A stretch of 64,000 nucleotides of DNA, from contig DASUHM010000044.1 in the NCBI GenBank assembly GCA_036273515.1, positions 384 to 64,383 of the forward strand, given 5' to 3'. The position numbers and the translations under genes are program-made. A model generated the notes under the pieces. That model was not told the DNA's origin and did not search any database. It saw nothing but the letters and a program-made list of their open reading frames with translations. This DNA comes from Gaiellales bacterium (lineage in GTDB: Bacteria; Actinomycetota; Thermoleophilia; Gaiellales; JAICJC01). Within the stretch, counting starts at the first letter, position 1, and the number at the start of each line of letters is the position of its first letter. Of the stretch, positions 1-64,000 are shown piece after piece.

Positions 1-27
1 GGAAGCAGTGATCGGACGAAAACCGCG

Positions 28-1176
28 TCAGGACGACCACAGACGGTCGGCGATTCGCCCAACGAGCGCGAGCTTCCGCCACTGAGCGTCAGCGTCCGTG
101 TCGTTCCCCACCATGACAGACGCGAACCCGCACTGGGGCGAGATCGCGAGCCGGTTCATGCCTCCGACGATCGCCGCGGCCTGATCCATCTGCCGCATGA
201 GATCGTCCTCGTACTCCAGGTCGGGCACCTTGGAGTTGATCAGGCCCATCACCATCACCGACCCTTCGCGGAGAAAGCGGATGGGTTCGAACCCGCCGTC
301 GCGTCCGAGATCGTCCCATTCCACGAGGAACGAGTCGTACGGCAGACCTCCGAACACCGCCTCGGCCACCGGCTCGAGCGACCCCTCGCACATCCACGAG
401 GAGCGGTAATTGCCGCGACAGATGTGCAGGGCCGTGGTGACGTGGGCTGGCAGGCCGTCCAGGACCGCGGTGTCCGCGGCCAGCGCCGCCTCGAGCAGGT
501 CGGCCGGCTCGTGTCCTTGCTGGCGGAATCTGGCCGCCCAGACCGGATCGGCCAGGTACGGGTACAGCGGGAAGTCGAACTGGATGTAGTCCGCGCCGGC
601 GGCCACCGCGTCGGCGACGAGCAGACGCTCGATCTCGATCGCGTGCGCGACGAAGCCGGTCAGGTCGGCGTAGGCCTTGTCGGTCAGCCCGCGCTTGAAC
701 GTGAACGGGTGACCGAAGATGGAGGCAGCCGGGAAGGTGACCTTGAACGGATGATCGGTGGTCGACGCCATGAACGTCGCCTCGCGAGCCGCCGGGCTAT
801 CGACCGGACGCAACCGATCAACGATCTCGTGGACGGCGAGCTCAAACTCGCGGCCATCATCGTTCCGGAAGGTCACGACGTTGTCGGTGCGGAATCCCTC
901 CACGGCGTCGTAGAACGAGTTGAGGAACATCCATCGACGGAACTCGCCGTCAGTCACGACGTCGAGCCCACACGCGATTTGACGCTCGACGACCTCACGA
1001 ATGGCCCGGTTCTCGAGCTCGGTCAGCAAGGTGCGATCACGCCCGCGCTCCTCGTCCAGCACCGCGGAGTGCCCCGGCGCATAGAACGCGTCGACGGCGC
1101 GCCGCAACGCGGCCGGCCGCAACAGGCTGCCCACGACTTCGGCCCGAGCGGGGCGCCGGGGCGGCCGTCCCTCCAT
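28..1176 (-). CDS. MetE C-terminal-domain-like (cobalamin-independent methionine synthase family) protein
   Basis: 382-aa ORF with GC-rich third codon positions. The 'LHICRGNY' and 'ISPQCGFAS' motifs match the Zn-binding His/Cys motifs of the MetE_C/UROD-like fold. Its length fits the single-domain 'methionine synthase II' type. Confidence 0.8.
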   Translation of the reverse strand: MEGRPPRRPARAEVVGSLLRPAALRRAVDAFYAPGHSAVLDEERGRDRTLLTELENRAIREVVERQIACGLDVVTDGEFRRWMFLNSFYDAVEGFRTDNVVTFRNDDGREFELAVHEIVDRLRPVDSPAAREATFMASTTDHPFKVTFPAASIFGHPFTFKRGLTDKAYADLTGFVAHAIEIERLLVADAVAAGADYIQFDFPLYPYLADPVWAARFRQQGHEPADLLEAALAADTAVLDGLPAHVTTALHICRGNYRSSWMCEGSLEPVAEAVFGGLPYDSFLVEWDDLGRDGGFEPIRFLREGSVMVMGLINSKVPDLEYEDDLMRQMDQAAAIVGGMNRLAISPQCGFASVMVGNDTDADAQWRKLALVGRIADRLWSS

Positions 1177-1318
1177 CCGCCGAGCCTACCGCAACGGCAG
1201 GCCCAGGGCGGACGTGTGCGCGGACGAAACCAGCTCGCGCAGGCAGAGGCCGCCACGTTCGAATCGTGCCGGGCGCATGGCTCGACCAAGCCATTCTCGA
1301 AGCCTCCGAACCCTCCCT

Positions 1319-1362
1319 TGTACCGCCATCCTGGTACACTTCTGTACCACTATCCCGGTACA
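1319..1362. repeat. 44-bp four-hexamer palindromic array, copy B (TGTACC-N8-GGTACA-N4-TGTACC-N8-GGTACA)
   Basis: Read directly: TGTACC GCCATCCT GGTACA CTTC TGTACC ACTATCCC GGTACA. It ends 2 nt before the ATPase stop codon (1365-1367) and lies 142 nt upstream of the MetE-like start (1176). Confidence 0.9.
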
Positions 1363-1364
1363 GC

Positions 1365-2561
1365 CTAGTCTTCGATTGCCGGCAGCTGACGCTCGGCGAA
1401 CGGCGAGGATCGCCGCAGCCACTCGCGGAACAACGGATCGACGATGAACCACTCGCCCTCCCGTTTGTCGACGAGGCCGCGGCCGACTAGCCGATCCAGG
1501 GAGGGGGCGACTCTGGAGTGGCTCGAGAATCCGTACAACTGGTAGTTGCCACGGCCGGACACGTGCCGCCCGCCGCGATCAGCAACGAGGTGCAGCGCTC
1601 GCAACTCGTTGACCTCGCCGTCGTCGCCGTTGGCGAGCAGGTTCAGCACCGAGGAGAACTCTGACCGCTCGATCGACTGGACGAGCTTATTGTGGGCATC
1701 AATCGCCGTATCCAGCGTGATTCGATGTCCCGCGGCGGTGTTCACCCAACACTCCCACGCGATCTGCTGTGTGCTGCGGGGATGGGCACCCGTCGCGTTC
1801 AAGATGTACTCCAGTGCGTCCTCCTCCGCCGGCTTGCCGGTCGCCTGAAACTGGTAGTCCAGGTATTCCAGAAACTCCGTGCGGCCAATGGCGGGGAGGT
1901 GCATCTCGGCTGCTTCACCGAAGATGGGCTGGTCGGAGTTCTCGAACATCATCTTCAAGGCGTTGCGGATCGAGCCGGTGAACAGCAGCGACACGTGATT
2001 CGCTCCAGAGCTCATCAAGGACGACCTGATCAGCGCCAACGGCTCACCGGGGCAGTGCCGGAGCCGCTGGAACTCATCGAACACGACGACGAGATGAGGA
2101 GACAGCGCTCGCAGAGCCATGAGCTGCGCGTGCAGCATCTCGGCATCCTGATCACGTGCCCCACCGGCTTTCTTGACCGACCCCTTGATCACCTTGATGT
2201 CGAATCCGATCTCCTTCTCCATGGCCTCAATCTGCCGCTGCGCTGCGCGGCGCAACGCCTTCTGCGGATGGCCGACCATCGCGTCGTGCACGCAGCCAAT
2301 GAATGCCGGGATGCTCAGAACCCGCTGAAGGTTGACCTTGACGACGTCGAAGGGTGGTGCGTCTGGCCCGTGACGCTTGCCCAGTTCGAGGCCGAGCTGG
2401 TTGGTGAACGTCGTCTTGCCGGTGTCTCGCGGGCCGAATAACGCCACATTTGTTTGGCCCTTGAGCGTCAGGGCGACCTGGTTCGCGAACCCCTCCATGC
2501 CGATGATCTTGGTCGGATCATCGATAGGCCGATCCCAGATGAAAGGGTTCAGCGCGGTCAT
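1365..2561 (-). CDS. AAA+ ATPase of the 'archaeal ATPase' type with a DUF234-like winged-helix C-terminus
   Basis: Walker A 'GPRDTGKTT', Walker B 'LVVVFDEFQRL', sensor-like 'LLFTGS'. The C-terminal 'LVGRGLVDKREGEWFIVDPLFREWL' is typical of the DUF234 tail of this family. Start chosen at ATG 2561 ('MTALNPFIWDRPIDDP'). The track's GTG at 2627 and the ATG at 2606 both lie inside the repeat array. No clear Shine-Dalgarno sequence was seen. Confidence 0.8.
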   Translation of the reverse strand: MTALNPFIWDRPIDDPTKIIGMEGFANQVALTLKGQTNVALFGPRDTGKTTFTNQLGLELGKRHGPDAPPFDVVKVNLQRVLSIPAFIGCVHDAMVGHPQKALRRAAQRQIEAMEKEIGFDIKVIKGSVKKAGGARDQDAEMLHAQLMALRALSPHLVVVFDEFQRLRHCPGEPLALIRSSLMSSGANHVSLLFTGSIRNALKMMFENSDQPIFGEAAEMHLPAIGRTEFLEYLDYQFQATGKPAEEDALEYILNATGAHPRSTQQIAWECWVNTAAGHRITLDTAIDAHNKLVQSIERSEFSSVLNLLANGDDGEVNELRALHLVADRGGRHVSGRGNYQLYGFSSHSRVAPSLDRLVGRGLVDKREGEWFIVDPLFREWLRRSSPFAERQLPAIED

Positions 2562-2582
2562 GCGCACAATGGTATCGCGGAT

Positions 2583-2626
2583 TGTACCAGCAAGGTGGTA
2601 CATTTTTGTACCGGGATCTCGGTACA
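2583..2626. repeat. 44-bp four-hexamer palindromic array, copy A (TGTACC-N8-GGTACA-N4-TGTACC-N8-GGTACA)
   Basis: Read directly: TGTACC AGCAAGGT GGTACA TTTT TGTACC GGGATCTC GGTACA. It lies 21 nt upstream of the ATPase ATG at 2561, so it overlaps the expected promoter. Confidence 0.9.
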
Positions 2627-2789
2627 CTTGGATTCATCGGTCATCATGGAGAACGCCAGGCCGCCCGGGTGGGATTGGCCCAGAGGAGAGGCAAAATCTG
2701 GTCGGGGGCATGGTTTTCGGGCGTGAGAACCAGTAGAGTTGATCTGGCTCTCGGATCTTTAGGGCGCAGGTCGAAAGGTGGGATCGATT

Positions 2790-3740
2790 ATGCGTTTTCT
2801 GCTCGCGGCCGCCGTGCTCTGCGCGTGGGTAACGGCTGCTCCAGCCGGCTCGCTGTCCGCTGCGGCCGGCGTATCAGGCGCGACCGCCGCTGCCGCGTCC
2901 GATCCGGTGGTCGCCACCGCCGGCGATATCGCCTGCGACCCCGCGAGCTCCAAGTTCAACGGCGGTCAGGGGACGAGCAGCGCCTGTCGCGAGCTCGCGA
3001 CGTCCAACCTGATCGGCGCCGATGCGAGCATTGGCGCCGTGCTCCCGCTGGGCGACAACCAGTACGCGTGCGGCGGCTATCAGGCCTACCTCAGGTCATA
3101 CGCTCCGTCGTGGGGCCGCTTCCTTGCGATGACCCACCCGGTCGCCGGAAATCACGAGTACCAGACCAGCGGCGGCACTGACTGCTCGTCGGGGGCGGCG
3201 GGCTACTTCAGGTACTTCGGCGCCGCGGCCGGCGACTCGCGCGGCGACTATGCGTGGAACCTCGGCACATGGCACCTGATCGCGCTGAACGGCAACTGCG
3301 GCAAGGTCGGCGGCTGCGGCTCCGGTTCACCCCAGGGGAATTTCCTGAAGCAGAACCTCGGCTCCGCCACGTGCACCCTGGCCTACTGGCACCAGCCCTA
3401 CTACAACGGCACCAGCACGCCCGTCAGCAGCTACAAGTACTTCTGGCAGACCCTCTACAACGCCGGGGCGGACATCGTCCTGGCCGGACACCTGCACACC
3501 TACGGGCGGTTCGCGCCGCAGGACGCCGCCGGCCACGTGGACTCGAGCCGGGGAATCCGGCAGTTCATCGTCGGCACCGGCGGCGAGGACCTGTTCTCGC
3601 TCAACGGCAGCCACAACGTCGAGAAGACGACCAAGGCGTTCGGCATCCTCAAGCTCACGCTGCACGCCACCGGCTACGACTGGCGATTCGTGAACGCGAG
3701 CGGAGGCACCGTCGACTCCGGATCGGCGCCGTGCCACTGA
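2790..3740 (+). CDS. secreted calcineurin-like metallophosphoesterase
   Basis: Signal peptide 'MRFLLAAAVLCAWVTAAPAGS'. Metallophosphoesterase motifs 'GDIACD', 'GDNQY', 'GNHEY', 'GHLHTY'. AAAGGTGG lies 8 nt upstream of ATG 2790; the track start at GTG 2778 is less likely. Confidence 0.8.
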   Translation: MRFLLAAAVLCAWVTAAPAGSLSAAAGVSGATAAAASDPVVATAGDIACDPASSKFNGGQGTSSACRELATSNLIGADASIGAVLPLGDNQYACGGYQAYLRSYAPSWGRFLAMTHPVAGNHEYQTSGGTDCSSGAAGYFRYFGAAAGDSRGDYAWNLGTWHLIALNGNCGKVGGCGSGSPQGNFLKQNLGSATCTLAYWHQPYYNGTSTPVSSYKYFWQTLYNAGADIVLAGHLHTYGRFAPQDAAGHVDSSRGIRQFIVGTGGEDLFSLNGSHNVEKTTKAFGILKLTLHATGYDWRFVNASGGTVDSGSAPCH

Positions 3741-3804
3741 TCGCCCCGCCCGAACGGCTACTTGCGAAGGGCCTGATCGGGCGTAGGCACACGCCGCGGC
3801 GCGG

Positions 3805-4776
3805 TCACGCAGCCGCGAGCGCCTGCAGAGCGGGCAGCGAGTCTCCGCGCACCACACTGCGGGACCACCGCTCCCCGCCGTCGCTGCTCTCCCACAGCTG
3901 ACCGTCACGGAGCCCGGCGATCACCCTTCCGGAAAGTGCGACCAACGCGTAGGGCATCGCCGTCAGGGGCTCGGGTAGGCCTCCGCCCACCCGCTGCCAC
4001 CCACCATCCCGCCGGCGATAGACCGCCGCCTCGGGATCTCCGGCCCCGTGCGCCGCGAACGGCCCCGTGCTGGCCGACACGAACCAGCGCTCGGGAAGGT
4101 CCGGATCGACGGCGACCGCCCATGCATAGTGCCTGTCCATGCCGTCGTCGGCGGCCCTCCAGCTCTCGCCCGCGTCCTCGCTATATGCCACACCACCGCC
4201 GCCGGCCTCGAACGCCCGGTCCCGGACTCGTGGGTGCCATGCCAGCGCATGCACGTCGCGCTGGGCACCGGGCCGGTGATCCTGCCAGCTCCGGCCGCGA
4301 TCGGTGGACCGCATCAGACCACCCAGCTCGATGCCGACGAGCAGCAGGTCGGCGTCGTGCGGGCTTGGCGCGATCCAGCGGACGTGCGAGGTCCACGGGC
4401 GCGGCGGGAAACGCCAGCTCGGCCGTGAAGGCAGGTCGAGCAGCGCATCCAGCGCATCCCATGTGGCACCGCCGTCGTCGCGACGGAACACCCTGCTCGG
4501 CTCGGTTCCGGCGTACACGGCTCCGTCCGCCGCACTGACGGCGAGCGAGAAGACGCCCGGCTCCGGAACGTCGCAGTCCTCCCAGACGCTTCCCCCGTCC
4601 CGCGTTCCTTGGACACCACCATCCCGCATGCCCGCATAGGCGACGTCGGCGTCAGCAGGGTTCGCGGCCACGCACTGAGCGCCCGCCGCGGCGAGCACCC
4701 GCGTCGCAATCCACTCGGTGCCGACGCCGTCGATCCTGACCACTCCATCGCCTGTCGCTGCCCAGAGCCGGGGCAT
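3805..4776 (-). CDS. BNR/Asp-box repeat beta-propeller protein (sialidase/Ycf48-like fold)
   Basis: At least five SxDxGxxW-type Asp-boxes: 'TRDGGSVWED', 'RDDGGATWDA', 'STDRGRSWQD', 'SEDAGESWRA', 'SSDGGERWS'. The start is ambiguous between 4776 and 4794. Confidence 0.7.
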   Translation of the reverse strand: MPRLWAATGDGVVRIDGVGTEWIATRVLAAAGAQCVAANPADADVAYAGMRDGGVQGTRDGGSVWEDCDVPEPGVFSLAVSAADGAVYAGTEPSRVFRRDDGGATWDALDALLDLPSRPSWRFPPRPWTSHVRWIAPSPHDADLLLVGIELGGLMRSTDRGRSWQDHRPGAQRDVHALAWHPRVRDRAFEAGGGGVAYSEDAGESWRAADDGMDRHYAWAVAVDPDLPERWFVSASTGPFAAHGAGDPEAAVYRRRDGGWQRVGGGLPEPLTAMPYALVALSGRVIAGLRDGQLWESSDGGERWSRSVVRGDSLPALQALAAA

Positions 4777-4934
4777 GGTCCGCAGTCTACGCACGGCGGC
4801 TCGAGCCGCGGACGCTCAGGCGTCGTGCCGGTGTTCGGCGGGCACGCCGAGCACGTCCCCCGCAGTCGTACTGCACCAGCACTGCCGCCTCGTCACCCTC
4901 GAGGCCAAGCAGGGCCTCGCGACCGCCCATCAGT

Positions 4935-6404
4935 TCATGAGGTAGCGGCCGGGGCACCGCCGGCACGGGCGAGGCCGAGCTGCGCAAGGCTCGCGAGGTC
5001 GTCGGGCTCGATCGGCGCGCGTGGTGAAGTGGTCATCTGTTCGAGGAGCAGCTCGGCGGCGTTCGGCAGCGCTCCAGGGCCATCGAGGCGGTAGCGGGGC
5101 GGCAGCATTGGGCCAAAGACGAGCGCGTCGAACAGATCGGGGCGGGCGCCGAGATCGGGGGCGACGGCGGACGCCTCGGAGAACGCGAGCGCGAGCGCAT
5201 CGTGTGAGTCGAGCGGCGGCGGCGCGGTGGCGATGCTCTCGCGCATCTCGATCTCGTCGGGCGGAGCGACGGCGCCGCTCCAGAGGTTCACGATCCAACG
5301 GGCCTGGAGTTCCAGCAGCGGGAAGTACGGGCCCGACGTGGCGTACTGGCCGATGACGCCGAGCCCCGGCAGATCCGGGTGCATGGTGCGCAGGTGCAGC
5401 CGCATGTCGGCCCCTGTGCGGACCCGAACCCGGTCATCGAGATAGGGGATGTCGAGCTCGTATCCGGTCGCGCAGACGATCACGTCGACCGCGGCGCGCG
5501 AGCCGTCGGTGAACGTCACGGTACGGCCTGAGACCGAGGCGATCTCCGGGCGGCAGACGATGCTGCCGTTCCGCACCTGACGGAGGTAGTCCTGGCAGAG
5601 GGAGTGGCCGGCGCGCAGGATGTCGTCATCGGGGGCCGGTGCTCCATGGTCGACGGGGTTCCCCGCAACGCGGACCACCCGGTCGCGAAGCGCGCGCCCG
5701 AACTCCTCGCGGGGCAGCAGCCGCCGCCGCAGCGCGCCGACGTGCGTGTACCACTGCCAGTCCGACGACACACCGCCGGACACCTTCTGCAGGACGTAGC
5801 GCGGTTTGCGGTACGCCGAGATGACCGTGTTGACCTCAGCGATGTCCGAGGCGATCTCGTGTCCGCTCACCCCGTTTCCGTAGACCAGCGGGCGCCCGTC
5901 ACGAAACCGCGCGGCGCCGGGGTAGTCGTAGGCGTGCAGCACCTCGCCCGTGAACCCGGCCATGCGGCCCGGTAGCCGCGGCGCGTGGAAGCGCCCCGAC
6001 GCGACGACGACCGCGTCGAACCGCTCGCCGTCGACGATCCAGCCCGGGCGGACGGCCCGGATGCGGCGGCCGAATTCGATATGCGGTGTCACATCGAACG
6101 CGTCGGCGTAGGACCTCAGGTACGCGTGGATCTGCTCCGCGAACGGGTGCAGCTCGTGGTCAGGCGGCACCGGGAAGTCCGAAAAGGCCGTCATCCACCT
6201 GCTCGTGTTCGTCCGCATCCCCGGCCACACGCCGCTCCGAGGCGAGGTCGTGTGCCATTGACCGCCGAGGTCGTCCTGTGCCTCGAAGACTCTCACCTCG
6301 AACCCGGACTCGAGGGCGTGCTTCGCGGCCACCAGACCCGCCGGCCCGGCGCCGACGACGGCGATGCGCGCGCCGTCCCGCAGACGCAGGCTCAACCGAG
6401 ACAT
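4935..6404 (-). CDS. flavin-containing monooxygenase-like FAD/NAD(P)-dependent oxidoreductase
   Basis: N-terminal Rossmann motif 'VAVVGAGPAGLVAAKHALESG' followed by 'DDLGGQW' (FMO-type). A second dinucleotide motif 'YGNGVSGHEIA' is present. 489 aa. Confidence 0.8.
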   Translation of the reverse strand: MSRLSLRLRDGARIAVVGAGPAGLVAAKHALESGFEVRVFEAQDDLGGQWHTTSPRSGVWPGMRTNTSRWMTAFSDFPVPPDHELHPFAEQIHAYLRSYADAFDVTPHIEFGRRIRAVRPGWIVDGERFDAVVVASGRFHAPRLPGRMAGFTGEVLHAYDYPGAARFRDGRPLVYGNGVSGHEIASDIAEVNTVISAYRKPRYVLQKVSGGVSSDWQWYTHVGALRRRLLPREEFGRALRDRVVRVAGNPVDHGAPAPDDDILRAGHSLCQDYLRQVRNGSIVCRPEIASVSGRTVTFTDGSRAAVDVIVCATGYELDIPYLDDRVRVRTGADMRLHLRTMHPDLPGLGVIGQYATSGPYFPLLELQARWIVNLWSGAVAPPDEIEMRESIATAPPPLDSHDALALAFSEASAVAPDLGARPDLFDALVFGPMLPPRYRLDGPGALPNAAELLLEQMTTSPRAPIEPDDLASLAQLGLARAGGAPAATS

Positions 6405-6435
6405 TCTCTGCCCACTCTATGCCGTATCCGCTTGC

Positions 6436-6900
6436 TCACCGGACCGCGACCACCTCGCAACCCCGGCGGGCGAATCCGGCGCCATGATCAGGGTCATGAA
6501 CGACCACATGGCATGGACATACCTCGTGCCGGCACGGCGGCCGGATCAGCCGCGGAGCCGGCGGGAGAGTGAGCGAGAACTGTTCCTCCGGCTCGCCCGT
6601 GAGCAGCGGCGAAAAAATCGCCGGACCTGGCGCGACCGCGTGCGCCTGGAAGAGGGGCGGCAGCGGAGCCGCTGAGATCGCGGCGTACGGAACGTGGTCA
6701 GCCTCCGGATGACCGGTGTTGATCGCCCGCGCTGAACGCCCCTTCGAGCCAGTCGGCATCGCCCAGGCGGGCAGCGAGCTGGACCAGGCGATCAACGAAT
6801 GCGATCCTTGACGAGGGGGAGGCGCTCGACGGCTCCACGGTGTTGAGGGCGGCGAACATCCAGGTGCCGCCGGCCGCCGAAGACCTCGACCCAGTGGTCC
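6436..6900 (-). pseudogene. glutathione S-transferase C-terminal-domain remnant (frameshifted, N-terminal domain missing)
   Basis: My own minus-strand translation gives 'TWMFAALNTVEPS...FVDRLVQLAARLGDADWLEGAFSAGD' in one frame, which is GST_C-like. A stop follows, and weaker similarity continues in the frame of ORF 6436..6927 ('PLFQAHA'). No thioredoxin-like N-domain is present, because the hydrolase gene abuts at 6906. Confidence 0.4.
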
Positions 6901-6905
6901 CGGTG

Positions 6906-7685
6906 CTACGCCGTCTCGCCGAGCCACTCGCGCAGCAGCGCGACGAGCTCGTCGAACGCGTCCCAGTAGACCATGTGGCCGGCCTCGAGACCGTGCACCG
7001 TCAGCCGGTCGCCGAGGTCGCGCCTGAGCGATTCGACCAGACCCTCACCCACCATGCCGTCATGGAGCGCCGGGACGAGCAGGAGCTCGCCCGCGAAGCC
7101 GGCCAGGGAGACCGGCGGCTCTGCCATCTCGCTCCAGGCCGCCACCACCGTCGACCGGCAGAACCGCAGCCGCCAGCGGCCGTCCTGGCCCTGCTCCAGC
7201 CCCTCCTCGAGATCGGCGTCCACGAACGGCAGCGCCTGGGCGGGGCGTCCCTCGCGCCGCGCGCGCACCGCCTCGTCACGCGTCGCCCAGCCCTCGTCGG
7301 CGCGCGTCTCCTCTCCCGCCTCGAACATCTCGTGCCCGTCCTGGTCGATCGCCGGGTCGAGCAGCACCACCCGCCGCACGCGCTCGGGCGCCGCCGCGGC
7401 GAGATGTGTGGCCAGCACCCCGCCGAAGCTGTGGCCGACGACATCGACCCGCTCGACGCCCTCTGCGTCCAGCGTCTCCAACAGGTCGGCCACATGCCGC
7501 CGGGCCGTCCAGGGCGCGTCCCAGGTCGACCGGCCGTGCCCGCGGAGATCCACTGCCAGCCAGCGGCGGTGCGGCAGGCCCCGTTCCGCCAGCGGGCGAT
7601 ACCGGCCCCCGTGACCGGTGACACCGTGCACCGCGAGCAGCGGTTCGCCGTCGAGCGAGCCGAACCGATGCAGGTTCAGGACCAC
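6906..7685 (-). CDS. alpha/beta-fold hydrolase
   Basis: 'HGVTGHG' oxyanion region and nucleophile elbow 'GHSFGG'. 259 aa, GTG start. Confidence 0.8.
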   Translation of the reverse strand: MVLNLHRFGSLDGEPLLAVHGVTGHGGRYRPLAERGLPHRRWLAVDLRGHGRSTWDAPWTARRHVADLLETLDAEGVERVDVVGHSFGGVLATHLAAAAPERVRRVVLLDPAIDQDGHEMFEAGEETRADEGWATRDEAVRARREGRPAQALPFVDADLEEGLEQGQDGRWRLRFCRSTVVAAWSEMAEPPVSLAGFAGELLLVPALHDGMVGEGLVESLRRDLGDRLTVHGLEAGHMVYWDAFDELVALLREWLGETA

Positions 7686-7708
7686 GATGGCAGCACCCTA
7701 CTCCGCCG

Positions 7709-8353
7709 TCAGTACACGAACGCGGCCAGGACGCCGGCGAGCGCGGCAGCGATCACGAGGAGCACGCCTGCGCCGAGCACGCCCTTCGCGGGACGCCGTT
7801 CGCGGATCGCGCCGGCGAGCGTGAACACCGCCCCGGCGGTGGCCGCGAGCAGGAGGCCTCGCGATGCGGTCTGCGCCTTGCGGCCATACCGATCCGCCTC
7901 GTCCATGAGCGCGTTCTGGCGGGCGACCATCGTGTCGGTGCGGACCTTGAGCGCAGCCTGCTCTGCCCCGAGCGCCTGGGCTCCCGGAGGTCCCGGCGCA
8001 GTGCCGGTCATCGTCTGCCAGAGGCGGCCGAGCCGCTTCGCTGCGTGCTCGTCCGCGACGGACAGGGCAGCCAACCCGGACGACGACCCGCCCGCGGTGA
8101 GGAGATCCATGCCTGATGCGTTCGTCATGAGCTGGGTCTGCTGGCGCAGGAGCATGCTCTTCATGTCGAGCCGGCCGCCCGCGGCCGTGGTATCGCGAAA
8201 GATCGCGACCGCGAGGCGTGTGCCTTCCGCCGCCGCGCGGTCCGAGTGCCGGTTCGCGTTCAGCTGGACGAAGCCCAGCAGTGCCGCAAGGACGGCGACC
8301 ACGCCGCCGAGCACGGCCAGCGGCCCGCGCAGGGACGACGCTTCCTCCGTCAC
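7709..8353 (-). CDS. membrane protein of unknown function (N-terminal TM, helical ectodomain, C-terminal TM hairpin)
   Basis: TM segments 'LAVLGGVVAVLAALLGFV', 'LLLAATAGAVFTLAGAI' and 'VLGAGVLLVIAAALAGVLAAFV'. The GTG start overlaps the upstream stop (GTGA at 8350-8353). Confidence 0.6.
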   Translation of the reverse strand: MTEEASSLRGPLAVLGGVVAVLAALLGFVQLNANRHSDRAAAEGTRLAVAIFRDTTAAGGRLDMKSMLLRQQTQLMTNASGMDLLTAGGSSSGLAALSVADEHAAKRLGRLWQTMTGTAPGPPGAQALGAEQAALKVRTDTMVARQNALMDEADRYGRKAQTASRGLLLAATAGAVFTLAGAIRERRPAKGVLGAGVLLVIAAALAGVLAAFVY

Positions 8354-9060
8354 TGCGCCAGCTCCACGGCGACGACGACCGCCACGGAGACGACGAGCAG
8401 CACGGCGCCGGCCCGCAGGACGACCGGTCGGGAGCCACCGAGGGCGACCGCCACGGACGCGAGCAGCACGACGACGGCGACGAGGATCTCCGCGACGCCG
8501 TCGGCGAGCGAGAACCTCGAAAGCCTGTCGCCGTCCCTCTGGACCGCGACCGGATCCTCCAGTCCGCGCACGCTGTCGCGCCGCTCGTCGAGCAGCGCGC
8601 GTCCGAGGTCGAAGCGGCTGTAGTGGTCGGCGCCGAAGTAGCCCGCGTCCGCAACGGTCGTCCTGGCCAGCGCGATCGACCTCGTGTACTCGATCCGCGC
8701 GCGGACGCCCAGCGCGTCACGCTCCGCCTCGGTCAGCCCGGGGGCGCCCCCCAACGCGGCCAGATACGCCTTCGCCTGCACGGTCGCCGTCTGCAGCTGG
8801 GCCACGTTCGGAACCGTGGTTCCGTAGACGAGCTGGTCGGCGCTCGTGGTCGCAAGGCTTCGCTTCACCTCCACGCGCACGGCCCGGGCCCAGTCGCCAC
8901 TCGCCCCGCCTGCGAAGTCGTCACGGCGCGCCCCGATCACGCCGGCCACGATCGCCGCGGCGGCGAGCAAGACCGCCACGCGAACCTCGAAGCTCGTGCC
9001 CGACAACGCCCGCCGCCATCGCTTCAGCCGAGAACCGCTCGTCGCCGCTTCCGGGGACAT
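8350..9060 (-). CDS. membrane protein of unknown function (same architecture as 7709..8353)
   Basis: GGGAGG lies 4 nt upstream of ATG 9060 ('MSPEAATSG'). One N-terminal TM segment ('VAVLLAAAAIVAGVIG') and two C-terminal TM segments. The track start at 9105 is less likely. Confidence 0.6.
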   Translation of the reverse strand: MSPEAATSGSRLKRWRRALSGTSFEVRVAVLLAAAAIVAGVIGARRDDFAGGASGDWARAVRVEVKRSLATTSADQLVYGTTVPNVAQLQTATVQAKAYLAALGGAPGLTEAERDALGVRARIEYTRSIALARTTVADAGYFGADHYSRFDLGRALLDERRDSVRGLEDPVAVQRDGDRLSRFSLADGVAEILVAVVVLLASVAVALGGSRPVVLRAGAVLLVVSVAVVVAVELAQ

Positions 9061-9199
9061 CCTGCCTCCCATGCGCGGCTTCGCTCGTCCGCCGCCGTCG
9101 CCCAAAGCCCGATTCGTGGCTGGAGTCTCTTACTCGCATCCGGAAGTGTCAAGAGGGCAGAGGCACCGGCGTCGCCCGATGGCGCCCGCGCCGTCAGGC

Positions 9200-10480
9200 T
9201 CAGGCCGGGTTGGCGTTGCCCGGCCGCGAGGTCGTGCGGGGTGGCTTCGCCCATGATCGAGGGAGCTTCCCTGGGGCGATGAACGTGCTCCCGGTGGGGC
9301 CGGCCCACACCGCCTGTTGCAGGGCGCTGCCGCGCATCAGCTGGCGCCACGTGAGGAACCACACCGTCCAGCCGTTGCCCCAGGATCCGGCGCGGGGACT
9401 GCCGGTGATCGTGACGGGATCGCCCGGCACGGCCAGCTTGTAGTAGGTCTCGGCGTTCGCCGGGGAGAGGTTCACGCAGCCATGGCTGACGTTGGTGAAC
9501 CCCTGTTCACCGACCGACCAGAAGGCGTCGTGCATGTAATCGCCCGACCATGTGAACCGCACCGACCATGGCACCATGATGTCGTATCCCGGCCCCTTCA
9601 TCTCCACCGGGTTGGCCTTCTCGATGGTCAGGTAGGTGCCGTTGGGCGTGTCGTCGCCGGGGCGGCCGGAGCTGATCGGCCAGTCGGCGAACACGCGCCG
9701 ATCGAGGTAGATCCGCACGTGATGCTTCGCGGTACTGGCAACGGCGATCAGCGACCGCCCGATCGAGAATGTCTGCGTGAGCGTGTGCACGCCGTAGACG
9801 CCGGGCGCGCCCTCCACACCGTCGAGGTGGCCGGTGAAGTGAACGACGGTGTGTGGCCGCCAGTAGCCGCGCGGCCTGAACTCCACCGTCTGGTCGCCGT
9901 CCCAGTACCACGCGCCCACCACCGGCTTCGAGGTGCGAAGCTCGAGCGATCGCTCGACAGCGCGGCGATGGGTGATCGGCTGGCTGAAGGTGAGGATGAT
10001 CGGCATGCCCACCCCATACGTCTGGCGGTAGCCCTCGAAGATCCGGGTCGTGAACGTCCGCGCCGGCGCCAGCGTCCGGAACGTGCTCGTCGCGGTCGCC
10101 CGCCGCCCCGCCGGATCGACCGCGATCGCCTGAACCGTGTACCGCGCGCCCGTCCGGAGTGCCCACCGGCTCCGCCACACCCGCCCCGACGCGCTCATCC
10201 GCCCGGCCACCACATGACCGCGCACGCGCGCCCGCACCGCGGTGATCCGCCCGCCGGACGCCCGTACCGTGATCCCCGCCCTCGGAACGACCTGGGTCCC
10301 GCCATCGCGAGGCGTGATCGTCACCCGCGCAGTGCTCACCGCCACCACGGTCGTGGAATGAGTCGAGGCGGCCGAAGAGCTCGTCACCGGATGGGCAGCG
10401 TCCTGACAGGCGCTCGCAAGCCCCACGCCCAGAAGGGCCGTGACGATCCCCGCCCAGCTGCCGACGCCGGTCGTGCGCAC
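9200..10480 (-). CDS. L,D-transpeptidase lipoprotein (YkuD domain with N-terminal Ig-like domains)
   Basis: Lipobox 'GLASAC' and catalytic 'SHGCVNLSP'. The size and layout resemble mycobacterial LdtMt2-type enzymes. Confidence 0.85.
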   Translation of the reverse strand: MRTTGVGSWAGIVTALLGVGLASACQDAAHPVTSSSAASTHSTTVVAVSTARVTITPRDGGTQVVPRAGITVRASGGRITAVRARVRGHVVAGRMSASGRVWRSRWALRTGARYTVQAIAVDPAGRRATATSTFRTLAPARTFTTRIFEGYRQTYGVGMPIILTFSQPITHRRAVERSLELRTSKPVVGAWYWDGDQTVEFRPRGYWRPHTVVHFTGHLDGVEGAPGVYGVHTLTQTFSIGRSLIAVASTAKHHVRIYLDRRVFADWPISSGRPGDDTPNGTYLTIEKANPVEMKGPGYDIMVPWSVRFTWSGDYMHDAFWSVGEQGFTNVSHGCVNLSPANAETYYKLAVPGDPVTITGSPRAGSWGNGWTVWFLTWRQLMRGSALQQAVWAGPTGSTFIAPGKLPRSWAKPPRTTSRPGNANPA

Positions 10481-10632
10481 GATCTACAGGGTAGGCGCCC
10501 TGACGAGAATCGTCGCGGCCTTTGGTCGATCTGCCCCGCGCTTGACCGTCTCGCCTCGTTCTGCGACCGTGGCGGTTGCGTGGCAGCGCCGGTGCGCGGT
10601 GACGCCGACTCCTCGGCAGGAAGGAGCCCCCG

Positions 10633-11155
10633 ATGCGAACCCGTACGTCGACCGCGACCGCGCTCGCGTCCGTCGCCCGCCGGGCACAGCGTTCTCGTAC
10701 TCGAACACGAACTACCCGGTGCTGGGCCTGATCGTCGAGCGCGCCACCGGCCGTTCGCTCCGCCAGGAGCTGCGGCGACGGATCTTCAAGCCGCTTCACC
10801 TGAGCTCGACACGGTTCCCTACGTCCCAGCGCTTCGGGCCACGACTACCCGTGGAGCCGCTGCTCGGCGGACGCATCCTCCCCCAACGCCTGCTTCACGA
10901 GATGCGGCAGACCGTTCCGCTCGCGCCGGGCGTCGGCTATGGCCTGGGCATCATCCGGGTCGCATCGCCGTGCGGAGCGTTGTGGGGGCATGACGGGTCG
11001 TTCGCCGGATACCTGTCGGACGCGCGCTCCTCCGCCCGCGGGCGCCACCAGATGGTGCTGCTGTTCAACCAGAACACCTTCGACGACACGGCCGGGACGC
11101 CCGCTGCACGGAAGGCGGCGGCCCGGCTCATCCAGACCGCGGCGTGTGCCCGCCT
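10633..11155 (+). pseudogene. serine-hydrolase / class C beta-lactamase-family remnant lacking the SxxK nucleophile region
   Basis: GGAAGGAG plus ATG 10633 opens 'MRTRTSTATALASVA...', which terminates after about 33 codons. A different frame (ORF 10440..11462) carries 'PGTAFSYSNTNYPVLG' (YxN motif) and 'WGHDGSFAGY' (HxG motif). No SxxK segment is present anywhere. Confidence 0.55.
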
Positions 11156-11898
11156 CCGAGGTCGTCCGAATGGCCGGCGGCGAGTCGCGGCCACTGCGGG
11201 ATCGGCCGGCCGCCGGGGCGACCGACGGAGCGGCCGTGCTCATCGGTGCGCATCTGCTCGCTCGCTGTGCCGGGGTAGATCTGCGGCCAGCCGACCGGGG
11301 AGTCCTCCCAGGCCTCTTGGCGTCCGTAGACAGTCTGGTCGAGCATCGCGTACGCGGCCCCCATCGTCTCGTTCCCGCGACCGGTGGTCCAGTAGGTCTC
11401 GAAGACCCGGACGCCGTCGCGCAGATAGCACACGTTCATCCCGAAGTGCCGCCCGGCGATGAGCACATCGCGTGACGTCTCGGGCACGGAATAGAACGGC
11501 GCCTCCCAGCCCATGAACGCCCGGTACCGGTCGCTTTCCGCGAACGGCCCCTGGCAGAAGACGGCGAACGTCACATCGCGCGAATGCAGGTAAGACAGCT
11601 CGCGCACCTGCGCGTTGTCCTTCGTACAGCCCTCGCACTGACGCGCCGCCGGAGCTCCGTCGTACCACATCATGTACGACGCGAACAGCTGCGTACGCCC
11701 CTCGAAGGTGTCGATGAGAGGGACTTCGCCCGCCGGCCCCACCAGCGGCACCGCCGCGTCCACCTCGACCATCGCCAGCCGCCGCCGGGCGGCGGCGATC
11801 GCGTCGCCCTCGCGGGTGTGCGCCTTCTCGCGGACGCGAAGCTGCTCGATCCCTTCCTCCCATGTCTCACGGTCGACGATCGGCGGCAACGCGGTCAT
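11128..11898 (-). CDS. DUF899-family thioredoxin-like protein
   Basis: 'REKAHTREGDAIAAARRRLAMVEV', the 'CEGCT' motif and C-terminal 'GRPIPQWPRLAAGHSDDL' are typical of DUF899. Start chosen at ATG 11898 ('MTALPPIV'). Confidence 0.7.
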   Translation of the reverse strand: MTALPPIVDRETWEEGIEQLRVREKAHTREGDAIAAARRRLAMVEVDAAVPLVGPAGEVPLIDTFEGRTQLFASYMMWYDGAPAARQCEGCTKDNAQVRELSYLHSRDVTFAVFCQGPFAESDRYRAFMGWEAPFYSVPETSRDVLIAGRHFGMNVCYLRDGVRVFETYWTTGRGNETMGAAYAMLDQTVYGRQEAWEDSPVGWPQIYPGTASEQMRTDEHGRSVGRPGGRPIPQWPRLAAGHSDDLGGGHTPRSG

Positions 11899-12213
11899 TC
11901 CGTCTCCTTCGTTCTGCATCCGGTCACCTACCAGAGACCGCCGGGACGCCTGGAACTCATCGGGTAGACGCCGAGGCGCGGGAGATGACTTGCTGCTCGG
12001 TGGAAACCTCGCGATGCCGCCGTTCGGGCCCAATGCGGAGGCGCTGCAGACGTCGCCGTTCGGATCGTTCCCGCGATCGGCGAGGCGGGTTGAGAGAAGC
12101 CTCGCACCGGCTTCGCCGCCAACCAGTGGTCTCCGAACAACGACCCCGGCGCGTTCGCGCAGCGACTGCGCGACGTGTTGGGGTAACCAGCGACGCCACC
12201 CGAACGGCCGCGC

Positions 12214-13746
12214 TCACCTGGAGTAGAGGTCGATCTCGCCCGTCGTGGCGTGCTCGTTCGCGTCGCCCACCGGCAGCGCGACTACGCCGTCGGCGACGAT
12301 CGGCGACGACCAGTGCCCGGTCCCCGCGGGCAGCGAGGCGAGTAGGCGCCCGTCGGCCGGCGTGTAGGCCGCCAGGCTGCCGGCCGGGTCGTACACGTAG
12401 AGCACGCCGCCGGCGAGCACTGGGCTCGTCCCGGGCCGGTCGTTCGACCACGCGGGCGCGAGCCGCGCCGCGCTCCCTGTCCCGGCGAGCCGATAGGCCA
12501 CCGTTCCCGATCCGTTGGCGAGGAAGAGCATCGTCGGTCGACCGGTCCGGTGCCACACCGCGAGGGCGGAGAAGACGGCCTCGCCAGCCGGCGTCGGCAG
12601 CGTCTGGAGCTCGCCGCCCAGCGCCCCGCTGGCCTGGGCGCCCAGGTCGACCAGGCGGAGGACGCCGTCCTTCCCGGCCTGCGCGATCAGCGGGCCCGTC
12701 CCGAGGACAGCCGGCGCCGACGAGCCCAGATCGAGGTCTCCGGAGTTCAGGCCGGCCTGTTGCGATGGTGTGTAGGAGTGACTGATCCGGGATGCGTCGG
12801 GGCGGAGCGCCAGGACCGAGTCGCCCCAGGCCGTGCGCCCATCGAAGGGCGCGTTCCCCGTCGCGACCAGGATCTCGCCGGAGGCCAGGTCAAGCACGGC
12901 GCCTCCACGGCCCCAGATCGCCGAGTCGGAGTCGGGGCACGACGCCGGCTGCAGGAGGCGGTGCACGTCGGAGCAGAGCGTGTTGAAGACCGCGGCGATA
13001 CGCCCGTCGCCGCGGTCGATCAGCACGACGTGCCCCTGATAGGGCGGCGCATCCCCGATGTAGCCGCCGGTCGTCACGTACACAAACCGGCCGCGCACGT
13101 TCAGGGCGGAGGCGATCTTCTCCCGCTCCGCCAGGAGGGTCACGCGGACCGGCCAGCCGCCGTCACGCTGCTCGCGCCCGCTGCTGACCGCGAGCTTGTG
13201 GATCAGCCCGTCCGGGGACGCGGCGTAGAGGAAACGCCGGTCCGGGTCGGCGGCCGGAGTCGCCGTGGTGATCTGGGCGCTGCCCGCGACGGAGGCGTAG
13301 CCGGGCGGCGTGAACGTCCACAGGATCCGGCCCGCCGGTGAGAGCGCGAGCGTGCGGCCGTAGGTCGTCGTCATGAAGAAGGCGTCCCGGCGACGGCCGT
13401 CGACCCACACGCCGTGAAGAAAGATCGGCGACGAGTCGACCGTTCCGCTCAATGGGACGACCTGCCGGCGCAGGTGGCCGACGGACGCCGCCGTCACACC
13501 GGTCGGCCCGGGATCGACGTTCGTGCGCGCGGCGTCGTAGCCGAACACCGGCCAGTCCGACCCGGCGCGGTCGGCCGGCGGAGGCACGGTCGTCACCGGC
13601 GGGCTCGTGCGCGGGACGCCGGCCGGGTGGTCGGCCGTCGACGGCGGCCCCGGGGGCGCCTCATCGGCCCGGATCGCGATCCCGATGGCGACCATGCCGC
13701 CCGCGACCGCCACCACCGCGAGTACGACGGCGACACGCCGGCTCAC
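12214..13746 (-). CDS. membrane-anchored PQQ-like (BamB-type) beta-propeller repeat protein
   Basis: N-terminal TM segment 'VAVVLAVVAVAGGMVAIGIAI', a Pro-rich linker, then repeated beta-propeller blades ('LYAASPDGLIHKL', 'GVLYVYDPAGSLAAY'). Confidence 0.65.
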   Translation of the reverse strand: MSRRVAVVLAVVAVAGGMVAIGIAIRADEAPPGPPSTADHPAGVPRTSPPVTTVPPPADRAGSDWPVFGYDAARTNVDPGPTGVTAASVGHLRRQVVPLSGTVDSSPIFLHGVWVDGRRRDAFFMTTTYGRTLALSPAGRILWTFTPPGYASVAGSAQITTATPAADPDRRFLYAASPDGLIHKLAVSSGREQRDGGWPVRVTLLAEREKIASALNVRGRFVYVTTGGYIGDAPPYQGHVVLIDRGDGRIAAVFNTLCSDVHRLLQPASCPDSDSAIWGRGGAVLDLASGEILVATGNAPFDGRTAWGDSVLALRPDASRISHSYTPSQQAGLNSGDLDLGSSAPAVLGTGPLIAQAGKDGVLRLVDLGAQASGALGGELQTLPTPAGEAVFSALAVWHRTGRPTMLFLANGSGTVAYRLAGTGSAARLAPAWSNDRPGTSPVLAGGVLYVYDPAGSLAAYTPADGRLLASLPAGTGHWSSPIVADGVVALPVGDANEHATTGEIDLYSR

Positions 13747-13814
13747 GCGTTCAGACTAGATCATCGGGGCCGCCCTCCCGCAGGCCGGAGCCCGACGCCG
13801 GATGACACCGGCCG

Positions 13815-15113
13815 TTGGGTAGACTCGGCGGCGTGTCATTCCCGGTCGCGTGGGATCGGCGGCACATCTCGACGCTCCGCTTCGTGGACCCCGAGCTGGA
13901 GCGCGCCTATCAGGATGCCGATCAGGCGCAGGGCGTGCGGCGCGCACGGGCCGCGAGCCTGCTGGCAGCGGTCGTGTGGGTGCTCGTCGCCCTGATCGGG
14001 CCGCCCGCGATCGGGATCTCGGCCGGATCGACCTGGCTGATCGCGGGTCTCATGACGGTGTTCCTCCTCGCGTGCGCCGGTGCCAGCCGGTGGGCGGTGA
14101 CGCTGGCCCGGCGGAGCGCGATCGGGCTCGGGCAGCAGGTCGCCGCCGGGATCGCCGTGCTGACGCTGGCGCGCGTCACGGGCACGTTCCACACCTATGC
14201 GATGCCCGGGATCATGCTGACGGCGGTGTTCGGCTTCTCCGTGACCCGGCCGCCGTTCGTCGGCTCGATCGTGCTGGGCGTCTTCTACTGCGTTGCCTTC
14301 GTGTCGGTCGCGGTGGTCACGAGGCTCGGATCTCAGCTGTGGCTGCAGTCGTTCCTCGTCCTCGCGACCGTCGTCACCGCGTCGGTCGGGGCGTACCTGC
14401 TCGAGCGGTCGCAGCGCGAGGTGTACGCACAGGGGCGGCTGGTGAGCGCGCTGCACGACCGCGTCGACGCGCTGCTGCGCTCGTACCTCTCGCCCGACGT
14501 CGCTGCCGCACTGATCGAGGATCCCGACCGGGCCTCGCTGGGCGGCGTGGAGGTCGACGTGACGGTGCTTTTCGCCGACCTCGGCGGCTACACGGCGTTC
14601 GCGGAGCGGGCGACGCCGACGGAGGTCGTGGCGATGCTGAACGCCGTCTTCGGCGCAGCGGTGCCGGTCGTGCTGGCCGAGGGCGGAGCGGTCGTGCAGT
14701 TCATGGGCGACGCGATGATGGCGATCTTCAACGCGCCGAAACCCCAGCCGGATCACGCGTTGCGCGCAGCCCGCTCCGCGCTGGGGCTGCAGCGCGTCGT
14801 GGGTGAGCTGCCGCTCGCGGGCACGCGGCCGCGCTTCCGGGTCGGGCTCAACTCGGGGCCGGCGATCGTCGGCAACATCGGCGCCGCCGAGATCCGGAAC
14901 TTCCTCGCCATCGGCGACACCACCAACCTCGCCGCGCGCCTCCAGACGTATGCCCCGGAAGGCAGCGTGGTCATGGGTGCGCGCACGTATGACCTGATCC
15001 GCGCCGACGCGATCGTCCGGCCGCTGGGCACGCCGGCGCTGAAGGGCAAGGCGCAGCCGGTCGAGGTGTGGGAGCTGCTCGGCCTTCGCGGCGAGGACCC
15101 GCAGGATCTCTAG
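13815..15113 (+). CDS. membrane-bound class III adenylate/guanylate cyclase
   Basis: About 6 TM helices, then the cyclase homology domain 'VTVLFADLGGYTAFAE...VQFMGDAMMAIFNAP...RVGLNSGPAIVGNIG'. Confidence 0.85.
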   Translation: MGRLGGVSFPVAWDRRHISTLRFVDPELERAYQDADQAQGVRRARAASLLAAVVWVLVALIGPPAIGISAGSTWLIAGLMTVFLLACAGASRWAVTLARRSAIGLGQQVAAGIAVLTLARVTGTFHTYAMPGIMLTAVFGFSVTRPPFVGSIVLGVFYCVAFVSVAVVTRLGSQLWLQSFLVLATVVTASVGAYLLERSQREVYAQGRLVSALHDRVDALLRSYLSPDVAAALIEDPDRASLGGVEVDVTVLFADLGGYTAFAERATPTEVVAMLNAVFGAAVPVVLAEGGAVVQFMGDAMMAIFNAPKPQPDHALRAARSALGLQRVVGELPLAGTRPRFRVGLNSGPAIVGNIGAAEIRNFLAIGDTTNLAARLQTYAPEGSVVMGARTYDLIRADAIVRPLGTPALKGKAQPVEVWELLGLRGEDPQDL

Positions 15114-15709
15114 GAGCCCGCCGGCCGAAGGCCGTCGAACACGACGCCCAGCACCCGGTCGCGATCGGCCCCGGAGAGGCCGAAGCGGCCGGTGGCCATG
15201 CACGAGGCGGCCATCAGCGCCAGCACGTCCGAGGAGGTGAGGTCGGCGCGCACGGCGCCGGACGCCTGCGCCCGGTCAAGCATCCGGCCGAGCGTCTCGA
15301 GCAACCGCTCCTTGAACTTCGCGCTGCCCGACTTGACGTCGTAGCCCGCCTCGGTGAAGGCGTCTGCCAGGGCCATGTCGGCCGAGCTGCGTTCGGCCAT
15401 CAGGCGCAGGAACCCGAAGAACGCGTCGCCGGGATCGGGCGCCCCTTCCAGCTGCTCGGCCTCCCCGATCAGCGACTCCAGGCGGCTGGCGAGGATCGCG
15501 CCGGCCAGCACCTCCTTGTTCGGGAAGTGCCGGTAGAACGTTCCCACGCCGACGTTCGCGCGCTCGGCGATGAGATCGACCGGGACGCCCAGCCCCTCCT
15601 GCGTGAACGTCTCGCGCGCCACCTCGAGGATCCGGTCACGGTTGCGCTGCGCATCGGCGCGAAGCGGGCGCTCGGACGGCTGGTCGGCGTGCGGTGCGAG
15701 GTCAGCCAT
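15110..15709 (-). CDS. TetR family transcriptional regulator
   Basis: N-terminal HTH 'AQRNRDRILEVARETFTQEGLGVPVDLIAERANVGVGTFYRHFPNKE'. Divergent from the MFS gene. Confidence 0.9.
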   Translation of the reverse strand: MADLAPHADQPSERPLRADAQRNRDRILEVARETFTQEGLGVPVDLIAERANVGVGTFYRHFPNKEVLAGAILASRLESLIGEAEQLEGAPDPGDAFFGFLRLMAERSSADMALADAFTEAGYDVKSGSAKFKERLLETLGRMLDRAQASGAVRADLTSSDVLALMAASCMATGRFGLSGADRDRVLGVVFDGLRPAGS

Positions 15710-15739
15710 TTGACAAACGGAACCACCGTTCCGTATAGT
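15710..15739 (+). promoter_or_regulatory. sigma70-like promoter (TTGACA-18-TATAGT) with an embedded 7-4-7 inverted repeat, probably the TetR operator
   Basis: TTGACA at 15710-15715 and TATAGT at 15734-15739. ACGGAAC-CACC-GTTCCGT lies at 15717-15734, between and overlapping the -10 element, about 50 nt upstream of the MFS start. Confidence 0.6.
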
Positions 15740-15789
15740 GAAGCGGAACCAATCCTCCGATTATACCGGACTCGGGAGCTCTCTGAACG

Positions 15790-17328
15790 ATGCAGACCGC
15801 ACTCACACGACAACGCGAACGCGCGCACAGCCCCTGGCTGGTGCTCGCAATCGTGTGCCTGGCCCAGTTCATGGTGGTGCTCGACGCGACGGTGGTGAAC
15901 GTCGCGCTGCCCACCATCCAGACAGACCTCAACTTCACCGACAGCTCGCTGCAGTGGGTGGTCAACGCCTACACGCTGCTGTTCGGCGGCTTCCTCCTGC
16001 TGGGCGGGCGCGCGGCCGACCTGTTCGGGCGGCGGCGGCTGTTCATGGGCGGCGTCGTCCTCTTCACGGGCGCCTCGGTGCTGAACGGCTTCGCTCCGAG
16101 CTCGGAGTTCCTGATCGTCTCCCGCGCCCTGCAGGGCCTGGGCGGCGCGATGGTGTCACCGGCCGCGCTGTCGATCGTCACGACGACGTTCGCCGAGGGC
16201 CGTGACCGGGCCCGGGCGATGAGCGTCTGGGCGGCGATCGCCGTCGGCGGCGGCGCCTTCGGCCTGATCGCCGGGGGCATCCTCACCGAGTACGCCACCT
16301 GGCGCTGGATCTTCTTCGTCAACGTCCCGATCGGCGTCCTCACCCTCGCCGCCGCGTGGCGGGTGGTGCGGGACTCGCGTGGGACCCTGCAACACCGCCA
16401 CTTCGACCTGGGCGGCGCGATCTCGATCACGAGCGGCCTTGTCATCCTGGTGTTCGGCATCGTCAAGGCCGAGGAGTTCGGATGGACATCCGCCAAGACG
16501 CTCGGCCTGATCGCGATCGCCCTGGCGCTGATCGGCGCCTTCGTCGCGATCGAGCGGCGCAGCAAGGCGCCGCTGGTGCGGCTGGGCATCTTCGCCACGC
16601 GCACGCTGAGCGTCGGCAACGCCGTGCTGTTCGTGGTGTCCGGCGGCATGTTCGCCGTGTTCTTCTTCGAGACGCTCTACGTCCAGGGCATCCTGCACCT
16701 CTCGCCGGTCCAGGCCGGGCTCGGCTTCCTGCCGCTGACCGCGGCGATCATCGGCGCCTCGGCGGTGGCTCAGCAGGTGATCGCACGGTTCGGCGTGCGC
16801 GCCGTCGCCATCACCGGCATGACGGTCGGCGCGCTCGGCCTCGTGCTGATGTCACGCGCGCCGGTGGGCGGCACGTATCTCGCCGACGTCCTTCCGGGCC
16901 TGGTCGTCATGGGTCTCGGACTCGGGTTCACGTTCGTCCCCATGACGCTGATCGCAACCACCAACGTCGCGCACGAGGATGCCGGGCTCGCATCCGGCCT
17001 GTTCAACACCTCGCAGCAGATCGGCGGAGCGCTGGGGCTGGCGATCCTCTCCACCATCGCCACCAACCGCACGGCCGATCACCTCAGCGCGCTCGGCCAC
17101 GTGCCGTCGCCGGCCGACATGGCCGAGGCGGTCGTGACCGGCTACCAGGGCGGCTTCATCGCCGGCGCGGGCATGTTGGTGCTCGGCGTCGTGATGGCGG
17201 CGGCATTCCTCCGCAATCGCGACCTGCAGGCGATCAACCAGATGTCGCCCGAGGGCGCGGCGCCCGAGCACGAGTCGCCGGGAGAGCTGCGGCCCGTGCT
17301 CGAGGGCGGCCAGGAGGGCGGAGGCTGA
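15790..17328 (+). CDS. MFS drug:H+ antiporter (DHA2/EmrB-QacA type, about 14 TM)
   Basis: 'LDATVVNVALPTIQTDL', 'GGRAADLFGRRR' (motif A). 512 aa with about 14 hydrophobic segments. Confidence 0.85.
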   Translation: MQTALTRQRERAHSPWLVLAIVCLAQFMVVLDATVVNVALPTIQTDLNFTDSSLQWVVNAYTLLFGGFLLLGGRAADLFGRRRLFMGGVVLFTGASVLNGFAPSSEFLIVSRALQGLGGAMVSPAALSIVTTTFAEGRDRARAMSVWAAIAVGGGAFGLIAGGILTEYATWRWIFFVNVPIGVLTLAAAWRVVRDSRGTLQHRHFDLGGAISITSGLVILVFGIVKAEEFGWTSAKTLGLIAIALALIGAFVAIERRSKAPLVRLGIFATRTLSVGNAVLFVVSGGMFAVFFFETLYVQGILHLSPVQAGLGFLPLTAAIIGASAVAQQVIARFGVRAVAITGMTVGALGLVLMSRAPVGGTYLADVLPGLVVMGLGLGFTFVPMTLIATTNVAHEDAGLASGLFNTSQQIGGALGLAILSTIATNRTADHLSALGHVPSPADMAEAVVTGYQGGFIAGAGMLVLGVVMAAAFLRNRDLQAINQMSPEGAAPEHESPGELRPVLEGGQEGGG

Positions 17329-17389
17329 GAAGCGACCCCGGGACGGTGTCGACAAGGACGTCGGTGAACCGCCGGCGTATCGCGGTACA

Positions 17390-17853
17390 TTGGCCGCAGC
17401 GATCGTGCCGACGCCCCAGCACCGGATAACGGAACAGGTCGTCTCGAGCCTCTCGGATGCCCCGCCGCGACTGCGCGAGGTCGTGTCGGCGCTGGTGGTG
17501 CATCTGCACCGGTTCGTCGTCGACGTCCGGCTCACGCCGGAGGAGTGGCGGGAGGCGGTCGACCTCCTCGCAGCCGGCAGGCGACCCGATGTGGGTGTTC
17601 GGACGCGCGCTGACGACGGACGGCGATCCGATCGCGGGCGCCGAGCTGGACGTGTGGCAGAACGAGCGAGCATCTCGACTCGGACGCCGTCTTCGCGGTC
17701 AAGCCGTCGCTGCTGCGCGAGTTCGTCCGTCGCTCACCCGACGACCCGGACGCCCCGCCGGGGATCGCCGGAGACTGGTACTCGGTCGAGAACGACCTGG
17801 TGCTCGTCGCCGGCGCGGCCGAGGAGCCGGTGGACGACGGCCGCACCGCCTGA
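17390..17853 (+). pseudogene. intradiol ring-cleavage (hydroxyquinol/catechol 1,2-) dioxygenase remnant with an internal deletion and frameshifts
   Basis: Frame 1 carries the dioxygenase N-domain 'ITEQVVSSLSDAPPRLREVVSALVVHLHRFVVDVRLTPEEWREAVDLL'. Frame 2 carries 'VFGRALTTDGDPIAGAELDVWQ'. Frame 3 carries 'HLDSDAVFAVKPSLLREF...' and ends at TGA 17851-17853. The Fe-binding catalytic core between these pieces is absent. Confidence 0.7.
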
Positions 17854-17965
17854 GCGAAGGCGGCGTTCATCGAATCTTTACAAAGTTCACACCGGTTTCG
17901 CCCTGCCTCGCTGCCCGGAGGCGATAAGACGCCATCGGCAGGGTTCAAGGACGAGAGGGGGAGTC

Positions 17966-19138
17966 ATGCGTAGACGCCACAGGGCATCGGGCTGGGCGCG
18001 GGCGACGGCGATGGTCGGCGTGCTGGCCGCGGCGTTCGCCGTCTTTCCCGGCGCGGCCTCCGCGTCGGGGTCGTCGGCGGGGCCGCCGCGGCACATCTTC
18101 TACATCATGATGGAGAACCACTGGTACGGCCAGATCATCGGCAACACGCGCGACGCGCCGTTCATCAACCGGCTGGCGGCACGGGGCAACCTGGAGACGG
18201 GCTACTACGGCGTCACCCATCCCAGCATGCCCAACTACCTCGCCGCCATCTCGGGCAGCTTCCAGGGCATCTGGGACGACTGTGCGGCCGGCGCGACGGT
18301 GACCTGTCCACCCGAGGAGTTCGTGCCCGGCTCCGGCGACGGCACCGCCGGGCATTACCTCACGCAGGCGCAGATCGCGAGCGCCTCGGCCACGCCGCAC
18401 CTGTTCCCCGCGGCGAACCTGATCGACCAGCTCGAGAGCCACCACCTGAGCTGGCGCGCGTACATGCAGTCGATCCCGTCGGTGGGGTCGCAGGTCGAGT
18501 ACGCGCCGACGATCCAGACGTCGACCGGGCCGGTGACGGTCGAGCTGTACGCGCAGAAGCATGACCCGTTCATGTACTTCCGCGACATCAACCATCCGGG
18601 CAGCGCCAGGCTGCAGCAGATCGTGCCGTTCGCGCATCGGTTCGCACACGCCCTGCGCACGGGCAACGTGCCGAACTTCGTCTGGATCAGCCCGGATCAG
18701 TGCCACGACATGCACGGCACCGATCCCGCATCGGCGGCGCTCGTCGGGTTCCCGAAGTGCGGCTATCCCAACTCGGGGCTCGACCACGGCGCGATCCAGC
18801 TGGGCGACCAGTTCCTGCGCCAGACGATCGGGATGATCACGAGCTCACACGTCTGGAAGACATCCAACTCGTCGATCATCGTCACCTGGGACGAGAACGA
18901 CTACAGCGGCTTCAAGGGCACGCCGACGAGCCCGCACGGCCGGAATGGCGTGACCCTGGGCGGCGGGCACGTCGCGCTGATCGTCCTCAACTCGCAGGGC
19001 GGCAACCATCGCACCGTCTCGACGTTCGCCAACCACTACAACCTCCTGGCGACGATCCAGCACGAGTGGCATCTCGGCTGCCTGGCGGCGACCTGCGGCA
19101 TCGGCCCGTCACAGCTCCTGACGCCCCTCTTCAACTAG
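17966..19138 (+). CDS. secreted phosphoesterase (PLC/acid-phosphatase 'Phosphoesterase' family)
   Basis: GAGAGGGGGAG lies upstream of ATG 17966. Signal peptide 'MVGVLAAAFAVFPGAASASG'. Family motifs 'HIFYIMMENHWYGQIIG' and 'THPSMPNYLAAISG'. The track fuses this gene in-frame to the upstream dioxygenase remnant by chance. Confidence 0.8.
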   Translation: MRRRHRASGWARATAMVGVLAAAFAVFPGAASASGSSAGPPRHIFYIMMENHWYGQIIGNTRDAPFINRLAARGNLETGYYGVTHPSMPNYLAAISGSFQGIWDDCAAGATVTCPPEEFVPGSGDGTAGHYLTQAQIASASATPHLFPAANLIDQLESHHLSWRAYMQSIPSVGSQVEYAPTIQTSTGPVTVELYAQKHDPFMYFRDINHPGSARLQQIVPFAHRFAHALRTGNVPNFVWISPDQCHDMHGTDPASAALVGFPKCGYPNSGLDHGAIQLGDQFLRQTIGMITSSHVWKTSNSSIIVTWDENDYSGFKGTPTSPHGRNGVTLGGGHVALIVLNSQGGNHRTVSTFANHYNLLATIQHEWHLGCLAATCGIGPSQLLTPLFN

Positions 19139-19154
19139 CGACACGCATACGGCG

Positions 19155-19191
19155 GCCGGCCGGTCCGCGAGATGTGAGCGGGCCGGCCGGC
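19155..19191 (+). terminator. GC-rich hairpin downstream of the phosphoesterase gene
   Basis: GCCGGCCGGTCCGC (19155-19168) pairs with GCGGGCCGGCCGGC (19178-19191): 14 bp with one G-U pair. There is no U-tract, which is common in high-GC actinobacteria. Confidence 0.5.
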
Positions 19192-19194
19192 TAC

Positions 19195-19400
19195 GCCCGT
19201 CGCGTGGGATGTCGTCCGGCGCATCGCCGGACAGCTCCACCCGTACGGGGCACGCCCGGCAAGGGCCTCGAGCGCAGGCACCGCTCGGACGCGCTGACCT
19301 CCTGGATCTGCGCGCGCAGCTCCGCCTCGAGCCGCTCGTTCTCGAGGGCGCGGCGACCGGTCATGATCCGAGCCGAACTCTCATGAGAGCCTCCAGCCGC
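19195..19400 (-). pseudogene. possible HisKA_3-type histidine-kinase remnant
   Basis: Minus-strand frames read 'ENERLEAELRAQIQEVSAS' (the coiled coil that usually precedes the H-box), then 'ALEALAGRAP' and 'VRVELSGDAPDDIPR' in two other frames (the kinase region preceding the N-box). No H-box or ATP-binding boxes remain. Confidence 0.35.
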
Positions 19401-19533
19401 TCGGGCGCGAGCCACCCACTTTTCGCGCTCGCTGTCCGGGCGACTCTACGCCTTCGTCGATCGCCAGTTGCTCTTGAGGACGGGGTCGGCGCGCGGGTTG
19501 CGAACAGGCACGCATGCATATAGCATGTAAGCT

Positions 19534-20061
19534 ATGCTCAGTTCCCGGGTTCTTGCTGTGCTCATCCTCCTACTCGTCTCGAGCGGGTGCGCTGCGGGCG
19601 ACCGAGCGGGCGGGCATCAGACGGTCGATCCCCACAAGCTGATCGACGTCCACGGCGCGATCGGCGGGATCCACGCCGGCGAGACGCGCACCCAGGCCGA
19701 ACGCATCCTCGGCCGCGGGACGGTGATCTCCACCACTACTCGTCACGCGAAGAGCGGCGCATACACGCTCGCCCGGGTCGCCTATCCCGCCTCCGGCCTC
19801 GTCGTCATGTACGCCCGGCCCTCGCATCGACCGCCGATCGTGTTCGGCATCTTCACCACCAGCCGCCGCTACCACACCAAGTCCGGCTTGCGTGTCGGCT
19901 CGACGCTTGCCGACGCGCGCAGGACACCCGGCATCCGTTGCTACTCGCAGGTGACCTACGTCGCCTGCCAGGGCGGGCTCGGCTACGAGAAGCCGGTCAC
20001 CAGCTTCACCGTCCGCAACGGCAAGGTCGTGCGCGTGTTCATGGCGGCCGTCGCCGACTAG
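19534..20061 (+). CDS. lipoprotein of unknown function
   Basis: Signal peptide with lipobox 'LLLVSSGC'. 175 aa. An A/T-richer promoter-like stretch lies upstream. Confidence 0.65.
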   Translation: MLSSRVLAVLILLLVSSGCAAGDRAGGHQTVDPHKLIDVHGAIGGIHAGETRTQAERILGRGTVISTTTRHAKSGAYTLARVAYPASGLVVMYARPSHRPPIVFGIFTTSRRYHTKSGLRVGSTLADARRTPGIRCYSQVTYVACQGGLGYEKPVTSFTVRNGKVVRVFMAAVAD

Positions 20062-20218
20062 CGTCGTCGCACGCGGGCGAAAGATCCACCCGCCCATCGC
20101 CGTCTGGGAGAATGGGAGATGGACATGTCGAAAGCTCGGCGATGTCCATCGCGCAGGTATCGACGGCGTCGTGCGCCGTTCTGTCACGCCGGGCGCTGGC
20201 AATCGACGGGAGGCGACC

Positions 20219-20953
20219 ATGAAGCGCACGCTCATTCTCACAACGCCGATGATGACCGGCGACGACGTGGTGTTCGCCCAGCGCCTGCTGAAACGGCACG
20301 GCGACTACGACGGCGACCTGGACGGCGAGTTCGGCATCCTGTCCTCGCAGGCCTGCAAGGACGCCCAGTCGCGGCTCGGCTATGCGCGGCCGAAGCGAAC
20401 ATTCGCCACGCCGCTCGAGAAGTTCCTGAGCGGGAAGGCGGAGCCGACCGCCGCGATGAAGAAGCGGGGCATCCAGTGGGAGAAGCAGGAGGCGAACGGG
20501 AGCAATCTCCGGCGGAAGGCGGTGGCGGAGATGAAGAAGCTCATCGGGACCACGGAAGACCCGCCGGGATCGAACCACACGTCCGTCGGCGCGTTCTACG
20601 GCGTCCAGGGCGCGTGGTGCGCGATGACGGTGACGATGGCCTACGTGAAGGCCGGCTCGACCGGGTTTGCCCGGGGCGCGCGCTGGTCGTTCGTCCCCGA
20701 CATCGTGGCGGCGGCCCGCGGCGGCCAGTTCGGCCTGTCCGTGACCGCCGATCCGCGGCCCGGCGACCTCGTCTGCTACGACCTCGACGGCTCGAACTTC
20801 GCGACCGACAAGAACCACATCGGAATGTACCTCGAGCGCACCGGGACGAGGACGTTTCGGACGATCGAAGGGAACGTCGAGGACACCTGCAAGCAGATGG
20901 ACCAGAGCATGAGCGCCGCTCCCAGGATCGTGTTCGTGCGCCCCAGCAAGTGA
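20219..20953 (+). CDS. peptidoglycan-binding domain + CHAP-domain amidase/peptidase (no signal peptide)
   Basis: GGGAGG lies 5 nt upstream of ATG 20219. PG_binding_1-like 'GDDVVFAQRLLKRHGDYDGDLDGEFG'. CHAP catalytic Cys 'GAWCAMTVTMAY', His 'KNHIGMYL' and 'IEGN'. Confidence 0.8.
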   Translation: MKRTLILTTPMMTGDDVVFAQRLLKRHGDYDGDLDGEFGILSSQACKDAQSRLGYARPKRTFATPLEKFLSGKAEPTAAMKKRGIQWEKQEANGSNLRRKAVAEMKKLIGTTEDPPGSNHTSVGAFYGVQGAWCAMTVTMAYVKAGSTGFARGARWSFVPDIVAAARGGQFGLSVTADPRPGDLVCYDLDGSNFATDKNHIGMYLERTGTRTFRTIEGNVEDTCKQMDQSMSAAPRIVFVRPSK

Positions 20954-21050
20954 TCGCACCGCACGCGCCTCAAATCTCCCGCCAATCATCCAGGTTGACA
21001 GTTTCTCAAAGCGGCTTGGTGACGACTGACATGTTCGCGGGGGGTCGCGC

Positions 21051-23477
21051 ATGCGGCTACGAAACTTGCTTGGCTCGAACCGGCGCCTGATCGTCGCCGG
21101 AGCGACGTTGCTCGCGATCGCGCTGATCGGTGAGATCGGTGTGGCGAGCGGGGCCGGGAACCTCCTGCCGAACGGGACGTTCGAGGGCACCGGCTCGGGC
21201 TCGCTGTCCGGCTGGGTGGGCACGAAGGCGTCGCTCGCCCTGGCCACCGACGGCGTCGGCGGAGGCCATGCGGCGAAGGTGGCGTTCACGAGCGGCGCCA
21301 CCACCTACTCCATCAACGCCTCCCCGAAGCCGGTTGCATCGACGACGGCCGGCACGAAATACGTCGCCGACGGCATGTTTCGGAGCGCCACGCCCGGCCA
21401 GACGATCTGCTTCCGTCTGAAGGAGACGAACTCCTCGAACGTCGGCAAGGGCCAGGGCCTTCAGTGCGCCGTCGCGACGACCATGTGGCAGGCTTTCCCG
21501 GAGGTCGACTACACGTCCGTCGCCACCGGCGACTCGATCGCCGTGCGGATCTACCAGCAGGCGAACGCGGCCTCCGGCCAGAGCTTCGAGGTCGACAATC
21601 TGAGCCTCATCGCCGGATCGGCGGACACCACGCCGCCGACCGTCCCGACAGGAGTGGCGGCGACCGCCAACGGGCCGACCGAGATCGACCTCACCTGGTC
21701 GCCTTCGAGCGATCCCGGCGGCGGCGTGGCCGGATACACCGTCTACCGCAACGGAACGGCCGTCGGGACGTCCACCACCACGTCGTTCGCCGATACCGGG
21801 TTGACCGCGAGCACCACGTACTCGTACACCGTGGACGCGGTCGACACGTCGAACAACCGCTCGGCGCCGAGCAGCCCGCCCGTGACGGCGACGACGGATC
21901 CGGACACGACGGTGCCGACCGCACCGGCGACACTCACGGCGACGGCTGTCAGCGCGGGGCGGATCGATCTGGCATGGTCGGCGTCGACCGATCCCGACGG
22001 CGTCAGCGGGTACCGCATCTTCCGCGACGGGGCCGAGATCGCCGAGGTCACCACGGGCCTTGGCTATTCCGACACGAGCGTGGTGCCGTCGACGGCCTAC
22101 AGCTACACCGTGCGGGCGTTCGACTCGGTCAACGAGTCGCCCGACTCGCCCGTCGCCACGGCCACGACGCCGGCCGACACGGGCAGTCCGATCAAGCACG
22201 TCGTCGTCATCTACCAGGAGAACAACTCGTTCGACGAGGTGCTCGGATACACGTGCGCGGTCACCCTGGCCGGCCGCTGCGACGGCGCCACCACCGGCAA
22301 GGTGTCGAACGGCTCGACAATCCCGCTCGCCCAGCCGCCCGACATCGTGCCCACGGTCAATCACAGCCCGGGATCGATCACCAACGGGATCGACGGCGGC
22401 AAGATGGACGGCTTCGACAAGAACTCGGGGTGCGCCGCGCCGACCTATGCGTGCTACGTCAGCTACCGGCCGAGCCAGATCCCGAACCTGTCCATGTACG
22501 CGCAGCAGTACGTGGTGGCCGATCGCACGTTCGAGTCCAAGGTCTCGGCGAGCTGGGGCTCGCACCTCGACCTGGTCTCGTCCACGCTGGACGGATTCCA
22601 GGGCGTCAACCCGTCCCACGCCGCGTTCGCGACCAAGGGCTGGGGCTGCGATTCGGGCGCCACGGCTCCCTGGAAGAACCCCCAGACCGGCGGGACGGCG
22701 TCCAGCCAGCCGACCTGCATCCCGGATTTCGCGCTCAACCCCACCCAGTTCCCGCACGGCGGCGCGTTCGAGGCGACGTCCGTCGCCCACGTGCCGACGA
22801 TCATGGACGAGATGGACGCGGCCGGCGTCACGTGGCACATCTACGCGCCGACGAGCAGCCAGCAGTTCTACGGATGGGCGATCTGCCCCAGCTTCGCCGA
22901 CTGCCTGTACACCAATCAGGAGCAGTCCACGTCGCAGCCGAGCCAGGTGCTGACCGACGCCGCCAACGGAACGCTTCCCAGCGTCTCGTATGTGGTCGCC
23001 CTGGACAACCAGTCTCAGCACAACTCGAATTCGATGCTCGCCGGCGACAACTGGATCGGGTCGGTCGTGAACGCCGTGATGAACGGTCCGGACTGGCGCT
23101 CGACTGCGATCTTCATCACCTACGACGACTGTGGCTGCTTCTACGACCACGTCGCGCCGCCGGCGGGCGCGGGTGTGCGCGAGCCGATGGTGATCGTCAG
23201 CCCATGCGCCAAGCCGGCCCACACCGACCACAACACGGCCTTTGCGGGAGAGTCGACGCTGGCCTTCATCGAGCACACGTTCAACCTGCCCTCGCTCGTC
23301 TCGGGCGGCGACGGCGCGGCGTACGACTTCGGAGGGAGCTTCGACTTCAGCCAGCCCGGCTGCGGGGGAGCCGGCACGGCGTCCCCCACGGTGAGCCGGG
23401 CCACGATGCACCCGATATCTGCCGCGGAGAAGGCCTACATCAAGGCGCACCCCGACAACCCGAACGACCCGACGTAG
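21051..23477 (+). CDS. secreted CBM-like + 2x fibronectin type III + phosphoesterase (PLC/AcpA family) multidomain protein
   Basis: N-terminal TM/signal segment. CBM4/9-like 'LLPNGTFEG...GW...EVDNLSL'. Two FN3 modules ('PPTVPTGVAATANGPTEIDLTWSPSSD', 'VPTAPATLTATAVSAGRIDLAWSASTD'). Phosphoesterase domain 'IKHVVVIYQENNSFDEVLG...ITYDDCGCFYDHV'. Confidence 0.85.
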   Translation: MRLRNLLGSNRRLIVAGATLLAIALIGEIGVASGAGNLLPNGTFEGTGSGSLSGWVGTKASLALATDGVGGGHAAKVAFTSGATTYSINASPKPVASTTAGTKYVADGMFRSATPGQTICFRLKETNSSNVGKGQGLQCAVATTMWQAFPEVDYTSVATGDSIAVRIYQQANAASGQSFEVDNLSLIAGSADTTPPTVPTGVAATANGPTEIDLTWSPSSDPGGGVAGYTVYRNGTAVGTSTTTSFADTGLTASTTYSYTVDAVDTSNNRSAPSSPPVTATTDPDTTVPTAPATLTATAVSAGRIDLAWSASTDPDGVSGYRIFRDGAEIAEVTTGLGYSDTSVVPSTAYSYTVRAFDSVNESPDSPVATATTPADTGSPIKHVVVIYQENNSFDEVLGYTCAVTLAGRCDGATTGKVSNGSTIPLAQPPDIVPTVNHSPGSITNGIDGGKMDGFDKNSGCAAPTYACYVSYRPSQIPNLSMYAQQYVVADRTFESKVSASWGSHLDLVSSTLDGFQGVNPSHAAFATKGWGCDSGATAPWKNPQTGGTASSQPTCIPDFALNPTQFPHGGAFEATSVAHVPTIMDEMDAAGVTWHIYAPTSSQQFYGWAICPSFADCLYTNQEQSTSQPSQVLTDAANGTLPSVSYVVALDNQSQHNSNSMLAGDNWIGSVVNAVMNGPDWRSTAIFITYDDCGCFYDHVAPPAGAGVREPMVIVSPCAKPAHTDHNTAFAGESTLAFIEHTFNLPSLVSGGDGAAYDFGGSFDFSQPGCGGAGTASPTVSRATMHPISAAEKAYIKAHPDNPNDPT

Positions 23478-23481
23478 CGGC

Positions 23482-24429
23482 TCAGGACGGAGGCTCGCTC
23501 GCGAGCGACTCCTCGGCGCGATGGCAGGCGGTCAGCCGGCCGTCGACCTCGCGCAGGACGGGCTCCTCCTGGCGGCAGCGGTCGATCGCCAGCGGGCAGC
23601 GGGGATGGAACCGGCAGCCGGCGGGCGGGTCGGCCGGATCGGGCGGGTCGGCCCGTTTCGTCTGCGGGCGGGGCAGCGTCTCGGAGAGCTCGGGCACCGC
23701 GGCCCGGAGCGCGCGGGTGTAGGGGTGCACCGGGCGGGTCAGCACCTTCGACGTCTCGCCGTGCTCGACCACCTTGCCGAGGTAGAGCACCGCAACCTGC
23801 TCGCAGAGCTGCTCGACGACCGCCAGGTTGTGCGAGATCAGGAGGTACGCCAGCGAGCGCTCCTCGCGCAGCCGCGAGATCAGCCCCAGGACGCGCGCCT
23901 GCACGGTCACGTCAAGCGCGCTCGTTGGCTCGTCGAGCACCAGCAGGCGCGGCTCGACCGCGAGCGCGCGGGCGATGGCCACACGCTGGCGCTGACCACC
24001 GGAGAGCTGATGGGGGAAGCGGTCGGCATGGTCTGCCTGCAGGCCGACCGAGGTGAGGAGCTCGCCGACGCGAATCGCGAGATGGGCGCGGTCGACGATC
24101 GCGTGCGCCCGCAAGGCCTCGGTGATGGCGGCGCCGACGCGCATCCGGGGATCGAGCGTCGAATCCGGATCCTGGAAGACGATCTGCACGCTCTTGCGAT
24201 ATGCCTTGAGCGCCGCCCGCCGGGCTCGGAACGCATCGACGCCGTCGACCGTGACCTCGCCCGCGCTGGGGGCGGTGAGGCGGACGACGGCGCGGCCGAT
24301 GGTCGTCTTGCCGGAGCCGCTCTCGCCGACCAGGCCGAGGCCGGCCGGTCCCGGCGGCACGCTCAGCGACACGCCGTCGACCGCGACGACGGGGCCGTAC
24401 CGCACGACCAGGTCGCGCACCTCAAGCAC
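23482..24429 (-). CDS. ABC transporter ATP-binding protein (OppF/DppF-like)
   Basis: Walker A 'GESGSGKTT', signature 'LSGGQRQRVAIARAL', Walker B 'LLVLDEPTS', and a C-terminal oligopeptide-type extension with Cys residues. Confidence 0.9.
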   Translation of the reverse strand: MLEVRDLVVRYGPVVAVDGVSLSVPPGPAGLGLVGESGSGKTTIGRAVVRLTAPSAGEVTVDGVDAFRARRAALKAYRKSVQIVFQDPDSTLDPRMRVGAAITEALRAHAIVDRAHLAIRVGELLTSVGLQADHADRFPHQLSGGQRQRVAIARALAVEPRLLVLDEPTSALDVTVQARVLGLISRLREERSLAYLLISHNLAVVEQLCEQVAVLYLGKVVEHGETSKVLTRPVHPYTRALRAAVPELSETLPRPQTKRADPPDPADPPAGCRFHPRCPLAIDRCRQEEPVLREVDGRLTACHRAEESLASEPPS

Positions 24430-25201
24430 CCGGCGGCTCCGGGCGGTTCAGGCGCGGCACCGCGGCCAGCAGCTCGCGCGTGTACGGATGCTCGGGGTGG
24501 CGCAGCGTCCGCCCGACGGGGCCGCGCTCGACGACCTGGCCGTCGTGCATGATCGCGACCGTGTCGCAGATCCCCGACACGACCGCCAGGTCGTGGCTGA
24601 TGAAGAGGGCGGCCAGCGACTCCTCGGAGCGCAGCTTCTGGAGCACCTCCAGGATCTCGGCCTGCACGGTGACGTCGAGCGCGCTGGTCGGCTCGTCGGC
24701 GATCAGCACCTCCGCCCGCAGCGCAACGGCAAGGGCGATCGCGACCCGCTGTGCCTGGCCGCCCGAGAGCTCGTGCGGGTAGCGGCGTAGGAGATCCGGC
24801 GAGAGCGCCACCGATCGCATCGCCGTGGCGGCCCGCTCGCGCGCCTGCGGCTTCGACGCGCCGTGCAGGCGCAGGGCGCGCAGGAACATGTCGCCCACCC
24901 GGAACACCGGGTTGAGCGACGAGATCGGGGCCTGGAAGATCATCGCGATCCGGCGCCCGCGGATGTCGCGCAGCTCGTGGTCGGAGAGCCCCAGGAGCTC
25001 CCGCCCCTCGAGCTTCACCGATCCCTCGACCCTCGCGCCCATGCCCGGCGCCAGCCCGGCGATCGCGTAGGCGGTCATCGACTTGCCGGAGCCGGTCTCG
25101 CCGACGATCCCGAGCATCTGGCCGCGGTCGAGGTCGAGCGCGTCGACGGCGACGACCTGGCGCTCGCCGAACCACACGCCCAGGTTGCGCACCTCGAGCA
25201 T
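24422..25201 (-). CDS. ABC transporter ATP-binding protein (OppD/DppD-like)
   Basis: Start ATG 25201 ('[11 protein letters not shown]') shares 1 nt with the upstream TGA. Walker A 'GETGSGKSM' and signature '[12 protein letters not shown]'. The track's longer N-terminus is an off-gene extension. Confidence 0.85.
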
Positions 25202-26070
25202 CACCGGCTGATCACCCGCCTGGGATCGAGCAGCTCGCGGACGCCGTCGCCGATCAGGTTGAAGGCGATCGCCGTGAACAGGATCGCCAGGCCGGCGAAC
25301 GTCACGAACCACCACTGCGTGGAGAAGTACTGGGCTCCCTGGCTCACGATCAGCCCCCACTCGGGAGTCGGATCCTGAGCCCCTAGCCCGAGGAACGAGA
25401 TGGACGCCGCCGTGAGCAGGATCCCGCCCGCGTCCATCGACATCTGCACCAGCACCGGGGTGATCGAGTTTGGCAGGACGTGCCGCAGCAGGATCCGCAC
25501 GGGCGAGACGCCCAGCGTGCGGCAGCTCTCGATGTAGGGCCGGGTGGCCACCGACGCGGCCTCGCCGCGCACGAGCCGCGTGTACCACGGCCACCAGGTC
25601 ACGGCGATCGCGATCGTCATGTTCGTGACGGAGGGCGTGAGCACGAAGGCGATGGCGAGCGAGAGCAGCAGGGCCGGGAACGCCAGGAACACGTCGGTGA
25701 TGCGCATGATCACCTGATCGACGTGGCCGCCGAAGTACCCGGCCGCGAGGCCGAGCGGGATGCCCACGAGGCCCGCGATCAGGAGCACCTCGACGACGAT
25801 CCGAAGCGAGATCCGGGCGCCGTACATGACGCGCGTGAGCAGGTCGCGGCCGACCAGGTCGGTGCCGAACGGATGCGCCGACGACGGCGCCTTGAGCACC
25901 TGGAAGGGGTGCGTCGCCGTGCCGGCGTCGGCCGGGTCGGGCGCCAGCCAGGGCGCGAGCAGCGCCGCCAGCACGATCAGCCCGAGCAGCACGACGCCCG
26001 CCACCAGCGTCGGATTGCGGCGGGCGAACCCGCGGCTGGGGACGATGCGGCCGATGGCGACGGCGGTCAC
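25201..26070 (-). CDS. ABC transporter permease (DppC/OppC-like)
   Basis: GTG 26070 overlaps the upstream stop (GTGA). 6 TM segments, with the C-terminal 'FNLIGDGVRELLDPR' typical of this family. Confidence 0.85.
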   Translation of the reverse strand: MTAVAIGRIVPSRGFARRNPTLVAGVVLLGLIVLAALLAPWLAPDPADAGTATHPFQVLKAPSSAHPFGTDLVGRDLLTRVMYGARISLRIVVEVLLIAGLVGIPLGLAAGYFGGHVDQVIMRITDVFLAFPALLLSLAIAFVLTPSVTNMTIAIAVTWWPWYTRLVRGEAASVATRPYIESCRTLGVSPVRILLRHVLPNSITPVLVQMSMDAGGILLTAASISFLGLGAQDPTPEWGLIVSQGAQYFSTQWWFVTFAGLAILFTAIAFNLIGDGVRELLDPRRVISR

Positions 26071-27083
26071 CGCAGCCGGATCCTCGGGTCGATGGCGGCC
26101 TGGGCGATGTCGACCAGCAGGTTGAGGACGACGTAGACGATCGCGACGATCAGGGTCACGCCGACGATGGCCGGCGTGTCGAGCGCCTGCAGCGAGTTGG
26201 CGGCGTAGCTGCCGAGCCCCGGCCAGTCGAACACCGCCTCGACCAGGAACGTGTTGGCGAGCGAGTACGCGAACACGAGCGCGGTCACCTGCACCACGGG
26301 ATTCATGGCCGGGCGCAGCGCCCACCGGCCGAAGATGGCGCGGTCGCCGAAGCCGAGCGACCGCGTCATCCGGATGTGGCTCTCGCCAAGCGTGTCGAGG
26401 ACCGACGCCCGCACCATCCGGGCCAGCAGCCCCGCCGGATACAGGGCGACCACCGCCGCCGGCAGGATGAGATGCGAGAGCGAGCTCTCGAGCACCGGCA
26501 GGTTGCCGGTTACCAGTGCGTCCACCGTCGGCATCTGCACGTAGCTCGTGAGCGGGCTCGTGTAGTAGAGGTTCGGGTCGTACGTCCCCGCCGCCGGCAG
26601 CCAGCCGAGCCGCTGGGCGAACACCAGCTGCAGGATCAGCGCCGCCCAGAACACCGGCATCGAGACGCCGATGACCGACACGACCCGGACGAGGAAGTCA
26701 GGCAGCTCCCCGTGGAAGCGCGCCGAGACGAGCCCCAGCGGCAGCCCGAGGAGGAGCGCGAGCAGCAGCCCCGCGGTCACCAGCTCGATCGAGGCGGGCA
26801 GCGCCGTCCGCAGGTCGGACAGCACCGGCCGCTTCGTGCGGTACGAGGTGCCCCAGTCGCCGGTCGCGATGCCCTTCAGGTAGTCGCCGAGCTGGACGAC
26901 CACCGGCTTGTCCAGCCCGAGCTGTTGCCGGGTGTGCTCGAGCTGGGACTTCGACGCTCGCGGCCCGGCATACGTCACGGCCGGATCGCCCGGGATGACC
27001 CGGGCGATCAGGAACGTGAGCACTACGACGCCGACAACGACGAGCACGCCAAGCGCAAGCCGTTCTCCGGCGTATCGGATCAT
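26067..27083 (-). CDS. ABC transporter permease (DppB/OppB-like)
   Basis: 'MIRYAGERLALGVLVVVGVVVLTFLIARVIPGDP' is the typical DppB N-terminus. ATGA overlap with the SBP stop. Confidence 0.9.
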   Translation of the reverse strand: MIRYAGERLALGVLVVVGVVVLTFLIARVIPGDPAVTYAGPRASKSQLEHTRQQLGLDKPVVVQLGDYLKGIATGDWGTSYRTKRPVLSDLRTALPASIELVTAGLLLALLLGLPLGLVSARFHGELPDFLVRVVSVIGVSMPVFWAALILQLVFAQRLGWLPAAGTYDPNLYYTSPLTSYVQMPTVDALVTGNLPVLESSLSHLILPAAVVALYPAGLLARMVRASVLDTLGESHIRMTRSLGFGDRAIFGRWALRPAMNPVVQVTALVFAYSLANTFLVEAVFDWPGLGSYAANSLQALDTPAIVGVTLIVAIVYVVLNLLVDIAQAAIDPRIRLR

Positions 27084-28705
27084 TGACCAGGCTTCAGGCT
27101 GTACACGAACACCACGCTCGGATAGGCCGGGTTGTCGACGTAGCCGCCGACCGACTTCTGCATCGCCCGCTCATACGTCTGCGTCCCCAGGAACAGCGAC
27201 GGCGAGTCCTTCAGAAGCGTCGTCTGGATCTGGCCGTAGAGGGTGATCGCCTGCGGGCGGTTGGTCGCCGACAGCGGCTCCACCTGGTCGATCTGCTTGT
27301 CGACCGTCGGGTTGTCGTAGTAGGCGAGGTTGAAGTACGGCGGGTTGGCCGAGTGGAACAGGTTGATGAACCACGAGTACGGATCCGGATAGTCGGGCCA
27401 CCAGTAGAACAGGAGGATGTCCTGGCGGCTGGCCGGGTTCGTCGACTTGGCCTTCGACCACTGCGTCGGCCAGGCCAGCGAGGCGACGTTCAGCTTGATG
27501 TTCAGCGGCGCGTACTCGGACTTGAGGAGCGCTGCCGCCGTCTGCTCGTACTGGTCGCCCTGGGTGTAGGTCAGGTTCAGCGTCATCGGCTTGCCGCCCG
27601 GCCCGTAGCCGGCCGACTGCAGCAGCTGCTTGGCCTTGGCCATGTTCGTCTGGTAGGCGGGCAGGTTCGGGTTGTAGCCCCAGAGGCCCTTCGGGATGAT
27701 CCCGATCGAGGGCGTGAACGCGCCCATCGCGGCCACGAGGCCCTTGTAGTCGGTGGCGTAGGCGAGCGCCTGCCGCACCTTGACGTTGGCCAGCGGGCCG
27801 TGCGACGTGTTCAGCATGCCGAACAGGTTCTGGTAGGAGCTGGCCGTGGTCGTGACGATGTTCGGGTCGCTCTTCAGCGAGTTCCACAGCTGCGGCGTCA
27901 TCTGCTCGGCCCATGTGATCTGGCCGTCGCGGACGAGCTGGGCCGTCGTGCTGGGCGTCGAGACGACCCGGAACACGACGTTGCGGTAGTGCGGGCCCGA
28001 CCAGCCGCCCCAGTAGCCGGGGAAGCTCTTCAGGCGCAGCTCGATCTCCTGGCCCTTGCTGTACTGGGCGACGGTGTACGGGCCGGTGCCCGCGTCGTGC
28101 CCCTGCGCGAACCACTTGGCGATCGGCGTCGAGCCGGAGGCCTTGGTGTCGTAGACGAACGCCGCGTAGCCGGCCGACGAGATGAGGTCGATCGGCGCCG
28201 GGTACTTGAGGTGGAAGACGACCGTCGTCGCGTTGGGCGCGGCGATCGACTTGACGGCGCCCCAGATGTAGGCGGCGCCCTGGTTCACGGTGATCGTGCG
28301 GTCGATCGACGCCTTCACGTCGGCGGCCGTCATGGGCTTGCCGTCGTGGAACTTCACGCCCTGGCGGATCGTGAACGTCCACGTCTTGGCGTCGGCGGAC
28401 TTCTTCCACGAGGTCGCGAGCAGCGGCTTGACCTGGCCCGTCTGGCTGTCGTAGCGGGTCAGCGTCTCGTACATGTTGTTCATCGCGATGATCTCGTTGG
28501 AGTAGTCGGTCGACGGATCCCAGCCGACCATCACCGGGGTGAACGCGCCGTAGGTGAACGTCGCGTTGACGGGGTTGCCGCCGGAGCTCGCGCCGGCCGG
28601 CTTCGACGTCGATCCGCAGGCGCTCGCGGCGAGCGCCACCACCGTCACGAAGGCCGTGACGGCCAGGCTCCATCGCAGGCGATGCGGGTGGTCAGCGGTG
28701 AACAC
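27080..28705 (-). CDS. ABC substrate-binding lipoprotein, family 5 (peptide/nickel/opine type)
   Basis: AAGGAGGA (28711-28718) precedes GTG 28705. Lipobox 'LAASAC'. 'ATSWKKSADAKTWTFTIRQGVKFHDGKPMTAADV' is the classic family-5 SBP signature region. Confidence 0.85.
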   Translation of the reverse strand: MFTADHPHRLRWSLAVTAFVTVVALAASACGSTSKPAGASSGGNPVNATFTYGAFTPVMVGWDPSTDYSNEIIAMNNMYETLTRYDSQTGQVKPLLATSWKKSADAKTWTFTIRQGVKFHDGKPMTAADVKASIDRTITVNQGAAYIWGAVKSIAAPNATTVVFHLKYPAPIDLISSAGYAAFVYDTKASGSTPIAKWFAQGHDAGTGPYTVAQYSKGQEIELRLKSFPGYWGGWSGPHYRNVVFRVVSTPSTTAQLVRDGQITWAEQMTPQLWNSLKSDPNIVTTTASSYQNLFGMLNTSHGPLANVKVRQALAYATDYKGLVAAMGAFTPSIGIIPKGLWGYNPNLPAYQTNMAKAKQLLQSAGYGPGGKPMTLNLTYTQGDQYEQTAAALLKSEYAPLNIKLNVASLAWPTQWSKAKSTNPASRQDILLFYWWPDYPDPYSWFINLFHSANPPYFNLAYYDNPTVDKQIDQVEPLSATNRPQAITLYGQIQTTLLKDSPSLFLGTQTYERAMQKSVGGYVDNPAYPSVVFVYSLKPGQ

Positions 28706-28716
28706 GATGATCCTCC

Positions 28717-30279
28717 TTAGTGGGCCCTCAGCCGTCCCGCCGCCTTGACGCGGACGCGGACGGCGGGCGTGGTCAGATATGCAAGAGGCAGCTCTTCGAG
28801 CGAGACGATCTCGACGCCGGCCGGATCCGCGCCGGCCCGCACCGCCTCGTCGTGTGCGGTCTGGCGGGCCTCGTCGAGCATCGCCGTGCGCCCGCCCGGC
28901 CCCTGGTGGTAGATGCGGTCGACCTGGCCGGACACCGAGGCGATGGCGGCGCCGATGGCGTTTGCGACGTCGTGGCTCTGCGGCCGCACGACCTCGCTGA
29001 TCCCGGGCAGGCGGTCGGGCACGAGCGCGCTGCCGCCGCCGACCACCACCAGCGGCGCCTCGCCGCGGGCGGTCTTGATCCGGTCGATGGCGTCGGCCAG
29101 CATCTCGTCGGAGCGGTGCATGGCCCGTTCCAGCTCGCCCCGCCGCGCGGCGGCCGGGCCCGGGTCTCCCAGCTCGAGGCGCCCGCACGCGACGGCTGCG
29201 TCGGTCAGCGTGGCGGTGCCGCCCCCGAACACGAGCGCCTGCTCGCGGAGGCGGTAGCCGACGCTGGCCGGCCCGACGCGCGGCACCGGCTCGGCGTCCT
29301 CGACGATGCTGCCGCCGCCGAGCGCGATCGCGACCAGGTCGGGCATGCGGAAGTTGGTGCGCACCCCGCCGACGTCGACGGCGGTGCTCGACTCGCGCGG
29401 GAAGCCGTTCACGAGCACGCCGACGTCGGTCGACGTGCCCCCGACGTCCGCGACGAGCGTGTCGGACGCCCCGGTCAGGTAGGCGGCGCCGCGGATGCTG
29501 TTGGCGGGACCGCTGCCGATCGTCAGCACCGGGTGGCGGACGGCGTAGTCGAGCGCCATCAGCGTGCCGTCGTTCTGCGCGAAGAAGATCACGGGCTCGA
29601 GGTCGTGCGCCGCGAGGGCCGACTCGAGCGCGATCGCGACGCCGCTCGCCACCGAGCGGAGCGCCGCGTTCATGACCGTGGCGTTCTCGCGCTCGAGCAG
29701 GCCGATCGAGCCGATCTCGTGGCTGAGCGACACCGGCAGGTCGCCCAGCTCCTCGCGGACGATCTCTGCGGCGGCCGCCTCGTGCGCGTCCGAGACCGAC
29801 GCGAACACGCTCGTCACCGCGACCGCCTCGGCCTGGCCGGCGACCTCCGCCAGGAACGCGCGCAGCTCGTCCCCGCCGAGCGGGACGATCTCGCGGCCGT
29901 CGAACTCGATCCCGCCGGGGACGATCGCCTCGCCGACGGAGACTGCGTCACGCAGATCCGCGGGCCAGTCGTAGAGCGGCGGGATCGACGTGGTCGACGG
30001 CGATCCGATCCGCACCACCGCCACCCGCTCCAGGCGCGATCGCTCGAGCACCGCGTTGGTGGCATGCGTCGTCCCGAGCATGACGTGGCCGATCCGGACC
30101 GGGTCGACGGTCGGTTCGGCGAGGACGGCGTTCAGGGCGGCGGTGATGCCGCCGGTGACGTCGGGGGTCGTCGGCCGCTTGGCCTTCGCCACCAGCGCGC
30201 CCTGCCGGTCGAGCACCGCCGCGTCGGTGTTCGTGCCGCCGACGTCGATCCCCAGGCGCAGGTCGGGCCCGCCGCTCAC
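28717..30279 (-). CDS. hydantoinase/oxoprolinase-family protein (HyuA-like ASKHA fold, 520-aa type that pairs with DUF917)
   Basis: 'LRLGIDVGGTNTDAAVLD' phosphate-1 motif, with a second ASKHA motif 'VADVGGTSTDVGV'. The GTG start overlaps the DUF917 stop (GTGA). Confidence 0.8.
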   Translation of the reverse strand: MSGGPDLRLGIDVGGTNTDAAVLDRQGALVAKAKRPTTPDVTGGITAALNAVLAEPTVDPVRIGHVMLGTTHATNAVLERSRLERVAVVRIGSPSTTSIPPLYDWPADLRDAVSVGEAIVPGGIEFDGREIVPLGGDELRAFLAEVAGQAEAVAVTSVFASVSDAHEAAAAEIVREELGDLPVSLSHEIGSIGLLERENATVMNAALRSVASGVAIALESALAAHDLEPVIFFAQNDGTLMALDYAVRHPVLTIGSGPANSIRGAAYLTGASDTLVADVGGTSTDVGVLVNGFPRESSTAVDVGGVRTNFRMPDLVAIALGGGSIVEDAEPVPRVGPASVGYRLREQALVFGGGTATLTDAAVACGRLELGDPGPAAARRGELERAMHRSDEMLADAIDRIKTARGEAPLVVVGGGSALVPDRLPGISEVVRPQSHDVANAIGAAIASVSGQVDRIYHQGPGGRTAMLDEARQTAHDEAVRAGADPAGVEIVSLEELPLAYLTTPAVRVRVKAAGRLRAH

Positions 30280-31310
30280 GCCGCCAGATCCTCGATCGGG
30301 ATGTAGTCGAAGTCGTATCCGAAGGAGCGCGGGCCGGCCAGCGCAAGCCCCCGCGGGCTGCGCCAGATCGGGTCGCAGGGGAACGCGACCACGGCGACCC
30401 GCTGTCCGTAGCGGAGGCGCTCGGTGTGGATGGCCTCCGCCGTCTCGCTGTCGAGCACGGTGATGATGTCGGGCACGGAGGCCAGCACCCGATCGCCGTC
30501 CAGCGCGACGAGGTTCTCGTTCTGGATCTCGAGCACGACGGTGCGGCCGCGGTGCTCTCCGAGGCCGCCGACCTCCACCCGGCCGCGGACGAACCCGCCC
30601 GTGACGCGGCGCTCGACGTCGGTCAGCTTGCCGGTGACGAGGACGCGCGCCCCGACGGTCGCGCGCAGGGCGTCGAGCGGCTCGTCGGCCGCGGCCATCG
30701 CCTCGCCGATGCGGATCGCCAGGGTCACCGAGTCACGCACGGTGGCGGTGCGCGCCTCCGCCGCCGTCAGGGAGTACTCGGTGCCCGACGCGCGTCCGCC
30801 GAACTCGACCGAGAGGGTGCGCTCGATCCGCTCCATCCAGGCGCCGTCGGCGGCGGTGATGGCCAGCCGGTTGCCGCGCTCGTCGGCCAGCACCGCCGGC
30901 GAGGCGCTGATCCCGGCGATCTCCATCGTCACCTGGGGGATCTCGGGGAAGGCCCGGCCCATCCCGTCGGCGTCGACGACCGGCAGACCGATGTGGGCGG
31001 CCCAGTTGATCGGCTGCATCCCGTTGGCGCCGCCGATCTCGCCCGCCATCAGGGCGGCGACCCGTCCCCCGCGCGCCTGCTCGAGCCCGTCGCGGAGCCA
31101 GCCGCCCTCCTCGCCGGTGCCGAGCTTCTCGATCGAGACGACCGGCGCCCCGATGCCGCCGCAGGGCATGATCAGGGCGTCGTCGGGCAGGTTGTCGACG
31201 TCGACGAGCCCGACCGGCCCGAATCGCTCGATCGCGTGGCGGGCCGCCAGCAGGCTGGTGTAGGTGTCGCCGCCGCCGCCGGCCCCCAGCACGGAACAGC
31301 CCCGGGCCAT
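30276..31310 (-). CDS. DUF917-family protein
   Basis: 'LGAGGGGDTY' and 'VVDADGMGRAFPE' are DUF917 hallmarks as I recall them. The family-like sequence 'ITRIDVEHLAP' continues in-frame upstream of ATG 31310, so the true start is probably a non-ATG/GTG codon near 31355. Confidence 0.75.
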   Translation of the reverse strand: MARGCSVLGAGGGGDTYTSLLAARHAIERFGPVGLVDVDNLPDDALIMPCGGIGAPVVSIEKLGTGEEGGWLRDGLEQARGGRVAALMAGEIGGANGMQPINWAAHIGLPVVDADGMGRAFPEIPQVTMEIAGISASPAVLADERGNRLAITAADGAWMERIERTLSVEFGGRASGTEYSLTAAEARTATVRDSVTLAIRIGEAMAAADEPLDALRATVGARVLVTGKLTDVERRVTGGFVRGRVEVGGLGEHRGRTVVLEIQNENLVALDGDRVLASVPDIITVLDSETAEAIHTERLRYGQRVAVVAFPCDPIWRSPRGLALAGPRSFGYDFDYIPIEDLAA

Positions 31311-31351
31311 CGGGGCGAGATGTTCGACGTCGATGCGGGTGATGCGCCCGC

Positions 31352-33085
31352 TCAGGGCTCGCCCTCGACTGCGTGCGGGAAGTGGCGGCTGACGTACGCC
31401 TCGGACAGGTAGCCGTCGCGCAGGTCACGGCGCACCGCCTCCGGGTCGCGCTCGGAAGGGGGGCCGTACCCGCCTCCACCGCCGGTGTGGAGATGGACGG
31501 TCGCCCCCTTCGGCACCTTCAGCCGGGTGACCTTCGAGTAGCGGGTGCGCGTCCCGTCGGGGAGCTCCACCTCGACCGAGTTGGGACGGGCCTCGCCGCC
31601 CCCCTCGAGTCCCCACGGGGCGTTCTTCGTGCGCTCGACCGCCGAGGTCAGCCAGGCGTCCTCGAGCATGTGGAACGAGAGGTCGAGCCCGAGGCCGCCG
31701 CGCTCGCGGCCCGGCCCGCACGAGTCCTGGGCGAGCTCGACCCGCTCCAGGAGCCAGGGGTTCTTCGCCTCCCACACCTCGATCGGCGTGCACCGGGTCG
31801 AGGCCTCGGACACGTGCATCAGGCTGCTGGCGCCGTCTCCGTGCATCGAGGCGCCCTGGCCGATCGGGTGCGGCGCGCCGTCCGTCCACGGCTCGCCCGT
31901 CCCCTCGCGCGTGCCCCACCAGACGAGCGCGCAGATGTCGCCGCCGCTGCACGCCGGGACGGCCGTCGGCAGCGCCTGGCCCACCGCCTGGTAGATCGCC
32001 TCGATCGACTGGTCGCCGATCCAGCCGTACAGGAAGCAGGGTGCGGGATGCAGCGGATGGAACACCGTTCCGGGGCGGGTGACGATCTCGATCGGGCGGA
32101 AGTGGCCCTCGTTGGGCGCGGTGCCGCCGCCGGCCAGCATCGAGATTGCGATGCGGCTCGCCGACACCGTCGAGGGCAGCGGGCAGTTGATCGGCCCCTC
32201 CTGCTGCGGCGGGCCGTCCGAGAAGTCCAGGCGCACGCCCTCGGGCGAGATGTCGACCGTCACCTGGAACGGCACCGGGTCGTCGGTGACGCCGTTCGAG
32301 TCCATCTCGCCCCGGCCGATGTAGCGCCCTTGCGGCAGTCGCGCGAACCACTCCTTGACCAGCGCCTCGCCGTGGTCGTACATGGCCGCCACCGCCTCGT
32401 CGAAGCGCTCGAGCCCGTACCGCTCGACGACCCGCACGAGACCCGCGGCGCCGGTGCGGACGCCGACCACGGTGGCGTTGATGTCGCCCGCCACCATCTT
32501 CGGCACGCGCGAGTTGGCGGTGGCGAAGCGGAAGATGTCCGAGACCAGGCGGCCGCGCGAGAAGAGCTTGACGCCGGGGAAGATGGTGCCTTCCTGGAAG
32601 ACGTCGACCGTATCGGTCGAGTAGGGCTCCTTCCCGCCGATGTCGAGCCAGTGGGCCTTGATCGCGGCGTACCCGACCAGGTCGCCCGCCGGCAGGAAGA
32701 CCGGCATCACCATGGCCGCGTCCTGCGGGTGCGAGCCGGTGCCGAACGGGTCGTTGTAGAGGATGATGTCGCCCGGCTCGAGCGCCTGCTCGCCGCCCAC
32801 GGCGTCGATCGCGCCGCGCACGCAGAAGCTCATCGTGCCCATGAAGACCGGCAGCGTCGGTGCCTGCGCGAGCAGGCAGATGTCGCGGTCGTAGAGCGCC
32901 GCGGCGAAGTCGAGCACCTCGTAGATGACCGGCGAGAACGACGTGCGGACGAGCGCGCGCTTCATCTGGTCGGCCGCCGCGTTCAGGCCCTGGCGGACGA
33001 TCTCGGTCGTGATCGGATCGGCGTCGGCGGTGCCGCTCGTGCGCCCTGCGCCCGCCCGCGAGATGACGGTGTCTGCGGCGCTCAT
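31352..33085 (-). CDS. hyuB: hydantoinase B / oxoprolinase subunit (HyuB family)
   Basis: 'DPITTEIVRQGLNAAADQMKRALVRTSFSPVIYEVLDFAAALYD' is the canonical HyuB N-terminus. ATGA overlap with the hyuA stop. Confidence 0.9.
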   Translation of the reverse strand: MSAADTVISRAGAGRTSGTADADPITTEIVRQGLNAAADQMKRALVRTSFSPVIYEVLDFAAALYDRDICLLAQAPTLPVFMGTMSFCVRGAIDAVGGEQALEPGDIILYNDPFGTGSHPQDAAMVMPVFLPAGDLVGYAAIKAHWLDIGGKEPYSTDTVDVFQEGTIFPGVKLFSRGRLVSDIFRFATANSRVPKMVAGDINATVVGVRTGAAGLVRVVERYGLERFDEAVAAMYDHGEALVKEWFARLPQGRYIGRGEMDSNGVTDDPVPFQVTVDISPEGVRLDFSDGPPQQEGPINCPLPSTVSASRIAISMLAGGGTAPNEGHFRPIEIVTRPGTVFHPLHPAPCFLYGWIGDQSIEAIYQAVGQALPTAVPACSGGDICALVWWGTREGTGEPWTDGAPHPIGQGASMHGDGASSLMHVSEASTRCTPIEVWEAKNPWLLERVELAQDSCGPGRERGGLGLDLSFHMLEDAWLTSAVERTKNAPWGLEGGGEARPNSVEVELPDGTRTRYSKVTRLKVPKGATVHLHTGGGGGYGPPSERDPEAVRRDLRDGYLSEAYVSRHFPHAVEGEP

Positions 33086-35127
33086 GCGTCACCGCCCCGG
33101 TCGATCATGAGCGCGCCGCTTCGGTGCACCGTCGCCCTGAAGCCGCGATCGACGTAGGTGGTCGTCGTCTGCTCGCGCACGATCGCGGGCCCGTCGACCG
33201 TCGCGCCGGGCGCGAGGTGGGAGCGGTCGATCACGGCGAACGCGACCAGCTCGCCGCCGGTGAACGACCACGCCTGCACCGTCTCGTTCGCGGCGGCGCC
33301 GTCGCCGTTTCTCGAGGCCACCGAGGGCGGCACCGGGCTGTACTCGAGCGGCGTGGTCGCAAGCGCGCGCACGCACACGATCTCGAGCTCCTCGTCGAGG
33401 ATGGAGCCGAACGTCCGCTCGTACTCGTCCAGAAAGCGCTCGGCCACCGGCTCGGGGTCGCCCTCGACGGCGCCTCCGGGCGCCGGCACCGGGACGGTCA
33501 GCGTGTGCTCTTGCCCGACGAACCGGATGTCCATGTGCACCTCCCGCACGCTCCGCCCGGGCTCGCCCGAGCCGCGCGCGTCGAGCTCTCCGAACAGCTG
33601 CTCCGCGATGGCGCCGGCCTCGGTCAGCCCGTCGGCCGAAAGCCGGGTGACGCGCGTGCGCGAGACGCTGCGGGCGAGGTCGGCGCCGAGCAGGCCGACC
33701 GCCGAGAAGTTGCCGGCGTACGGGGGGACGACGACCGTGCTGACGCCGAGCTCGTCGGCCAGCACGGTGCCGAAGAGCGGCCCGGCGCCGCCGAAGGCGA
33801 CGAGCGTCGCCTCCCGCGGGTCGCGGCCGCGCTCGATGGTGACGCTGCGGATCGCGTCGGCCATCTGCGCGGCGACGATGCGGATCACGCCGCAGGCGAC
33901 CTCGGTGACCGAGCCGAGCCCGAGCGGCTCGGCCAGGCGGCCGAGCGCGCGCTCGGCCAGCTCGAGCACGAGCGGCACGTCGCCCGCGATCTGGGCGGCC
34001 GGGATCATCCCCAGCGCCAGCGCCGCGTCGGTCACCGTCGCGTGCTCGCCGCCACGGTCGTAGCAGGCCGGTCCCGGGTCGGCGCCCGCGCTCTGCGGAC
34101 CGACGCGGAGCAGGCCGCCGGAGTCGACGTAGGCGATCGAGCCGCCACCGGCGCCGATCGAGCGGACGTCGATCCACGGCGTCTGGATGGGAAGGCCGAC
34201 GACCTCGCCCTGGTACAGCACCGGCGGGCGGCCGTCGTCGATCAGGCAGGTGTCGAAGCTGGTGCCGCCGACATCGGCGGCGATCGCATGGCGCAGGTCG
34301 AGCTCGCGCGCCAGGTCGGCGACGGCCCGCGCGCCGGCGACCGGGCCGGAGAGGATCGTCTCGAACGGCCGCCCGGACGCCTCGCCGAACGTCATCGCGC
34401 CGCCGCCCGAGCGCATGATCATGCATCCGCCCGTGAATCCCTTGCCGCCCAGGCCGCCCTCGACGCGGCCGAGGTAGTCGCCGAGGCGGCGGCGGACGAA
34501 GGCGTCGATCACCGTCGTGCAGGTGCGCTCGTACTCGCGGTACTCGCCCGACACCTGGTGCGACAGCGAGATGTCGCCGGCGAAGCCCGCATCGCGCAGC
34601 AGCCGCTCGGCCTCGAGCTCGTGCGCCGGGTTGGCGTACGCGTTCATGAAGGCGATCGCCACCGCATCCACCCCGTGCTCGATGAAGCGGGCGGCGGCCG
34701 CGGTCACGTCGGCCGGATCGAGCGCGACATGCTCCGCGCCGTCCGCGCGGATGCGCCCGCGGACGGGGATCCGCAGGTGGCGCTCGACCATGGGCGGCGG
34801 TGCCCGCCAGAACAGGTCGTACGGATCGCCGCGGTCTCCCCGGCGTACCTCGAGGACGTCGCGAAAGCCGCTCGTGCACAAGAGGCCCACCAGCGCCCCG
34901 CGGCTCTCGAGAAGCGCGTTCAACCCGACGGTCGTTCCGTGCAGGAAGTACTCCGAGGCGGCCACGTCGCCCGTCGCCAGCACCGAGTCGAGCACGCCCA
35001 GCACGCCCTCGTCGGGCGCGTCGGGGACGGTGGGCACCTTGCCGATCACGATCCGCCCGGTGCCCTCGTCGCTGAGCACGAGATCGGTGAACGTGCCGCC
35101 GACGTCGACTGCGATCCTGTTTGGCAT
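33082..35127 (-). CDS. hyuA: hydantoinase A / oxoprolinase subunit (HyuA family)
   Basis: Start ATG 35127 ('MPNRIAVDVGGTFTDLVL'). The internal 'AADVGGTSFDTCLI' is the second ASKHA motif. Confidence 0.9.
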   Translation of the reverse strand: MPNRIAVDVGGTFTDLVLSDEGTGRIVIGKVPTVPDAPDEGVLGVLDSVLATGDVAASEYFLHGTTVGLNALLESRGALVGLLCTSGFRDVLEVRRGDRGDPYDLFWRAPPPMVERHLRIPVRGRIRADGAEHVALDPADVTAAAARFIEHGVDAVAIAFMNAYANPAHELEAERLLRDAGFAGDISLSHQVSGEYREYERTCTTVIDAFVRRRLGDYLGRVEGGLGGKGFTGGCMIMRSGGGAMTFGEASGRPFETILSGPVAGARAVADLARELDLRHAIAADVGGTSFDTCLIDDGRPPVLYQGEVVGLPIQTPWIDVRSIGAGGGSIAYVDSGGLLRVGPQSAGADPGPACYDRGGEHATVTDAALALGMIPAAQIAGDVPLVLELAERALGRLAEPLGLGSVTEVACGVIRIVAAQMADAIRSVTIERGRDPREATLVAFGGAGPLFGTVLADELGVSTVVVPPYAGNFSAVGLLGADLARSVSRTRVTRLSADGLTEAGAIAEQLFGELDARGSGEPGRSVREVHMDIRFVGQEHTLTVPVPAPGGAVEGDPEPVAERFLDEYERTFGSILDEELEIVCVRALATTPLEYSPVPPSVASRNGDGAAANETVQAWSFTGGELVAFAVIDRSHLAPGATVDGPAIVREQTTTTYVDRGFRATVHRSGALMIDRGGDA

Positions 35128-35214
35128 GCCGCCACTCTGACGCGCCGCCATGGCCGCGGTCAATGTGCCGCGAGACCAACATGCGGCGAGTTGTTGTGTC
35201 CCTGACATGATGGC

Positions 35215-36435
35215 GTGGTGCGACTCGACGACGTGCTGCGCAAGGATCCGCGCCTCGACCTGACCCTGGTCGCCGGCCCCTGGGACGCGCGCACGGTCGA
35301 GGGCGTCAGCCTGGCCGATGAGACGACACGGGTCGCACGCGCGCGCCGCGGGGAGGTCGTGGTGCTCACCCGGCGGGCCTCGCGCAGCGCCTCAGGACGC
35401 GGGCTGACCGAGCTGCTCACCGTCGCCGGCGAGCGCGAGGTGGCGGCGCTCGCGCTGTACGGGCGGGCGACGACATCGCAGGCCGTCATCGCCACGGCGA
35501 GCGGCGCCCGCGTCGCCCTGCTCGCGATCGGGCTCGGCGAGGATCCGGCCGCGCTCGTGGCCACGCTCGAGGAGGTGCTCCGCGCCGACGCCGATGCCGT
35601 GCTGCTGCGGCTGGCGGCCGCGGCGACCGCGATCGAGCATGCGGAGCCGGAAGGCGCCGAGGCGATCCTGATCGCGGCGTCGGCGGCGCTCGACGCGCAG
35701 GTGAGCGTCCGCAACGGCGTCGTGGTCGCGGACCGGCAGGATACGGCGACTCGCATCGGCTGCCGGCTCGTCGCCGACGCCCTCGCGCGCGCCGGCGCCC
35801 AGGCCGAGCCGCCGGCCGTGGGGTCGGTGGTCGTCGTCCTCGAGCCCCTCGGGCGCGACGGCGGCGACCTCGTCATGCTGGAGGCGCTGCGGGCCGCCCG
35901 CGCCGCCGGATGGCACGCCGCCCGCGAGGGCGCGTCGGTGCGCCTGCGGGGCAACGGCGACGGCGCCCGGGTGGCGGCCGCGGTGATCGACCGGCTGCCG
36001 GTGCGGGTCGTCTGCGGCGTCGGCCGTGATGCCGGCGAGGCCCGGACGGCACTCGCGCGGGCGCGCGCGAGCGGCGCGTGGGACGTTCCCTTCCCCTTCG
36101 ACGCCGCGGATCCCGACGGACTCGTACGGGAGCTCGCCGGCTCGCCGGCGGGCCAGGCATCGGCGGCGGGCCTGCTGGCGCCGCTCGCGAAGCTCGGCGA
36201 GGCCAAGGCTGCAACCGCGATCGAGACCCTCCGGGTCTACCTCGACTGCTGGGGCTCGCTCTCGCGCAGCGGCGCCATCCTCCACCTGCACCCGAACGCC
36301 GTCGCGCACCGGATGAGGCGGATCCGCGCCCTGCTCCCGGCCGACCTCGACGACCCCGACCAGCGGCTGGCGCTGCAGATCGCCTGCCGGGCGTGGAGCG
36401 GCGGTCAGGCCACGGGCCCGGCGGACGCGCCGTAG
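35215..36435 (+). CDS. PucR/CdaR-family transcriptional regulator
   Basis: C-terminal PucR-type HTH 'TLRVYLDCWGSLSRSGAILHLHPNAVAHRMRRIRALL'. Divergent from hyuA across an 87-bp intergenic region. Confidence 0.8.
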   Translation: MVRLDDVLRKDPRLDLTLVAGPWDARTVEGVSLADETTRVARARRGEVVVLTRRASRSASGRGLTELLTVAGEREVAALALYGRATTSQAVIATASGARVALLAIGLGEDPAALVATLEEVLRADADAVLLRLAAAATAIEHAEPEGAEAILIAASAALDAQVSVRNGVVVADRQDTATRIGCRLVADALARAGAQAEPPAVGSVVVVLEPLGRDGGDLVMLEALRAARAAGWHAAREGASVRLRGNGDGARVAAAVIDRLPVRVVCGVGRDAGEARTALARARASGAWDVPFPFDAADPDGLVRELAGSPAGQASAAGLLAPLAKLGEAKAATAIETLRVYLDCWGSLSRSGAILHLHPNAVAHRMRRIRALLPADLDDPDQRLALQIACRAWSGGQATGPADAP

Positions 36436-37362
36436 TCAGGCGACCCCGAGCATCTTCCGGAGCAGGGCGCCGAGCTCATCCAGGGCGTGGCGGCCGCCCA
36501 CGGCGCCCGCGATGCGGTCATCGATCTCGGCCAGAGCGCCGCGCGCATGCTCGAGCGCGGCCGTTCCCTGTGCGGTCGGGGCGATGATGTAGGAGCGGCG
36601 GTCGAGCGCGTTCTGGCGGCGTTCGGCCAGACCGTGCTCCTCGAGCGCGTCGACCAGCTCGACGATGATCGTGCCGCTCACCCCGAGCTCGCGCGCGAGC
36701 GACTGCTGCGACCCAGGTGTGTGGGCGCAGATGGCGAGAGCGCCGAAGTGGCGAGCCTGGATCCCGAGCGGTTCGAGCGCGCGCTCGAACTCCGTTCGCA
36801 GGCGTAGGTGCGAGCGGGCGAGCAGGAACCCGGGTCGGTCCATCAGCGACGTCGGTGGCCCGGTGTCGTCGAAGCCGGCGAGCAGCCCTTGCAGCAGCTC
36901 GTTCAGACGCGCCCGCTCGTCCATGGACAGACGCCCCAGGAACGCACCTTCGCACTCGCGCAGGACCGGGCCGAAACGGGCCAGGGCCTCCGTTCCGGTC
37001 GGCGTCACGACCAGCTGGTAGGCACGCCGGTCGGCCGGGTCGCGCCGCCGCTCGACGAGCCCCTTCGCCTCGAGGGCGTCGACGATGCCGACCATGGTGG
37101 TCCGGCCCAGGTCGAGCCGTGCGCCCAGCTCGCCCTGCGAGATCGGCCCATCGTCGATCGCACGTAGGACGACCAGCAGCCGCGGGTGCAGCTCGCCGCG
37201 GAGCGCGGCGACCGCGGTCCGCTGCGCGTGCATGAACGCTGCGAAGACCAGGAACCCCACGTGCGGGGCGAGGGCGGGCGGTACCCGCGTCGGCCCCTCG
37301 ACCCCGCTCTCCGGCCCGGCAAATGATCCATACCCAGGATTATCAACCTTGTTGACGTTCAT
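36436..37362 (-). CDS. tandem (two-domain) MarR-family transcriptional regulator
   Basis: Two complete MarR winged-helix units in one 308-aa chain: 'ISQGELGARLDLGRTTMVGIVDALEAKGLVERRRDPADRRAY' and 'GSQQSLARELGVSGTIIVELVDALEEHGLAERRQNALDRRSY'. Start ATG 37362. The upstream 376 codons of the track ORF are an antisense shadow of the MMPL gene. Confidence 0.8.
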   Translation of the reverse strand: MNVNKVDNPGYGSFAGPESGVEGPTRVPPALAPHVGFLVFAAFMHAQRTAVAALRGELHPRLLVVLRAIDDGPISQGELGARLDLGRTTMVGIVDALEAKGLVERRRDPADRRAYQLVVTPTGTEALARFGPVLRECEGAFLGRLSMDERARLNELLQGLLAGFDDTGPPTSLMDRPGFLLARSHLRLRTEFERALEPLGIQARHFGALAICAHTPGSQQSLARELGVSGTIIVELVDALEEHGLAERRQNALDRRSYIIAPTAQGTAALEHARGALAEIDDRIAGAVGGRHALDELGALLRKMLGVA

Positions 37363-37389
37363 ACTGGCTGATGGTAGTCTACGCGACTC

Positions 37390-39555
37390 ATGCTGCGGGG
37401 GATCGGCAAGATCATGCTTCGCCACCGCAAGGTGGTGGTCGCCATCTGGGTGGCGCTCACGATATTCGGGGCGTTCGCGGCACCGCGGGCGACGAACCGC
37501 TTCCTGACGACGTTCTCCATCCCAGGGTCGTCGTCCTACCAGGCCAATCAGCAGATCGTGAAGACGTTCGGGAACGGCGACCAGCCGCCGCTCGTCCTCG
37601 TCTTCCACGACCCGTCCGCGGACGTGACCAAGGTACCGGGAATCGCGCGTGCGGTCGCGGCGGCAAAGCACGTGAACCCGGGCGCCCGGGTCAGCTCGTA
37701 CTTCACGACCCACTCGAACGCCTACGTCTCGGCCGACGGGCACACGACGTTCGTCGAGCTGTACCCGGCCGGGGCGAACGGCTTCGGGTCGGGCGGCACC
37801 GTCGACGCAACCCAGCGCGCCATCGCGAGCGCCGCCCCGGCGGGCGTGCGCGCCGACGTCACCGGCACGACCGCGCTCGAGCTGGCGGCGGGCAACGGCG
37901 ACACCGGCGGACCGAGCATCCTGGTCGAGACGGCGGTCGGCGCACTCGGCGCGCTGATCATCCTGCTGTTCGTCTTCGGGACGCTGCCGGCCGTGATGAT
38001 GCCCTTGCTCGTCGCCGCCGCGTCGATCCTCAACACCTTCACGGTGCTGTGGGTGCTCACGTACGTCACCGACGTGTCGGTGATCGTCGAGTTCCTCGTC
38101 GCCCTCGTGGGCCTGGGCATCGCGATCGACTATTCGCTGCTCTACATCTTCCGCTTCCGCGAGGAGCTGGCCAAGGGCGAGTCGGTCGAGCAGGCCACCC
38201 TCGAGACCATGGAACACGCGGGCCGCTCGATCATCGTCTCGGGCTCGACGGTGGGCATCGGCCTGCTCAGCATGATCATCCTGCCGATCCCGTTCATCCG
38301 CTCCATCGGCGTCGGCGGCCTCCTGATCCCCACCGTCTCCGTGATCGCCGCCCTGACCCTGTTGCCCGCGATGCTCTCGATCATCGGCCCGGGCATCAAC
38401 CGCGTCCGCGTGCTGCCGCGCCGGTTCGTCAGCGGCGGCGACCCCGACCGTGGCCCATGGGGCAGCTGGGCACGCCTCGTCACACGGCACGCCGCGCTGA
38501 TGGCCGGGATCGGGCTCGCCATCGTGGCGATCCTGCTCGTGCCTGCCGCTCAGCTGAACCCCGGCGACGCCCTCGCCAAGGACCAGCCCGGAGCCGGCCC
38601 CGCGATCGTCGGTCGCGACACGCTCGCGGCCTCGGGCATCACACCCGGGGCCATCGACCCGTTCGTGATCACGGCTCGTGGGGTGACCCAGGCCCAGCGC
38701 CGCCAGGCCGCCGCGGCGGTCGCTGCCACCGGCGGCATCGCCGGGGCGGCGGCGCCCGACGGCTGGTCTCGCAACGGCCTCTCGCTGATCGAGGCGTTCC
38801 CGACCGGCGACTCAGCGGGCAGCCCGGCATACGACACGATCGGCCACCTCGAGGACACCGCCCTCCCCGGAATCGAGCGCCGGCTGGGCGGCGGCGCACA
38901 GCTGCGGATGGCCGGTGACGAGCCGCAGAGCCGTGACTTCAGCCGCACCGTGTACGGCAACTTCCCCTACATGCTCGCGTTCGTGGTCGTCCTGACCTAC
39001 GTGCTGCTCGCTCGCGCGTTCCGCTCGCTGGTGCTCCCGCTGAAGGCCGTGCTCCTGAACCTGGTGTCGCTCGGCGCGGCCTACGGCATCATCGTCTTCA
39101 TCTTCCAGCAGGGCCACGGCAGCCAGACGATCTGGGGCGTGCCCGGCACCGGCGTCGTCATCTCCTGGATCCCACTCATGATCTTCGCGTTCCTGTACGG
39201 GATCTCGATGGACTACGAGGTGTTCATGCTCACGCGCATGCGGGAGGTCTACGACGAGACCGGCGACACGAACCGCGCCATCGAGATCGGCCTCGAGCGC
39301 ACCGGCAAGCTCGTGACGAGCGCCGCGCTGATCCTCATGTTCGCGTTCCTCGTCCTCTCGAGCAGCCCAGGGCTCGACATCAAGCAGTTCGGCATCGGGC
39401 TGGCGGCCGGGATCATCTTCGACGCGACCGTCATCCGCGCGCTCCTCGTTCCATCGATCATGAAGCTCATGGGCCGCTGGAACTGGTGGCTACCCCACCC
39501 CGCCGCGCGGGTCCTGCTCGTCCCGCCCAGCACGCCGATCCCCGAGGGCGAGTAG
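37390..39555 (+). CDS. MMPL-family (RND superfamily) membrane transporter
   Basis: 721 aa with a 12-TM two-module layout. 'GIAIDYSLLYIFRFREEL' and 'YGISMDYEVFMLTRMRE' are the duplicated MMPL motifs. Confidence 0.9.
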   Translation: MLRGIGKIMLRHRKVVVAIWVALTIFGAFAAPRATNRFLTTFSIPGSSSYQANQQIVKTFGNGDQPPLVLVFHDPSADVTKVPGIARAVAAAKHVNPGARVSSYFTTHSNAYVSADGHTTFVELYPAGANGFGSGGTVDATQRAIASAAPAGVRADVTGTTALELAAGNGDTGGPSILVETAVGALGALIILLFVFGTLPAVMMPLLVAAASILNTFTVLWVLTYVTDVSVIVEFLVALVGLGIAIDYSLLYIFRFREELAKGESVEQATLETMEHAGRSIIVSGSTVGIGLLSMIILPIPFIRSIGVGGLLIPTVSVIAALTLLPAMLSIIGPGINRVRVLPRRFVSGGDPDRGPWGSWARLVTRHAALMAGIGLAIVAILLVPAAQLNPGDALAKDQPGAGPAIVGRDTLAASGITPGAIDPFVITARGVTQAQRRQAAAAVAATGGIAGAAAPDGWSRNGLSLIEAFPTGDSAGSPAYDTIGHLEDTALPGIERRLGGGAQLRMAGDEPQSRDFSRTVYGNFPYMLAFVVVLTYVLLARAFRSLVLPLKAVLLNLVSLGAAYGIIVFIFQQGHGSQTIWGVPGTGVVISWIPLMIFAFLYGISMDYEVFMLTRMREVYDETGDTNRAIEIGLERTGKLVTSAALILMFAFLVLSSSPGLDIKQFGIGLAAGIIFDATVIRALLVPSIMKLMGRWNWWLPHPAARVLLVPPSTPIPEGE

Positions 39556-39605
39556 GCGCGAGGACGTTCGTCCCGCCGGCGGCGGTGTCGTAGAGTCGCG
39601 GGACC

Positions 39606-41057
39606 ATGTCCCACGTGAAGGTGGCGGTTCGAAGCGACGCCGGCGCGACGGCGCTCGTGGCCGGCGTGATCCCGCCGTTCGCGTCGGCGGCGGGCATCTC
39701 GGACACGGACGCCCGACGCCTGGGGGCGGTCGTCGAGGCGCTGGTCGGCTTCACCCTCGATCACGCGTACCCGAGCGATCCGTGGGGCGAGATCGAGGTG
39801 ACGCTGGAGGCGGGTGACGGCGTCACATCCATCGACGTCCACGACTGGGGGCTGCCGCTCACCTCCGCCGGCGGCGAGCTGGGGCCGCTCCCGTCACAGC
39901 TGGCATCGTTGGCGGTCGACGTCGACGACCTCGGGCTGATCAACCTGGGCGGCGACGGGAAGCGCGTGACGGCTCACCTCCGGACCGCCACCACCGCACC
40001 GGCGGCGGATCCGCCACCGCCGCGACACGAGCGCGTCTCACACGCCGCTGCCGCCGACCTCCGCGACGCCATCCAGATCCGCGAGGCGGGCGCGCATGAC
40101 GCCGAGGCGATCGCCCGGCTCCTGTACGAGAACTACCACCTGAGCTATGTGCATCCGGACTTCTACCGGCCCCGCTTCCTCGCCGGCGAGCTGACCGCGG
40201 GTCGGCTCCGGTCGACCATTGCCGTCCATGACGGAGACGTGATCGGACACCACGCGATCATGACCGCGCGCGAGGCGCCGTCGGCCGAGACCGGCGCAGC
40301 GGTCGTCCACACCGCCTACCGGGGCCTCGGCATCTTCGGCCGGATGTTCCCGCATACGGTCGACCGAGCCCGCGGGCTCGGCCTGGCGGCGATCTACGGC
40401 GACGCCGTCACGATGCATCCGTTCAGCCAGCGCGCCGAGCACGCCCACGGCTACCGGCCCTCCGCACTGATGCTGGGGATGGTCCCGGCCGCGGTGACCA
40501 TGCGAAGCGTCGAGGCCGGCCATCCCGAACGCCGGACCGCGGTCGTCCGCTCCTATCTGCTCTTCGACCGTGCCCGGCGCCCGGTCACGCTCCCCGAGAG
40601 GTACGAGGGGCCGCTCGCCGCCCTGTACGACGAGCTGCTTTTGGAGCGGGCGCCGGCGGTCGAGATGGACGCAGACGGCGACGCCGTCACGAGTGAGGAC
40701 GACTCAATGCGCGGCCTCGCCTTCCTCCGCGTCCGCCGCTGGCATCCCGGCGCAGGGGACGCCCTCGTGCACACGGTGCGGCACCTGCTCTCCCGCCACG
40801 CCGACCTGCTCTACGCCGATGTGGATCTGCACGCGATCGGCGACCCCGGCGCCGCCGTCTCGTGCCTGAACGATCTCGGCTTCTTCCTGGCGGGTCTTGT
40901 CCTGCACGGCTTCGAGGGCCACGACCACCTGCGACTCCAGCGGCTGAACTCCGAGCAGGTGGAGCTCGAGACCATCGTCTGTGCCTCTCCGGCGTCTGAG
41001 CGCCTCAAGCAGCAGGTGCTGGACGACCGGCTACGAGTGGAACCGTCGCCGTCCTGA
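39606..41057 (+). CDS. fusion protein: anti-sigma-factor-kinase-like HATPase (RsbW/SpoIIAB type) + GNAT acetyltransferase + uncharacterised C-terminal domain
   Basis: The N-terminal ~125 aa read 'LGAVVEALVGFTLDHAY...IEVTLEAGDGVTSIDVHDWGLP...LINLGGDGKRVTAHL' (HATPase_c_2 pattern). The central region 'IQIREAGAHDAEAIARLL...AVVHTAYRGLGIFGRMF' is a GNAT acetyl-CoA-binding region. The last ~170 aa have no motif I recognise. Confidence 0.65.
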   Translation: MSHVKVAVRSDAGATALVAGVIPPFASAAGISDTDARRLGAVVEALVGFTLDHAYPSDPWGEIEVTLEAGDGVTSIDVHDWGLPLTSAGGELGPLPSQLASLAVDVDDLGLINLGGDGKRVTAHLRTATTAPAADPPPPRHERVSHAAAADLRDAIQIREAGAHDAEAIARLLYENYHLSYVHPDFYRPRFLAGELTAGRLRSTIAVHDGDVIGHHAIMTAREAPSAETGAAVVHTAYRGLGIFGRMFPHTVDRARGLGLAAIYGDAVTMHPFSQRAEHAHGYRPSALMLGMVPAAVTMRSVEAGHPERRTAVVRSYLLFDRARRPVTLPERYEGPLAALYDELLLERAPAVEMDADGDAVTSEDDSMRGLAFLRVRRWHPGAGDALVHTVRHLLSRHADLLYADVDLHAIGDPGAAVSCLNDLGFFLAGLVLHGFEGHDHLRLQRLNSEQVELETIVCASPASERLKQQVLDDRLRVEPSPS

Positions 41058-41091
41058 CTGCGGATTCTCGCCTGAGCCGCTGCCGGCGCCC

Positions 41092-41112
41092 GGCCGCACG
41101 CGGCGTGCGGCC
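41092..41112. terminator. perfect 9-bp GC hairpin between convergent genes
   Basis: GGCCGCACG-CGG-CGTGCGGCC lies between the stops at 41057 (+) and 41136 (-). Confidence 0.5.
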
Positions 41113-41135
41113 GAGCGCCGAGCCTCTTCTCCCGC

Positions 41136-42371
41136 TCAGGCGGCGATGCGCTTCTTGCCCTTGAGCATGTCGTGCGGGTCGAGCACGAACTTCTTGGCGA
41201 CGCCCTTGTCGAAGTCCTGGTAGCCGCCGGGTGCCTCGTCGAGCGAGATGACGGTGGCGTTCACGGCCTTGGCGATCTGGCAGCGGTCGGCAAGGATCGC
41301 GTTCATCAGCTTGCGGTGATAGCGCATGACCGGGCACTGACCGGTCGTGAACGAGTGCGACTTCGCCCAGCCGAGGCCGATCCTGATCGACAGGCTGCCC
41401 TGCTTCGCGGCCTCGTCCTTCGCGCCCGGATCACCGGTCACGTAGAGCCCCGGGATGCCGAGCTTGCCGGCCTGGCGGGTGACCTCCATGACCGAGTTCA
41501 GCACCGTCGCCGGCGCCTCCTCGGCGTCCTGGCCGTGCCCGCGCGCCTCGAAGCCCACAGCGTCCACCGCGGCATCCACCATCGGCTCGCCGACGATCCC
41601 GTCGATCTGATCGGTCAGCGAAGCGTCCTTGGTCAGGTCGACCGTCTCGCAGCCGAAGCTCTTCGCCTGCTTGAGCCGGTCGGCGTTCATGTCGCCGACG
41701 ATCACGACCGCCGCGCCCAGCAGCTGGGCGGAGTGCGCCGCCGCCAGCCCGACCGGCCCGGCGCCGGCGACGTACACCGTCGACCCAGTGGTGACCCCGG
41801 CCGAGACGCAGCCGTGGTAGCCGGTCGGGAAGATGTCGGAGAGCATCGTCAGGTCGAGGATCTTCTCGAGCGCCTGCTCCTTGTCGGGAAACCTGAGCAG
41901 ATTCCAGTCCGCATACGGCACCAGCACATACTCCGCCTGGCCGCCGACCCAGCCACCCATGTCCACATAGCCGTAGGCCGAGCCATAGCCGGCCGGGTTC
42001 ACGTTCAGGCACACGCCCGTGTTGCCCTCCTTGCACATGCGGCAGCGACCGCAGGCGATGTTGAACGGCACGGACACCAGGTCGCCCTTCTTGATGAACT
42101 CGACTCCCGGGCCGGCCTCGACCACCTCGCCGGTGATCTCGTGGCCGAGGATCAGCCCGGCCGGCGCGGTCGTGCGGCCTCGCACCATGTGCTGGTCGGA
42201 GCCGCAGATGTTGGTCGCCACGATCTTGATGATCGCGCCGTGCGGCGTCTTGCGACCCACGTTGTCCGGGTGAACGCCCGGCCCGTCCTGCAGCTCGAGC
42301 TTCGGATAGTCGATCGTCTGCACCTCGACCTTCCCCGGCTCGATGTATGCAACCGCCTTGTTGCCGGACAT
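41136..42371 (-). CDS. fdhA: glutathione-independent formaldehyde dehydrogenase (Zn-dependent MDR family)
   Basis: 'NICGSDQHMVRG', 'GHEITGEV', structural-Zn 'CGRCRMCKEGNTGVC', NAD motif 'GAGPVGLAAA'. The length and the 'GYGSAYGYVDMGGWVGGQAEY' insert match the Pseudomonas putida FdhA type. GAGGAGG RBS. Confidence 0.85.
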   Translation of the reverse strand: MSGNKAVAYIEPGKVEVQTIDYPKLELQDGPGVHPDNVGRKTPHGAIIKIVATNICGSDQHMVRGRTTAPAGLILGHEITGEVVEAGPGVEFIKKGDLVSVPFNIACGRCRMCKEGNTGVCLNVNPAGYGSAYGYVDMGGWVGGQAEYVLVPYADWNLLRFPDKEQALEKILDLTMLSDIFPTGYHGCVSAGVTTGSTVYVAGAGPVGLAAAHSAQLLGAAVVIVGDMNADRLKQAKSFGCETVDLTKDASLTDQIDGIVGEPMVDAAVDAVGFEARGHGQDAEEAPATVLNSVMEVTRQAGKLGIPGLYVTGDPGAKDEAAKQGSLSIRIGLGWAKSHSFTTGQCPVMRYHRKLMNAILADRCQIAKAVNATVISLDEAPGGYQDFDKGVAKKFVLDPHDMLKGKKRIAA

Positions 42372-42475
42372 CTCGGGTCCTCCTCTCGTCGATTTCCCTT
42401 CCCCGGGCGCATGCCCGGCGACGCGGGGCGGGAAACCACTCGCCGTCCGCCCGGCCTGCGACGATCGAGAGCAGC

Positions 42476-42658
42476 ATGGGAACGCCGATCGAGGATCCGG
42501 GCGACTCCGACATGGGGCGGCGCATGGACGAGATCCGGCTCAAGCAGATGCTCGGCGGCAAGCTCACCGACCAGGAGCTGATGTGCCTCCAGATCGAGGC
42601 CAACGGCTTCGGCTGCGGGAGCTGCCCGAGCCGGGAGCCGCCCAGCTCGGCCGTCTAG
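42476..42658 (+). CDS. small hypothetical protein with a C-terminal 'GFGCGSCPS' motif (44-60 aa depending on start)
   Basis: Third-position GC bias is strong from 42476 to the stop and absent from the upstream part of ORF 42347..42658. Alternative starts lie at 42512 and 42524. No strong RBS. No family recognised. Confidence 0.45.
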   Translation: MGTPIEDPGDSDMGRRMDEIRLKQMLGGKLTDQELMCLQIEANGFGCGSCPSREPPSSAV

Positions 42659-42889
42659 CCTTGTCGCGCTCGGGACGAGGTCCGAGAATCGCCGCCGAGG
42701 CGTCGAAACCGGCCGCGCCAGTTCCTCTCACCCTGGGAGCGGCCCGTGCTGTCCACGCATCAAAGATCGTTGCCCGGCGCGCATGCGCGGCGTAAGGCGA
42801 TCAAGCGGTGCTAACCGGCGCTCGAGCCGGCGCACGACCCGATCTGACCTGCGGAACTCTCGGCTCCGGTCTGCCGTCTGACTCTCAGG

Positions 42890-43534
42890 ATGGGCAGGAT
42901 GGCGGGGATCACGACGCTCACGGCGGCCCTGGCCCTCGTTGGCTCCGGCTGCGGTGGGAGCTCGGGCGCCACGGCGCTGAAGGTCGCGTTCGGCCCCGAC
43001 GACGGCAGCCGGGGATTGGTCGTCTTCCACGTTCGCTGCGATCCGCCCGGAGGGTCGATCCCCGCACCGGCCGCGGCCTGCGCGCGGATCACGAGCCGGC
43101 CGCGGCTCGTGACTCCCCCGCCCTCCAACTCCACGTGCAGCCCCGGCATCGGCCAGTGGGCGGTCTCGATCACCGGGAGCTACCGCGGCCAGGCGGTCCG
43201 GCAGCACTTCGGGGCCTGTGACAACCAGGTGTTCGCCTGGATGAGACTCGCGCGCTACCGGCCGTGCCCGGACAACTTCATGGACTTCGCAAACCCGTGC
43301 GACCACGGCCCGTACGCCTTCGGCAAGGCTCACATGCGAGGGGTGTTCCCGAACGTCCCCAGGGTGGTGGGCATGACGGCCGCCGCCGCCCGCCGCGTCC
43401 TCCGGCGCCAGGGCCTGGAGGCGCGGTTCATCCCCGCGTTCACGGCGAGGCGCCGGGTGATCCGGCAGTCGCCCCGGCCGCGCACCTCGGCCAGGGTCTA
43501 CGCCCTCGTCACCCTCCGGATCGCCGGCTCCTGA
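42890..43534 (+). CDS. lipoprotein with a subtilisin-inhibitor-like (SSI) domain and a C-terminal PASTA domain
   Basis: Lipobox 'LVGSGC'. Four Cys residues with SSI-like spacing ('RCDPPGGSIPAPAAAC...STCSPG...FGACD'). PASTA-like 'VPRVVGMTAAAARRVLRRQGLEARF...RVIRQSPRP...VTLRIA'. Confidence 0.6.
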   Translation: MGRMAGITTLTAALALVGSGCGGSSGATALKVAFGPDDGSRGLVVFHVRCDPPGGSIPAPAAACARITSRPRLVTPPPSNSTCSPGIGQWAVSITGSYRGQAVRQHFGACDNQVFAWMRLARYRPCPDNFMDFANPCDHGPYAFGKAHMRGVFPNVPRVVGMTAAAARRVLRRQGLEARFIPAFTARRRVIRQSPRPRTSARVYALVTLRIAGS

Positions 43535-45618
43535 GCGCCAGGCTCGCATGCCGGAGCGTCGTGGGCGCGGTGGGCGGGGAGGGCGAACGTGATGCGGGTG
43601 CCTTCTCCCGGCGTCGAGACGAGGGTGAGGTTGCCTCCCGCGAGCCGGAGGCGCTCGGCGCTGTTGTCCAGGCCGAAATGGTGAGTGGCCCGGGCGCGGG
43701 CGCGAGCGGAGGCCACGTCGAAGCCTGATCCGTCGTCGGCCACCGTGCCGGCGATGAGCCCGTCGATGTCGCGGATGTCGATGCACACGCGCCGGGCGTT
43801 CGCGTGGCGCTGGATGTTGATCAGCGCTTCGTGGATCGTGCGGAACACGAGCGACTCGATCACATCCGAGTAGCGCGCGAGGTCGAGATCGAGCACCAGC
43901 TCGAAGCCGGCGTGGCCGGCCGCGTGGCGGGCGAGGTCGGACACGGCGGCGGTCAGGCCTTCGGCCTCGAGCAGCTGGGGCCGGAGGTTGAAGGTGAGCT
44001 TGCGGGTGCGCTCGATCGCCTCGGCGAGGGTGTCACGGGCACGGGCCACCCGTTCGTGCGCCTGGCCCCCCGGGGTGAGCGCGTGCCGGGCGCCGTCGAG
44101 GCGCAGGAGCGCCGCGGTCATCGCCTGGATCGTGTCGTCGTGCAGGTCGGCCGCGATCCGGACGCGTTCCTCCTCCTGTGCCTCCAGCAGGCGGGCGAGC
44201 GCCTGGTCTCGCCGGTCTTCGCTGAGGCGGAGCGCCTGCTCGGTGCGGTGTTGCGCGGTGATGTCCTCGCTGATCAGGGTGGCGGCGACGACGACGCCGC
44301 TCTCGCTGCGCAGCGGCACCAGGTTGACGTTGATCTCGCGGCCCCTGACGGCGAGCCGGTCGCGCACGTCGATCCCGGCCAGCGACTTGCGGATCAGGGG
44401 CTGGAGGGTCGCCACCGTCGCAGCGTCGAACGCCTCCGCCAGGGTGACGCCCTCGACCGCCGCCGGGTCGATGCCGATCAGCTTCAGCCCCTCGCCGCGA
44501 ACGAGCAAGAGCCGCAGGTCGCGGTCGAACATGGCGATGGCGCCGTTCGGGAAGTTCTCGGCGATCACCTGGGCAAGACCGGCGTGGGCCCGTTCCAGGT
44601 CCTGCGTCCGCTCGGTGACGCGCTGCTCGAGATCGCCGTTCGCGCGGCGGAGCGCCGCCTGCGCGTCGTCGCGCTCGGCCAGGACCGCGGCCACCGTCAA
44701 CCCGACGAGCGCTGCCACCGCCAGGAACAGCTCCAGCATCGCCAGCCGATGGTCGACCGAGCCGGTCGCGAAGGGGCCGCGATCGTCGACCGTCCGGCTC
44801 ACGACCACGGCGCACACCACGGCCACCGCCCACGCCGACGCGGCCGCACCGAACCGAAGCGCCGCCCAGATCAGGAACGGGAACACCGCGTAGAGCTCGT
44901 GCGGCGACCCGGTGTCGAAGACCGCATCGGTGAGGGTGGTGTTGGCGACCAGGACGAGTCCCGCTCCGAGCGCCGCCGCCTCGAGGACGCGTCCGGCCGA
45001 CGGGCGAGCCGGCATGTGCGTCGGCCAGGTGAGGAGAAGCGGCGCGAACAGCAGGATGCCCATCGCGTCGCCGACCCACCACACCGACCAGACAGACCAG
45101 TACGCCGACCAGGTCACGAGCCCATGGGCCGCCAGGTTGGCGACGCCGTTCGTCGCGCTCACGAGCGGCGTCACCCCGGCGACGGCCACGAAAAGGCAGA
45201 CGTCTCGCATGCGGCGAAACCCCGGAGCGAACCCGAAGCGGCCCAGAAGGACGGCGCCCAGGATCCCGGCACACGTGTTGCCCACCGCGATCCCGAACGC
45301 CGTCGAAAGCCCTTCGTAGGTCATCGCGTTGGCCACGAGGGCGGCGGCGAACACGCCCGGCCACACCCGGATTCCCCACACCAGGAACGCGACGAGCGCG
45401 ATCCCCGTCGGCGGCCACACCGCCGTCACCTGCTTGGTCGTGAACGCAAGCGACAACCCGAACCGGGCCGCCGCGAAGTACGCGACGCCGACCACGCCGA
45501 TCCGCAGCGCGAGCCGCTGATCGAGCAGCACCGCCGGGCGATCCCACACTGCCCCGCGCGGGCCGCGAACGAGCGGAGTCGCCAACCTCACGAAACGACC
45601 TCCTAGCCCAAGCACCAA
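43498..45618 (-). CDS. MASE1-PAS-HisKA_3-HATPase sensor histidine kinase (no adjacent response regulator)
   Basis: MASE1-like membrane domain ('VAYFAAARFGLSLAFTTKQVTAVWPPTGIAL'), a PAS region, H-box 'RIAADLHDDTIQ', N-box 'HEALINIQRHANA' and G-box 'DDGSGF...GEGTRITFALP'. Confidence 0.85.
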   Translation of the reverse strand: MVLGLGGRFVRLATPLVRGPRGAVWDRPAVLLDQRLALRIGVVGVAYFAAARFGLSLAFTTKQVTAVWPPTGIALVAFLVWGIRVWPGVFAAALVANAMTYEGLSTAFGIAVGNTCAGILGAVLLGRFGFAPGFRRMRDVCLFVAVAGVTPLVSATNGVANLAAHGLVTWSAYWSVWSVWWVGDAMGILLFAPLLLTWPTHMPARPSAGRVLEAAALGAGLVLVANTTLTDAVFDTGSPHELYAVFPFLIWAALRFGAAASAWAVAVVCAVVVSRTVDDRGPFATGSVDHRLAMLELFLAVAALVGLTVAAVLAERDDAQAALRRANGDLEQRVTERTQDLERAHAGLAQVIAENFPNGAIAMFDRDLRLLLVRGEGLKLIGIDPAAVEGVTLAEAFDAATVATLQPLIRKSLAGIDVRDRLAVRGREINVNLVPLRSESGVVVAATLISEDITAQHRTEQALRLSEDRRDQALARLLEAQEEERVRIAADLHDDTIQAMTAALLRLDGARHALTPGGQAHERVARARDTLAEAIERTRKLTFNLRPQLLEAEGLTAAVSDLARHAAGHAGFELVLDLDLARYSDVIESLVFRTIHEALINIQRHANARRVCIDIRDIDGLIAGTVADDGSGFDVASARARARATHHFGLDNSAERLRLAGGNLTLVSTPGEGTRITFALPAHRAHDAPACEPGAQEPAIRRVTRA

Positions 45619-45648
45619 CCCGGCACCGTAACCCGCCCGTCCCGACGG

Positions 45649-45695
45649 GGCCTACCCAAATCCGGCATGTCGCCCTCCCCGGATTGAGGTAGGCC
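45649..45695 (-). terminator. imperfect 17-bp hairpin downstream of the protease operon
   Basis: GGCCTACCCAAATCCGG (45649-45665) pairs with CCGGATTGAGGTAGGCC (45679-45695), with 2 central mismatches and a 13-nt loop. Confidence 0.4.
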
Positions 45696-45710
45696 CGTCG
45701 TTTCGTCTGT

Positions 45711-46814
45711 CTAGCGCGGCGGCCCGCTCCCGAGCGCCACGTTCGCCGTCTGGGTCGTGCCGTACTGATCGACGTAGGTGGCGGAGACCGGCGCGCCCGG
45801 CTTCTGGGTGGCGACGATCTCGGTCAGCTGGTCGGGCGACGAGACGGACTGATCGCCGACCGCGGTGATCAGGTCGCCGGGCGTGAGGCCCGCGGAGTCC
45901 GCGGGACTGCCGGGCACGACCGAGGTGACCACCGCGCCGGAGCCGCCGTAGCTGTCCGCCTCGACCGCGACGCCGAGGAAGGCGGTGCCGCCAATGTGGA
46001 CGGCGGTCGATGCCTGGCCGTGCGTGATCTGCGAGGCGATCGACAACGCCTTGTCGATCGGGATGGCATATCCGGCGGTGGCGACGTCCTGCGGAGAGCC
46101 GTTCGCGACGGACGCCGCGGTGTCCATGCCGACCACCTCGCCGGATGTGTTCATCAGCGGCCCGCCGGAGTCGCCGGGCTGGATCGGCGCGTTGGTCTCG
46201 ATCATCCCGGACAGGCTCTCGCTCCCGCCCTGGTCGTCGCTCACGGTGATGCCACGGCCGATCCCCGTGACCGTGCCGGTGGCGGCGCGGAGCGAGCCGG
46301 TGCCGCCCGCGTTCCCGAGCGCCTTGATGGCGTCGCCGGTGCTGAGCGACGAGGAGTCGCCGAGCGGGATCGTCTTCAGGTTCGCCGCGCGGGCGGCCTG
46401 GAGGACGGCGACGTCATCGGTGGTGTCGTAGCCCACGACCTGGGCCTTGTACCTGCGGCCGGTGGTCGGGTCGACGACCCGGATGTCGGTCGCGCCGCGG
46501 ATGACATGGTTATTGGTCAGCACCGTGCCGGACGACGTCAGCACCATGCCGGTGCCGGCCGCCTGGGCGTCCTGGTAGCCGAGGTTGGTCTCGATGACGA
46601 CGACGCCGCTTCCGACGCGCGCAGGCCCGCCACCCGAGGTGAGGGCAAAGCCCACGGCGCTCGCCGCGGCGGTGACGACCACGGCCGCCAGCACGACGCG
46701 GCCACGGAGGCCCCGGCGCGGCTGGGGTTCGGCCTGTGGCGCCGTGGGATCCGCATCGACGGCGCCGCCGCCGAGGGGTTCGAGGGCGTTTCCCGCGTTC
46801 TCGTGTTCGGTCAT
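45711..46814 (-). CDS. membrane-anchored HtrA/DegP-like S1C serine protease with a PDZ domain
   Basis: TM anchor 'VVLAAVVVTAAASAVGFAL'. Catalytic triad contexts 'TNNHV', 'DVAVLQ', 'GDSGGPL'. C-terminal PDZ 'GAVVTSVVPGSPADSAGLTPGDLITAVG'. Confidence 0.9.
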   Translation of the reverse strand: MTEHENAGNALEPLGGGAVDADPTAPQAEPQPRRGLRGRVVLAAVVVTAAASAVGFALTSGGGPARVGSGVVVIETNLGYQDAQAAGTGMVLTSSGTVLTNNHVIRGATDIRVVDPTTGRRYKAQVVGYDTTDDVAVLQAARAANLKTIPLGDSSSLSTGDAIKALGNAGGTGSLRAATGTVTGIGRGITVSDDQGGSESLSGMIETNAPIQPGDSGGPLMNTSGEVVGMDTAASVANGSPQDVATAGYAIPIDKALSIASQITHGQASTAVHIGGTAFLGVAVEADSYGGSGAVVTSVVPGSPADSAGLTPGDLITAVGDQSVSSPDQLTEIVATQKPGAPVSATYVDQYGTTQTANVALGSGPPR

Positions 46815-46816
46815 GG

Positions 46817-47056
46817 CTAGGCCGCCGACGCCTGGTCGGTCACGTCACGCAGGACGACGATGCGATGGCCCGGATACGACTGCTCGCACACCTCGATCGC
46901 CCGCTCCGGCGACTCCTCGAGGACGTAGTGGATGACCGGCGGATCGCCGCGGAAACGGGTGCGCGGGGCGAGCAGGAAGAGGTAGCTCCGAAGCGGAGCC
47001 ACGCGTTTGTGCCTGCGCCGAACCGCGGCGAGGGGGCACTCGGCGATGGTGCTCAT
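46817..47056 (-). CDS. small hypothetical protein (79 aa) translationally coupled to the HtrA-like protease
   Basis: AAGGAG lies upstream of ATG 47056 ('MSTIAECPLAAV...'). Its TAG stop is 2 nt from the protease ATG (TAGCCATG). No family recognised. Confidence 0.55.
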   Translation of the reverse strand: MSTIAECPLAAVRRRHKRVAPLRSYLFLLAPRTRFRGDPPVIHYVLEESPERAIEVCEQSYPGHRIVVLRDVTDQASAA

Positions 47057-47235
47057 GGGGGATGGATCTCCTTCTTGTCGGGCCGCCCGCCAACGGCGGC
47101 GGGCGTTCATATGCGCGACAAGTTAAGAGGGGAACCTGAGATTCGAGTACACGGCGGATAAGCCGTGGCTAAGACTCTCGCGCGCCAGACGGTTGATGCC
47201 ACGCCCCCGCGCGCCTGGACGTCAGGTTGCGGACC

Positions 47236-47259
47236 GGTGCAAGCCCGTGGGCTTGCACC
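47236..47259 (-). terminator. perfect 10-bp hairpin downstream of the PQQ-propeller gene
   Basis: GGTGCAAGCC-CGTG-GGCTTGCACC, about 30 nt past the stop at 47291. Confidence 0.5.
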
Positions 47260-47290
47260 TTGGACATCACGGCGGCGTGGAGTCGATCAT

Positions 47291-48775
47291 CTACACGCCG
47301 AACGCGTACAGGCCGCCCGATTCCGTGGCGACGTAGAGCCCGGTTCCGGCGAACACGGGCTGGCCGAACACCTTGGCGTTGTTGACCGGGAGCGTCGCGA
47401 GGATGCCGCCCGTCGTCGCCTTCAGGAGGTATGCGCCGGTCTTGCTCGTGCTGGGCACGCAGCCGGTGTACGTGCCGACCGCGAGGACTCCGGCGGCGTC
47501 GAGCGAGGGCGTGCCCAGCACGGCGCAGGGCAGTCCCCGCTGCCAGATGTATGCGCCGGTGGCCGGGTTCACCTGCCGGACGGAGCCGCCGAAGCGGGTG
47601 CCGGCGATGGTGGTGGCGTTCGCGCCCGCATAGAGGGCACCGGTCTGGCCGTTCCAGACGCTCGAGGCGATGCACATGCTGAGCGCGCCGGCGACCGCGC
47701 CCAGCTGATCCGTCCAGATCGGCGCGCTCAGCGGGTTCGCGGCGAGCGCGTAGTAGTCGCCGTTCTTGTTGCACGCCCCGACGTCGGCCGGCGGCGTCCC
47801 GGCGCCGAACAGCGTCGGCGAGGAGCCGAAGTCCGAGTCCTGGCCGCCGCCGACCGTGCCCGCGGCCTGCCAGGCCTGGAGTCTGGCGAGGCTCCCGGAG
47901 AGATGGACGATCGAGTTGGAGTCGCCGATCCGGTTTCCCGTGGGACAGGTGTCGATCGTCGGGTCGCACTCGTTCCCGGTGGAGACCCACACGTTCTGGC
48001 CGTTCGACGTCGCGGCGACGCTCGACCACACGCTCCCGCCGATCGACCCGTTGGGAACGCTGTGCCAGGTGTGCAGCACCGCGCCGGTGTGCTGGTCGAG
48101 CTCGACGACGCCGCCCTGGACGAGCGGGTTGTCGCAGCGCGAGGCAAGGCCCATGTAGATGTGGCCGGCGACCACGGTCGGCGACGACCAGTTGTAGGAG
48201 CCGTCCACCATCGGCGGGTCGGCCGGGCCGATCATCGTCTTCCAGATCACGGCCCCGGTCGACGCATTCAGGGCGTAGAGGTCGCGCGCGCCCGCGGCGT
48301 ACACCGTCAGGGTGCCCGTGGCCGGATCGGGCACGACCGCCGCGGTCGCAGAGATCCCGTCCGCCCCGCAGGTCGAGGCGGCCTGGACGTCGAGCTGGCG
48401 CTTCCAGGCGACTGCACCCGTCGCGGCGCTCAGGGCGTAGAAGAGGCCCGCCTCCGAGCCGATGTAGAGGCGCGCCCCGACGACCGTCGGGCTGGCCTCG
48501 AGCTTTGGCGCAGGCTTCCCGTTCACGGCCGCGGGCGTGAAATGCCAGAGCTGGTGCAGGGACGCCGCGTTCGCGGTCGTGATCGCGGTGGCGGTGCTGA
48601 CCGAGGCGTGCTGCGGCCCGTGCAGGTACTGCGGCCAGTCCGTCGATGCCGCGAGCGCCGGCGCCGGGAGAGCGGCGGCGATGACGAGTCCGAGAATCCA
48701 GATCGAGTGGCGCAGCTCGAGAAACCTCCGGTCCCAGCCTGCCCGCCCCAGGCGCGGCCAGGCTACCAGATCCAC
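47291..48775 (-). CDS. secreted PQQ-like (BamB-type) beta-propeller repeat protein
   Basis: Signal peptide 'ILGLVIAAALPAPALAAS' and repeated propeller blades ('LYIGSEAGLFYALSAATG', 'VYAAGARDLYALNASTG', 'LYVATESGGLYAFG'). Confidence 0.7.
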   Translation of the reverse strand: MDLVAWPRLGRAGWDRRFLELRHSIWILGLVIAAALPAPALAASTDWPQYLHGPQHASVSTATAITTANAASLHQLWHFTPAAVNGKPAPKLEASPTVVGARLYIGSEAGLFYALSAATGAVAWKRQLDVQAASTCGADGISATAAVVPDPATGTLTVYAAGARDLYALNASTGAVIWKTMIGPADPPMVDGSYNWSSPTVVAGHIYMGLASRCDNPLVQGGVVELDQHTGAVLHTWHSVPNGSIGGSVWSSVAATSNGQNVWVSTGNECDPTIDTCPTGNRIGDSNSIVHLSGSLARLQAWQAAGTVGGGQDSDFGSSPTLFGAGTPPADVGACNKNGDYYALAANPLSAPIWTDQLGAVAGALSMCIASSVWNGQTGALYAGANATTIAGTRFGGSVRQVNPATGAYIWQRGLPCAVLGTPSLDAAGVLAVGTYTGCVPSTSKTGAYLLKATTGGILATLPVNNAKVFGQPVFAGTGLYVATESGGLYAFGV

Positions 48776-48808
48776 GAGACGATTGCTACGAGCCCGCCCG
48801 CGAGCTGC

Positions 48809-49963
48809 CTATTCGCGGAAGTGGTAGACGTGGACGTCCCACTGGGCGAAGGTGTCGGTGAACGTCCCCCGCCGGACCGTGACCGGCCGGTTGCTGCGGT
48901 AGTGCCTGCCCTTCGTGATCGCGGCGGGGAGCCCGCGGACGGTGACCGCGCGAGTGCCCCTGCCGCTGCGGGCCGCCATCACCCAGATGTCCGTCTCGCC
49001 CACGCTGCGGCTGGAGATCTCGGTGGTGGGATCGTCGGTGCGCAGCGCCGGGCCGGTATCGGGCACGAGCAACGCCGGATGGAGCCGCCCGTGCGGCCCG
49101 ATCTCGGCCAGAAGCCGTTTCAGCACGCCGTTCCAGAACGTCCAGTTCCAGCCCAGGGCCGCGTCGGCGGGGAGAAAGCAGTGGGCAGTGGCCCCGCCGA
49201 AGAAGATCAGCCCGCGCGCCCCGTTGATGATCGCGTCGTAGGCCATGTAGCGCGCCTGGCGATGGGTCGGCAGGACAAACGCGCCGCTGCCGGCAGGGTC
49301 GTCGCTGCCGCTGAAGCAGATCTGGAGGGTCGTGAACACCGCCCGGCCGGGAGTGATGCTGCGGATCGTCCGCGTCCATTTCCCGACCTGGCTCAGGTCG
49401 GGGTCGGCGACGGCGAACGACACCGGATAGACGTCCACGCCGTGCCCGCTGCACACCGCGCTGAACGGCGCCAGCTCGGCCGCGGTGCCGCGCGGCGCCT
49501 CGATGATGGCGAACAGGTGGTCGGGGTCGATCGCCTCGGTCGCGTCGAACGCGTGCTGGAGCAACGGGGCGGTCCATCCTCGGAGGAGCGGCTCCTCCTG
49601 GCCCTTCCAGATCCCGAAGCCGGGGCTGTCCTTGAGCGTCGTCACGACCTGCTGCAGCTGGGCGTCTTCGGGCGAGTCCGGCTGGGCGTGGGCGAGCTCT
49701 CCGAGCGCGATCCAGGTGTGCACGCCCCGCGCCGCGGCCGCGGCGTTCCAGCTCTCGGCGTCGGTCAGCGCGTCGTCGTTCCACTGGCCGCGGGGCGGCC
49801 CGACCCGCAGGAACGAGATCCCCGCGCCCACCACCTCGTCCAGCGCATCGCCGCCCGCGGGCGTCTGCGAACCCGGCGGCGGCGGTGGCGAAAGGCCGAT
49901 GGGAAAGCTCGCGACCCCGTCCACCAGCACCGTTCCGTGCGGATCATGGGTGGTCGTCGACAC
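48809..49963 (-). CDS. hypothetical protein, possibly a TIM-barrel glycoside-hydrolase-like protein
   Basis: 384-aa ORF with good codon bias. The alternating beta/alpha pattern and 'GHGVDVYPVSF' are only weakly suggestive. The function is not supported by any firm motif. Confidence 0.5.
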   Translation of the reverse strand: MSTTTHDPHGTVLVDGVASFPIGLSPPPPPGSQTPAGGDALDEVVGAGISFLRVGPPRGQWNDDALTDAESWNAAAAARGVHTWIALGELAHAQPDSPEDAQLQQVVTTLKDSPGFGIWKGQEEPLLRGWTAPLLQHAFDATEAIDPDHLFAIIEAPRGTAAELAPFSAVCSGHGVDVYPVSFAVADPDLSQVGKWTRTIRSITPGRAVFTTLQICFSGSDDPAGSGAFVLPTHRQARYMAYDAIINGARGLIFFGGATAHCFLPADAALGWNWTFWNGVLKRLLAEIGPHGRLHPALLVPDTGPALRTDDPTTEISSRSVGETDIWVMAARSGRGTRAVTVRGLPAAITKGRHYRSNRPVTVRRGTFTDTFAQWDVHVYHFRE

Positions 49964-50031
49964 GGTGAACCGCTCCCTGCCGCGATCCTTTCACAGATCC
50001 GGCCGCGCCGAAACGCGCCGGTTCGCCGGGT

Positions 50032-51348
50032 CTACGCCGCGAGGCGCGAGTCTGCGGACAGCACGTCGTCGTCGACCGCCCGCCGGATCGCCTCGACGAC
50101 GGCCGGGTCGAACTGCGTCCCCGAGCACCGCTCGAGCTCGGCAAGCGCCTCGGCCAGGCTCCGCGCCTTGCGGTACGGCCGGTCGGTCGTCATCGCCGAG
50201 AGCGCGTCGCATGCGGAGACGATCCGGGCCGGCATGGGGATGGCCGCCCCGGCGAGCCGGTCGGGGTAGCCGCTGCCGTCCCATGACTCGTGGCACGAGC
50301 GGATGACCCGGCCCACCTCGGCGAGCATCCCCCCGACCCCGGAGAGCATCTCCTCGCCCCAGATCGTGTGCTGCTCGATCACGCGCCGCTCCTCCGGCGA
50401 GAGTGCGGCCGGCTTGTCGAGGATCGCCTTCGGCACCCGGATCTTGCCGACATCGTGGAGCAGCGCCGCGAACTCGACCACGCTGTGCTCGGCCGGGCCG
50501 AGGTGCAGCGATTCGGCGACGGCCACCGAGAGGCGGACGACGTCCCGCGAATGCGCGCCCGTGTACTGGTGGTCGGCCTCGACCACGTCTCCCAGGAGCA
50601 GCGCCGTGCCCCGGTAGGCGGCGTTCAGGGCGAGCACCTGGTCGAAGCGCGCGTGCCGCTCGCGGGAGAACACCCGGAACATCAGCAGAAGCGGGAGGAG
50701 CGATGCGACCGCCGCCAGCGGCGCGGTCACGGCCAGGCAGACGGAGACAGGCGTGATCAGCGCGTCGATCATCCAGCACGGGGCCATGGCGACGATCAGC
50801 TCGCGCACCGGCGCACCCAGCAGCAGACGCTCCTGGAGCACGCTCGTAAGAAGATCGACGCTGCACTGCATCGCAAAGGCGGCGGCGTACCAGCCCGCGG
50901 CGGAGAGCGTTCGATGATCGAGGTCGGCCGCCGTCATCACGGCCGCGGCGCCGACCGCATACCAGCAACCGCCCGCCTGGATGATCACCATCTCCCACCA
51001 GCGCTTCCCGCTCGCCAGGCGCCTCGGGCCGCCCACGACGTAGCCGAGCAGCGCTGCGGGGACGAGCAAGGGCGGTGGCAGCAGCACCATCATCGGGGCG
51101 AACGCGAGCTGCGTCGGCGCCGCCGAGCCGGCACTCACCTCGAAGCCGACGCGGGTGCAGGCGGCGTAGCCGGCGATCAGCAGCGCCGCGGTGAGCCAGG
51201 GGACGTGCACGGGCGGGGCTGCGAGCCAGATCGCGGTCGCGGCGATCGCGACGCCGGCGGCGCTCGTGATCGCGACCCTGCGCTCGGTCGGGCGCAGGCG
51301 GCGGAGGCCGCGCTGGCGGCCGGCGTCGACAAGGGCGGCGCTACTCAT
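50032..51348 (-). CDS. membrane-bound HD-GYP domain protein (putative cyclic-di-nucleotide phosphodiesterase)
   Basis: Multi-TM N-terminus, then 'HSRDV...LLHDVGKIRVP' (HD) and 'HESWDGSGYPDRL' (GYP). Confidence 0.85.
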   Translation of the reverse strand: MSSAALVDAGRQRGLRRLRPTERRVAITSAAGVAIAATAIWLAAPPVHVPWLTAALLIAGYAACTRVGFEVSAGSAAPTQLAFAPMMVLLPPPLLVPAALLGYVVGGPRRLASGKRWWEMVIIQAGGCWYAVGAAAVMTAADLDHRTLSAAGWYAAAFAMQCSVDLLTSVLQERLLLGAPVRELIVAMAPCWMIDALITPVSVCLAVTAPLAAVASLLPLLLMFRVFSRERHARFDQVLALNAAYRGTALLLGDVVEADHQYTGAHSRDVVRLSVAVAESLHLGPAEHSVVEFAALLHDVGKIRVPKAILDKPAALSPEERRVIEQHTIWGEEMLSGVGGMLAEVGRVIRSCHESWDGSGYPDRLAGAAIPMPARIVSACDALSAMTTDRPYRKARSLAEALAELERCSGTQFDPAVVEAIRRAVDDDVLSADSRLAA

Positions 51349-51511
51349 GGCAGGCGTCGCCGGGTTGCGGGAGTCTCCACCGCCCGGTTATCGGCCGTGA
51401 ATAGGGCCCGCTTGACGGATCACCCCGACGGGCGATGCGAGGCGGCCACGTCGCACCCACGATGACATCGCCCCGTCCAGTTGTGCTCCCCCGCTCCCTG
51501 AGGTTCCCGTC

Positions 51512-52108
51512 ATGCTCTCAGCCCGTGTGATCGGCAGCGCCGCTCTCGCCGCCGTCGTCGCGTGCGTCGCCGCTGCCGGCAGTCCCGCCAAGGCCTCCGC
51601 AGCCACGTGCAACTACACGCAGCTCAGCCAGGTCTTCTCGCCCTGGGGCGACACCAACCTGTACACGCCGTTCATGAACGGCAACTTCGAGACCGGTTCC
51701 GGCGGCTGGTGGTCGTCCACCGGCGCCCGGGTGGTCAGCGGGGACTCCAACCCGCTGCTCGGCGCCCACGGCACCTACTCGCTGCAGATCCCGGGCGGCG
51801 GATCGGCCCAGAGCCCCTGGATGTGCGTGAACGCCACGACGCCGTCGATGCGGTTCTTCGTCCGCCGCGTGTCGGGCACCGGCAGCCTCACGGTGAGCAG
51901 CACGATCATCTCCGGCGGCCGCAGCCTCTCGGCGCTGAAGACGATGTCGGTGTCCGGGAGCTCGTGGCAGCCGAGTGCGGTGGTGACCTTTCCGCCGTAC
52001 CTGACCGCGTCGCTGACCGGCATCAACGTCCAATTCCAGTTCTCGGCGCCCGCCGGCACCGTCTTCCACATCGACAACGTCGAGCTCGACCCCTACCTGC
52101 GCCGCTAG
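51512..52108 (+). CDS. secreted protein with a CBM4/9-like jelly-roll module
   Basis: Signal peptide ending 'AKASAA'. 'MNGNFETGSGGWW' and 'HIDNVELDP' mirror the N-terminal module of the 21051..23477 protein. Confidence 0.6.
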   Translation: MLSARVIGSAALAAVVACVAAAGSPAKASAATCNYTQLSQVFSPWGDTNLYTPFMNGNFETGSGGWWSSTGARVVSGDSNPLLGAHGTYSLQIPGGGSAQSPWMCVNATTPSMRFFVRRVSGTGSLTVSSTIISGGRSLSALKTMSVSGSSWQPSAVVTFPPYLTASLTGINVQFQFSAPAGTVFHIDNVELDPYLRR

Positions 52109-52135
52109 GCAGCAGGCAGGGGCCGGCCCGGCGCT

Positions 52136-53500
52136 CTACGGGGCGATGTTGTGGTTCCCGCGGAAGACGTTCTGCGGGTCGTACTGGCGCTTGACCGAGA
52201 CGAGCCGGTCGAAGTTCGGGCCGTAGGCGGCCCGCACCGAGGCGTCCTCGTCGTCGTTCAGGTAGTTCAGCCACCTACGCGCGGCCAGGTGCTCCGAGAC
52301 GGCCGCGTAGGTGTCCTTCGTCCAGGCGATGTTCCTCTCGGTGTCCGCCGGGTCCATCCACTCGCTCGGGAAGAGCAGGTTCCAGCCCGCCTCGCGGTGC
52401 GGCACCGCCGTCGCGGTCGGGTCGATGCGCGTGACGGCGCCGTGGAAGTGCTCGAAGAGGATCGCCGTCATCGGTGAGGGCACCGATGTGAACCGCTCGA
52501 CGACCGTGTCGATCAGCGCGTCGTCCATCCCGGTCGTGAAGCTCGACATCCAGTAGTTGAGCGCGCCCCTGGGGTACGCGTCGTCGAGCAGGGTGTTCAT
52601 GATCGGATAGGGCATCGGGCCGACCTGGGTCACGATCGGCGAGCCGAAGCCGAGGAACGGCGCCAGGTCGGCGTCGGCCCGCTCCGGGTTCGTGTGGCAC
52701 ACGATCATCCCGGCGATCGGCATCTCCGAGCCGTCCGGGGCATGGGCCAGCGCCGCGAACACCGTGAGCTCGTCGGGGCAGGCGGCCGCGGCGTCGCGGT
52801 AGAAGCGGAGCATGTCGGCGCCCGCCTCGATGGGATGGGCGATCAGGCCGCCGACCACCATGGGCTGGGGCCGCAGGCGGTACTCGAGCGAGGCCACCAC
52901 GCCGAAGTTGCCGCCGCCCCCGCGCAGGGCCCACATGAGGTCCGGGTGCGAGTCGTCGGTGACGTCGAGCACCTCGCCCTCGGCGGTCACGAGCTGGACG
53001 CCGACGAGGTTGTCGGCCGCGAGACCCTGGGTCGACATGAGCCATCCCAGCCCACCGCCGAGCGTGTAGCCGGCGATGCCGGTGCTCGAGATCGCCCCGC
53101 CGGTGACGGCGAGACCGTGCACGGCCGCCTCCCGGTTGAGCTCGGCCCACGTCACGCCGCCCTGCGCGCGCGCCGTCGACGCCGCGGCGTCGACGTGGAT
53201 GCCCTTCATCCGGGACAGGTCGATCATGAGGCCGTTCTCGGGAACGGCCCGCCCGGCGACGTTGTGGCCGCCGCCGCGGACGGCGAGGGCCAGGCCGGTC
53301 TGGCGCGCGAAGCGCACGGCGGCGGCGATGTCGGACGTGCCGCTGCACTGGGCGACGAGCGCCGGACGGCGATCGATCAGCCCGTTGTGGATCCTCCGGG
53401 CGGCCTCGTAGCCGTCGTCAGAGGGGAGAAGCAGGGTGCCACCGAAGCCGGCCGCAAGCGATTCCAGCTGGCCCGCATCGAGCGAAGCAGAGAGCGTCAT
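52136..53500 (-). CDS. FAD-linked oxidase (PCMH-type FAD-binding domain + BBE domain)
   Basis: 'ALAVRGGGHNVAGRAV' FAD_binding_4 motif and the C-terminal BBE-like 'YLNYLNDDE...KRQYDPQNVFRGNHNI'. Confidence 0.85.
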   Translation of the reverse strand: MTLSASLDAGQLESLAAGFGGTLLLPSDDGYEAARRIHNGLIDRRPALVAQCSGTSDIAAAVRFARQTGLALAVRGGGHNVAGRAVPENGLMIDLSRMKGIHVDAAASTARAQGGVTWAELNREAAVHGLAVTGGAISSTGIAGYTLGGGLGWLMSTQGLAADNLVGVQLVTAEGEVLDVTDDSHPDLMWALRGGGGNFGVVASLEYRLRPQPMVVGGLIAHPIEAGADMLRFYRDAAAACPDELTVFAALAHAPDGSEMPIAGMIVCHTNPERADADLAPFLGFGSPIVTQVGPMPYPIMNTLLDDAYPRGALNYWMSSFTTGMDDALIDTVVERFTSVPSPMTAILFEHFHGAVTRIDPTATAVPHREAGWNLLFPSEWMDPADTERNIAWTKDTYAAVSEHLAARRWLNYLNDDEDASVRAAYGPNFDRLVSVKRQYDPQNVFRGNHNIAP

Positions 53501-53817
53501 CGAATCCTCCGGGGGAAGGGAGTGCCTTGAACCTGCCGCTTCAAGCGCGCACAGTGTCTCACGCCGCGCGCGCGGTCGTTCTCCTCAGAGACGGTTGCGG
53601 GCCCGGCGATCTTCCCTGCGGCCGCTTCGCGGCGGCCGCCGGGGCGGGCCGGGGCGAGGGCCCCCTCCCGGCCGGTGCGGCCGATGCTGCCACGGGACGC
53701 CGCCGCCCGAGCCGTTGTCGCCGTGGAGCAGGCGCTGGATGAGGCGGAAGGCCTGCGTCCCGACGACGCAGATGAGCCCCGTCACGGCAAGATCGACCAC
53801 GAGTACGGCGGTGACGT

Positions 53818-55401
53818 TCAGGGCCCGACCCTAGCACCCGTCAGCACGCCGCCGCCGTTCAGGCCGATGTAGATGTGGCCGTCGCTCGACACCGACAGAT
53901 CGGTCGGCGTGATGCAGGCCGAGCGGAAGTAGTCGTCTGCCACGTCGGCGCTGTCCACCAGCATCCGGCGGGGGTTCGAGAGCACGACCTGGTAGCGGCG
54001 GCCGCGGTGGTGGCGGACGAGCGCCGGGGCGCCGAGCGGGGGCACCCGCGACCGGTCGGCGACCCGCGTGCACGTCCGCCAATGGTCGGTGGTGTGGATC
54101 GCCGTCCAGTCGGTGTCGGTCGCCCATGCTTCCGCGGGCGCCGGGCCGGCCTGCACCGCCGTCACCAGCGATCCGTCGAGCCCGTTCATCGCCGGCTGCC
54201 AGGTGCGGCCCCCGTTGCGGGTGGCGACGATGCCCGCCCGTCCCGCCGAGTAGCACGCGTTCGCGTCGTCCGGATCGACGGCCAGCTGGCTGACCGAATA
54301 CCCGTCCTTGGCGAGCCCCGGCCACGAAGACGCGAGCCACCATCTGCGGCCGGCGCCCAGCACGTCGTCGCTGACGGCGGCCGGGTGCGTCGTCCAGACG
54401 AAGGTGCGACCGCCGTCGCGCGACCGGGCGATGTAGCGGTGGTCGGTCATGCCGATGCCGTTGCCGACCCAGAGGACGCCGCTGTGGCCGGCGACGGAGG
54501 ACAGGTGGCAGCCCGTGAACGCCCCGGGCGAGACGGCCGTCCAGGCTCGCCCGTCGACCCGGTAGAGCCCGTACGGCCCGCAGGCCGCGTACACGGTTCC
54601 GTCGACGACGGCGATGTCCTCGACCACCGCCGGCGCCGCCCGCTCGAGGCCGATCGCCGGCCGCGCGCGCGGGCTCTCGATCCGCCACACCTGCGATCCC
54701 GACCGGTAGCTCGTCCGGAAGCTCGCCGCCAACAGCGAGCCGTCCGGGCAGACGCACAGCGCCGACCAGGCCGCGTGCGGTAGAGGCGCGGCGAGCCCGA
54801 GCCGGCTGAGCGAGCTGCCACCGTCGGTCGAGCGCACGAGCCCTTGGCGGGAGAGCGCGTACAGGTACTCGATGCCGCGATTGCGGTCGTGGTCGACGGC
54901 GATCAGGTGCCCGACCGCGCGGGGGACGTCGTGGGCGGTGCCGACCGGCAAGTCGCTCGAGAACGTGATCCCCTCGTTCAGGCGCTCGAGCCGGAGCGAT
55001 CCCGGCGCCACCGCGCCCAGGTAGCCGTGGCCGCGGGCGTCCCGGTCTCGGAGCACGCCGATGCCGTAGTAGCGCAGGCCAGGGTGCAGCTGCGAGTAGG
55101 CGACGGCGCGGCCGTAGATCTCGTCGACGGCGGTCGCCCCGATCATGGTCGGATACCAGAGCGCGCCGCCGCTCCCGGTCGCGTACTCGCCCCAGATGTC
55201 GCCGGCCGCCGCGGCGTTGCCGGCGGCCCGCGGATCGACCGCCATGGCGTTGCAGTAGCCGCCGCCGTCCATCGCCCCCTTGCGCCAGCGATAGCGCGGC
55301 GGCGCGGGTGCTCCTCCGCACCCGGAGACGACCGCCGAGCCGAGCACGGCCGCGGCGACCAGGAAGCGCCGGCGACTCGAACGCACGTCACGGAGTGTCA
55401 C
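53818..55401 (-). CDS. exported (Tat-like signal + lipobox) beta-propeller protein, sialidase/BNR-like
   Basis: 'SRRRFLVAAAVLGSAVVSGC', with Asp-box-like 'STDGGSS', 'SRDGGRTF' and 'TRNGGRTW'. Confidence 0.65.
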   Translation of the reverse strand: MTLRDVRSSRRRFLVAAAVLGSAVVSGCGGAPAPPRYRWRKGAMDGGGYCNAMAVDPRAAGNAAAAGDIWGEYATGSGGALWYPTMIGATAVDEIYGRAVAYSQLHPGLRYYGIGVLRDRDARGHGYLGAVAPGSLRLERLNEGITFSSDLPVGTAHDVPRAVGHLIAVDHDRNRGIEYLYALSRQGLVRSTDGGSSLSRLGLAAPLPHAAWSALCVCPDGSLLAASFRTSYRSGSQVWRIESPRARPAIGLERAAPAVVEDIAVVDGTVYAACGPYGLYRVDGRAWTAVSPGAFTGCHLSSVAGHSGVLWVGNGIGMTDHRYIARSRDGGRTFVWTTHPAAVSDDVLGAGRRWWLASSWPGLAKDGYSVSQLAVDPDDANACYSAGRAGIVATRNGGRTWQPAMNGLDGSLVTAVQAGPAPAEAWATDTDWTAIHTTDHWRTCTRVADRSRVPPLGAPALVRHHRGRRYQVVLSNPRRMLVDSADVADDYFRSACITPTDLSVSSDGHIYIGLNGGGVLTGARVGP

Positions 55402-55448
55402 CGATCCGCCTTGGCCGCGTCTTCAAGCGCCGGGCCGCGGGCCGGGGG

Positions 55449-55934
55449 TCAGCCCCGGTGGTGTGCGTGGTGCCGGCGGTGGTGTCCGCGCGCGTGGTGG
55501 CGGTGGGCACCGTGGTGGCGCGCCGGATGGCGGTGGCCGCGGCCGGCGTGGTGGCGATGACCTCGCCGGCGATGCGAGGCCCGTGAGGCCGCCGGGTGCG
55601 TCGGGGGATCGGCCTTGACGTGGCCGAGACGCTTCGGAGCCGTGGCCCATGCCGGTCGAGAGGGCCGGGTCGCGGCCGGACGCGCGATTCGGGCGATTGG
55701 CGCGCCGCGCAGCGCGACCGCCACCCGGCGGCCCACGGAGCCCCGCTGCGCCGCGGGCGGATCGGAGGGATCGGGGATCGAGGCGTGCGCGGCCGGGGGC
55801 ATCACTGCCTGCACGGCCACCGCTTTGACCACGCCAGCGGAGTGACCGGCGAAGCTGCTGCCGACGAGCATCCCCGCCAGCACCGCACCGACCCCCGCGA
55901 GGATGCTTGGAACGACCCGCTCACGCCCGAACAT
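55449..55934 (-). CDS. single-pass membrane protein with an extremely His/Arg-rich C-terminal tail
   Basis: N-terminal TM segment 'VVPSILAGVGAVLAGMLVGSSFAG'. The tail reads 'HRRRGHRHHAGRGHRHPARHHGAHRHHARGHHRRHHAHHRG'. It starts 42 nt downstream of the response-regulator stop. Codon bias is acceptable. Confidence 0.55.
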   Translation of the reverse strand: MFGRERVVPSILAGVGAVLAGMLVGSSFAGHSAGVVKAVAVQAVMPPAAHASIPDPSDPPAAQRGSVGRRVAVALRGAPIARIARPAATRPSRPAWATAPKRLGHVKADPPTHPAASRASHRRRGHRHHAGRGHRHPARHHGAHRHHARGHHRRHHAHHRG

Positions 55935-55976
55935 GCCCGCTGTATACCCGCCGTGCAGTCTCCCAATCGCACGATT

Positions 55977-56582
55977 TCACAGCCAGCCCTTGTCGCGTGC
56001 GATCTCGATCGCCTCACCCCGATTCCGGGCGCCCAGCTTCCGGATCGCGACGCTCAGGTAGTTGCGGACAGTCCCCTCGGCAAGGAACAGGTGGCCCGCG
56101 ATCTGACCGGCAGTGTCGTGCTCGGCCGCGGCGGTGAGCAGGTCTCGCTCCCGCTCGGTGAGCGGGCTGACGCCGTCGGCGATCGCCGCAGCGGCGAGGC
56201 CGGGGTCGATGACGCGCCTCCCCGCATGCAGCTCGCGAATCGCGTCCGCCAGCTGCCCGGCAGGCTCGTCCTTCAGGAGAAACCCGGAGGCGCCGCTCTC
56301 GATGGCACGGCGGAGATAGCCGGGACGGCCGAACGTGGTCAGGATCAGCGTCCGCGTCCGGGCCAGGTTGAGGCGGAGCTCCGCGGCTGCCGAGATGCCG
56401 TCCTGACCAGGCATCTCGATATCGAGGAGCGCGACGTCCGGATCGTGGGCGAGCGCGGCCGCGAGCACCTCGTCGCCGCGCCCCACCTCGGCCACGACCT
56501 CGATGTCCGGCTCGAGCCCGAGCAGGCTCGTGAGCGCGCCGCGCACCATCGCCTGGTCCTCTGCGATCAGCACGCGGATCAC
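55977..56582 (-). CDS. NarL/LuxR-family response regulator (DesR-like)
   Basis: Receiver domain 'VLIAEDQAMVRGAL...DVALLDIEMPGQDG' and a C-terminal LuxR HTH 'TAGQIAGHLFLAEGTVRNYLSVAIRKLGARNRGEA'. GTG start. Confidence 0.9.
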   Translation of the reverse strand: MIRVLIAEDQAMVRGALTSLLGLEPDIEVVAEVGRGDEVLAAALAHDPDVALLDIEMPGQDGISAAAELRLNLARTRTLILTTFGRPGYLRRAIESGASGFLLKDEPAGQLADAIRELHAGRRVIDPGLAAAAIADGVSPLTERERDLLTAAAEHDTAGQIAGHLFLAEGTVRNYLSVAIRKLGARNRGEAIEIARDKGWL

Positions 56583-57122
56583 GTCGCCGCACCGGAACGC
56601 TCAGGCGTCCGCGGAACCCGCCCTCGGGCCGCGCAGCGACGTCGAACGTGCCGTCGAGGTCGCGCGCACGCTCCGCCAGCCCTGCCAGCCCTGCGCCCCC
56701 GCCGCCGGCCGCGACCGCGGTGCCGTCGTCGTCGACCTCGACCGCGACGTCGCCGTCCTGGTCGCGAACGCGGATCGCGCAGCGGCGAGCGCCGCTATGG
56801 CGGACGACGTTCGTCGCCGCCTCGCGGACGACCCAGGCGAGGACGGTCTTGAGTGCGATCAGCGAGAGCGTGTGCCCGAGCAGGTCGTGCAGGTCGCGGG
56901 CGATCCGCATGCGCTCCTCGGCCACGGCGATCCGGGCCCGCTCGTCGCGCAGACGGCGAAGCTCCGCGTTCGCCCGCATCGCCGCACCGAGGGCGGTCGT
57001 CACGAGAGCGTCAGGCTCGGCTCCGGTGCGCACAGTCGCACGCGTTGTACCCCGGGAGCGTCGTCGCAAGGCCCCAGATCAGCACCATCGCCGTGACGCC
57101 GGGTCTTCTCAGTCATCATCAT
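56583..57122 (-). pseudogene. decayed DesK/HisKA_3-type histidine kinase (no TM region, internal deletion, frame errors)
   Basis: GGAGAG plus an ATG triplet at 57116-57122 opens 'MMMTEKTRRHG...', which stops at 57000. Another frame carries the H-box 'RIARDLHDLLGHTLSLIALK' fused directly to the N-box 'VVREAATNVVRHSGA' (about 70 aa missing) and 'DDDGTAV...GLAGLAERA'. That frame runs into the response-regulator gene without a stop. Confidence 0.65.
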
Positions 57123-57278
57123 CTCTCCGCATGTCGAATCGGGATCGTCTCTGCATGGTGGCTGTCCGCCCGTGAGCGCGGTAGACCGATCCGTCACCGA
57201 TTCGATGTGACGGTTGTCATCCGCTATGACGTACGTCCGCGCGAAACGTTCATCGACGACACGAGGAGATCCCGAGCC

Positions 57279-57812
57279 ATGACCGTCGACCGTGCCCGAG
57301 TCCGAGACGCCTCCGCCACGCCGTACCGGGGCGCCCAACCGACAGACATGCGGGACGACCTCGTCCTCGCCGATCTGCTTCCCCGGGACGAACGGCTGTG
57401 GGTGGCCCTGGACGAGGGCGTGTGGTCGCGGCCACTGCTCTTCGACGTGACCCACGGCGCGTACGCGCACGTGATGAAGGTGACGCGGGCCGGCATCGTC
57501 GCCCGCCACCGCCACACCGGGCCGGTGCTCGCCTTCGTGCAGCGTGGCCGCTGGCACTACCTCGAGCACGACTGGGAGGCGGCCGAGGGCGGCTTCGCGT
57601 TCGAGCCGCCGGGCGAGACGCACACGCTCGTCGTCCCCGAGGGCTGCGACGAGATGATCACGACGTTCCACGTGCACGGCGCGTTGATCTACGTCGATCC
57701 CGACGGCACGCCGATCGGCTACGACGACGTCTTCACGCGGCTCGAGAAGACGCGCCGGCACTTCGCCGAGCACGGACTGCCGGCGGAGAGCCTCGACGCG
57801 CTGATCCGCTGA
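57279..57812 (+). CDS. cupin, 2,4'-dihydroxyacetophenone dioxygenase-like family
   Basis: GAGGAG RBS and ATG 57279. The 'HRHTGPVLAFVQRGRWHYLEHDW...GETHTL' cupin metal motifs resemble the DAD/ChrR-cupin family. Confidence 0.7.
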   Translation: MTVDRARVRDASATPYRGAQPTDMRDDLVLADLLPRDERLWVALDEGVWSRPLLFDVTHGAYAHVMKVTRAGIVARHRHTGPVLAFVQRGRWHYLEHDWEAAEGGFAFEPPGETHTLVVPEGCDEMITTFHVHGALIYVDPDGTPIGYDDVFTRLEKTRRHFAEHGLPAESLDALIR

Positions 57813-57871
57813 ACGGCGCAATTGCGCAACTTCGTGCCAGCGCCAACGCCCGGACGCGCCATACTGGAGCC

Positions 57872-58711
57872 ATGGCCGCGCACGCCACCATCCGCACGCT
57901 GCTCGCGACCGACGAGGTCACCGTCGGGGAGTTCGTGTGCCCGCCCGGGGACGGCCGGTGGGCGCGCGAGAACGACATCGGCGAGGGCTTCCACGTCGTG
58001 TTCCCGTGGACGCCGGTGCACATCGCCCGGCGGGCCATGCCGGAGCTCGTCGCGACCCCGAACCACGCCGTGCTCTACCCGCCGCGGCTGCGGTTCCACC
58101 GCCGCCACCTGACCAGCGAGGGCGACCACTGCCTGTTCGTCGTGCTCGGGGCGGCGATGTGCGAGCAGCTGGGCCTGCGACCGGGGCGGTCCGGCGACCC
58201 GGCGCTGCCGCCGACGGTCTGGCTGGCGCAGCGGCTCCTGGCCGCCTATCTGTGCCGGCCGCCCTACGACGCGGCGGTGGGGGAGCGGCTGGCCCGCGAT
58301 CTGGTGGTGACGACGCTTCGGCCCTCGCCGGCTGTGGCCAGCGGCGCCGGTGGGGGTGCAGTCGAGCACACCAAGGAGCTCATGGCCCGCTCGCCCGGAC
58401 GGCTGCTCCCGCTCGAGCGGATCGCCCGCGAGGCGCACTACTCGCGCTTCCACCTCCTCCGCGCGTTCCACGCCCGCACCGGCTACACGATGCACCAGTA
58501 CCACCTGCACCTGCGGCTGCGCCGCTCCCTCGGCCCCCTGCTGGCCGGGGCGCCGGTCGCCGACATCGCGCTCGAGCTCGGGTTCCAGGGCCACAGCCAC
58601 TTCACCGCCCGGTTCCGGCGGGCGTTCGGCGAGACGCCGTCCGCGGTGCGGGCGATCGCCGCCGACCAGGCGGCGCTGCCCGGCCTGGTCGGGCGCCTGC
58701 TGGCCGCCTGA
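57872..58711 (+). CDS. AraC-family transcriptional regulator
   Basis: C-terminal double HTH 'IAREAHYSRFHLLRAFHARTGYTMHQY...IALELGFQGHSHFTARFRRAFGETPS'. Start ATG 57872. Confidence 0.85.
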   Translation: MAAHATIRTLLATDEVTVGEFVCPPGDGRWARENDIGEGFHVVFPWTPVHIARRAMPELVATPNHAVLYPPRLRFHRRHLTSEGDHCLFVVLGAAMCEQLGLRPGRSGDPALPPTVWLAQRLLAAYLCRPPYDAAVGERLARDLVVTTLRPSPAVASGAGGGAVEHTKELMARSPGRLLPLERIAREAHYSRFHLLRAFHARTGYTMHQYHLHLRLRRSLGPLLAGAPVADIALELGFQGHSHFTARFRRAFGETPSAVRAIAADQAALPGLVGRLLAA

Positions 58712-58790
58712 GCGCGGGCCGCAACAACGTCCTATGTCATCGCGGCAACGCGTTCGTAGCATCGATCCCGAGTCCACGGAGGAGGGATCG

Positions 58791-60059
58791 ATGTCTCGAG
58801 TCTTCAGGCGCGCGACGGCCGTCGCGGCGGTCGTCCTGGCAATGTCCACGGCCGCGGCCGGCGCGTCCGGCAGCTTCGTGCAGCCGGTACACGTGCTGCA
58901 CACCTTCCACGGCCCGACCACCGGCAAGGGCGCGTTCTTCGGCTGGGCGGTGAGCGAGCTGCGCGACGTGAACGGCGACGGCGTGACCGACGCCGTCATC
59001 GGCGAGGTCGACGGCGGATCGAACATGCAGGGTCGGGTCTGGGTCTACTCGGGCCGCACCGGCCACCTGCTCTTCCGCCGCAGCGGCCGGCCCGGCGAGC
59101 AGAACGGCTACGCGGTCGCGGACGCCGGCGACGTGAACGGCGACGGCGTTTCCGACGTCATCAGCGGCGCTCTCGGCCAGGCCGACGACATCGGGCATGC
59201 CTACGTCTACTCGGGCGCGAGCGGCAGGACGATCACGCGCCTGCGCGGACACCGCCACGGCGACATGTTCGGCGCGGCCGTGTCGAGCGCCGGCGACGTG
59301 AACGGCGACGCCGTCCCCGACCTGCTCGTGGGCGCGCCCGGCACCGGGGCGGCCGCCGGGCATGCGTACGTGATCTCGGGGCGGACGTTCCGCACCATCC
59401 GGGTGCTCTCGGCGCACCGCCGCGCCGACGAGTTCGGAGACGGCGTCGCCCATACCGCAGACCTGAACGGCGACGGCGTGCCCGACCTGATCGTCGGCGC
59501 GAGCGGGAAGGATCCCGGGCACGGCGCGGTCTACGTCTACTCCGGGCGCACAGGCAAGCTGCTCTTCCGCATCCACGGCGAGCGCGGGAACGCGGCGTTC
59601 GGCCAGTTCTTCGTGGCCGGGGTGGGGGACGTGAACGGCGACGGCGTGCCGGACGTCTACGTCGGCGACTACGCCTCGAACAACGCCGGCGCGGCGGGCG
59701 GCTTTGCCGCCGTGTACTCCGGCGTCGACGGCTCCCGCCTGCATGCGTGGCGCGGGGCCGCCGGTGAGGGCATGGGCCCGGGCCGCTCCGCGGGCGACGT
59801 GAACGGCGACGGCGTGCCCGACATCATCGTCGGCAACTATACGAGCAGCGACGGCGCGAAGGCGGCCGGCAAGGTGCAGATCTTCTCCGGGGTGACCGGG
59901 AAGCGCCTGCGCACGATCACCAGCACCACGCCGAACGAGAACCTCGGCTTCGACGCGGTCGGCATCGGCGACACGAACGGGAACGGCACCCCGGACTTCC
60001 TGATCTCCGCGGCCAACCTCGACACGGTCTACATCGTCGACGGCAACCCCGTCGGCTGA
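58791..60059 (+). CDS. secreted FG-GAP repeat (integrin-alpha-like 7-bladed propeller) protein
   Basis: GGAGGG RBS and signal peptide 'AVAAVVLAMSTAAAGASG'. There are seven 'D(V/L/T)NGDG(V/T)xD' Ca-binding loops, each preceded by an FG/GAP-like strand. Confidence 0.85.
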   Translation: MSRVFRRATAVAAVVLAMSTAAAGASGSFVQPVHVLHTFHGPTTGKGAFFGWAVSELRDVNGDGVTDAVIGEVDGGSNMQGRVWVYSGRTGHLLFRRSGRPGEQNGYAVADAGDVNGDGVSDVISGALGQADDIGHAYVYSGASGRTITRLRGHRHGDMFGAAVSSAGDVNGDAVPDLLVGAPGTGAAAGHAYVISGRTFRTIRVLSAHRRADEFGDGVAHTADLNGDGVPDLIVGASGKDPGHGAVYVYSGRTGKLLFRIHGERGNAAFGQFFVAGVGDVNGDGVPDVYVGDYASNNAGAAGGFAAVYSGVDGSRLHAWRGAAGEGMGPGRSAGDVNGDGVPDIIVGNYTSSDGAKAAGKVQIFSGVTGKRLRTITSTTPNENLGFDAVGIGDTNGNGTPDFLISAANLDTVYIVDGNPVG

Positions 60060-60564
60060 GCGGCGGACGCGGCCGGGCCCGTGCGAGGTGCGGGCCCGGC
60101 CGCAAGGACAAGGGTCACGCGCGCTCCGCCGAACGCGCGGTTCTCCGCGTCCATCGTCCGTGATGGGCGTCCGCGACAGCCGCGACGATGCTGAGGCCAA
60201 GGCCACTGCCCGGATAGGCGGCGCGTGCCCGCGATGGAACGCGACGAAGGGGGCGTCGAGCAGCCCGGCCTCGAACCCGGGGCCGTCGTCCTCGACGGCG
60301 AACGTGGTCCGCCCGTCCTCCGCGTCCGCATAGACACGGACGGTGTCGCCGTGGGGCGAGTGCCGGATGGCGTTGTCGATCAGATTGCGAGCGCCTGCCG
60401 AGCCCGCGTCGGATCGAGGCGCACGCCGGCGTCGGCGTCACATCGAGTGGTCGCGGCTCGAACCGGGGGTGATCGACGAGAAGGCGTACATCCCGGGCAT
60501 CGGCCCGGTCCGCGAGATCGCCGTCCAGGGCCCGCCCGAGTCCGCGAGGCTCGTCAGGTACCAC
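60029..60564 (-). pseudogene. histidine-kinase catalytic (HATPase_c) domain remnant with multiple frameshifts
   Basis: The pieces lie in different frames: 'VRLDPTRARQALA', 'NLIDNAIRHSPHGDTVRVYADAEDGRTTFAVEDDGPGF' (N and G1 boxes), 'GSGLGLSIVAAVADAHHG' (G2 box) and 'MDAENRAFGGARVTLVL'. No H-box or sensor part lies upstream. Confidence 0.7.
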
Positions 60565-60852
60565 CGCGGTTCGTGAGCAAACGGGCCGCCGGAGGTTGCC
60601 TCTCCGGCGGCCCGTCGCCCATCAGTCCCACGTCCGCGACGTGTCGCGCGTGGCGCGGCGACGGACCGCGATGATCACGTCGCGGGCGGGGCGGGTCGGC
60701 TCGGGCTGGGCTCGCAGGTTGAAGATATGGCGCGGCATCTCGGCGCTCCTTCCAGGTTTCGGTTCGGTCGAGGAGTTGGATCGCGCCCCGGCCGCAAACT
60801 CATCGCCCGTCGACCGATGAGTTCGCGGGCGCGCCGTAATCTCACATTGCAG

Positions 60853-61884
60853 ATGAACACCGCAACCACATTCCTCACGCCCGCCGAGGCCGAGCTGCTC
60901 GGCCGGGCGCGCACCGGGGACGACCGCGCCTACGGCGAGCTGGTCGACCCGCACCGCCGCAGCCTCCATGCCCACTGCTACCGCATGCTCGGGTCGCTGG
61001 AGGACGCCGACGACGCGATGCAGGACGCCCTCCTGCGCGCGTGGCGCGGGATCGGCCGCTTCCAGGGCCGAAGCTCGCTGCGCACCTGGCTCTACACGAT
61101 CGCGACCAACGCCTGCCTCCAGCTCGTGCGGCGCAGGCCCGGCCGCGTCCTGCCGCGCGACTACGGGCCGTCGGGGGGGACGAGCGCACAGGGCGGAGTC
61201 CCGCTGGCCGAGACCGTCTGGATCGAGGCCTATCCCGAGGACGCGGTGCCGACCGCGCCGTCGCCGGGGGCGCGCTACGAGGAGCGGGAGACGCTCGAGC
61301 TCGCCTTCGTCGCCGTCCTCCAGCACCTGCCGCCGCGCCAGCGCGCCGTGCTGCTCCTGCGCGACGTGCTCGACTTCTCGGCGCGCGAGGCCGCCACGCT
61401 GCTCGAGACCAGCGTCCCGTCCGTGAACAGCGCCCTCCAGCGGGCGCGGGCGACGATCCGCGAGCGCGCCCCCGAGCGCAGCCAGCAGGCGACGCTGCGC
61501 GAACTCGGCGACGAGCGCAGCCGCGCCCTCGTGGGCGCCTACATCGAGGCGATCGAGCACGCCGACGTCGACGGGGTGGTCGCCCTCCTGACCGAGGACG
61601 CCGCCTGGTCGATGCCGCCGGCGAGCGCGTGGTACCAGGGCCTCGACGAGATCGTCGCCTTCCTCACCCGCTCGCCGTTCCAGGTGCGCTGGCGCCACCT
61701 GCCGGCATGGGCGAACGGGCAGCTGGCCGTCGGCTGCTACACCTGGGACGAGCAGCGGGGCGACTTCGAGGCGGACGTGATCGACGTGCTGACCCTGCGC
61801 GGCGACCGCGTCGCCGAGGTGACCGCCTTCATCGGCGGCGAGCGCTTCCCCCGGTTCGGCCTGCCCGCGCGGCTGCCCGCCTGA
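60853..61884 (+). CDS. ECF-like sigma-70 factor with a C-terminal SnoaL/NTF2-like domain (SigG / TIGR02960-like type)
   Basis: Region 2 'DDAMQDALLRAWRGIGRF...SLRTWLYTIATNACL', region 4 'LPPRQRAVLLLRDVLDFSAREAATLLETSVPSVNSALQRAR', then an NTF2-like tail of about 130 aa. Start ATG 60853. Confidence 0.85.
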   Translation: MNTATTFLTPAEAELLGRARTGDDRAYGELVDPHRRSLHAHCYRMLGSLEDADDAMQDALLRAWRGIGRFQGRSSLRTWLYTIATNACLQLVRRRPGRVLPRDYGPSGGTSAQGGVPLAETVWIEAYPEDAVPTAPSPGARYEERETLELAFVAVLQHLPPRQRAVLLLRDVLDFSAREAATLLETSVPSVNSALQRARATIRERAPERSQQATLRELGDERSRALVGAYIEAIEHADVDGVVALLTEDAAWSMPPASAWYQGLDEIVAFLTRSPFQVRWRHLPAWANGQLAVGCYTWDEQRGDFEADVIDVLTLRGDRVAEVTAFIGGERFPRFGLPARLPA

Positions 61885-61924
61885 TCCGCGGGCCGCGCGC
61901 CCGGGCTCCGGTACGGTGTAGCCC

Positions 61925-62785
61925 GTGCGCATCGCGACCTGGAACGTCAACTCCATCAAGCAGCGCATGCCCCGGCTGGTGCCGTGGCTGGACGAGCGCA
62001 AGCCGGACGTCGTCTGCCTCCAGGAGACCAAGCTCGCCGACGAGGCGCTGGCCGAGCTGCTGGGCGATGAGCTCGCCAACCGCGGGTACGAGTTCGCCGC
62101 CCATGGCGAGACGGCATGGAACGGGGTGGCGATCCTCTCCCGGGTGGGCCTGGCCGACGTGACGACCGGCCTGGCAGACGCCCCCGGATTCCCGCACCCC
62201 GAGGCCCGGGCGGTCGCCGCCACCTGCGACGGCGTCCGCATCCACTCGGTCTACGTGCCGAACGGCCGCGTGCCGGAGTCCGACCACTACGAGTACAAAC
62301 TCGAGTGGCTGACGGCGCTCCGCGCCGTCGTCGCAGCCGCGGGGCCGGCGACCGTCGTGTGCGGCGACATGAACATCGCGCCGACCGACGCCGACGTGTT
62401 CGACCCGGACGCCTACATCGGCCAGACCCACGTGACGCCGCGGGAGCGCGAGGCGCTGGCGGAGCTGATGGCCGTCGGGCTGCACGACGTCGTCCGCGAC
62501 CGCTGGCCGGGCGAGCGCGTCTTCAGCTACTGGGACTACCGGGCTGGGATGTTCCACCAGGACCTCGGCATGCGCATCGACCTCATCCTGGCCGGCGACC
62601 CGGTCGCCGCGCGCGTCAAGGCCGCGTGGATCGACCGTCAGGCCCGCAAGGGCAAGGGGCCGAGCGACCACGCACCCGTGATCGTCGACCTCGACGAGGC
62701 GCCCGACGGCGACATCGGGCCGGTGGTGCCGCCGCCGTCCAACCCGGTCACGAGGCGCGGCGCCAAGAAGCTGCCGCAGGCGTAG
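61925..62785 (+). CDS. xthA: exodeoxyribonuclease III
   Basis: 'RIATWNVNS', 'DVVCLQETK' and 'PSDHAPV' are EEP nuclease motifs. GTG start. A short basic C-terminal extension is present. Confidence 0.9.
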   Translation: MRIATWNVNSIKQRMPRLVPWLDERKPDVVCLQETKLADEALAELLGDELANRGYEFAAHGETAWNGVAILSRVGLADVTTGLADAPGFPHPEARAVAATCDGVRIHSVYVPNGRVPESDHYEYKLEWLTALRAVVAAAGPATVVCGDMNIAPTDADVFDPDAYIGQTHVTPREREALAELMAVGLHDVVRDRWPGERVFSYWDYRAGMFHQDLGMRIDLILAGDPVAARVKAAWIDRQARKGKGPSDHAPVIVDLDEAPDGDIGPVVPPPSNPVTRRGAKKLPQA

Positions 62786-62791
62786 CCGGCC

Positions 62792-63253
62792 TCAGGCCGG
62801 CGGGTCGAACAGGGCCGCCAGCCGCCGCACGTCCTTCGCCCCCAGGCCGCCGAAGAGCAGCTCGCGCACGCAGTCGTGATGCGTCTCCTGCGCCTTTCGC
62901 AGACGTCGCACGCCGCGCGGGGTGAGGGTCACGAGGAAGCTGCGCCGGTCGTTCGCGTCCTGCGTCCGCTCGACCAGGCCGTCGCCGGCCAGCCTGGCCA
63001 CGGCCCGGGTCATGCCGCTCGGGCTGACGAGCACCCGCTCGGCGACGTCGGTCATGCGCATCCGCCGCTCCGGGACCGTGATCAGCGTGATCAGCACGCC
63101 GTAGTGCAGCAGCGGCAGGTCGTGCGTTTCGAGCAGCCGCCGGTTGAGCTCGTCGGTGATCTTGCGGTGGAGACGGAGGAAGCCCCGCCAGGCACGGAAC
63201 TCGTCGTCGGTGAAGGGGGCGGGCTCGGGAGGCTCGGGTCGTGCCGGCGGCAT
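62792..63253 (-). CDS. MarR-family transcriptional regulator
   Basis: 'MRMTDVAERVLVSPSGMTRAVARLAGDGLVERTQDANDRRSFLVTLTPRG'. Start chosen at ATG 63253, which leaves a 73-bp A/T-richer intergenic region. Confidence 0.85.
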   Translation of the reverse strand: MPPARPEPPEPAPFTDDEFRAWRGFLRLHRKITDELNRRLLETHDLPLLHYGVLITLITVPERRMRMTDVAERVLVSPSGMTRAVARLAGDGLVERTQDANDRRSFLVTLTPRGVRRLRKAQETHHDCVRELLFGGLGAKDVRRLAALFDPPA

Positions 63254-63255
63254 CC

Positions 63256-63284
63256 TTGACACAGATCCTTTCAACTGGTAATAC
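63256..63284 (+). promoter_or_regulatory. sigma70-like promoter for the cupin gene (TTGACA-17-TAATAC)
   Basis: TTGACA at 63256-63261 and TAATAC at 63279-63284, in the only A/T-rich stretch of the MarR-cupin divergent region. GGAGG lies before ATG 63327. Confidence 0.5.
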
Positions 63285-63326
63285 CTATTTGCTTTCAGCA
63301 GAAATTATCCTACCCGGAGGCTCCGC

Positions 63327-63797
63327 ATGACTCCCCAGCCGCACAAGGTGCTCGGCCCCGACGACGGCCTCCGGCTCCAGTCCGGTCCCGGGCGCGACCT
63401 GGTGTTCAAGCTCACGGGCGACGAGACCGGCGGCGCGTTCGACTACTTCATCGTCGACGTGGCGCCGCGCGGCGGCCCGCCGCTGCACGTGCACCACCGC
63501 CAGGAGGAGGCGATCCACGTCCTGTCCGGCCGGTTCAAGGTACGGATCGGGGACGAGACGTTCACCTGCGAGCCGGGCGGGTTCGCGTACCTGCCCTCCG
63601 GCGTCCCGCACGCGTTCCTGAACCTGACCGGCGAGCCGGCGCAGATCGTGGTGGTCTACACCCCCGGCGGTGGCCACCGGTTCTACGAGGAGCTCGGGCC
63701 GCTCACGCGCAACGGCGCACCCGACCGGGCGACCGTCGCCGCGTGCTTCGAGCGGCACGAGATGACGCTGCTCGGCCCGCCGCTGTCGCCGGACTGA
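63327..63797 (+). CDS. cupin-domain protein
   Basis: 'PPLHVHHRQEEAIHVLSG...PSGVPHAF' is a two-motif cupin signature. 156 aa. Confidence 0.8.
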   Translation: MTPQPHKVLGPDDGLRLQSGPGRDLVFKLTGDETGGAFDYFIVDVAPRGGPPLHVHHRQEEAIHVLSGRFKVRIGDETFTCEPGGFAYLPSGVPHAFLNLTGEPAQIVVVYTPGGGHRFYEELGPLTRNGAPDRATVAACFERHEMTLLGPPLSPD

Positions 63798-63800
63798 CCC

Positions 63801-64000
63801 GCTAGGCGTAGCTGCGCTCGACGAAGCGCCCGCGGCCGGGCGCCACGTGCAGCTCCCCGTCGGCGACCAGCACCTCGCCGCGGCCGATCGTGACAACCGG
63901 GAAGCCGACGACCTCGACGCCCTCGTACGTTGAGTGGTCGATGTTCGAGTGCAGGTTCGTGTGGGAGAGCGTCACCCGCCGCTCGGGATCGAAGACGACC
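63801..64000 (-). CDS. dihydropyrimidinase / D-hydantoinase, C-terminal fragment (gene continues beyond the window)
   Basis: My own translation of the minus strand reads '...VVFDPERRVTLSHTNLHSNIDHSTYEGVEVVGFPVVTIGRGEVLVADGELHVAPGRGRFVERSYA*'. This is the typical C-terminus of cyclic amidohydrolases. It is absent from the ORF track because no start lies in the window. Confidence 0.7.

Follow-up and report, generated by a model that had tools for sequence, protein, structure and literature searches.

In the genome of a Gaiellales bacterium, a single gene encoding an AAA+ ATPase is bracketed by two arrays of palindromic units, which raises the question of what these arrays do for the gene between them. 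An initial annotation of the locus offered three readings: (i) operators bound by the ATPase itself, providing autoregulation and control of the adjacent MetE-like gene; (ii) terminal inverted repeats of a small cassette; and (iii) members of a REP/BIME-like family of hairpins. We addressed this question in a 64-kb window, that is, the whole stretch of 64,000 nucleotides analyzed here, and in the loci of related ATPases.

Palindromic Arrays in the Studied Window

The ATPase gene is located at positions 1365..2561 on the minus strand and encodes a protein of 398 amino acids; this single ORF fills the module from array to array. Exact matches to TGTACC-N8-GGTACA, the ideal form of which is the 20-bp palindrome TGTACCGCCTAGGCGGTACA, occur four times, at 1319-1338, 1343-1362, 2583-2602, and 2607-2626. 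They constitute two arrays, neither assigned to a strand, each with two units separated by 4 bp (8/4/8 spacing, 24-bp period), one on either side of the gene: the proposed 5' operator array (2583..2626) and the 3' array (1319..1362). Counted from the ATG, the units of the 5' array begin at -65 and -41; this array overlaps the core promoter and ends 21 nt from the ATG at 2561. The 3' array is found 2-3 nt past the stop codon (1365-1367), and the MetE-like gene starts 142 nt downstream of it, at 1176. The four perfect units, their spacing, and these distances, including 2 nt between stop codon and 3' array, agree with what had been reported initially, as does the claim that the arrays are not due to chance: the unit is absent from 100 dinucleotide-preserving shuffles, no extra site appears anywhere in 64 kb when up to two mismatches are allowed, and the three extra sites that appear at up to three mismatches correspond to the chance level. 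GGTACA/TGTACC hexamers occur 19 times in the window; 8 of them belong to the two arrays, and the 11 others, noticed earlier as scattered single hexamers, compare with ~6.6 expected. The recurring 'MYxxGGT / PGT..Y' peptides of the ORF track are real but trivial, as they belong to spurious ORFs with one terminus inside the repeats. The description of the two arrays as inverted repeats, based on a shared nnnATCCn spacer pattern, is not confirmed as a general property, the pattern being shared only by close relatives of the window such as locus L001: over 44 loci, the likeness of 5' and 3' spacers is 8.3/20 in inverted and 8.0/20 in direct orientation, with 7.6-7.8 between unrelated loci.

Conservation of the Array-Gene-Array Module

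The gene is conserved among soil actinobacteria: orthologs from Gaiellales and Solirubrobacteraceae, which share 71-91% protein identity, provided a set of 69 distinct loci. At least one unit is present just upstream of the ATPase gene in 67 of these loci, a retention on which the initial annotation had made any specific-system reading depend, and at least one unit is present just downstream in 59, the other 10 lacking a 3' array. The arrays contain up to four units with a 23-24-bp period, and in most loci the 3' array begins 1-7 nt past the stop codon. No unit was detected in 378 kb of other flanking sequence at the orthologous loci. The pattern scan of related loci that had been suggested as a check thus located the motif only beside the ATPase gene, in non-syntenic contexts, within a scope of ~64 kb of the host genome and ~0.5 Mb of related flanks, so that sites elsewhere in the genome are possible.

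The 50 upstream flanks sort into 38 clusters, and most loci represent unique contexts. Because the contexts differ between loci, the array-gene-array module is their sole constant. The gene that follows the 3' array points the same way as the ATPase gene in 25 loci and converges on it in another 25, and the MetE-like gene adjoins the ATPase gene in this window only among the loci compared. The 3' array was therefore rejected as an operator of the downstream gene, and the part of the first reading that assigned it to the MetE-like gene is not supported, the 3' array being present whatever lies downstream.

Overlap with the Predicted Promoter

Two -10-like hexamers are read from the minus strand of the window: TACCAT (2569..2574), which is located 7 nt upstream of the ATG and, in the clade of the window, just downstream of the array; and TACAAT (2581-2586), which shares bases with the last half-site, as it does in most orthologs. 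Of 73 distinct proximal units, 63 have a half-site that creates a TAnnnT hexamer (TACAAT in 38), and a TG precedes the hexamer at this position in 33; for comparison, TAnnnT is formed in 30 and preceded by TG in 6 of 119 units from 3' arrays. The start codon follows the -10-like hexamer by 6-8 nt in 55 of the 73 proximal units. In the orthologs, the promoter-proximal unit supplies the predicted -10 box (GG-TACAAT, often with TG), the distance of which from the start codon implies a putatively leaderless mRNA.

Predicted Fold of the ATPase and Co-variation with the Half-Site

The ATPase contains Walker A (GPRDTGKTT) and Walker B (VVVFDEF) motifs, a helical lid, and a C-terminal winged helix at approximately residues 314-373, the predicted recognition helix of which begins with YGFSSHSR (343-350). 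Residues G48, K49, D162, and E163 are invariant in 67 relatives, and the predicted recognition-helix segment is invariant within the main ortholog group. A total of 969 homologs were found, the best 120 listed being 74-87% identical to the ATPase. The structure was taken from an AF2 model (pLDDT 93), which replaced a first model built from a shallow alignment (pLDDT 66). The two top-ranking Foldseek matches, 2qen and 2fna, cover 395-402 columns (E = 2.6e-11 and 2.7e-9, probability 1.00, TM 0.63-0.71) and are followed by the Orc1/Cdc6 structures 2v1u, 1fnn, 1w5s, and 2qby (E = 1e-7 to 1e-6, TM 0.43-0.56). The modeled fold, made up of an AAA+ core, a lid, and a winged helix, is of a DNA-binding type.

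Searches at the sequence level were less informative. The Pfam matches of the window ATPase to AAA_22, AAA_14, and AAA_16 are weak and all below the gathering score; PF01637 (ATPase_2) gave no match at E <= 0.01, and PF03008 (DUF234) gave none. Among 20 relatives at 22-56% identity, 13 match PF01637 (best E = 4.8e-12), and PF03008 is absent from the best 25 families listed for these 20 proteins. No NCBIfam family was matched by the window ATPase, and a sequence search of the PDB returned P-loop noise alone. The initial description of the protein as an archaeal-type AAA+ ATPase with a C-terminal winged helix is supported by the fold; the DUF234 likeness is not borne out by the Pfam model.

At 36-56% identity, orthologs retain phased palindrome arrays at the gene start, but these have different half-sites, namely TGTATC (on both sides of the gene; protein P0121 is of this type), TGTTAG, ACTTGC, ATGGAA, TGTCCA, and ATCCCC. 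The 56%-identity ortholog L090 has a 3' array with its own half-site; at identities of 45% or less, the promoter array was found alone, without a 3' array. In every distant subfamily, each represented by one or two loci, the predicted recognition-helix segment differs from that of the main group. As judged from these sequences, a different protein subfamily, with its different predicted recognition helix, goes along with a different half-site.

Proposed Autoregulation of the ATPase Gene

Since the half-sites change together with the protein, the ATPase most likely binds the arrays, by which it would control its own gene. We therefore favor, as the probable explanation, that the arrays are the ATPase's own operators in a self-contained 1.3-kb regulatory module subject to negative autoregulation. 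Among the three readings offered initially, this one is the best supported, given the exclusivity of the motif to the gene, its overlap with the -10 box, and its co-variation with the subfamily. The cis-element, its exclusivity to the ATPase gene in the sequence scanned, the promoter overlap, the co-variation with the protein, and the protein fold are shown here; we infer three further steps: DNA binding by the ATPase itself, a repressive effect of this binding, and communication between the two arrays. In the proposed mechanism, an ATPase_2-like, Orc1/Cdc6-shaped AAA+ protein would recognize the 20-bp palindromes through its winged helix. Bound to the 5' array, it would cover the -10 box of the leaderless promoter and lower transcription; repression is expected at this array because it covers the -10 box. 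The 3' array would most likely serve as a second operator cooperating with the 5' array via protein oligomerization, so that the gene would be looped out, as proposed by analogy with lambda CI between OR and OL; alternatively or additionally, it may be a roadblock to transcription entering or leaving the gene.

Alternative Roles of the Arrays

We also consider, as a speculative and rather unlikely extension, that the module is a minimal bacterial Orc1/Cdc6-like nucleoprotein device that bridges its arrays and acts either as a landmark or as a self-insulating relocatable single-gene unit. The ATPase would assemble in an ATP-dependent manner on the phased palindromes at both gene ends, which are possibly the only sites in the genome. 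If so, the bridged arrays would be a chromosomal landmark for replication, segregation, or compaction; in the other variant, the module would be a single-gene unit able to relocate and functional in any context.

An unlikely explanation of a similar kind is that the arrays are nucleation or loading sites for a non-regulatory job of the ATPase (origin-, centromere-, or chromosome-landmark-like), with autoregulation as a side effect. The resemblance of the fold to Orc1/Cdc6, the phasing of up to four units, the arrays on both sides of the gene, and the very strong conservation of the protein (72-91% identity across two orders) would all suit such a role. However, there is no AT-rich unwinding region, as the gene fills the space between the arrays with a GC content of 0.60-0.66; the upstream array holds a fixed place with respect to the -10 box and the start codon, which is a requirement of a promoter operator; and the more distant subfamilies have the promoter array alone.

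A further explanation, close to the second reading, appears improbable: the arrays would be the terminal inverted repeats or recombination sites of a small mobile cassette formed by the 1.3-kb unit. This idea draws on the unique contexts of most loci and on the comparison with L001 (91% protein identity), in which the DNA homology comprises exactly the array-gene-array module and ends at the outer edges of the arrays; moreover, the window, L001, and L010 have no neighboring genes in common. On the other hand, several locus pairs at 85-93% identity are syntenic, with neighboring genes diverged to an equal degree, and the module encodes no transposase or recombinase. Target-site duplications at its ends do not exceed the shuffled control in 63 loci, and the spacer comparison given above shows that the arrays are not inverted copies beyond the consensus. 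Neither the window nor any locus examined has a second copy of the ATPase gene, and therefore there is no sign of multiple copies. The GC content of the gene is ~4 points below that of its flanks, a dip that is uninformative on foreign origin because GC3 is host-like (0.82-0.95). An empty site was sought at L100, where a MetE-like ortholog (91%) has no adjacent ATPase unit; the homology breakpoint at ~1190 is 129 nt from the array at 1319 and the entire upstream region differs, which points to a large, general rearrangement instead of a clean excision. A phage or mobile origin was likewise rejected, as 2.9 million viral contigs do not contain the array, and only two relatives turned up in them, at 22-26% identity.

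Less probable still is that the palindromes act as nucleic-acid hairpins, either as a REP/BIME-like family or as terminator or stabilizer stem-loops in RNA. The 3' array transcript does fold strongly (-30.9 kcal/mol, z = -5.5), its position shortly past the stop codon is suitable in most loci, and one unit was scored as terminator-like; however, no U-tract follows the 3' array, the promoter copy would be untranscribed if the mRNA is leaderless, and the search for a known RNA family in Rfam gave no match. Furthermore, the stems conserve their sequence and do not co-vary, and changes in them break the pairing: at stem pair 3-18, we counted 26-27 changes on one side against no more than one double change among units chosen at up to three mismatches, a choice that biases against doubles. 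Because the stem variation is one-sided, without compensatory changes, the arrays are better viewed as protein sites on duplex DNA. Together with the absence of dispersed copies from the 378 kb of flanks and from the rest of the window, this pattern refutes the REP/BIME reading.

Least likely of all is an unlinked transcription factor having the ATPase gene as its main target: in its favor, the ATPase is a putative binder and a small regulon may look like a single gene in a ~0.5-Mb sample, but co-variation links the half-site to the ATPase subfamily and to its predicted recognition helix, and the module is found in unrelated contexts and taxa, including the low-GC organism L091, so that such a factor would need to co-evolve each time. 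A role in defense was also rejected, as PADLOC gave weak generic ATPase matches alone.

Comparison with Known Systems

In phage lambda, the gene for CI lies between the OR and OL operator arrays, which form a long-range loop, and its promoter PRM is autoregulated. The studied module likewise has a gene for a putative regulator between two arrays of adjacent palindromic operators spaced by ~23-24 bp, with the promoter-proximal array overlapping the gene's own predicted promoter, and by analogy adjacent dimers and distant arrays would be expected to cooperate. However, CI combines an HTH with an S24 peptidase-like domain, whereas the window protein combines AAA+ with a winged helix; each array in the window has two units, a divergent lytic promoter is absent, and ATP may control the assembly.

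Sites next to the gene of their own binding protein are also known from ORB elements adjoining archaeal orc1/cdc6 genes, DnaA boxes flanking dnaA, and parC1/parC2 flanking par2. Orc1/Cdc6 proteins have the same order of AAA+, lid, and C-terminal winged helix, DNA-bound Orc1 structures (2v1u and 2qby) are among the Foldseek matches, and ORB elements are repeated dyad-containing sites as well. In the window, by contrast, the sites overlap a promoter and have coding sequence between them in place of an AT-rich unwinding element; the protein has no family match at the sequence level, and its host is a bacterium. In the par2 system of pB171, the parC1 and parC2 arrays flank the operon, and the upstream array doubles as an autoregulated promoter. 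The site arrays of an encoded DNA-binding protein thus flank its genes there too; unlike the single chromosomal gene with palindromic units described here, par2 is a two-protein plasmid system with short direct repeats.

The best full-length fold matches, 2QEN (PAB2304) and 2FNA (SSO1545), are archaeal-type AAA+ ATPases of the Pfam family ATPase_2 (PF01637) with a DUF234 winged helix. The window protein shares their Walker A (GxxxxGK[ST]) and Walker B (hhhhDE) patterns and differs in having no PF01637 or DUF234 match. An SSO1545-like ATPase domain coupled to a DNA-binding domain also occurs in an actinobacterial transcription regulator, the mycobacterial signal-transduction ATPase IniR, which activates iniBAC (PMC5760070). 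Unlike the ATPase studied here, IniR has 818 amino acids, a MalT-like sensor domain, and a LuxR-type HTH, and it activates another operon (PMC5760070). Bracketing palindromes have not been described for IniR.

Structures of the ATPase_2/COG1672 family have been solved since 2006-2008; in the literature, we found no described function and no cognate DNA site for this family, and nothing relevant on a TGTACC-type motif. To our knowledge, there is almost no experimental genetics in the host group, Thermoleophilia. A branch related to ATPase_2/COG1672 gains a specific candidate DNA site and a likely activity, namely sequence-specific binding at its own gene. Owing to the co-variation of half-site and predicted recognition helix, the subfamilies would be a natural source of orthogonal protein/operator pairs, of use in specificity swaps or synthetic biology. 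With a promoter array and a 3' array around a putative regulator gene, the module looks as though the lambda OR/OL design had been re-invented independently in an ATP-coupled form.

Palindromic arrays flanking the ATPase gene

In the window, the gene for a 398-aa AAA+ winged-helix protein (1365-2561, minus strand; hereafter the ATPase) is bracketed by two arrays of the 20-bp unit TGTACC-N8-GGTACA, namely array A on the 5' side (units at 2583-2602 and 2607-2626) and array B on the 3' side (1319-1338 and 1343-1362). All four units are exact and form pairs with a 4-bp gap; none arose in 100 shuffles of the window, which confirms the eight-hexamer twin arrays described in the initial annotation. 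No further site exists in the window at up to two mismatches, extra unit-like sites at three mismatches are at chance level only, and the arrays account for 8 of the 19 copies of the hexamer across the 64 kb. The distances claimed earlier are likewise correct: array A ends 21 nt from the ATPase ATG, and array B, which starts 3 nt past the stop codon, lies 142 nt ahead of the MetE-like gene (28-1176). The 'MY..GGT' peptides noticed in the ORF track are present, representing spurious ORFs that begin inside the repeats. Neither tRNA genes nor Rfam families at gathering score were found across positions 1-64000. The MetE-like protein has a 100% identical record in the gene collection (from a Gaiellales MAG), and the exact 398-aa ATPase product has no record there; its public annotation probably uses another start, e.g., a GTG within array A (position 2627), giving 420 aa.

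The ATPase has 969 detectable homologs, the best 120 of which are 74-87% identical and originate from Solirubrobacteraceae and related MAGs. Throughout 89 orthologous loci, all units with at most two mismatches occupy just two places, directly upstream of the gene (units beginning around -28 to -33 and -52 to -57 relative to the start codon) or directly past it (+1 to +55 after the stop codon). Of 69 distinct loci whose flanks were long enough, 67 have one or more units upstream (two units in 42, four in one) and 59 have one or more downstream, with none in the remaining 378 kb of flank. The main group of orthologs, those with TGTACC-type motifs, shows a unit period of 24 bp and a perfect 20-bp palindrome, TGTACCGCCTAGGCGGTACA, as consensus. 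One locus (L006:9891-9982, likewise L007) carries four phased upstream units with the 24-bp period, three of which have GGTCCA as the right half-site; thus, the array can expand and its half-sites vary asymmetrically. We conclude that the arrays and the ATPase constitute a real and strongly conserved cis-element/protein pair.

The ATPase and its co-variation with the half-sites

The ATPase yields only sub-threshold Pfam matches (AAA_22, AAA_14, and AAA_16) and zero NCBIfam matches. Its AF2 model, built from a diverse alignment (pLDDT 93, pTM 0.89), comprises an AAA+ core, a helical lid, and a winged helix, in which helices 314-329, 337-342, and 348-360 are followed by a beta hairpin (364-373). 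The top Foldseek matches are the archaeal ATPases 2QEN and 2FNA (E = 2.6e-11 and 2.7e-9; TM 0.63-0.71), followed by Orc1/Cdc6 and ORC subunits, including the DNA-bound 2v1u and 2qby, and Pfam ATPase_2 is matched by 13 of 20 distant relatives. The original assignment to archaeal-type AAA+ proteins with a DUF234-like winged helix therefore holds for the fold; however, the DUF234 model itself was matched neither by the window protein nor among the families listed for the 20 distant relatives.

Full-length relatives at 22-56% identity emerged when 1.8 billion cluster representatives were searched. Loci of seven relatives (36-56%) have phased palindrome arrays at the same position with a period of ~23 bp and other half-sites, the TGTACC-type motif being absent from all seven: TGTATC-N7-GATACA (P0121, 56%, L090; two units upstream and two directly past the stop), TGTTAG-N7-CTAACA (P0123, 45%, L091), ACTTGC-N7-GCAAGT (P0127, 46%, L092), ATCCCC-N7-GGGGAT (P0128, 45%, L097), TGTCCA-N7-TGGACA (P0133, 41%, L094), ATGGAA-N7-TTCCAT (P0135, 38%, L093; two units, 4-bp gap), and TGTGTCA-N6-GACCCA-N4-TGGGTC-N6-TGACACA (P0140, 36%, L098). 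The segment YGFSSHSRVA (residues 343-352), where the predicted recognition helix begins, is invariant within the main group and differs in every subfamily, while scaffold residues are unchanged. The ATPase is the obvious candidate binder, since it is the sole ORF in the module, and identity of the 3' and 5' half-sites, including in the TGTATC subfamily, implies one common binder; we infer that the ATPase is the putative binder of these palindromes.

Distant orthologs neighbor toxin-antitoxin/defence-like genes (L090:2088-2907, L090:6030-7200, L091:4417-5150, and L094:1-1925), including HTH_3 with an NTP_transf_8/DUF6036-like gene, Fic, PIN with FitA-like RHH, and an AAA_13/SMC_N ATPase, which hints at a location of these subfamilies in variable or defence islands. 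In a Solirubrobacteraceae genome, a paralog of 26% identity with the same ATPase and winged-helix layout (L008:6858-8105) lies 3 kb from the ortholog. It has zero TGTACC units; where its 5' end is annotated lies a GTGATA-N3-TATCAC palindrome, which may be its own operator should translation really begin at the later ATG.

Alternative explanations of the arrays

A secondary role of the 3' array as a 3' hairpin is compatible with the data: its RNA folds strongly (-30.9 kcal/mol, z = -5.5), although no Rfam family matches the array and half-site deviations from the consensus are almost always one-sided, so that pairing is lost. Pair 3-18 shows 26-27 changes on one side only against no more than one double change, a count biased against double changes by the choice of units at up to three mismatches. 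Judged by these patterns, the palindromes are predicted protein sites rather than hairpins or repeats.

The proposal that the 1.3-kb unit is a mobile cassette ended by the arrays as terminal inverted repeats is not supported and keeps only a low probability. The 85% DNA identity between the window and the L001 locus does extend exactly from outer array end to outer array end and not beyond, and most contexts are unique (the 50 upstream flanks group into 38 clusters). However, within a locus neither array is an inverted copy of the other, no target-site duplications were found, the module encodes no recombinase, none of the loci (nor the window) yielded a second gene copy, and in syntenic pairs at 85-93% identity the neighboring genes are equally diverged. 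The gene also has host-like GC3: although positions 1365-2700 (gene plus upstream intergenic region) have a GC content of 0.57-0.66 vs. 0.70-0.75 in the neighboring 8 kb, and the gene averages 3.8 GC points under its flanks (53 loci), GC3 is high (0.77-0.96), and the lower GC probably stems from amino-acid constraint. The ATPase is indeed missing beside a 91% identical MetE-like gene (L100), but the break is not at the array boundary: homology to the window stops 14 nt short of the MetE-like start, near window position 1190 (1177-1318 vs. L100:5938-6000), 129 nt from the array. In L100, the place of the module is taken by a divergent FAD_binding_3 gene, 63 nt from the MetE-like gene on its upstream side, and the genes further upstream (RNR small subunit, ACT, TPR) are absent from the 64-kb window; rearrangements are evidently frequent in these genomes. 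Membership in a REP/BIME-like repeat family is refuted by the lack of units in the other 378 kb of flank and by the pairing-destroying stem changes.

Predicted promoter overlap and proposed autoregulation

The proximal unit ends in a half-site of sequence GG-TACAAT in most loci. Among 73 distinct proximal units, this half-site provides a TAnnnT hexamer in 63 (TACAAT in 38), preceded by TG as in an extended -10 in 33, and in 55 the start codon follows 6-8 nt beyond, the geometry of a predicted leaderless mRNA. The 3' units are without such promoter features (TAnnnT in 30/119, TG in 6/119). In the window clade (window, L001, and L010), the array is located ~12 bp further upstream, and the ATG is preceded at 6-7 nt by a distinct hexamer, TACCAT or TACGCT. 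In either spacing variant, protein bound on the 5' array would cover the predicted core promoter.

We therefore favor, as a rather probable explanation, that an AAA+ winged-helix protein of the ATPase_2-like type, with the shape of Orc1/Cdc6, uses the arrays as operators for its own gene and thereby represses it, the 3' array acting as a second operator set. The ATPase would sit on the 5' array, occlude the predicted core promoter, and repress its own gene. Autoregulation, as initially suggested, best explains sites that are conserved, exclusive to this gene in the flanks scanned, co-varying, and predicted to overlap the promoter; the accompanying proposal that copy B controls the MetE-like gene is not supported. 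By a crude gene calling based on GC3, the gene after the 3' array points in the same direction in 25 loci and is convergent in another 25, and a MetE-like gene adjoins the 3' side only in the window; this array is not a promoter element of the neighboring gene. It is missing in 10 of the 69 loci and in orthologs at ≤45% identity, and is thus an accessory, derived feature. No 3' palindrome array was found in L092, where a tRNA-Pro(GGG) gene (3232-3306, opposite strand) lies 24 nt downstream of the P0127 ortholog.

In phage lambda, arrays of adjacent operators with 23-24-bp spacing lie on both sides of the CI repressor gene and cooperate through a loop. With regulator-flanking arrays of the same spacing, lambda CI is by analogy the best-fitting known design for the two-array layout, and the 3' array may likewise form a second operator set cooperating with the 5' array via a loop; a roadblock or insulator role would be a compatible addition. 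The self-operator arrangement would be a new version of an established regulatory design, here in an uncharacterised protein family.

Follow-up and report, generated by a model that had tools for sequence, protein, structure and literature searches.

The PucR-family regulator, DUF917 protein, 520-aa HyuA-like ATPase and five-component Dpp-type ABC importer encoded within the 64,000-nt stretch of DNA analysed here (the window) form, by gene order among relatives, a conserved unit, next to which two different HyuAB lineages were recruited independently. The operon probably takes up a small cyclic nitrogen compound and opens its ring with two ATP-driven enzymes. One of these would be DUF917 together with a hydantoinase-A-like ATPase, a pair that is widespread.

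Nine genes share the minus strand (23482-35127), with the PucR-type gene divergent from them (35215-36435, plus strand). The carrier of the operon is a soil actinobacterium. A Pfam search returned the strands and domain content that a first-pass annotation had given for all ten genes, and domains and junctions bear out its picture of one compact operon that carries a family-5 (Dpp/Opp/Nik-type) ABC importer and faces a divergent gene for a PucR-family regulator. The seven junctions (of eight) that it listed are all overlaps or an 11-nt gap: its ATGA and GTGA overlaps, the stop codon inside a ribosome-binding site and the 8-nt overlap read as described, and the supposed 1-nt overlap at 25201 exists, its size being 1 or 4 nt depending on the start chosen within GTGATG. 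The claim that every junction is this tight left out the eighth, hyuB/DUF917, where the first ATG lies 41 nt past the hyuB stop but a CTG start would give a CTGA overlap. This CTG aligns with the GTG or ATG starts of related DUF917 genes, the frame is open upstream of the ATG at 31310, and relatives preserve the amino acids encoded by the 15 codons before that ATG. A scan of the operon found no terminator-like site on the minus strand, and the nine genes probably form a single transcription unit.

Table 1. Features of the operon and its control region (junctions read from the sequence)
Feature	Position	Strand	Remarks
PucR-family transcriptional regulator, 406 aa	35215..36435	+	HTH_30, E 3e-19
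Divergent control region, 87 nt	35128..35214		between regulator and hyuA
hyuA, ASKHA ATP-binding subunit, hydantoinase/oxoprolinase/lactamase type, 681 aa	33082..35127	-	Hydant_A_N, Hydantoinase_A, Hydant_A_C
hyuB, metal-containing hydrolytic subunit, 577 aa	31352..33085	-	Hydantoinase_B, E 3.5e-151
DUF917/S-Me-THD-like protein	30276..31355 (CTG start, 359 aa) or 30276..31310 (ATG, 344 aa)	-	S-Me-THD_N + S-Me-THD_C
HyuA-like ASKHA ATPase, 520 aa	28717..30279	-	Hydant_A_N + partial Hydantoinase_A
Family-5 substrate-binding lipoprotein (SBP), 541 aa	27080..28705	-	SBP_bac_5, E 5e-84
ABC permease, DppB/NikB-like, 338 aa	26067..27083	-	BPD_transp_1_N + BPD_transp_1
ABC permease, DppC/NikC-like, 289 aa	25201..26070	-	OppC_N + BPD_transp_1
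ABC ATPase, DppD/OppD-like, 259-260 aa	24422..25204	-	ABC_tran + partial oligo_HPY
ABC ATPase, DppF/OppF-like, 315 aa	23482..24429	-	ABC_tran + oligo_HPY; last operon gene
hyuA/hyuB junction	33085-33082	-	ATGA overlap
hyuB/DUF917 junction	31355-31353	-	CTGA overlap, CTG on hyuB TGA
DUF917/520-aa gene junction	30279-30276	-	GTGA overlap
520-aa gene/SBP junction	28719-28717 (stop), 28705 (start)	-	TAA stop within the SBP ribosome-binding site AAGGAGG; GTG start; 11-nt gap
SBP/first permease junction	27083-27080	-	ATGA overlap
Permease/permease junction	26070-26067	-	GTGA overlap
Second permease/first ATPase junction	25204-25199	-	GTGATG; overlap 4 nt or 1 nt by start chosen
ATPase/ATPase junction	24429-24422	-	8-nt overlap

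On the minus strand of the control region, TTGACC (35163-35158) is separated by an 18-nt spacer from CAGAGT (35139-35134), which ends 6 nt ahead of the hyuA ATG; these hexamers may constitute a promoter, in which case the hyuA mRNA would be leaderless. A strict sigma-70 scan gave no match in this region. Ten relatives keep an intergenic spacing of 86-90 nt together with the motifs CACATTGA, GTCAGAGT, TATGTC and CACAA, and the PucR-type gene holds the same divergent position in relatives. The window regulator is a short copy in which Pfam detects neither the GGDEF_2 nor the PucR N-terminal domain.

The operon was compared with 80 species-level MAG loci (counts of DUF917 and its partner are over 73 loci, those of HyuAB over 62 informative loci). 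Relatives with 62-95% protein identity and different flanking genes show the nine genes in the same order; as the overlaps recur too (the 8-nt ATPase/ATPase overlap is identical in L002 and L003), this is no accidental series of open reading frames. The core of DUF917, HyuA-like ATPase and ABC importer is present in 53 of the 62 loci with enough downstream sequence; PucR lies divergent from it. Upstream of the core, 10 of the 62 informative loci have window-type HyuAB orthologues, 17 have a different HyuAB paralogue and 35 have no HyuAB; the window-type orthologues are confined to the window's own clade, and the different paralogue was recruited in other clades. The nine genes, which the first-pass annotation treated as one set, are thus not an evolutionary unit. 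Its author held that novelty would be lost if an identical set had already been characterised; we found no such paper in the literature.

The DUF917 protein and the 520-aa protein are supported as a functional pair, as had been proposed, by their translational coupling, their adjacency and their fusion elsewhere. In 70/73 loci the partner gene follows DUF917 on its strand, in 62/73 as its immediate neighbour, and natural single-chain HyuA-like::DUF917 fusions of 916-1007 aa exist (P0220, P0233, P0240, P0251, P0266). The two genes are neighbours in Archaea, Bacillota, Proteobacteria and Actinomycetota, and in every case (Haloferax, Limosilactobacillus, Peribacillus, Streptomycetaceae, Aureimonas, Mesorhizobium) a transporter lies with them; the pair also accompanies a permease in C. 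difficile and L. rhamnosus, and in E. limosum a PucR-family gene adjoins DUF917. Cassettes annotated as permease, DUF917 and hydantoinase/oxoprolinase family protein (Bacillota, Proteobacteria, Haloferax) contain the same enzyme pair, always beside a transporter, many with an NCS1 permease in place of the window's ABC system; HyuAB is absent from all seven inspected and we found none that has been characterised. Minimal versions on lactobacillus plasmids hold the permease, DUF917 and HyuA-like genes and nothing more. The Firmicute permeases are of the NCS1 'cytosine/hydantoin' type, which favours nucleobase- or hydantoin-like over peptide-like substrates and counts against the reading favoured below.

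Compared with HyuA/HyuB-type hydrolases, the 520-aa protein keeps both N-terminal HyuA domains and the two phosphate motifs (read as IDVGGTNTD and ADVGGTSTD), but Pfam finds no HyuA C-terminal domain, the adenosine motif GxxPGP is not recognisable on inspection, and DUF917, of unrelated fold, stands in the place of HyuB. The AF2 model of DUF917 (pLDDT 79) has as its sole structural match 2o3i, a structure of unknown function, with no similarity to HyuB or any known hydrolase in the comparison. Eleven diverse homologues keep an invariant core of GxGGGG, ExGGxN, DxDGxGRAxP, E175, R179, R249 and E280.

The role of DUF917 had been called poorly defined, which is true only in part, since Pfam has renamed the family S-Me-THD. 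Among its relatives, thiohydantoin desulfurases alone have a named function; they hydrolyse the C2-SH or C2-SCH3 of thiohydantoins and are not known to use ATP or a HyuA-like partner. Both Pfam domains and the acidic/glycine-rich motifs of the family are shared with the thiohydantoin and S-methyl thiohydantoin desulfurases (NCBIfam NF058529, NF058532), which are also the best NCBIfam matches. Alternatively, DUF917 could work by itself in a (thio)hydantoin pathway like ergothioneine catabolism, hydrolysing or desulfurating a hydantoin-type ring without ATP, with HyuA/HyuB as an N-methylhydantoinase-like opener and the 520-aa protein separate or accessory; the N-methylhydantoinase 7hk5 is indeed nearest to HyuA/HyuB, one Streptomycetaceae relative carries another DUF917 gene beside cysteine-synthase-family and OsmC genes, and the NCS1 permeases of Firmicutes would fit. 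We regard this as unlikely, although it is the foremost of the alternatives: the matches (101 and 81 bits) fall far under the cut-offs (450 and 440), no ergothionase, thiourocanate hydratase or carbamoylase gene was found among the genes annotated at 19955-49990, and window-type DUF917, unlike the desulfurases, is always coupled or fused to an ASKHA ATPase and accompanied by a transporter, the fusions and near-universal adjacency favouring joint action.

HyuA and HyuB, by comparison, share all family domains with N-methylhydantoinase, caprolactamase CapAB and 5-oxoprolinase. The closest solved structures are 7hk5 (1e-103 for HyuA, 2e-72 for HyuB) and caprolactamase 6yra (2e-96; 6yra_B 7e-46), and the HyuA start agrees with a 681-aa homologue in L002. 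The two look catalytically competent, as the ATP phosphate and adenosine motifs are present (DVGGTFTD, ADVGGTS, GADPGP; definitions from PMC8453981) and the CapB metal tetrad D41/H99/D102/H124 (PMC8453981) aligns with D59/H119/D122/H145 of HyuB. The first-pass annotation described two ATP-dependent ring-opening modules; for the DUF917 pair, ATP dependence and ring opening are inferred by analogy. The DUF917 model is not HyuB-like, and the desulfurase cut-offs are missed. Neither HyuA nor HyuB reaches an NCBIfam equivalog cut-off (CapA 451 of 1000 bits, CapB 208 of 1000 bits), so family scores do not define their substrate.

HyuA also matches the acetophenone carboxylase models ApcC (246 bits) and ApcA (171 bits), and Apc itself has two different HyuA-like subunits (5l9w matches; PMC5214803). 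That the four enzyme proteins form one Apc/acetone-carboxylase-like ATP-dependent carboxylase acting on a ketone nevertheless seems highly improbable, as HyuB is far nearer to hydantoinase/lactamase B subunits than to ApcD or the acetone carboxylase alpha subunit, 35 of 62 loci have the DUF917 pair but no HyuAB, and a peptide-type importer and PucR better suit catabolism of a nitrogen compound.

The binding protein has a signal peptide and a ...LAASAC lipobox, and reaches no NCBIfam equivalog. Its relatives DppA, AgaA (6hlx, 1e-31) and NikA score alike, and it and the permeases match NikA/NikB/DppA-type models best, below every cut-off, as would a generic importer of peptides or nickel that happens to adjoin unrelated enzyme genes and shares no substrate with them. 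The chance of such a coincidence appears very slight given the overlapping gene junctions, the importer following the enzyme pair in 53/62 loci, and the same five-component type standing beside the pair in Haloferax and Mesorhizobium. Agrobacterium opine-lactam catabolism (aga region; pTiEU6 succinamopine region) likewise combines a family-5 binding-protein importer with a HyuA/HyuB pair (AgaF/AgaG in aga) thought to open a lactam, although the window binding protein is no nearer AgaA than DppA. We know of no DUF917 pair or PucR regulator in the aga region, where an oxidase or asparaginase gene comes after the ring opener. Ring opening of opine lactams by hydantoinase/oxoprolinase A and B has been proposed (PMC6733357); for the opine regions named there no DUF917 pair or PucR is mentioned, and the ring opener is followed by an oxidase or asparaginase gene.

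On balance we favour, with some reserve, a substrate-inducible catabolic operon that supplies nitrogen and carbon from a small cyclic amide or ureide. The PucR-type regulator would control the 87-nt bidirectional promoter region, and the lipoprotein with its DppBCDF-like system would bring the compound into the cytoplasm, where two ATP-driven enzymes would process it. The core enzyme, which is kept wherever the importer is kept, would be a two-subunit complex. As HyuA/HyuB, oxoprolinase and caprolactamase suggest by analogy, the 520-aa ASKHA subunit may phosphorylate the lactim oxygen of a ring carbonyl, and the acidic-residue-rich DUF917 may then add water at the ring carbon bearing the leaving group and expel that group, opening the ring, which is formally the chemistry of its thiohydantoin-hydrolysing relatives. 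HyuA/HyuB-type enzymes use a two-site phospho-lactim mechanism (PMC8453981), and the canonical pair here, a lineage-specific addition, may open a related ring or another amide bond. Housekeeping enzymes would take over the resulting linear dipeptide or amino-acid derivative, which would account for the lack of any other dedicated enzyme gene. Our literature search returned no biochemistry for any DUF917 and HyuA-like pair.

For the substrate, which according to the first-pass annotation could not be named from the sequence, our best guesses are cyclic dipeptides, followed by hydantoin-like rings. Four relatives (L044, L067, L078, L083) carry CDOB (DUF6092) and CDOA (nitroreductase) genes between DUF917 and the HyuA-like gene, and some carry inserted Asp/Glu/hydantoin racemase genes; the window has neither. 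These insertions agree with the AlbAB filament study (PMC11055893), which reports that DUF917, hydantoin racemase and Dpp/Opp-type transporters are enriched at non-CDPS cyclodipeptide-oxidase clusters; it regards DUF917 as a putative hydantoinase acting on its own and, in its account of these clusters, describes no HyuA-like partner. CDO enzymes have been described in biosynthetic clusters and ATP-dependent enzymes can drive ring closure, so the cassette might instead import a linear precursor and cyclise or modify it, for example into a modified cyclic dipeptide with CDO in relatives. We find this quite improbable: no CDPS, NRPS or export gene was found beside the operon, PucR-type regulators and importers are typical of catabolic operons, and the lactobacillus-plasmid cassettes get by with three components.

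At the window edge, a minus-strand fragment (63802-63999) is the C-terminus of a D-hydantoinase/dihydropyrimidinase, as had been suspected (E 8e-12 to 4tqt), but some 27 kb with unrelated genes separate it from the operon, to which it is not linked. At the downstream end of the operon, a convergent phosphoesterase gene ends at 23477, 4 nt from the last operon gene.

The nine minus-strand genes from hyuA to the last ABC transporter ATPase gene make up a translationally coupled and self-contained operon that comes with a regulator and an importer of its own (table). The window has a G+C content of about 71%, and the nine open reading frames have GC3 values of 0.90-0.96. The junctions listed in the first-pass annotation were confirmed from the sequence, and the operon contains no terminator-like site on the minus strand; the list omitted the junction between hyuB and the DUF917 gene, which is probably a CTGA overlap.

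Coordinates of the operon, its junctions, neighbouring genes in the window, and cyclodipeptide oxidase (CDO) inserts in related loci
Feature	Position	Strand	Description
HyuA	33082-35127	-	681 aa; Hydant_A_N, Hydantoinase_A, Hydant_A_C (Pfam)
HyuB	31352-33085	-	Hydantoinase_B, E 3.5e-151 (Pfam)
DUF917 protein	30276-31310/31355	-	S-Me-THD_N + S-Me-THD_C (current Pfam names)
HyuA-like protein	28717-30279	-	520 aa; Hydant_A_N + first 178 positions of Hydantoinase_A; without C-terminal domain
Family-5 substrate-binding protein (SBP)	27080-28705	-	Pfam
Two permeases	between SBP and ATPase genes	-	BPD_transp_1 (Pfam)
Two ATPases	operon 3' end, to 23482	-	ABC_tran + oligo_HPY (Pfam)
PucR-type regulator	35215-36435	divergent from operon	HTH_30 (Pfam)
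hyuA/hyuB junction	33085-33082	-	ATGA
DUF917/HyuA-like junction	30279-30276	-	GTGA
HyuA-like stop	28719-28717	-	TAA within AAGGAGG; SBP GTG start (28705) 6 nt on
SBP/first permease junction	27083-27080	-	ATGA
Permease/permease junction	26070-26067	-	GTGA
Second permease/first ATPase junction	25204-25199	-	GTGATG
ATPase/ATPase junction	24429-24422	-	8-nt overlap
Secreted phosphoesterase-family protein	21051-23477	+	808 aa; fibronectin-III repeats + PF04185
Tandem-MarR and MMPL genes	36436-39555		tandem-MarR protein (-), 332 aa, two MarR domains
MMPL-family transporter	37390-39555	divergent from tandem-MarR gene	
D-hydantoinase/dihydropyrimidinase fragment	63802-63999	-	C-terminal 65 residues, off window end
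CDO insert, L044	7271-8147		between DUF917 and HyuA-like
CDO insert, L067	11043-11961		between DUF917 and HyuA-like
CDO insert, L083	8059-8950		between DUF917 and HyuA-like
CDO insert, L078	about 6863-7700		between DUF917 and HyuA-like

The start of the DUF917 gene requires comment. Gene callers annotate a 344-aa form, and the first ATG, GTG or TTG in frame lies at 31310, 41 nt past the hyuB stop, with the frame remaining open further upstream to a CTG (31355) that overlaps the hyuB TGA. At exactly this position, relatives with 83-89% identity have a GTG or ATG start (VSERITRIEIEHLAPLARG, as against LSGRITRIDVEHLAPMARG in the window), while the CTG is common to the window, an identical metagenome contig and two species-level metagenome-assembled genomes (L004 and L005). 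Comparison of these CTG carriers over the 15 codons upstream of the ATG shows four synonymous changes and two conservative ones, so that the stretch is kept at the protein level. A Shine-Dalgarno-like element (GAGGG) lies upstream of the CTG, and nothing comparable upstream of the ATG. Given the open frame, the start codons of relatives, the kept codons and the GAGGG element, DUF917 translation probably still starts at the CTG, via coupled re-initiation.

Members of the PucR family carry a C-terminal HTH_30 domain, usually together with an N-terminal PucR domain and, in the middle, a GGDEF_2-like one. The 406-aa regulator encoded here has the first (68.9 bits); the other two were not detected in it and occur in related loci, whose regulators are longer. 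The divergent hyuA/pucR region (35128-35214, 87 nt) is 86-90 nt long in 10 relatives, in which several of its motifs are also kept. One such promoter-like motif, TTGACC-18 nt-CAGAGT, ends 6 nt upstream of the hyuA ATG, as might be expected of a leaderless hyuA mRNA, and a CATGAT element ends 3 nt upstream of the pucR GTG, so both mRNAs may be leaderless; these motifs derive solely from the comparison of 11 sequences, and a consensus promoter scan of 23000-36600 gave no hits. Neither Rfam families nor tRNA genes were found in the window, which therefore has no riboswitch or leader RNA.

The canonical HyuA and HyuB proteins (together HyuAB) carry all the Pfam domains required of the two subunits of their family, above gathering score (Hydant_A_N 155 bits, Hydantoinase_A 294, Hydant_A_C 23, Hydantoinase_B 505). 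The ATP-binding motifs DxGGTxTD, DxGGT and GxxPGP of subunit A and the Asp-His-Asp-His metal tetrad of subunit B have been defined for caprolactamase (PMC8453981). HyuA has VDVGGTFTD, ADVGGTS and GADPGP, corresponding to the phosphate-1, phosphate-2 and adenosine motifs of CapA, and D59/H119/D122/H145 of HyuB align with the essential metal ligands D41/H99/D102/H124 of CapB; HyuAB thus looks catalytically competent. The closest solved relatives are N-methylhydantoinase 7hk5 (1e-103 and 2e-72) and caprolactamase 6yra (2e-96 and 7e-46), while scores against the caprolactamase equivalogs NF050156 and NF050157 (451.5 and 208.1 bits) fall short of the 1000-bit cut-off. For N-methylhydantoinase, the best match among solved proteins, there is no curated model. 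This half of the operon adds one more ordinary member to a known family. None of the ten operon and regulator proteins reaches the curated cut-off of an NCBIfam equivalog.

The other half consists of the DUF917 protein and the 520-aa HyuA-like ASKHA ATPase (hereafter the pair). The HyuA-like protein keeps both phosphate motifs (IDVGGTNTD and ADVGGTSTD); a GxxPGP motif is not recognisable in it and the C-terminal domain is absent. Both domains of the DUF917 protein score above gathering (PF06032, 167.7 bits; PF20906, 217.2 bits). In a set of 11 homologues spanning Archaea to Actinomycetota (34-45% identity), a GxGGGG loop, E76, E83, ExGGxN (106-111), LPxxDxDGxGRAxP (124-137), E175, R179, R249 and E280 are invariant and the cysteines are not. 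The best NCBIfam models are those of S-methyl thiohydantoin desulfurase (NF058532, 100.8 bits against a cut-off of 450) and thiohydantoin desulfurase (NF058529, 81.3 bits against 440), and as both scores lie below the cut-offs the protein belongs to the family but lies outside its characterised, desulfurase subfamilies. A structural analogy with HyuB was considered and rejected, as the AlphaFold (AF2) model of DUF917 (pLDDT 79, pTM 0.82) matches in the PDB (Foldseek) only 2o3i, a structural-genomics protein with no assigned function, and nothing HyuB-like.

The pair is not confined to this operon. We took as a cassette any DUF917 gene directly beside a gene for a protein of about 515-540 aa with Hydant_A_N and Hydantoinase_A and without Hydant_A_C, plus a transporter gene; in the window the two genes overlap by GTGA. 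In all seven annotated plasmids and chromids inspected, DUF917 adjoins a "hydantoinase/oxoprolinase family protein" of about 515 aa and a transporter. Haloferax volcanii pHV3 (NC_013964.1, 82704-93370), the archaeal case in a genetically tractable host, carries a five-component ABC importer, DUF917, HyuA-like and two more DUF917 genes, all overlapping. Limosilactobacillus oris and Peribacillus have the pair with an NCS1 "cytosine permease", Listeria has DUF917 with a cytosine permease, and the pair with a transporter also occurs in Aureimonas, on Mesorhizobium japonicum pMLa and on a Streptomycetaceae plasmid. The last of these (CP108401.1, 182310-190580) encodes an NCS1 permease, HyuA-like, DUF917, OsmC and a PLP-dependent cysteine-synthase-family protein, followed by a divergent second DUF917 gene (34% identity), and may represent a sulphur-releasing, desulfurase-type variant. 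For L. rhamnosus and C. difficile, published listings contain the triad of permease, DUF917 and HyuA-like, and for Eubacterium limosum a PucR gene adjoining DUF917, in each case with no function given.

An exhaustive HMMER search yielded 2,207 clusters at 50% identity (E ≤ 1e-10). Among the best 150 of these, five proteins of 916-1007 aa (P0220, P0233, P0240, P0251 and P0266) are HyuA-like::DUF917 fusions, with Hydant_A_N and Hydantoinase_A N-terminal and both DUF917 domains C-terminal, and two truncated proteins have the same domain order. These parallel the fused HyuA::HyuB chains seen in eukaryotic 5-oxoprolinase and in N-methylhydantoinase 7hk5 (1288 aa). Adjacency across genomes together with natural fusions argues that DUF917 and the HyuA-like protein constitute one enzyme. 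A further protein (P0270, 759 aa) has a weak N-terminal match to NCS1 permeases (Transp_cyt_pur) and DUF917 at its C-terminus, and represents a fusion of transporter and enzyme or else an artefact of gene calling.

To place the operon among its relatives, 80 species-level genome loci around DUF917 homologues (58-93% identity) were collected and all ten window proteins located in them by tblastn. An identical 7-kb contig (L001) is present in an ENA metagenome, and the nearest genomes are those of uncultured soil Actinomycetota/Gaiellales (DUF917 88-93% identity); no cultured relative with the nine-gene set was present in the collections searched. Of the 73 loci with enough sequence, 70 have the HyuA-like gene downstream of DUF917 in the same orientation (directly adjacent in 62); a full five-component ABC importer follows in 53/62, and a PucR-type gene is found divergently upstream in related loci. 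Among the 62 loci informative for HyuAB, only 10 have orthologues of the window's proteins (at least 55% identity) upstream, all of the window's own Gaiellales/Solirubrobacteraceae-type clade, a different paralogue (39-42% and 36-37% identity to the window proteins) takes that place in 17, and 35 have no HyuAB there. This split defines three architectures: A, the window type, with PucR followed by HyuAB, the pair and the ABC importer; B, with a HyuAB paralogue, PucR, DUF917, an optional insert, HyuA-like and the importer; and C, with PucR, the pair and the importer only. The combination of HyuAB with the pair is a clade-specific variant, and HyuAB would have been recruited twice independently, from different paralogues.

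The optional insert of type B loci (L044, L067, L078 and L083) consists of DUF6092 and nitroreductase genes, which are CDOB and CDOA of a cyclodipeptide oxidase; L044, L061 and L067, also of type B, carry Asp/Glu/hydantoin racemase genes. According to the AlbAB study (PMC11055893), DUF917, hydantoin racemase and Dpp/Opp transporter genes are over-represented in CDO clusters without a cyclodipeptide synthase. Searched by tblastn with CDOA and CDOB of L067, the window gave no match, and it is not itself such a cluster.

The operon's transporter has the full composition of a Dpp/Opp/Nik-type (PepT family) importer, with a family-5 SBP, two BPD_transp_1 permeases and two ATPases, although the second domain of the D-subunit ATPase is partial (25.5 bits against a cut-off of 27.1). 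The SBP starts with a lipoprotein signal peptide (...LAASAC). It remains below the cut-offs of the specific equivalogs DppA, NikA, GsiB, OppA and CntA (NikA best, 152/393 bits; DppA, 129/1005), and DppA, AgaA and NikA-type proteins are its PDB neighbours at similar scores. Aligned to 1dpp, it keeps Asp408 (WWPDYPDP) and has Gly in place of Arg355, the two being ligand residues of DppA. Importer and regulator are both ordinary.

Characterised DUF917 enzymes hydrolyse the C2-SH or C2-SCH3 group of thiohydantoins, as NCBIfam names and the literature on ergothioneine catabolism indicate. As this is formally the same reaction on a ring that already carries its leaving group, a phospho-lactim could be a natural counterpart in the pair. 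The PucR-type protein would respond to the substrate, which the lipoprotein SBP and the DppBCDF-like system would import. The ASKHA subunit would then phosphorylate an amide or ureide of the ring at its lactim oxygen, the step proposed for oxoprolinase and caprolactamase (PMC8453981), and DUF917 would add water and expel the leaving group. A second bond, or a related ring, would be left for HyuAB to open. Because the operon encodes no downstream enzyme and its flanking genes vary from relative to relative, the expected product is a common metabolite, for instance a dipeptide or an amino acid.

Poor ring-opening thermodynamics is the usual reason given for ATP use by oxoprolinase. The substrates are possibly cyclic dipeptides (2,5-diketopiperazines), as suggested by the unfavourable thermodynamics of opening such rings, the peptide-type importer, the CDO and racemase genes of relatives and a product manageable by housekeeping peptidases. 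Hydantoin- or nucleobase-like rings are candidates as well, given the NCS1 permeases of Firmicute cassettes, the thiohydantoin relatives of DUF917 and the proximity of HyuAB to N-methylhydantoinase; so are opine lactams, for which Agrobacterium provides a precedent of a family-5 importer together with HyuAB (PMC6733357). That the pair is a hitherto unrecognised type of ATP-dependent hydrolase of cyclic amides, with DUF917 substituting for HyuB, and that it acts on cyclic dipeptides, is a proposal that we consider rather unlikely as a whole. Were it correct, ATP would drive an otherwise unfavourable ring opening, and the operon and its relatives, some with CDO and racemase genes, would represent a long-missing bacterial pathway of diketopiperazine catabolism; the enzymes degrading these compounds are largely unknown (PMC3852281).

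A literature search found no paper characterising the pair or the operon's gene set, and the pair is a cassette annotated everywhere and uncharacterised as far as the searchable literature shows. It is very widespread (Archaea and at least three bacterial phyla, including lactobacilli plasmids and C. difficile), beside a transporter each time and with no assigned reaction. A known reaction would annotate thousands of genes and could reveal the use of cyclic-dipeptide or hydantoin-like compounds by soil and gut microbes, and the pair could supply new ATP-driven lactamases for biocatalysis. The operon offers a defined test case: its genes are coupled, it has its own importer and regulator, HyuAB provides an internal comparison, and the link to CDO clusters supplies a concrete substrate panel. 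Its main value is as an entry point to the enzyme class of the pair, possibly to diketopiperazine catabolism.

The flanking genes (phosphoesterase, tandem MarR, MMPL and others) are unrelated and not conserved beside the operon in relatives, and were discarded as a functional clue. The D-hydantoinase/dihydropyrimidinase fragment noticed at the window edge is real (E 8e-12 to 4tqt); it is separated from the operon by about 27 kb containing unrelated genes, has cupin, MarR, Exo_endo_phos-family and ECF-type sigma factor (with a SnoaL domain) genes as neighbours, and was rejected as part of the pathway. The phosphoesterase gene converges on the operon, its stop 4 nt from that of the last ABC ATPase with no terminator-like hairpin between them. 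On the other side, the tandem-MarR gene directly abuts the pucR stop (36435/36436).

Follow-up and report, generated by a model that had tools for sequence, protein, structure and literature searches.

The gene at positions 39606..41057 (+ strand) of the window, i.e. the whole 64-kb stretch of Gaiellales DNA analysed, raises the question of what an anti-sigma kinase fold does in front of an acyltransferase. The original prediction read the product as a fusion of an RsbW/SpoIIAB-like module, a GNAT acetyltransferase and a C-terminal part. Acetylation gated by a partner switch or an ATP switch and a link to envelope or lipid export were proposed. The open reading frame starts with ATG and encodes 483 amino acids plus a stop codon. 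It is a real gene, since a protein of 100% identity has been recorded for a Gaiellales MAG, full-length homologues number in the hundreds and dN/dS is below 0.5 in each of the three domains. The four peptides quoted in the prediction are all present in the translation: VVEALVGFTLDHAY (residues 42-55), IEVTLEAGDGVTSIDVHDWGLP (residues 63-84), GGDGKRVTAHL (residues 115-125) and AVVHTAYRGLGIFGRMF (residues 232-248).

Domain architecture of the RsbW-GNAT protein

From the N- to the C-terminus, the protein comprises a predicted RsbW-like pseudokinase domain, a linker, a GNAT domain and a C-terminal domain; profile, Foldseek and model evidence confirmed this layout of three domains. The N-terminal domain (residues 1-128; 39606..39989, + strand) has the RsbW/SpoIIAB-type GHKL fold and resembles HATPase_c_2. 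A profile of 115 diverse family members matched the PDB entries of RsbW (6m36, E 6e-21, positions 5-138) and SpoIIAB (E 4e-13). Foldseek with the first AF2 model yielded RsbW 6m37_A as best match (E 7e-7, TM 0.83), followed by SpoIIAB and UsfX. Both results agree with the proposed module and with a Bergerat α/β fold of about 130-145 residues. The Pfam result was divided: HATPase_c_2 reaches 70 bits in the homologue L084 and 67.5 bits in P0179, but the window protein alone stays at 18.1 bits, below the gathering threshold of 27.4. The domain shares fold and size with the RsbW, SpoIIAB and UsfX kinases, and the family shares with them a D-x-G-x-P-(F/L)-D G1 region. In the window protein, the G1-box-like HDWGLP (residues 79-84; 39840..39857, + strand) contains the D-x-G element (D80-W-G82-L-P84). 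Among 115 representatives, P84 is conserved in 115, G82 in 114 and D80 in 102. An ATP-lid deletion in the window clade, seen in a MAFFT display, was ruled out by hmmalign, with 24 residues against a family median of 25.

The N-box (residues 42-55; 39729..39770, + strand) is degenerate. Ala45 occupies the alignment column of the catalytic Glu and Phe49 that of the Mg-ATP Asn, leaving neither of the two kinase residues in the window protein. The pairwise alignment with L084 reads VVEEACMNVIEHAF. Phe stands in the Asn column of 37/38 Gaiellales-clade sequences, and Asn in that of 76/90 distant loci. The N-box Asn of GHKL proteins binds Mg-ATP, and its exchange for Phe would be expected to abolish nucleotide binding. 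Because Phe49 and Ala45 replace Asn and Glu, an ATP switch is unlikely in this copy; kinase activity is not expected, and the domain is predicted to be a pseudokinase. It is kept under purifying selection despite the lost N-box, with a dN/dS of 0.20-0.28 similar to that of the GNAT domain. A Pro/Ala-rich interdomain linker (residues 129-152; 39990..40061, + strand) follows, which is predicted to be disordered. Residues 130-147 have a pLDDT below 50 in the AF2 model, conservation is weak and dN/dS is erratic, up to ~2.

The GNAT acyl-CoA N-acyltransferase domain (residues 153-320; 40062..40565, + strand) shows the complete order β1-α1-α2-β2-β3-β4-α3-β5-α4-β6-β7 across residues 157-319 of the AF2 model. 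Foldseek with the better model (pLDDT 91, pTM 0.82) placed single-domain GNATs on top (2ge3, E 4e-10, TM 0.82), and the family profiles also matched GNAT structures in the PDB, in line with the predicted position of the GNAT after the N-terminal module. Pfam Acetyltransf_1 detects the homologues with 27-47 bits, but not the window sequence (18.7 bits; gathering threshold 20.7). Motif A, the pyrophosphate-binding loop YRGLGIFG (residues 238-245; 40317..40340, + strand; R239-x-x-G242-x-F244), is found where β4 meets α3 in the model. Of the pattern (R/Q)-x-x-G-x-(G/A), it retains Arg and the first Gly; the last position is F244, which is F/L/M across the family. R239 is conserved in 106, G240 in 87 and G242 in 80 of the 115 representatives. 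The loop could bind CoA via its backbone amides. E228, R239, H271, Q275 and R310 are near-invariant across the family, and E228, R239/G240/G242, H271 and Q275 are GNAT catalytic or cofactor positions conserved in every clade. The dN/dS is 0.17-0.37.

Small GNATs match residues ~150-320 structurally with TM values of 0.7-0.82. They include 2ge3 from Agrobacterium, 1yr0, 3dr6 (YncA) and 5wph (ArsN), the last three being phosphinothricin, methionine-sulfoximine and arsinothricin acetyltransferases, and PA4794 from P. aeruginosa, the best sequence match in this group (E 1.5e-4, profile A1). Unlike the family, they are devoid of both flanking domains, and identity is just 14-23%. Two signatures set the family apart from small GNATs: the α1-α2 loop carries Y-x-x-Y-(G/H)-(Y/L)-S-Y ... 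Y-x-P, and β5-α4 carries AVT-x-HP(Y/F)SQ. With profile A2, 7ypu was the best GNAT sequence match; the only paper found to cite it deals with aminoglycoside N-formimidoylation (BD-12 biosynthesis).

The lost N-box residues, the two Pfam matches below threshold and the frame disruptions in the close relative L036 might be read as traces of a decaying remnant, with either the N-domain or the entire gene functionless in the Gaiellales lineage. This reading is scarcely credible. It is largely refuted by the dN/dS values of the N-domain and the GNAT; in addition, Phe49 and ~60 further positions are invariant in alignment A1 (42 sequences, the window protein and 41 homologues down to 54% identity), and the ORF is intact in nearly all 46 genome loci.

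The C-terminal α/β domain (residues 321-480; 40566..41045, + strand) is specific to the family. The original prediction had recognised no motif in the last ~170 residues, and even a 39-member profile of the last ~165 obtained no Pfam or PDB sequence match, only noise. In the AF2 model, the domain follows the order α-β-β-α-β-α-β-β-α with a pLDDT mostly >90; GFF(x)AG and D-x-LRLQ are its conserved motifs. This order and the stretch 'LGFF-x-G' resemble the GNAT α4-β6 junction and recall two-lobed GNATs (MshD, Eis, ORF14/2wpw, VipF). The family profile matched 2wpw in two stretches, Foldseek gave a weak tandem-GNAT match to VipF (rank 35, TM 0.27), and Acetyltransf_9 (Eis N-domain type) matches some family members. 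Topology and GFF motif are suggestive of a second GNAT-like lobe. However, hhalign with and without secondary structure from the model gave no significant similarity to the family's own GNAT (E 0.27-0.84) or to its N-domain (E 0.012). Foldseek on full-length models returned only GNAT or RsbW matches in the top 50, without tandem-GNAT structures among the top 50 of the better model.

The family comprises 2016 clusters (50% identity) at E<=1e-3 and 493 at E<=1e-30. Members are mostly 480-510 amino acids long and occur in Actinomycetota, Chloroflexota and Pseudomonadota. The window protein aligns collinearly with L084 from a partner-switch cassette (29% identity over 476 amino acids, E 6e-45), which speaks for one collinear family across all three domains. 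Short forms of ~330 amino acids consist of the GNAT and the C-domain without the N-domain. The N-domain appears to be accessory because such forms exist; the C-domain constantly accompanies the GNAT, the short forms included. The possibility that the family is an already characterised enzyme was not borne out by NCBIfam, source annotations or literature. NCBIfam gave no curated equivalog, only ~15-bit partial matches to N-acetylglutamate synthase. Source annotations read 'hypothetical', 'GNAT family', 'ATP-binding protein' or 'RsbW'. Full-text searches found nothing relevant on an RsbW-GNAT fusion, and GNAT and HATPase appear solely as separate genes in PMC10621929. PADLOC gave no match to anti-phage defence.

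Neighbourhood and transcription of the window gene

The MMPL gene, on the same strand, stops at 39555, leaving a gap of 50 nt to the target, and the flanking genes include no STAS or sigma gene; both had been predicted. The position 'under' a double MarR was not supported. The double MarR gene (~36436-37344, two MarR stretches, ~300 amino acids) lies on the minus strand, divergent from MMPL and not upstream within an operon, the usual arrangement for a repressor that acts on MMPL alone. Downstream, the target is followed by a convergent gene for glutathione-independent formaldehyde dehydrogenase. The neighbours of the window gene were compared by tblastn with 46 related genome loci. MMPL was found near 4/46, MarR near 0/46 and PucR near 0/46. 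L009 and L019 have their MMPL homologue (~40% identical) upstream of the target, whereas in L013 and L027 it follows at 4-7 kb downstream. MMPL and MarR are absent near the four closest relatives (L001, L002, L003, L036; 82-84% identical). All-against-all clustering of flanking ORFs detected no conserved neighbour in the related loci, and a conserved MMPL/MarR association was rejected.

The 50-nt gap contains a -10-like hexamer, TAGAGT (TANNNT; 39591..39596, + strand), 9 nt before the ATG. TANNNT recurs at the same distance in 22/27 upstream sequences (26 related loci and the window), whatever the upstream gene, and lies 9-11 nt upstream of the start codon across loci. An automated count gave 20/41 against 4.8% in shuffles. 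TAGAGT is probably the target's own promoter, yielding a leaderless or near-leaderless mRNA; we only infer this function because a generic sigma-70 promoter scan around the gene, run along with a terminator scan, found nothing. The proposed export link would have the enzyme act with the MMPL exporter under the tandem MarR, e.g. in the acylation of a lipid of the envelope or of a compound that is exported. The short same-strand gap without a terminator-like site, the four loci with MMPL homologues and the transporters that abut other family members would fit. Given the neighbour counts, the closest relatives, the divergent MarR and the element recurring behind unrelated upstream genes, such a role is very unlikely. 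The target is rather a probable stand-alone regulated GNAT with its own putative promoter, outside an MMPL/MarR export operon.

Partner-switch cassettes and related regulatory systems

Partner-switching has mostly been studied for sigma factor control. In Dehalococcoidia relatives, the gene order is STAS, RsbW-GNAT, PP2C. The STAS gene (Pfam E 8e-24; NCBIfam anti-sigma factor antagonist) is located 34-228 nt upstream on the same strand, and a PP2C of the 5TMR-LYT/SpoIIE membrane-sensor type 7-32 nt downstream. Among loci with sufficient flank, STAS was present in 12/59, PP2C in 11/49 and both in 9/43; ~80% of the sampled distant loci are without the cassette. These figures come from a metagenome context scan with a 10-sequence sub-alignment, a sample biased towards the 'LRLQYLNN' clade, and the synteny from relatives just 25-30% identical. 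The phospho-Ser motif (I/L)SSSGL, with a DSSG-like Ser, is present in 16/16 cassette STAS proteins, a finding that concerns the relatives only. The E..N..H N-box is intact in all cassette members. The full L137 cluster adds another RsbW-like kinase and another PP2C, together with two CoA-transferases and POR; no sigma factor gene was found in it.

A search of the 64-kb window and of the ±8-kb flanks of 46 clade members, with HMMs from the cassette proteins and with Pfam on small ORFs, detected no STAS or PP2C genes, and at none of these loci do all components of a partner-switching module occur together. A partner for the window copy is hypothetical for this reason. The predicted gating of acetylation by a partner switch is upheld at the family level, because the Dehalococcoidia cassettes surround the RsbW-GNAT gene without a sigma factor, but only in part for the window copy, which has lost its N-box and for which no STAS or PP2C gene was detected, although its N-domain is still under purifying selection. 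Since complete partner-switch cassettes surround the gene in relatives from other phyla, the large family probably couples phospho-signalling to acyl-CoA-dependent acylation and not to a sigma factor.

Distant family members resemble RsbW in keeping the E..N..H N-box together with phosphorylatable STAS and PP2C operon partners. Where RsbW, SpoIIAB and UsfX bind a sigma factor, the domain here is joined to an enzyme, and the cassettes are free of a sigma gene; the window copy departs further by its Phe for the Mg-ATP Asn, its lost Glu and the lack of a nearby STAS gene. Partner-switching with non-sigma outputs or fused components is known from V. fischeri (SypE-SypA) and M. tuberculosis (Rv1364c). 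The family profile (E 1e-7) and Foldseek both matched 3ke6, the RsbU-RsbW-STAS fusion Rv1364c. As in these systems, the RsbW-like domain serves outside sigma control, with a covalent link to a further module. Unlike in Rv1364c and SypE, this module is a GNAT with a novel domain, not a PP2C or STAS.

The regulatory domains known from bacterial acetyltransferases are of the cyclic-nucleotide, amino-acid (ACT) or NDP-forming-synthetase-like type. Lysine acetyltransferases of the regulatory-domain/GNAT type comprise cNMP-GNAT (Rv0998/MtPat of M. tuberculosis, MsPat of M. smegmatis) and the ACT-GNAT of actinomycetes, with AMP-forming CoA ligases as classical targets. The family likewise places a regulatory domain N-terminal of the GNAT, and its gene context ties to AMP-forming CoA ligases. 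By profile and Foldseek, however, the N-domain has the protein-binding fold of a partner-switch kinase and not that of a small-ligand binder, consistent with the predicted distinction from the cNMP-gated mycobacterial type. An additional 160-residue C-terminal domain is found in every member. The sequence relationship to MtPat-type enzymes is at the generic GNAT level only, and lysine acetylation by the family is putative.

Acyl-CoA context, acceptor and proposed switch

Genes of acyl-CoA metabolism recur beside family members. A long-chain-type CoA ligase is located 32 nt downstream in ~10 loci, and a PaaK-like ligase overlaps the gene start by 4 nt in Halothiobacillaceae. CoA ligases are thus adjacent in two clades; none adjoins the window gene. 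CoA-transferases lie 33-50 nt upstream in four loci (L118, L122, L125, L128), 160-376 nt upstream in three further loci and 27 nt to ~5 kb downstream in ~11 more, and adjoin the Dehalococcoidia cassette. In one case, the family gene starts 18 nt behind the E1-E2-E3 genes of pyruvate dehydrogenase. Several members adjoin transporters: an MFS gene overlaps by 4 nt, an MFS-cNMP fusion lies at a distance of 4 nt, and SulP-STAS-cNMP is adjacent in two clusters. MMPL is the co-oriented immediate transporter neighbour in the window and in L009. The ~330-residue short forms are closely linked to two M20 peptidase (amidohydrolase) paralogues in two different 50%-identity clusters.

The acceptor may be a protein lysine or a small amine. 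Against the former speak the best structural neighbours, which are small-molecule acetyltransferases, the short forms beside M20 and the several members beside transporters. With the same architecture and regulation, small-molecule N-acylation in place of protein acylation is possible but doubtful; the candidates range from amino acids and their analogues to polyamines and precursors of compatible solutes. CoA ligases and CoA-transferases would supply the donor, M20 would reverse the reaction, and the recurrent co-oriented transporters (MFS, MFS-cNMP, SulP-STAS-cNMP, MMPL) would move substrate or product. The best structural neighbours of the GNAT in Foldseek are amino-acid-analogue acetyltransferases (PAT, YncA/MddA, ArsN, TTR), the top matches, of amino-acid-analogue or polyamine type, comprising 2ge3, phosphinothricin acetyltransferase, YncA, the tabtoxin resistance protein, ArsN and SpeG. 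NCBIfam and JGI annotation as N-acetylglutamate-synthase-like GNAT points in the same direction. The near-invariant polar residues (R159, Y177, Y181, Y187, H215, R310, D440, Q445) suit one fixed small ligand, and close ligase coupling is typical of donor-supplying pathway enzymes. However, structural likeness among small GNATs says little on the acceptor, and PA4794 and Sulfolobus Pat, both protein/peptide acetyltransferases, are among the PDB sequence matches. The four unrelated types of acyl-CoA-forming neighbours are easier to explain as feedback targets than as donors to a single conserved acceptor. Those fusions of a sensor domain to a GNAT that have been characterised to date, cNMP-GNAT and ACT-GNAT, acetylate protein lysines.

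The flow of the signal might also be reversed, with the GNAT and C-domain as acetyl- or acyl-CoA sensor and the RsbW-like domain as output. Depending on how much acyl-CoA is present, the latter would bind STAS proteins, a sigma factor or a different partner or, in ATP-competent members, phosphorylate them. Acetyl-CoA-producing neighbours (pyruvate dehydrogenase, POR, CoA-transferases, ligases), the kinase-competent N-box of the cassette members and the adjacent SulP-STAS-cNMP as a conceivable regulated target are compatible with it. Yet the putative general base E228 is near-invariant along with H271 and Q275, i.e. conservation extends beyond the CoA-binding loop. Membrane-sensor PP2Cs already supply an input, and the cassettes contain no other output. 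The N-domain is dispensable in short forms, the GNAT and C-domain are never missing, and the kinase is predicted to be dead in the window clade. Altogether, reversed signalling is improbable.

A regulated acyl-CoA-dependent N-acyltransferase with an RsbW-like receiver, turned into a pseudokinase in Gaiellales, is the best explanation; as a whole, it is about evenly balanced between right and wrong. The GNAT and the family-specific C-terminal domain would form the catalytic unit, and the RsbW-like domain would be a regulatory receiver borrowed from partner-switching systems. The complete Dehalococcoidia form may be ancestral. There, the membrane-sensor PP2C would remove the phosphate from the small STAS protein, which would dock on the RsbW-like domain and alter the activity of the fused acyltransferase, the latter replacing the sigma factor as output. 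Re-phosphorylation of STAS by the RsbW-like kinase would reset the switch. The Gaiellales copy, devoid of the Mg-ATP Asn and the catalytic Glu, would not phosphorylate; its pseudokinase, maintained by selection, may serve in docking, dimerisation or autoinhibition. The protein might answer to a partner encoded elsewhere or merely set a basal activity, and its gene would be transcribed from its own promoter, independent of the MMPL/MarR pair. Lysines of acyl-CoA-forming enzymes would be the likeliest acceptors, in a Pat/AcuA-like feedback on CoA ligases and CoA-transferases. An output branch in which STAS, RsbW and PP2C switch the attached acyltransferase, the pseudokinase gates it in Gaiellales and the C-domain selects the substrate is proposed tentatively, its probability being a little short of even.

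The practical annotation gain for the window is modest. The Dehalococcoidia cassette, with four or five soluble parts, makes the hypothesis testable in vitro. The Gaiellales copy is a natural pseudokinase variant and could show whether docking without phosphotransfer suffices for regulation. A partner-switch receiver would be a new mode of regulation for acetyltransferases, coupling serine phosphorylation directly to acylation. As its output, the family would have an enzyme with links to CoA ligases and CoA-transferases, to pyruvate dehydrogenase and to POR, and a family of ~2000 clusters (50% identity) would broaden the known roles of partner-switching modules. If true, membrane or stress signals would act via protein or metabolite acylation on the control of acyl-CoA metabolism.

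Domain composition of the fusion family

The fusion gene of the window (39606-41057, + strand; ATG start, 483 codons in the ORF list) lies in DNA with a G+C content of 70-75%. All peptide strings quoted in the original prediction are present in its translation, and the observation as a whole, comprising the reading frame, these strings and the domain calls, is confirmed. A 100% identical protein is recorded from a Gaiellales MAG (Actinomycetota, Thermoleophilia) as 'hypothetical protein'. The scored candidates include at least 514 homologues, of which the 120 listed share 54-91% identity at a query coverage of 92-100%. Codon-level comparison with three orthologues (82-83% identical) gave dN/dS values of 0.20-0.28 for the N-terminal domain, 0.17-0.37 for the GNAT domain and 0.36-0.52 for the C-terminal domain, with erratic values up to about 2 in the linker. 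The open reading frame is therefore a real gene with all three domains under selection. An 84%-identical orthologue on a long-read MAG (L036, 8001-9448) shows a frame disruption followed by four in-frame stops, which marks it as a pseudogene or reflects an assembly indel.

On the window sequence, the Pfam models HATPase_c_2 (residues 12-86, 18.1 bits, cut-off 27.4) and Acetyltransf_1 (residues 172-264, 18.7 bits, cut-off 20.7) remain below threshold, while members from Dehalococcoidia pass both. NCBIfam yielded only partial matches to N-acetylglutamate synthase (15 bits). What settles the domain calls is the family-level evidence. In an exhaustive search, an HMM of the first alignment retrieved 2016 clusters at 50% identity with E<=1e-3, of which 493 reach E<=1e-30; the majority are 480-510 aa long and matched end to end. 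A profile built from 115 diverse full-length members and run against the PDB matches the crystal structure of Bacillus subtilis RsbW (6m36; E 6e-21, positions 5-138), SpoIIAB (E 4e-13), the RsbW domain of Rv1364c (E 1e-7) and a series of GNATs. The AlphaFold2 model from this alignment reached a pLDDT of 91 and a pTM of 0.82, with disorder in the linker (130-147) only. Foldseek returned single-domain GNATs for this model (2ge3; E 4e-10, TM 0.82). For an earlier, poorer model with a half-unfolded GNAT core, RsbW, SpoIIAB and UsfX ranked first (E 7e-7, TM 0.83). The profile and structure matches place the N-terminal module within the GHKL fold and bear out the GNAT call. The GNAT cofactor and catalytic positions E228, R239, G240/G242, H271 and Q275 are conserved in all clades.

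The C-terminal 160 residues complete this three-domain protein family. They are confidently predicted as an α/β domain of the order α-β-β-α-β-α-β-β-α, with the family-wide motifs GFF-x-G and D440-x-L-R-L-Q445. A 39-member profile of the domain matched nothing in Pfam or PDB sequences, and profile-profile comparison with the GNAT or N-domain of the family gave no significant similarity. In the succession of modelled strands and helices and in its 'LGFF' junction, the domain recalls the degenerate second GNAT lobe of MshD, Eis and ORF14, to which it may correspond. It is never seen without the GNAT domain, and forms of about 330 aa exist that consist of GNAT and C-domain without the N-domain. 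The core unit is therefore GNAT plus C-domain, the RsbW-like domain being accessory.

Loss of kinase residues in the window clade

In GHKL proteins, the N-box asparagine holds the Mg2+ of Mg-ATP; in anti-sigma kinases, a nearby glutamate is catalytic. Among 90 distant loci, 76 have Asn and 69 have Glu in the respective columns; the counts for the 115 representatives are 47 and 68. The Asn column holds Phe in 37 of 38 sequences of the Gaiellales clade, and the Glu column is variable (Gly, Gln, Arg, Ala). The exchange is seen in the pairwise alignment of the window protein with a Dehalococcoidia member (VVEALVGFTLDHAY vs VVEEACMNVIEHAF). Because both columns are altered, the window protein is predicted to be a pseudokinase, and the ATP switch originally proposed for it is unlikely. 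Purifying selection on the N-domain shows that it still does something: in this clade, the kinase residues are lost and selection is retained. An apparent deletion of the ATP lid, visible in the initial alignment display, disappeared on re-examination of the alignment columns and was rejected.

Gene neighbourhoods and putative promoter

Upstream of the fusion gene, an MMPL gene (MmpL3-like RND; 37390-39555, + strand) ends at a distance of 50 nt. Divergent from it, at about 36436-37344 (- strand), lies a single-chain double MarR of about 300 aa with two MarR/winged-helix stretches. The two genes are about 45 nt apart, in a layout reminiscent of textbook repressor-exporter pairs. A pseudo-dimeric MarR is in itself uncommon. 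The downstream neighbour is a convergent glutathione-independent formaldehyde dehydrogenase (TIGR02819, 746 bits). Farther upstream (31352-36435) are genes for both hydantoinase/oxoprolinase subunits, A and B, accompanied by a divergently oriented PucR-type regulator. Downstream (41136-46814), the dehydrogenase is followed by a 214-aa PASTA/SSI-like protein, a MASE1-PAS-HisKA_3 histidine kinase and an HtrA-like protease. Near the homologues, no gene of either stretch recurs.

The comparison comprised 46 related loci, one genome per species, all from Gaiellales/Thermoleophilia-type MAGs. MMPL recurs in four of them, none being among the four closest relatives, and MarR and PucR in no locus. The immediate neighbours are miscellaneous (epimerase, OYE-type reductases, GYD, F420 ligase, cyclase, MFS-cNMP fusion). 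A TANNNT hexamer followed by CGC precedes the start by 9-11 nt in 22 of 27 printed upstream sequences (60 nt; 26 related loci and the window); an automated count found the hexamer in 20 of 41, compared with 4.8% in shuffles. The element of the window reads TAGAGT (39591-39596, + strand). This conservation suggests that transcription of the fusion gene in Gaiellales-type genomes starts from a promoter of its own and yields an mRNA with little or no leader, which argues against control via the MMPL/MarR unit. The originally proposed link to these two genes is not supported. The variants TAGAGT, TAACAT, TAAGAT and TACGAT occur upstream of homologues (L001-L046), the element is kept irrespective of the upstream gene, and a CGCC/pyrimidine-rich run follows the hexamer in most loci.

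Neither STAS nor PP2C genes were detected in the window or the 46 related loci. A bona fide partner-switch gene set without a sigma factor surrounds some distant members. A sub-alignment was used to seed a metagenome scan, which supplied 80 loci; their flanking ORFs were clustered and recurrent clusters annotated. In one clade, belonging to Dehalococcoidia/Chloroflexota, a 113-aa STAS gene (Pfam E 8e-24; NCBIfam 'anti-sigma factor antagonist') lies 34-228 nt upstream of the fusion on the same strand, and a 5TMR-LYT/SpoIIE PP2C phosphatase 7-32 nt downstream. A second PP2C (ECF-S/HAMP/SpoIIE) and two genes of the butyryl-CoA:acetate CoA-transferase family follow. By HMM, STAS was found in 12/59 loci, PP2C in 11/49 and both in 9/43 loci with enough flank. 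The STAS proteins retain the phospho-Ser motif ISSSGL, the fused kinase domains E..N..H. Source records call the proteins of this clade simply 'GNAT family N-acetyltransferase' or 'ATP-binding protein'; its fusion proteins align collinearly with the window protein over 476 residues at 29% identity (E 6e-45). The cluster in L137 (8510-19479 of an annotated 19-kb locus; also L070-L087) begins with STAS (8510-8854), fusion (9001-10479) and 5TMR-LYT-PP2C (10503-11870) and continues with a 145-aa RsbW-like kinase standing alone, ECF-S/HAMP-PP2C, two CoA-transferases, GYD and pyruvate:ferredoxin oxidoreductase. It contains two each of kinases and phosphatases but lacks a sigma factor.

Other arrangements occur. 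In locus L089, the strand opposite to the fusion encodes, at a distance of 7 nt from it, a 792-aa protein of unusual STAS architecture (4060-6438, - strand; N-terminal STAS fused to TCAD9 and a Kdo/WaaP-like kinase region), with another 113-aa STAS gene beyond. One Chloroflexota contig (L138) bears two paralogous fusions within 5 kb (9001-10470 and 14231-15685), neither with STAS or PP2C beside it. Fusions of both Gaiellales-type and Dehalococcoidia loci have a small protein with a GYD domain (about 96-103 aa) encoded nearby (L020 2445-2738, L037 9466-9774, L137 16875-17165), a weak recurrence.

Acyl acceptor and position of the family

The family is recurrently tied to enzymes that make acyl-CoA. 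A long-chain-type acyl-CoA ligase lies 32 nt downstream of the fusion in about 10 loci. A CoA-transferase lies upstream, at 33-50 nt in L118, L122, L125 and L128 and at 160-376 nt in three more loci. In Halothiobacillaceae, a PaaK-like CoA ligase overlaps the fusion start by 4 nt, and pyruvate dehydrogenase E1-E2-E3 is located 18 nt upstream of one member. These varied neighbours, together with the analogy to sensor-GNAT lysine acetyltransferases, favour a protein lysine on acyl-CoA-forming enzymes as acceptor, a reading with roughly an even chance of being correct. The acceptor is the weakest point of the interpretation.

Less probably, the same protein may acylate a small amine or amino acid. 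This is consistent with the nearest structural neighbours (PAT, YncA, ArsN, TTR), with the many invariant polar residues, and with M20 linkage and adjacent transporters. In L139 (1844-5002), L140 and L141 (3-2628), a pair of M20 peptidase/amidohydrolase paralogues flanks the genes of N-domain-less forms (333-336 aa), which fall into two separate clusters at 50% identity. An MFS transporter overlaps a fusion start by 4 nt, and SulP-STAS-cNMP transporters, whose STAS and cNMP-binding domains are C-terminal, adjoin fusions in two clusters (L047-L049 7533-9839; L054 6646-8961). An RsbW-like domain unable to use ATP could dock onto the STAS carried by such a transporter. The N-box Asn is replaced by Tyr or His in the fusions adjoining these transporters. 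An MFS-cNMP fusion lies 4 nt upstream of a Gaiellaceae member (L035). In L139, a SulP-STAS transporter is found 2 kb upstream and a ribosomal-protein/rpoA cluster follows.

Under either acceptor, the complete systems would use the PP2C as input, the STAS protein as switch and the fused acyltransferase as output in place of a sigma factor. The N-domain of the Gaiellales copy would transfer no phosphate but serve for docking, dimerisation or autoinhibition. The original interpretation is partly supported: the domain calls and the concept of switch-gated acetylation stand, the ATP switch is unlikely in the window copy, and the MMPL/MarR link lacks support.

No curated family in Pfam or NCBIfam covers the window protein, PADLOC gave no match, and source databases use generic names. 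Neither an RsbW-GNAT fusion nor a partner switch with acetyltransferase output is described in the literature searched (full text, of incomplete coverage, hence absence of evidence only). Both domain names already appear in the automatic COG labels of JGI, and annotation pipelines can therefore see the fusion as such. The family combines two known kinds, the regulated GNAT and the partner-switching module, and the window copy is predicted to be a derived, orphan pseudokinase member of it. Alone, it is an ordinary stand-alone gene for a putative acyltransferase; interest is moderate, and it is the family-level finding that merits experiment.
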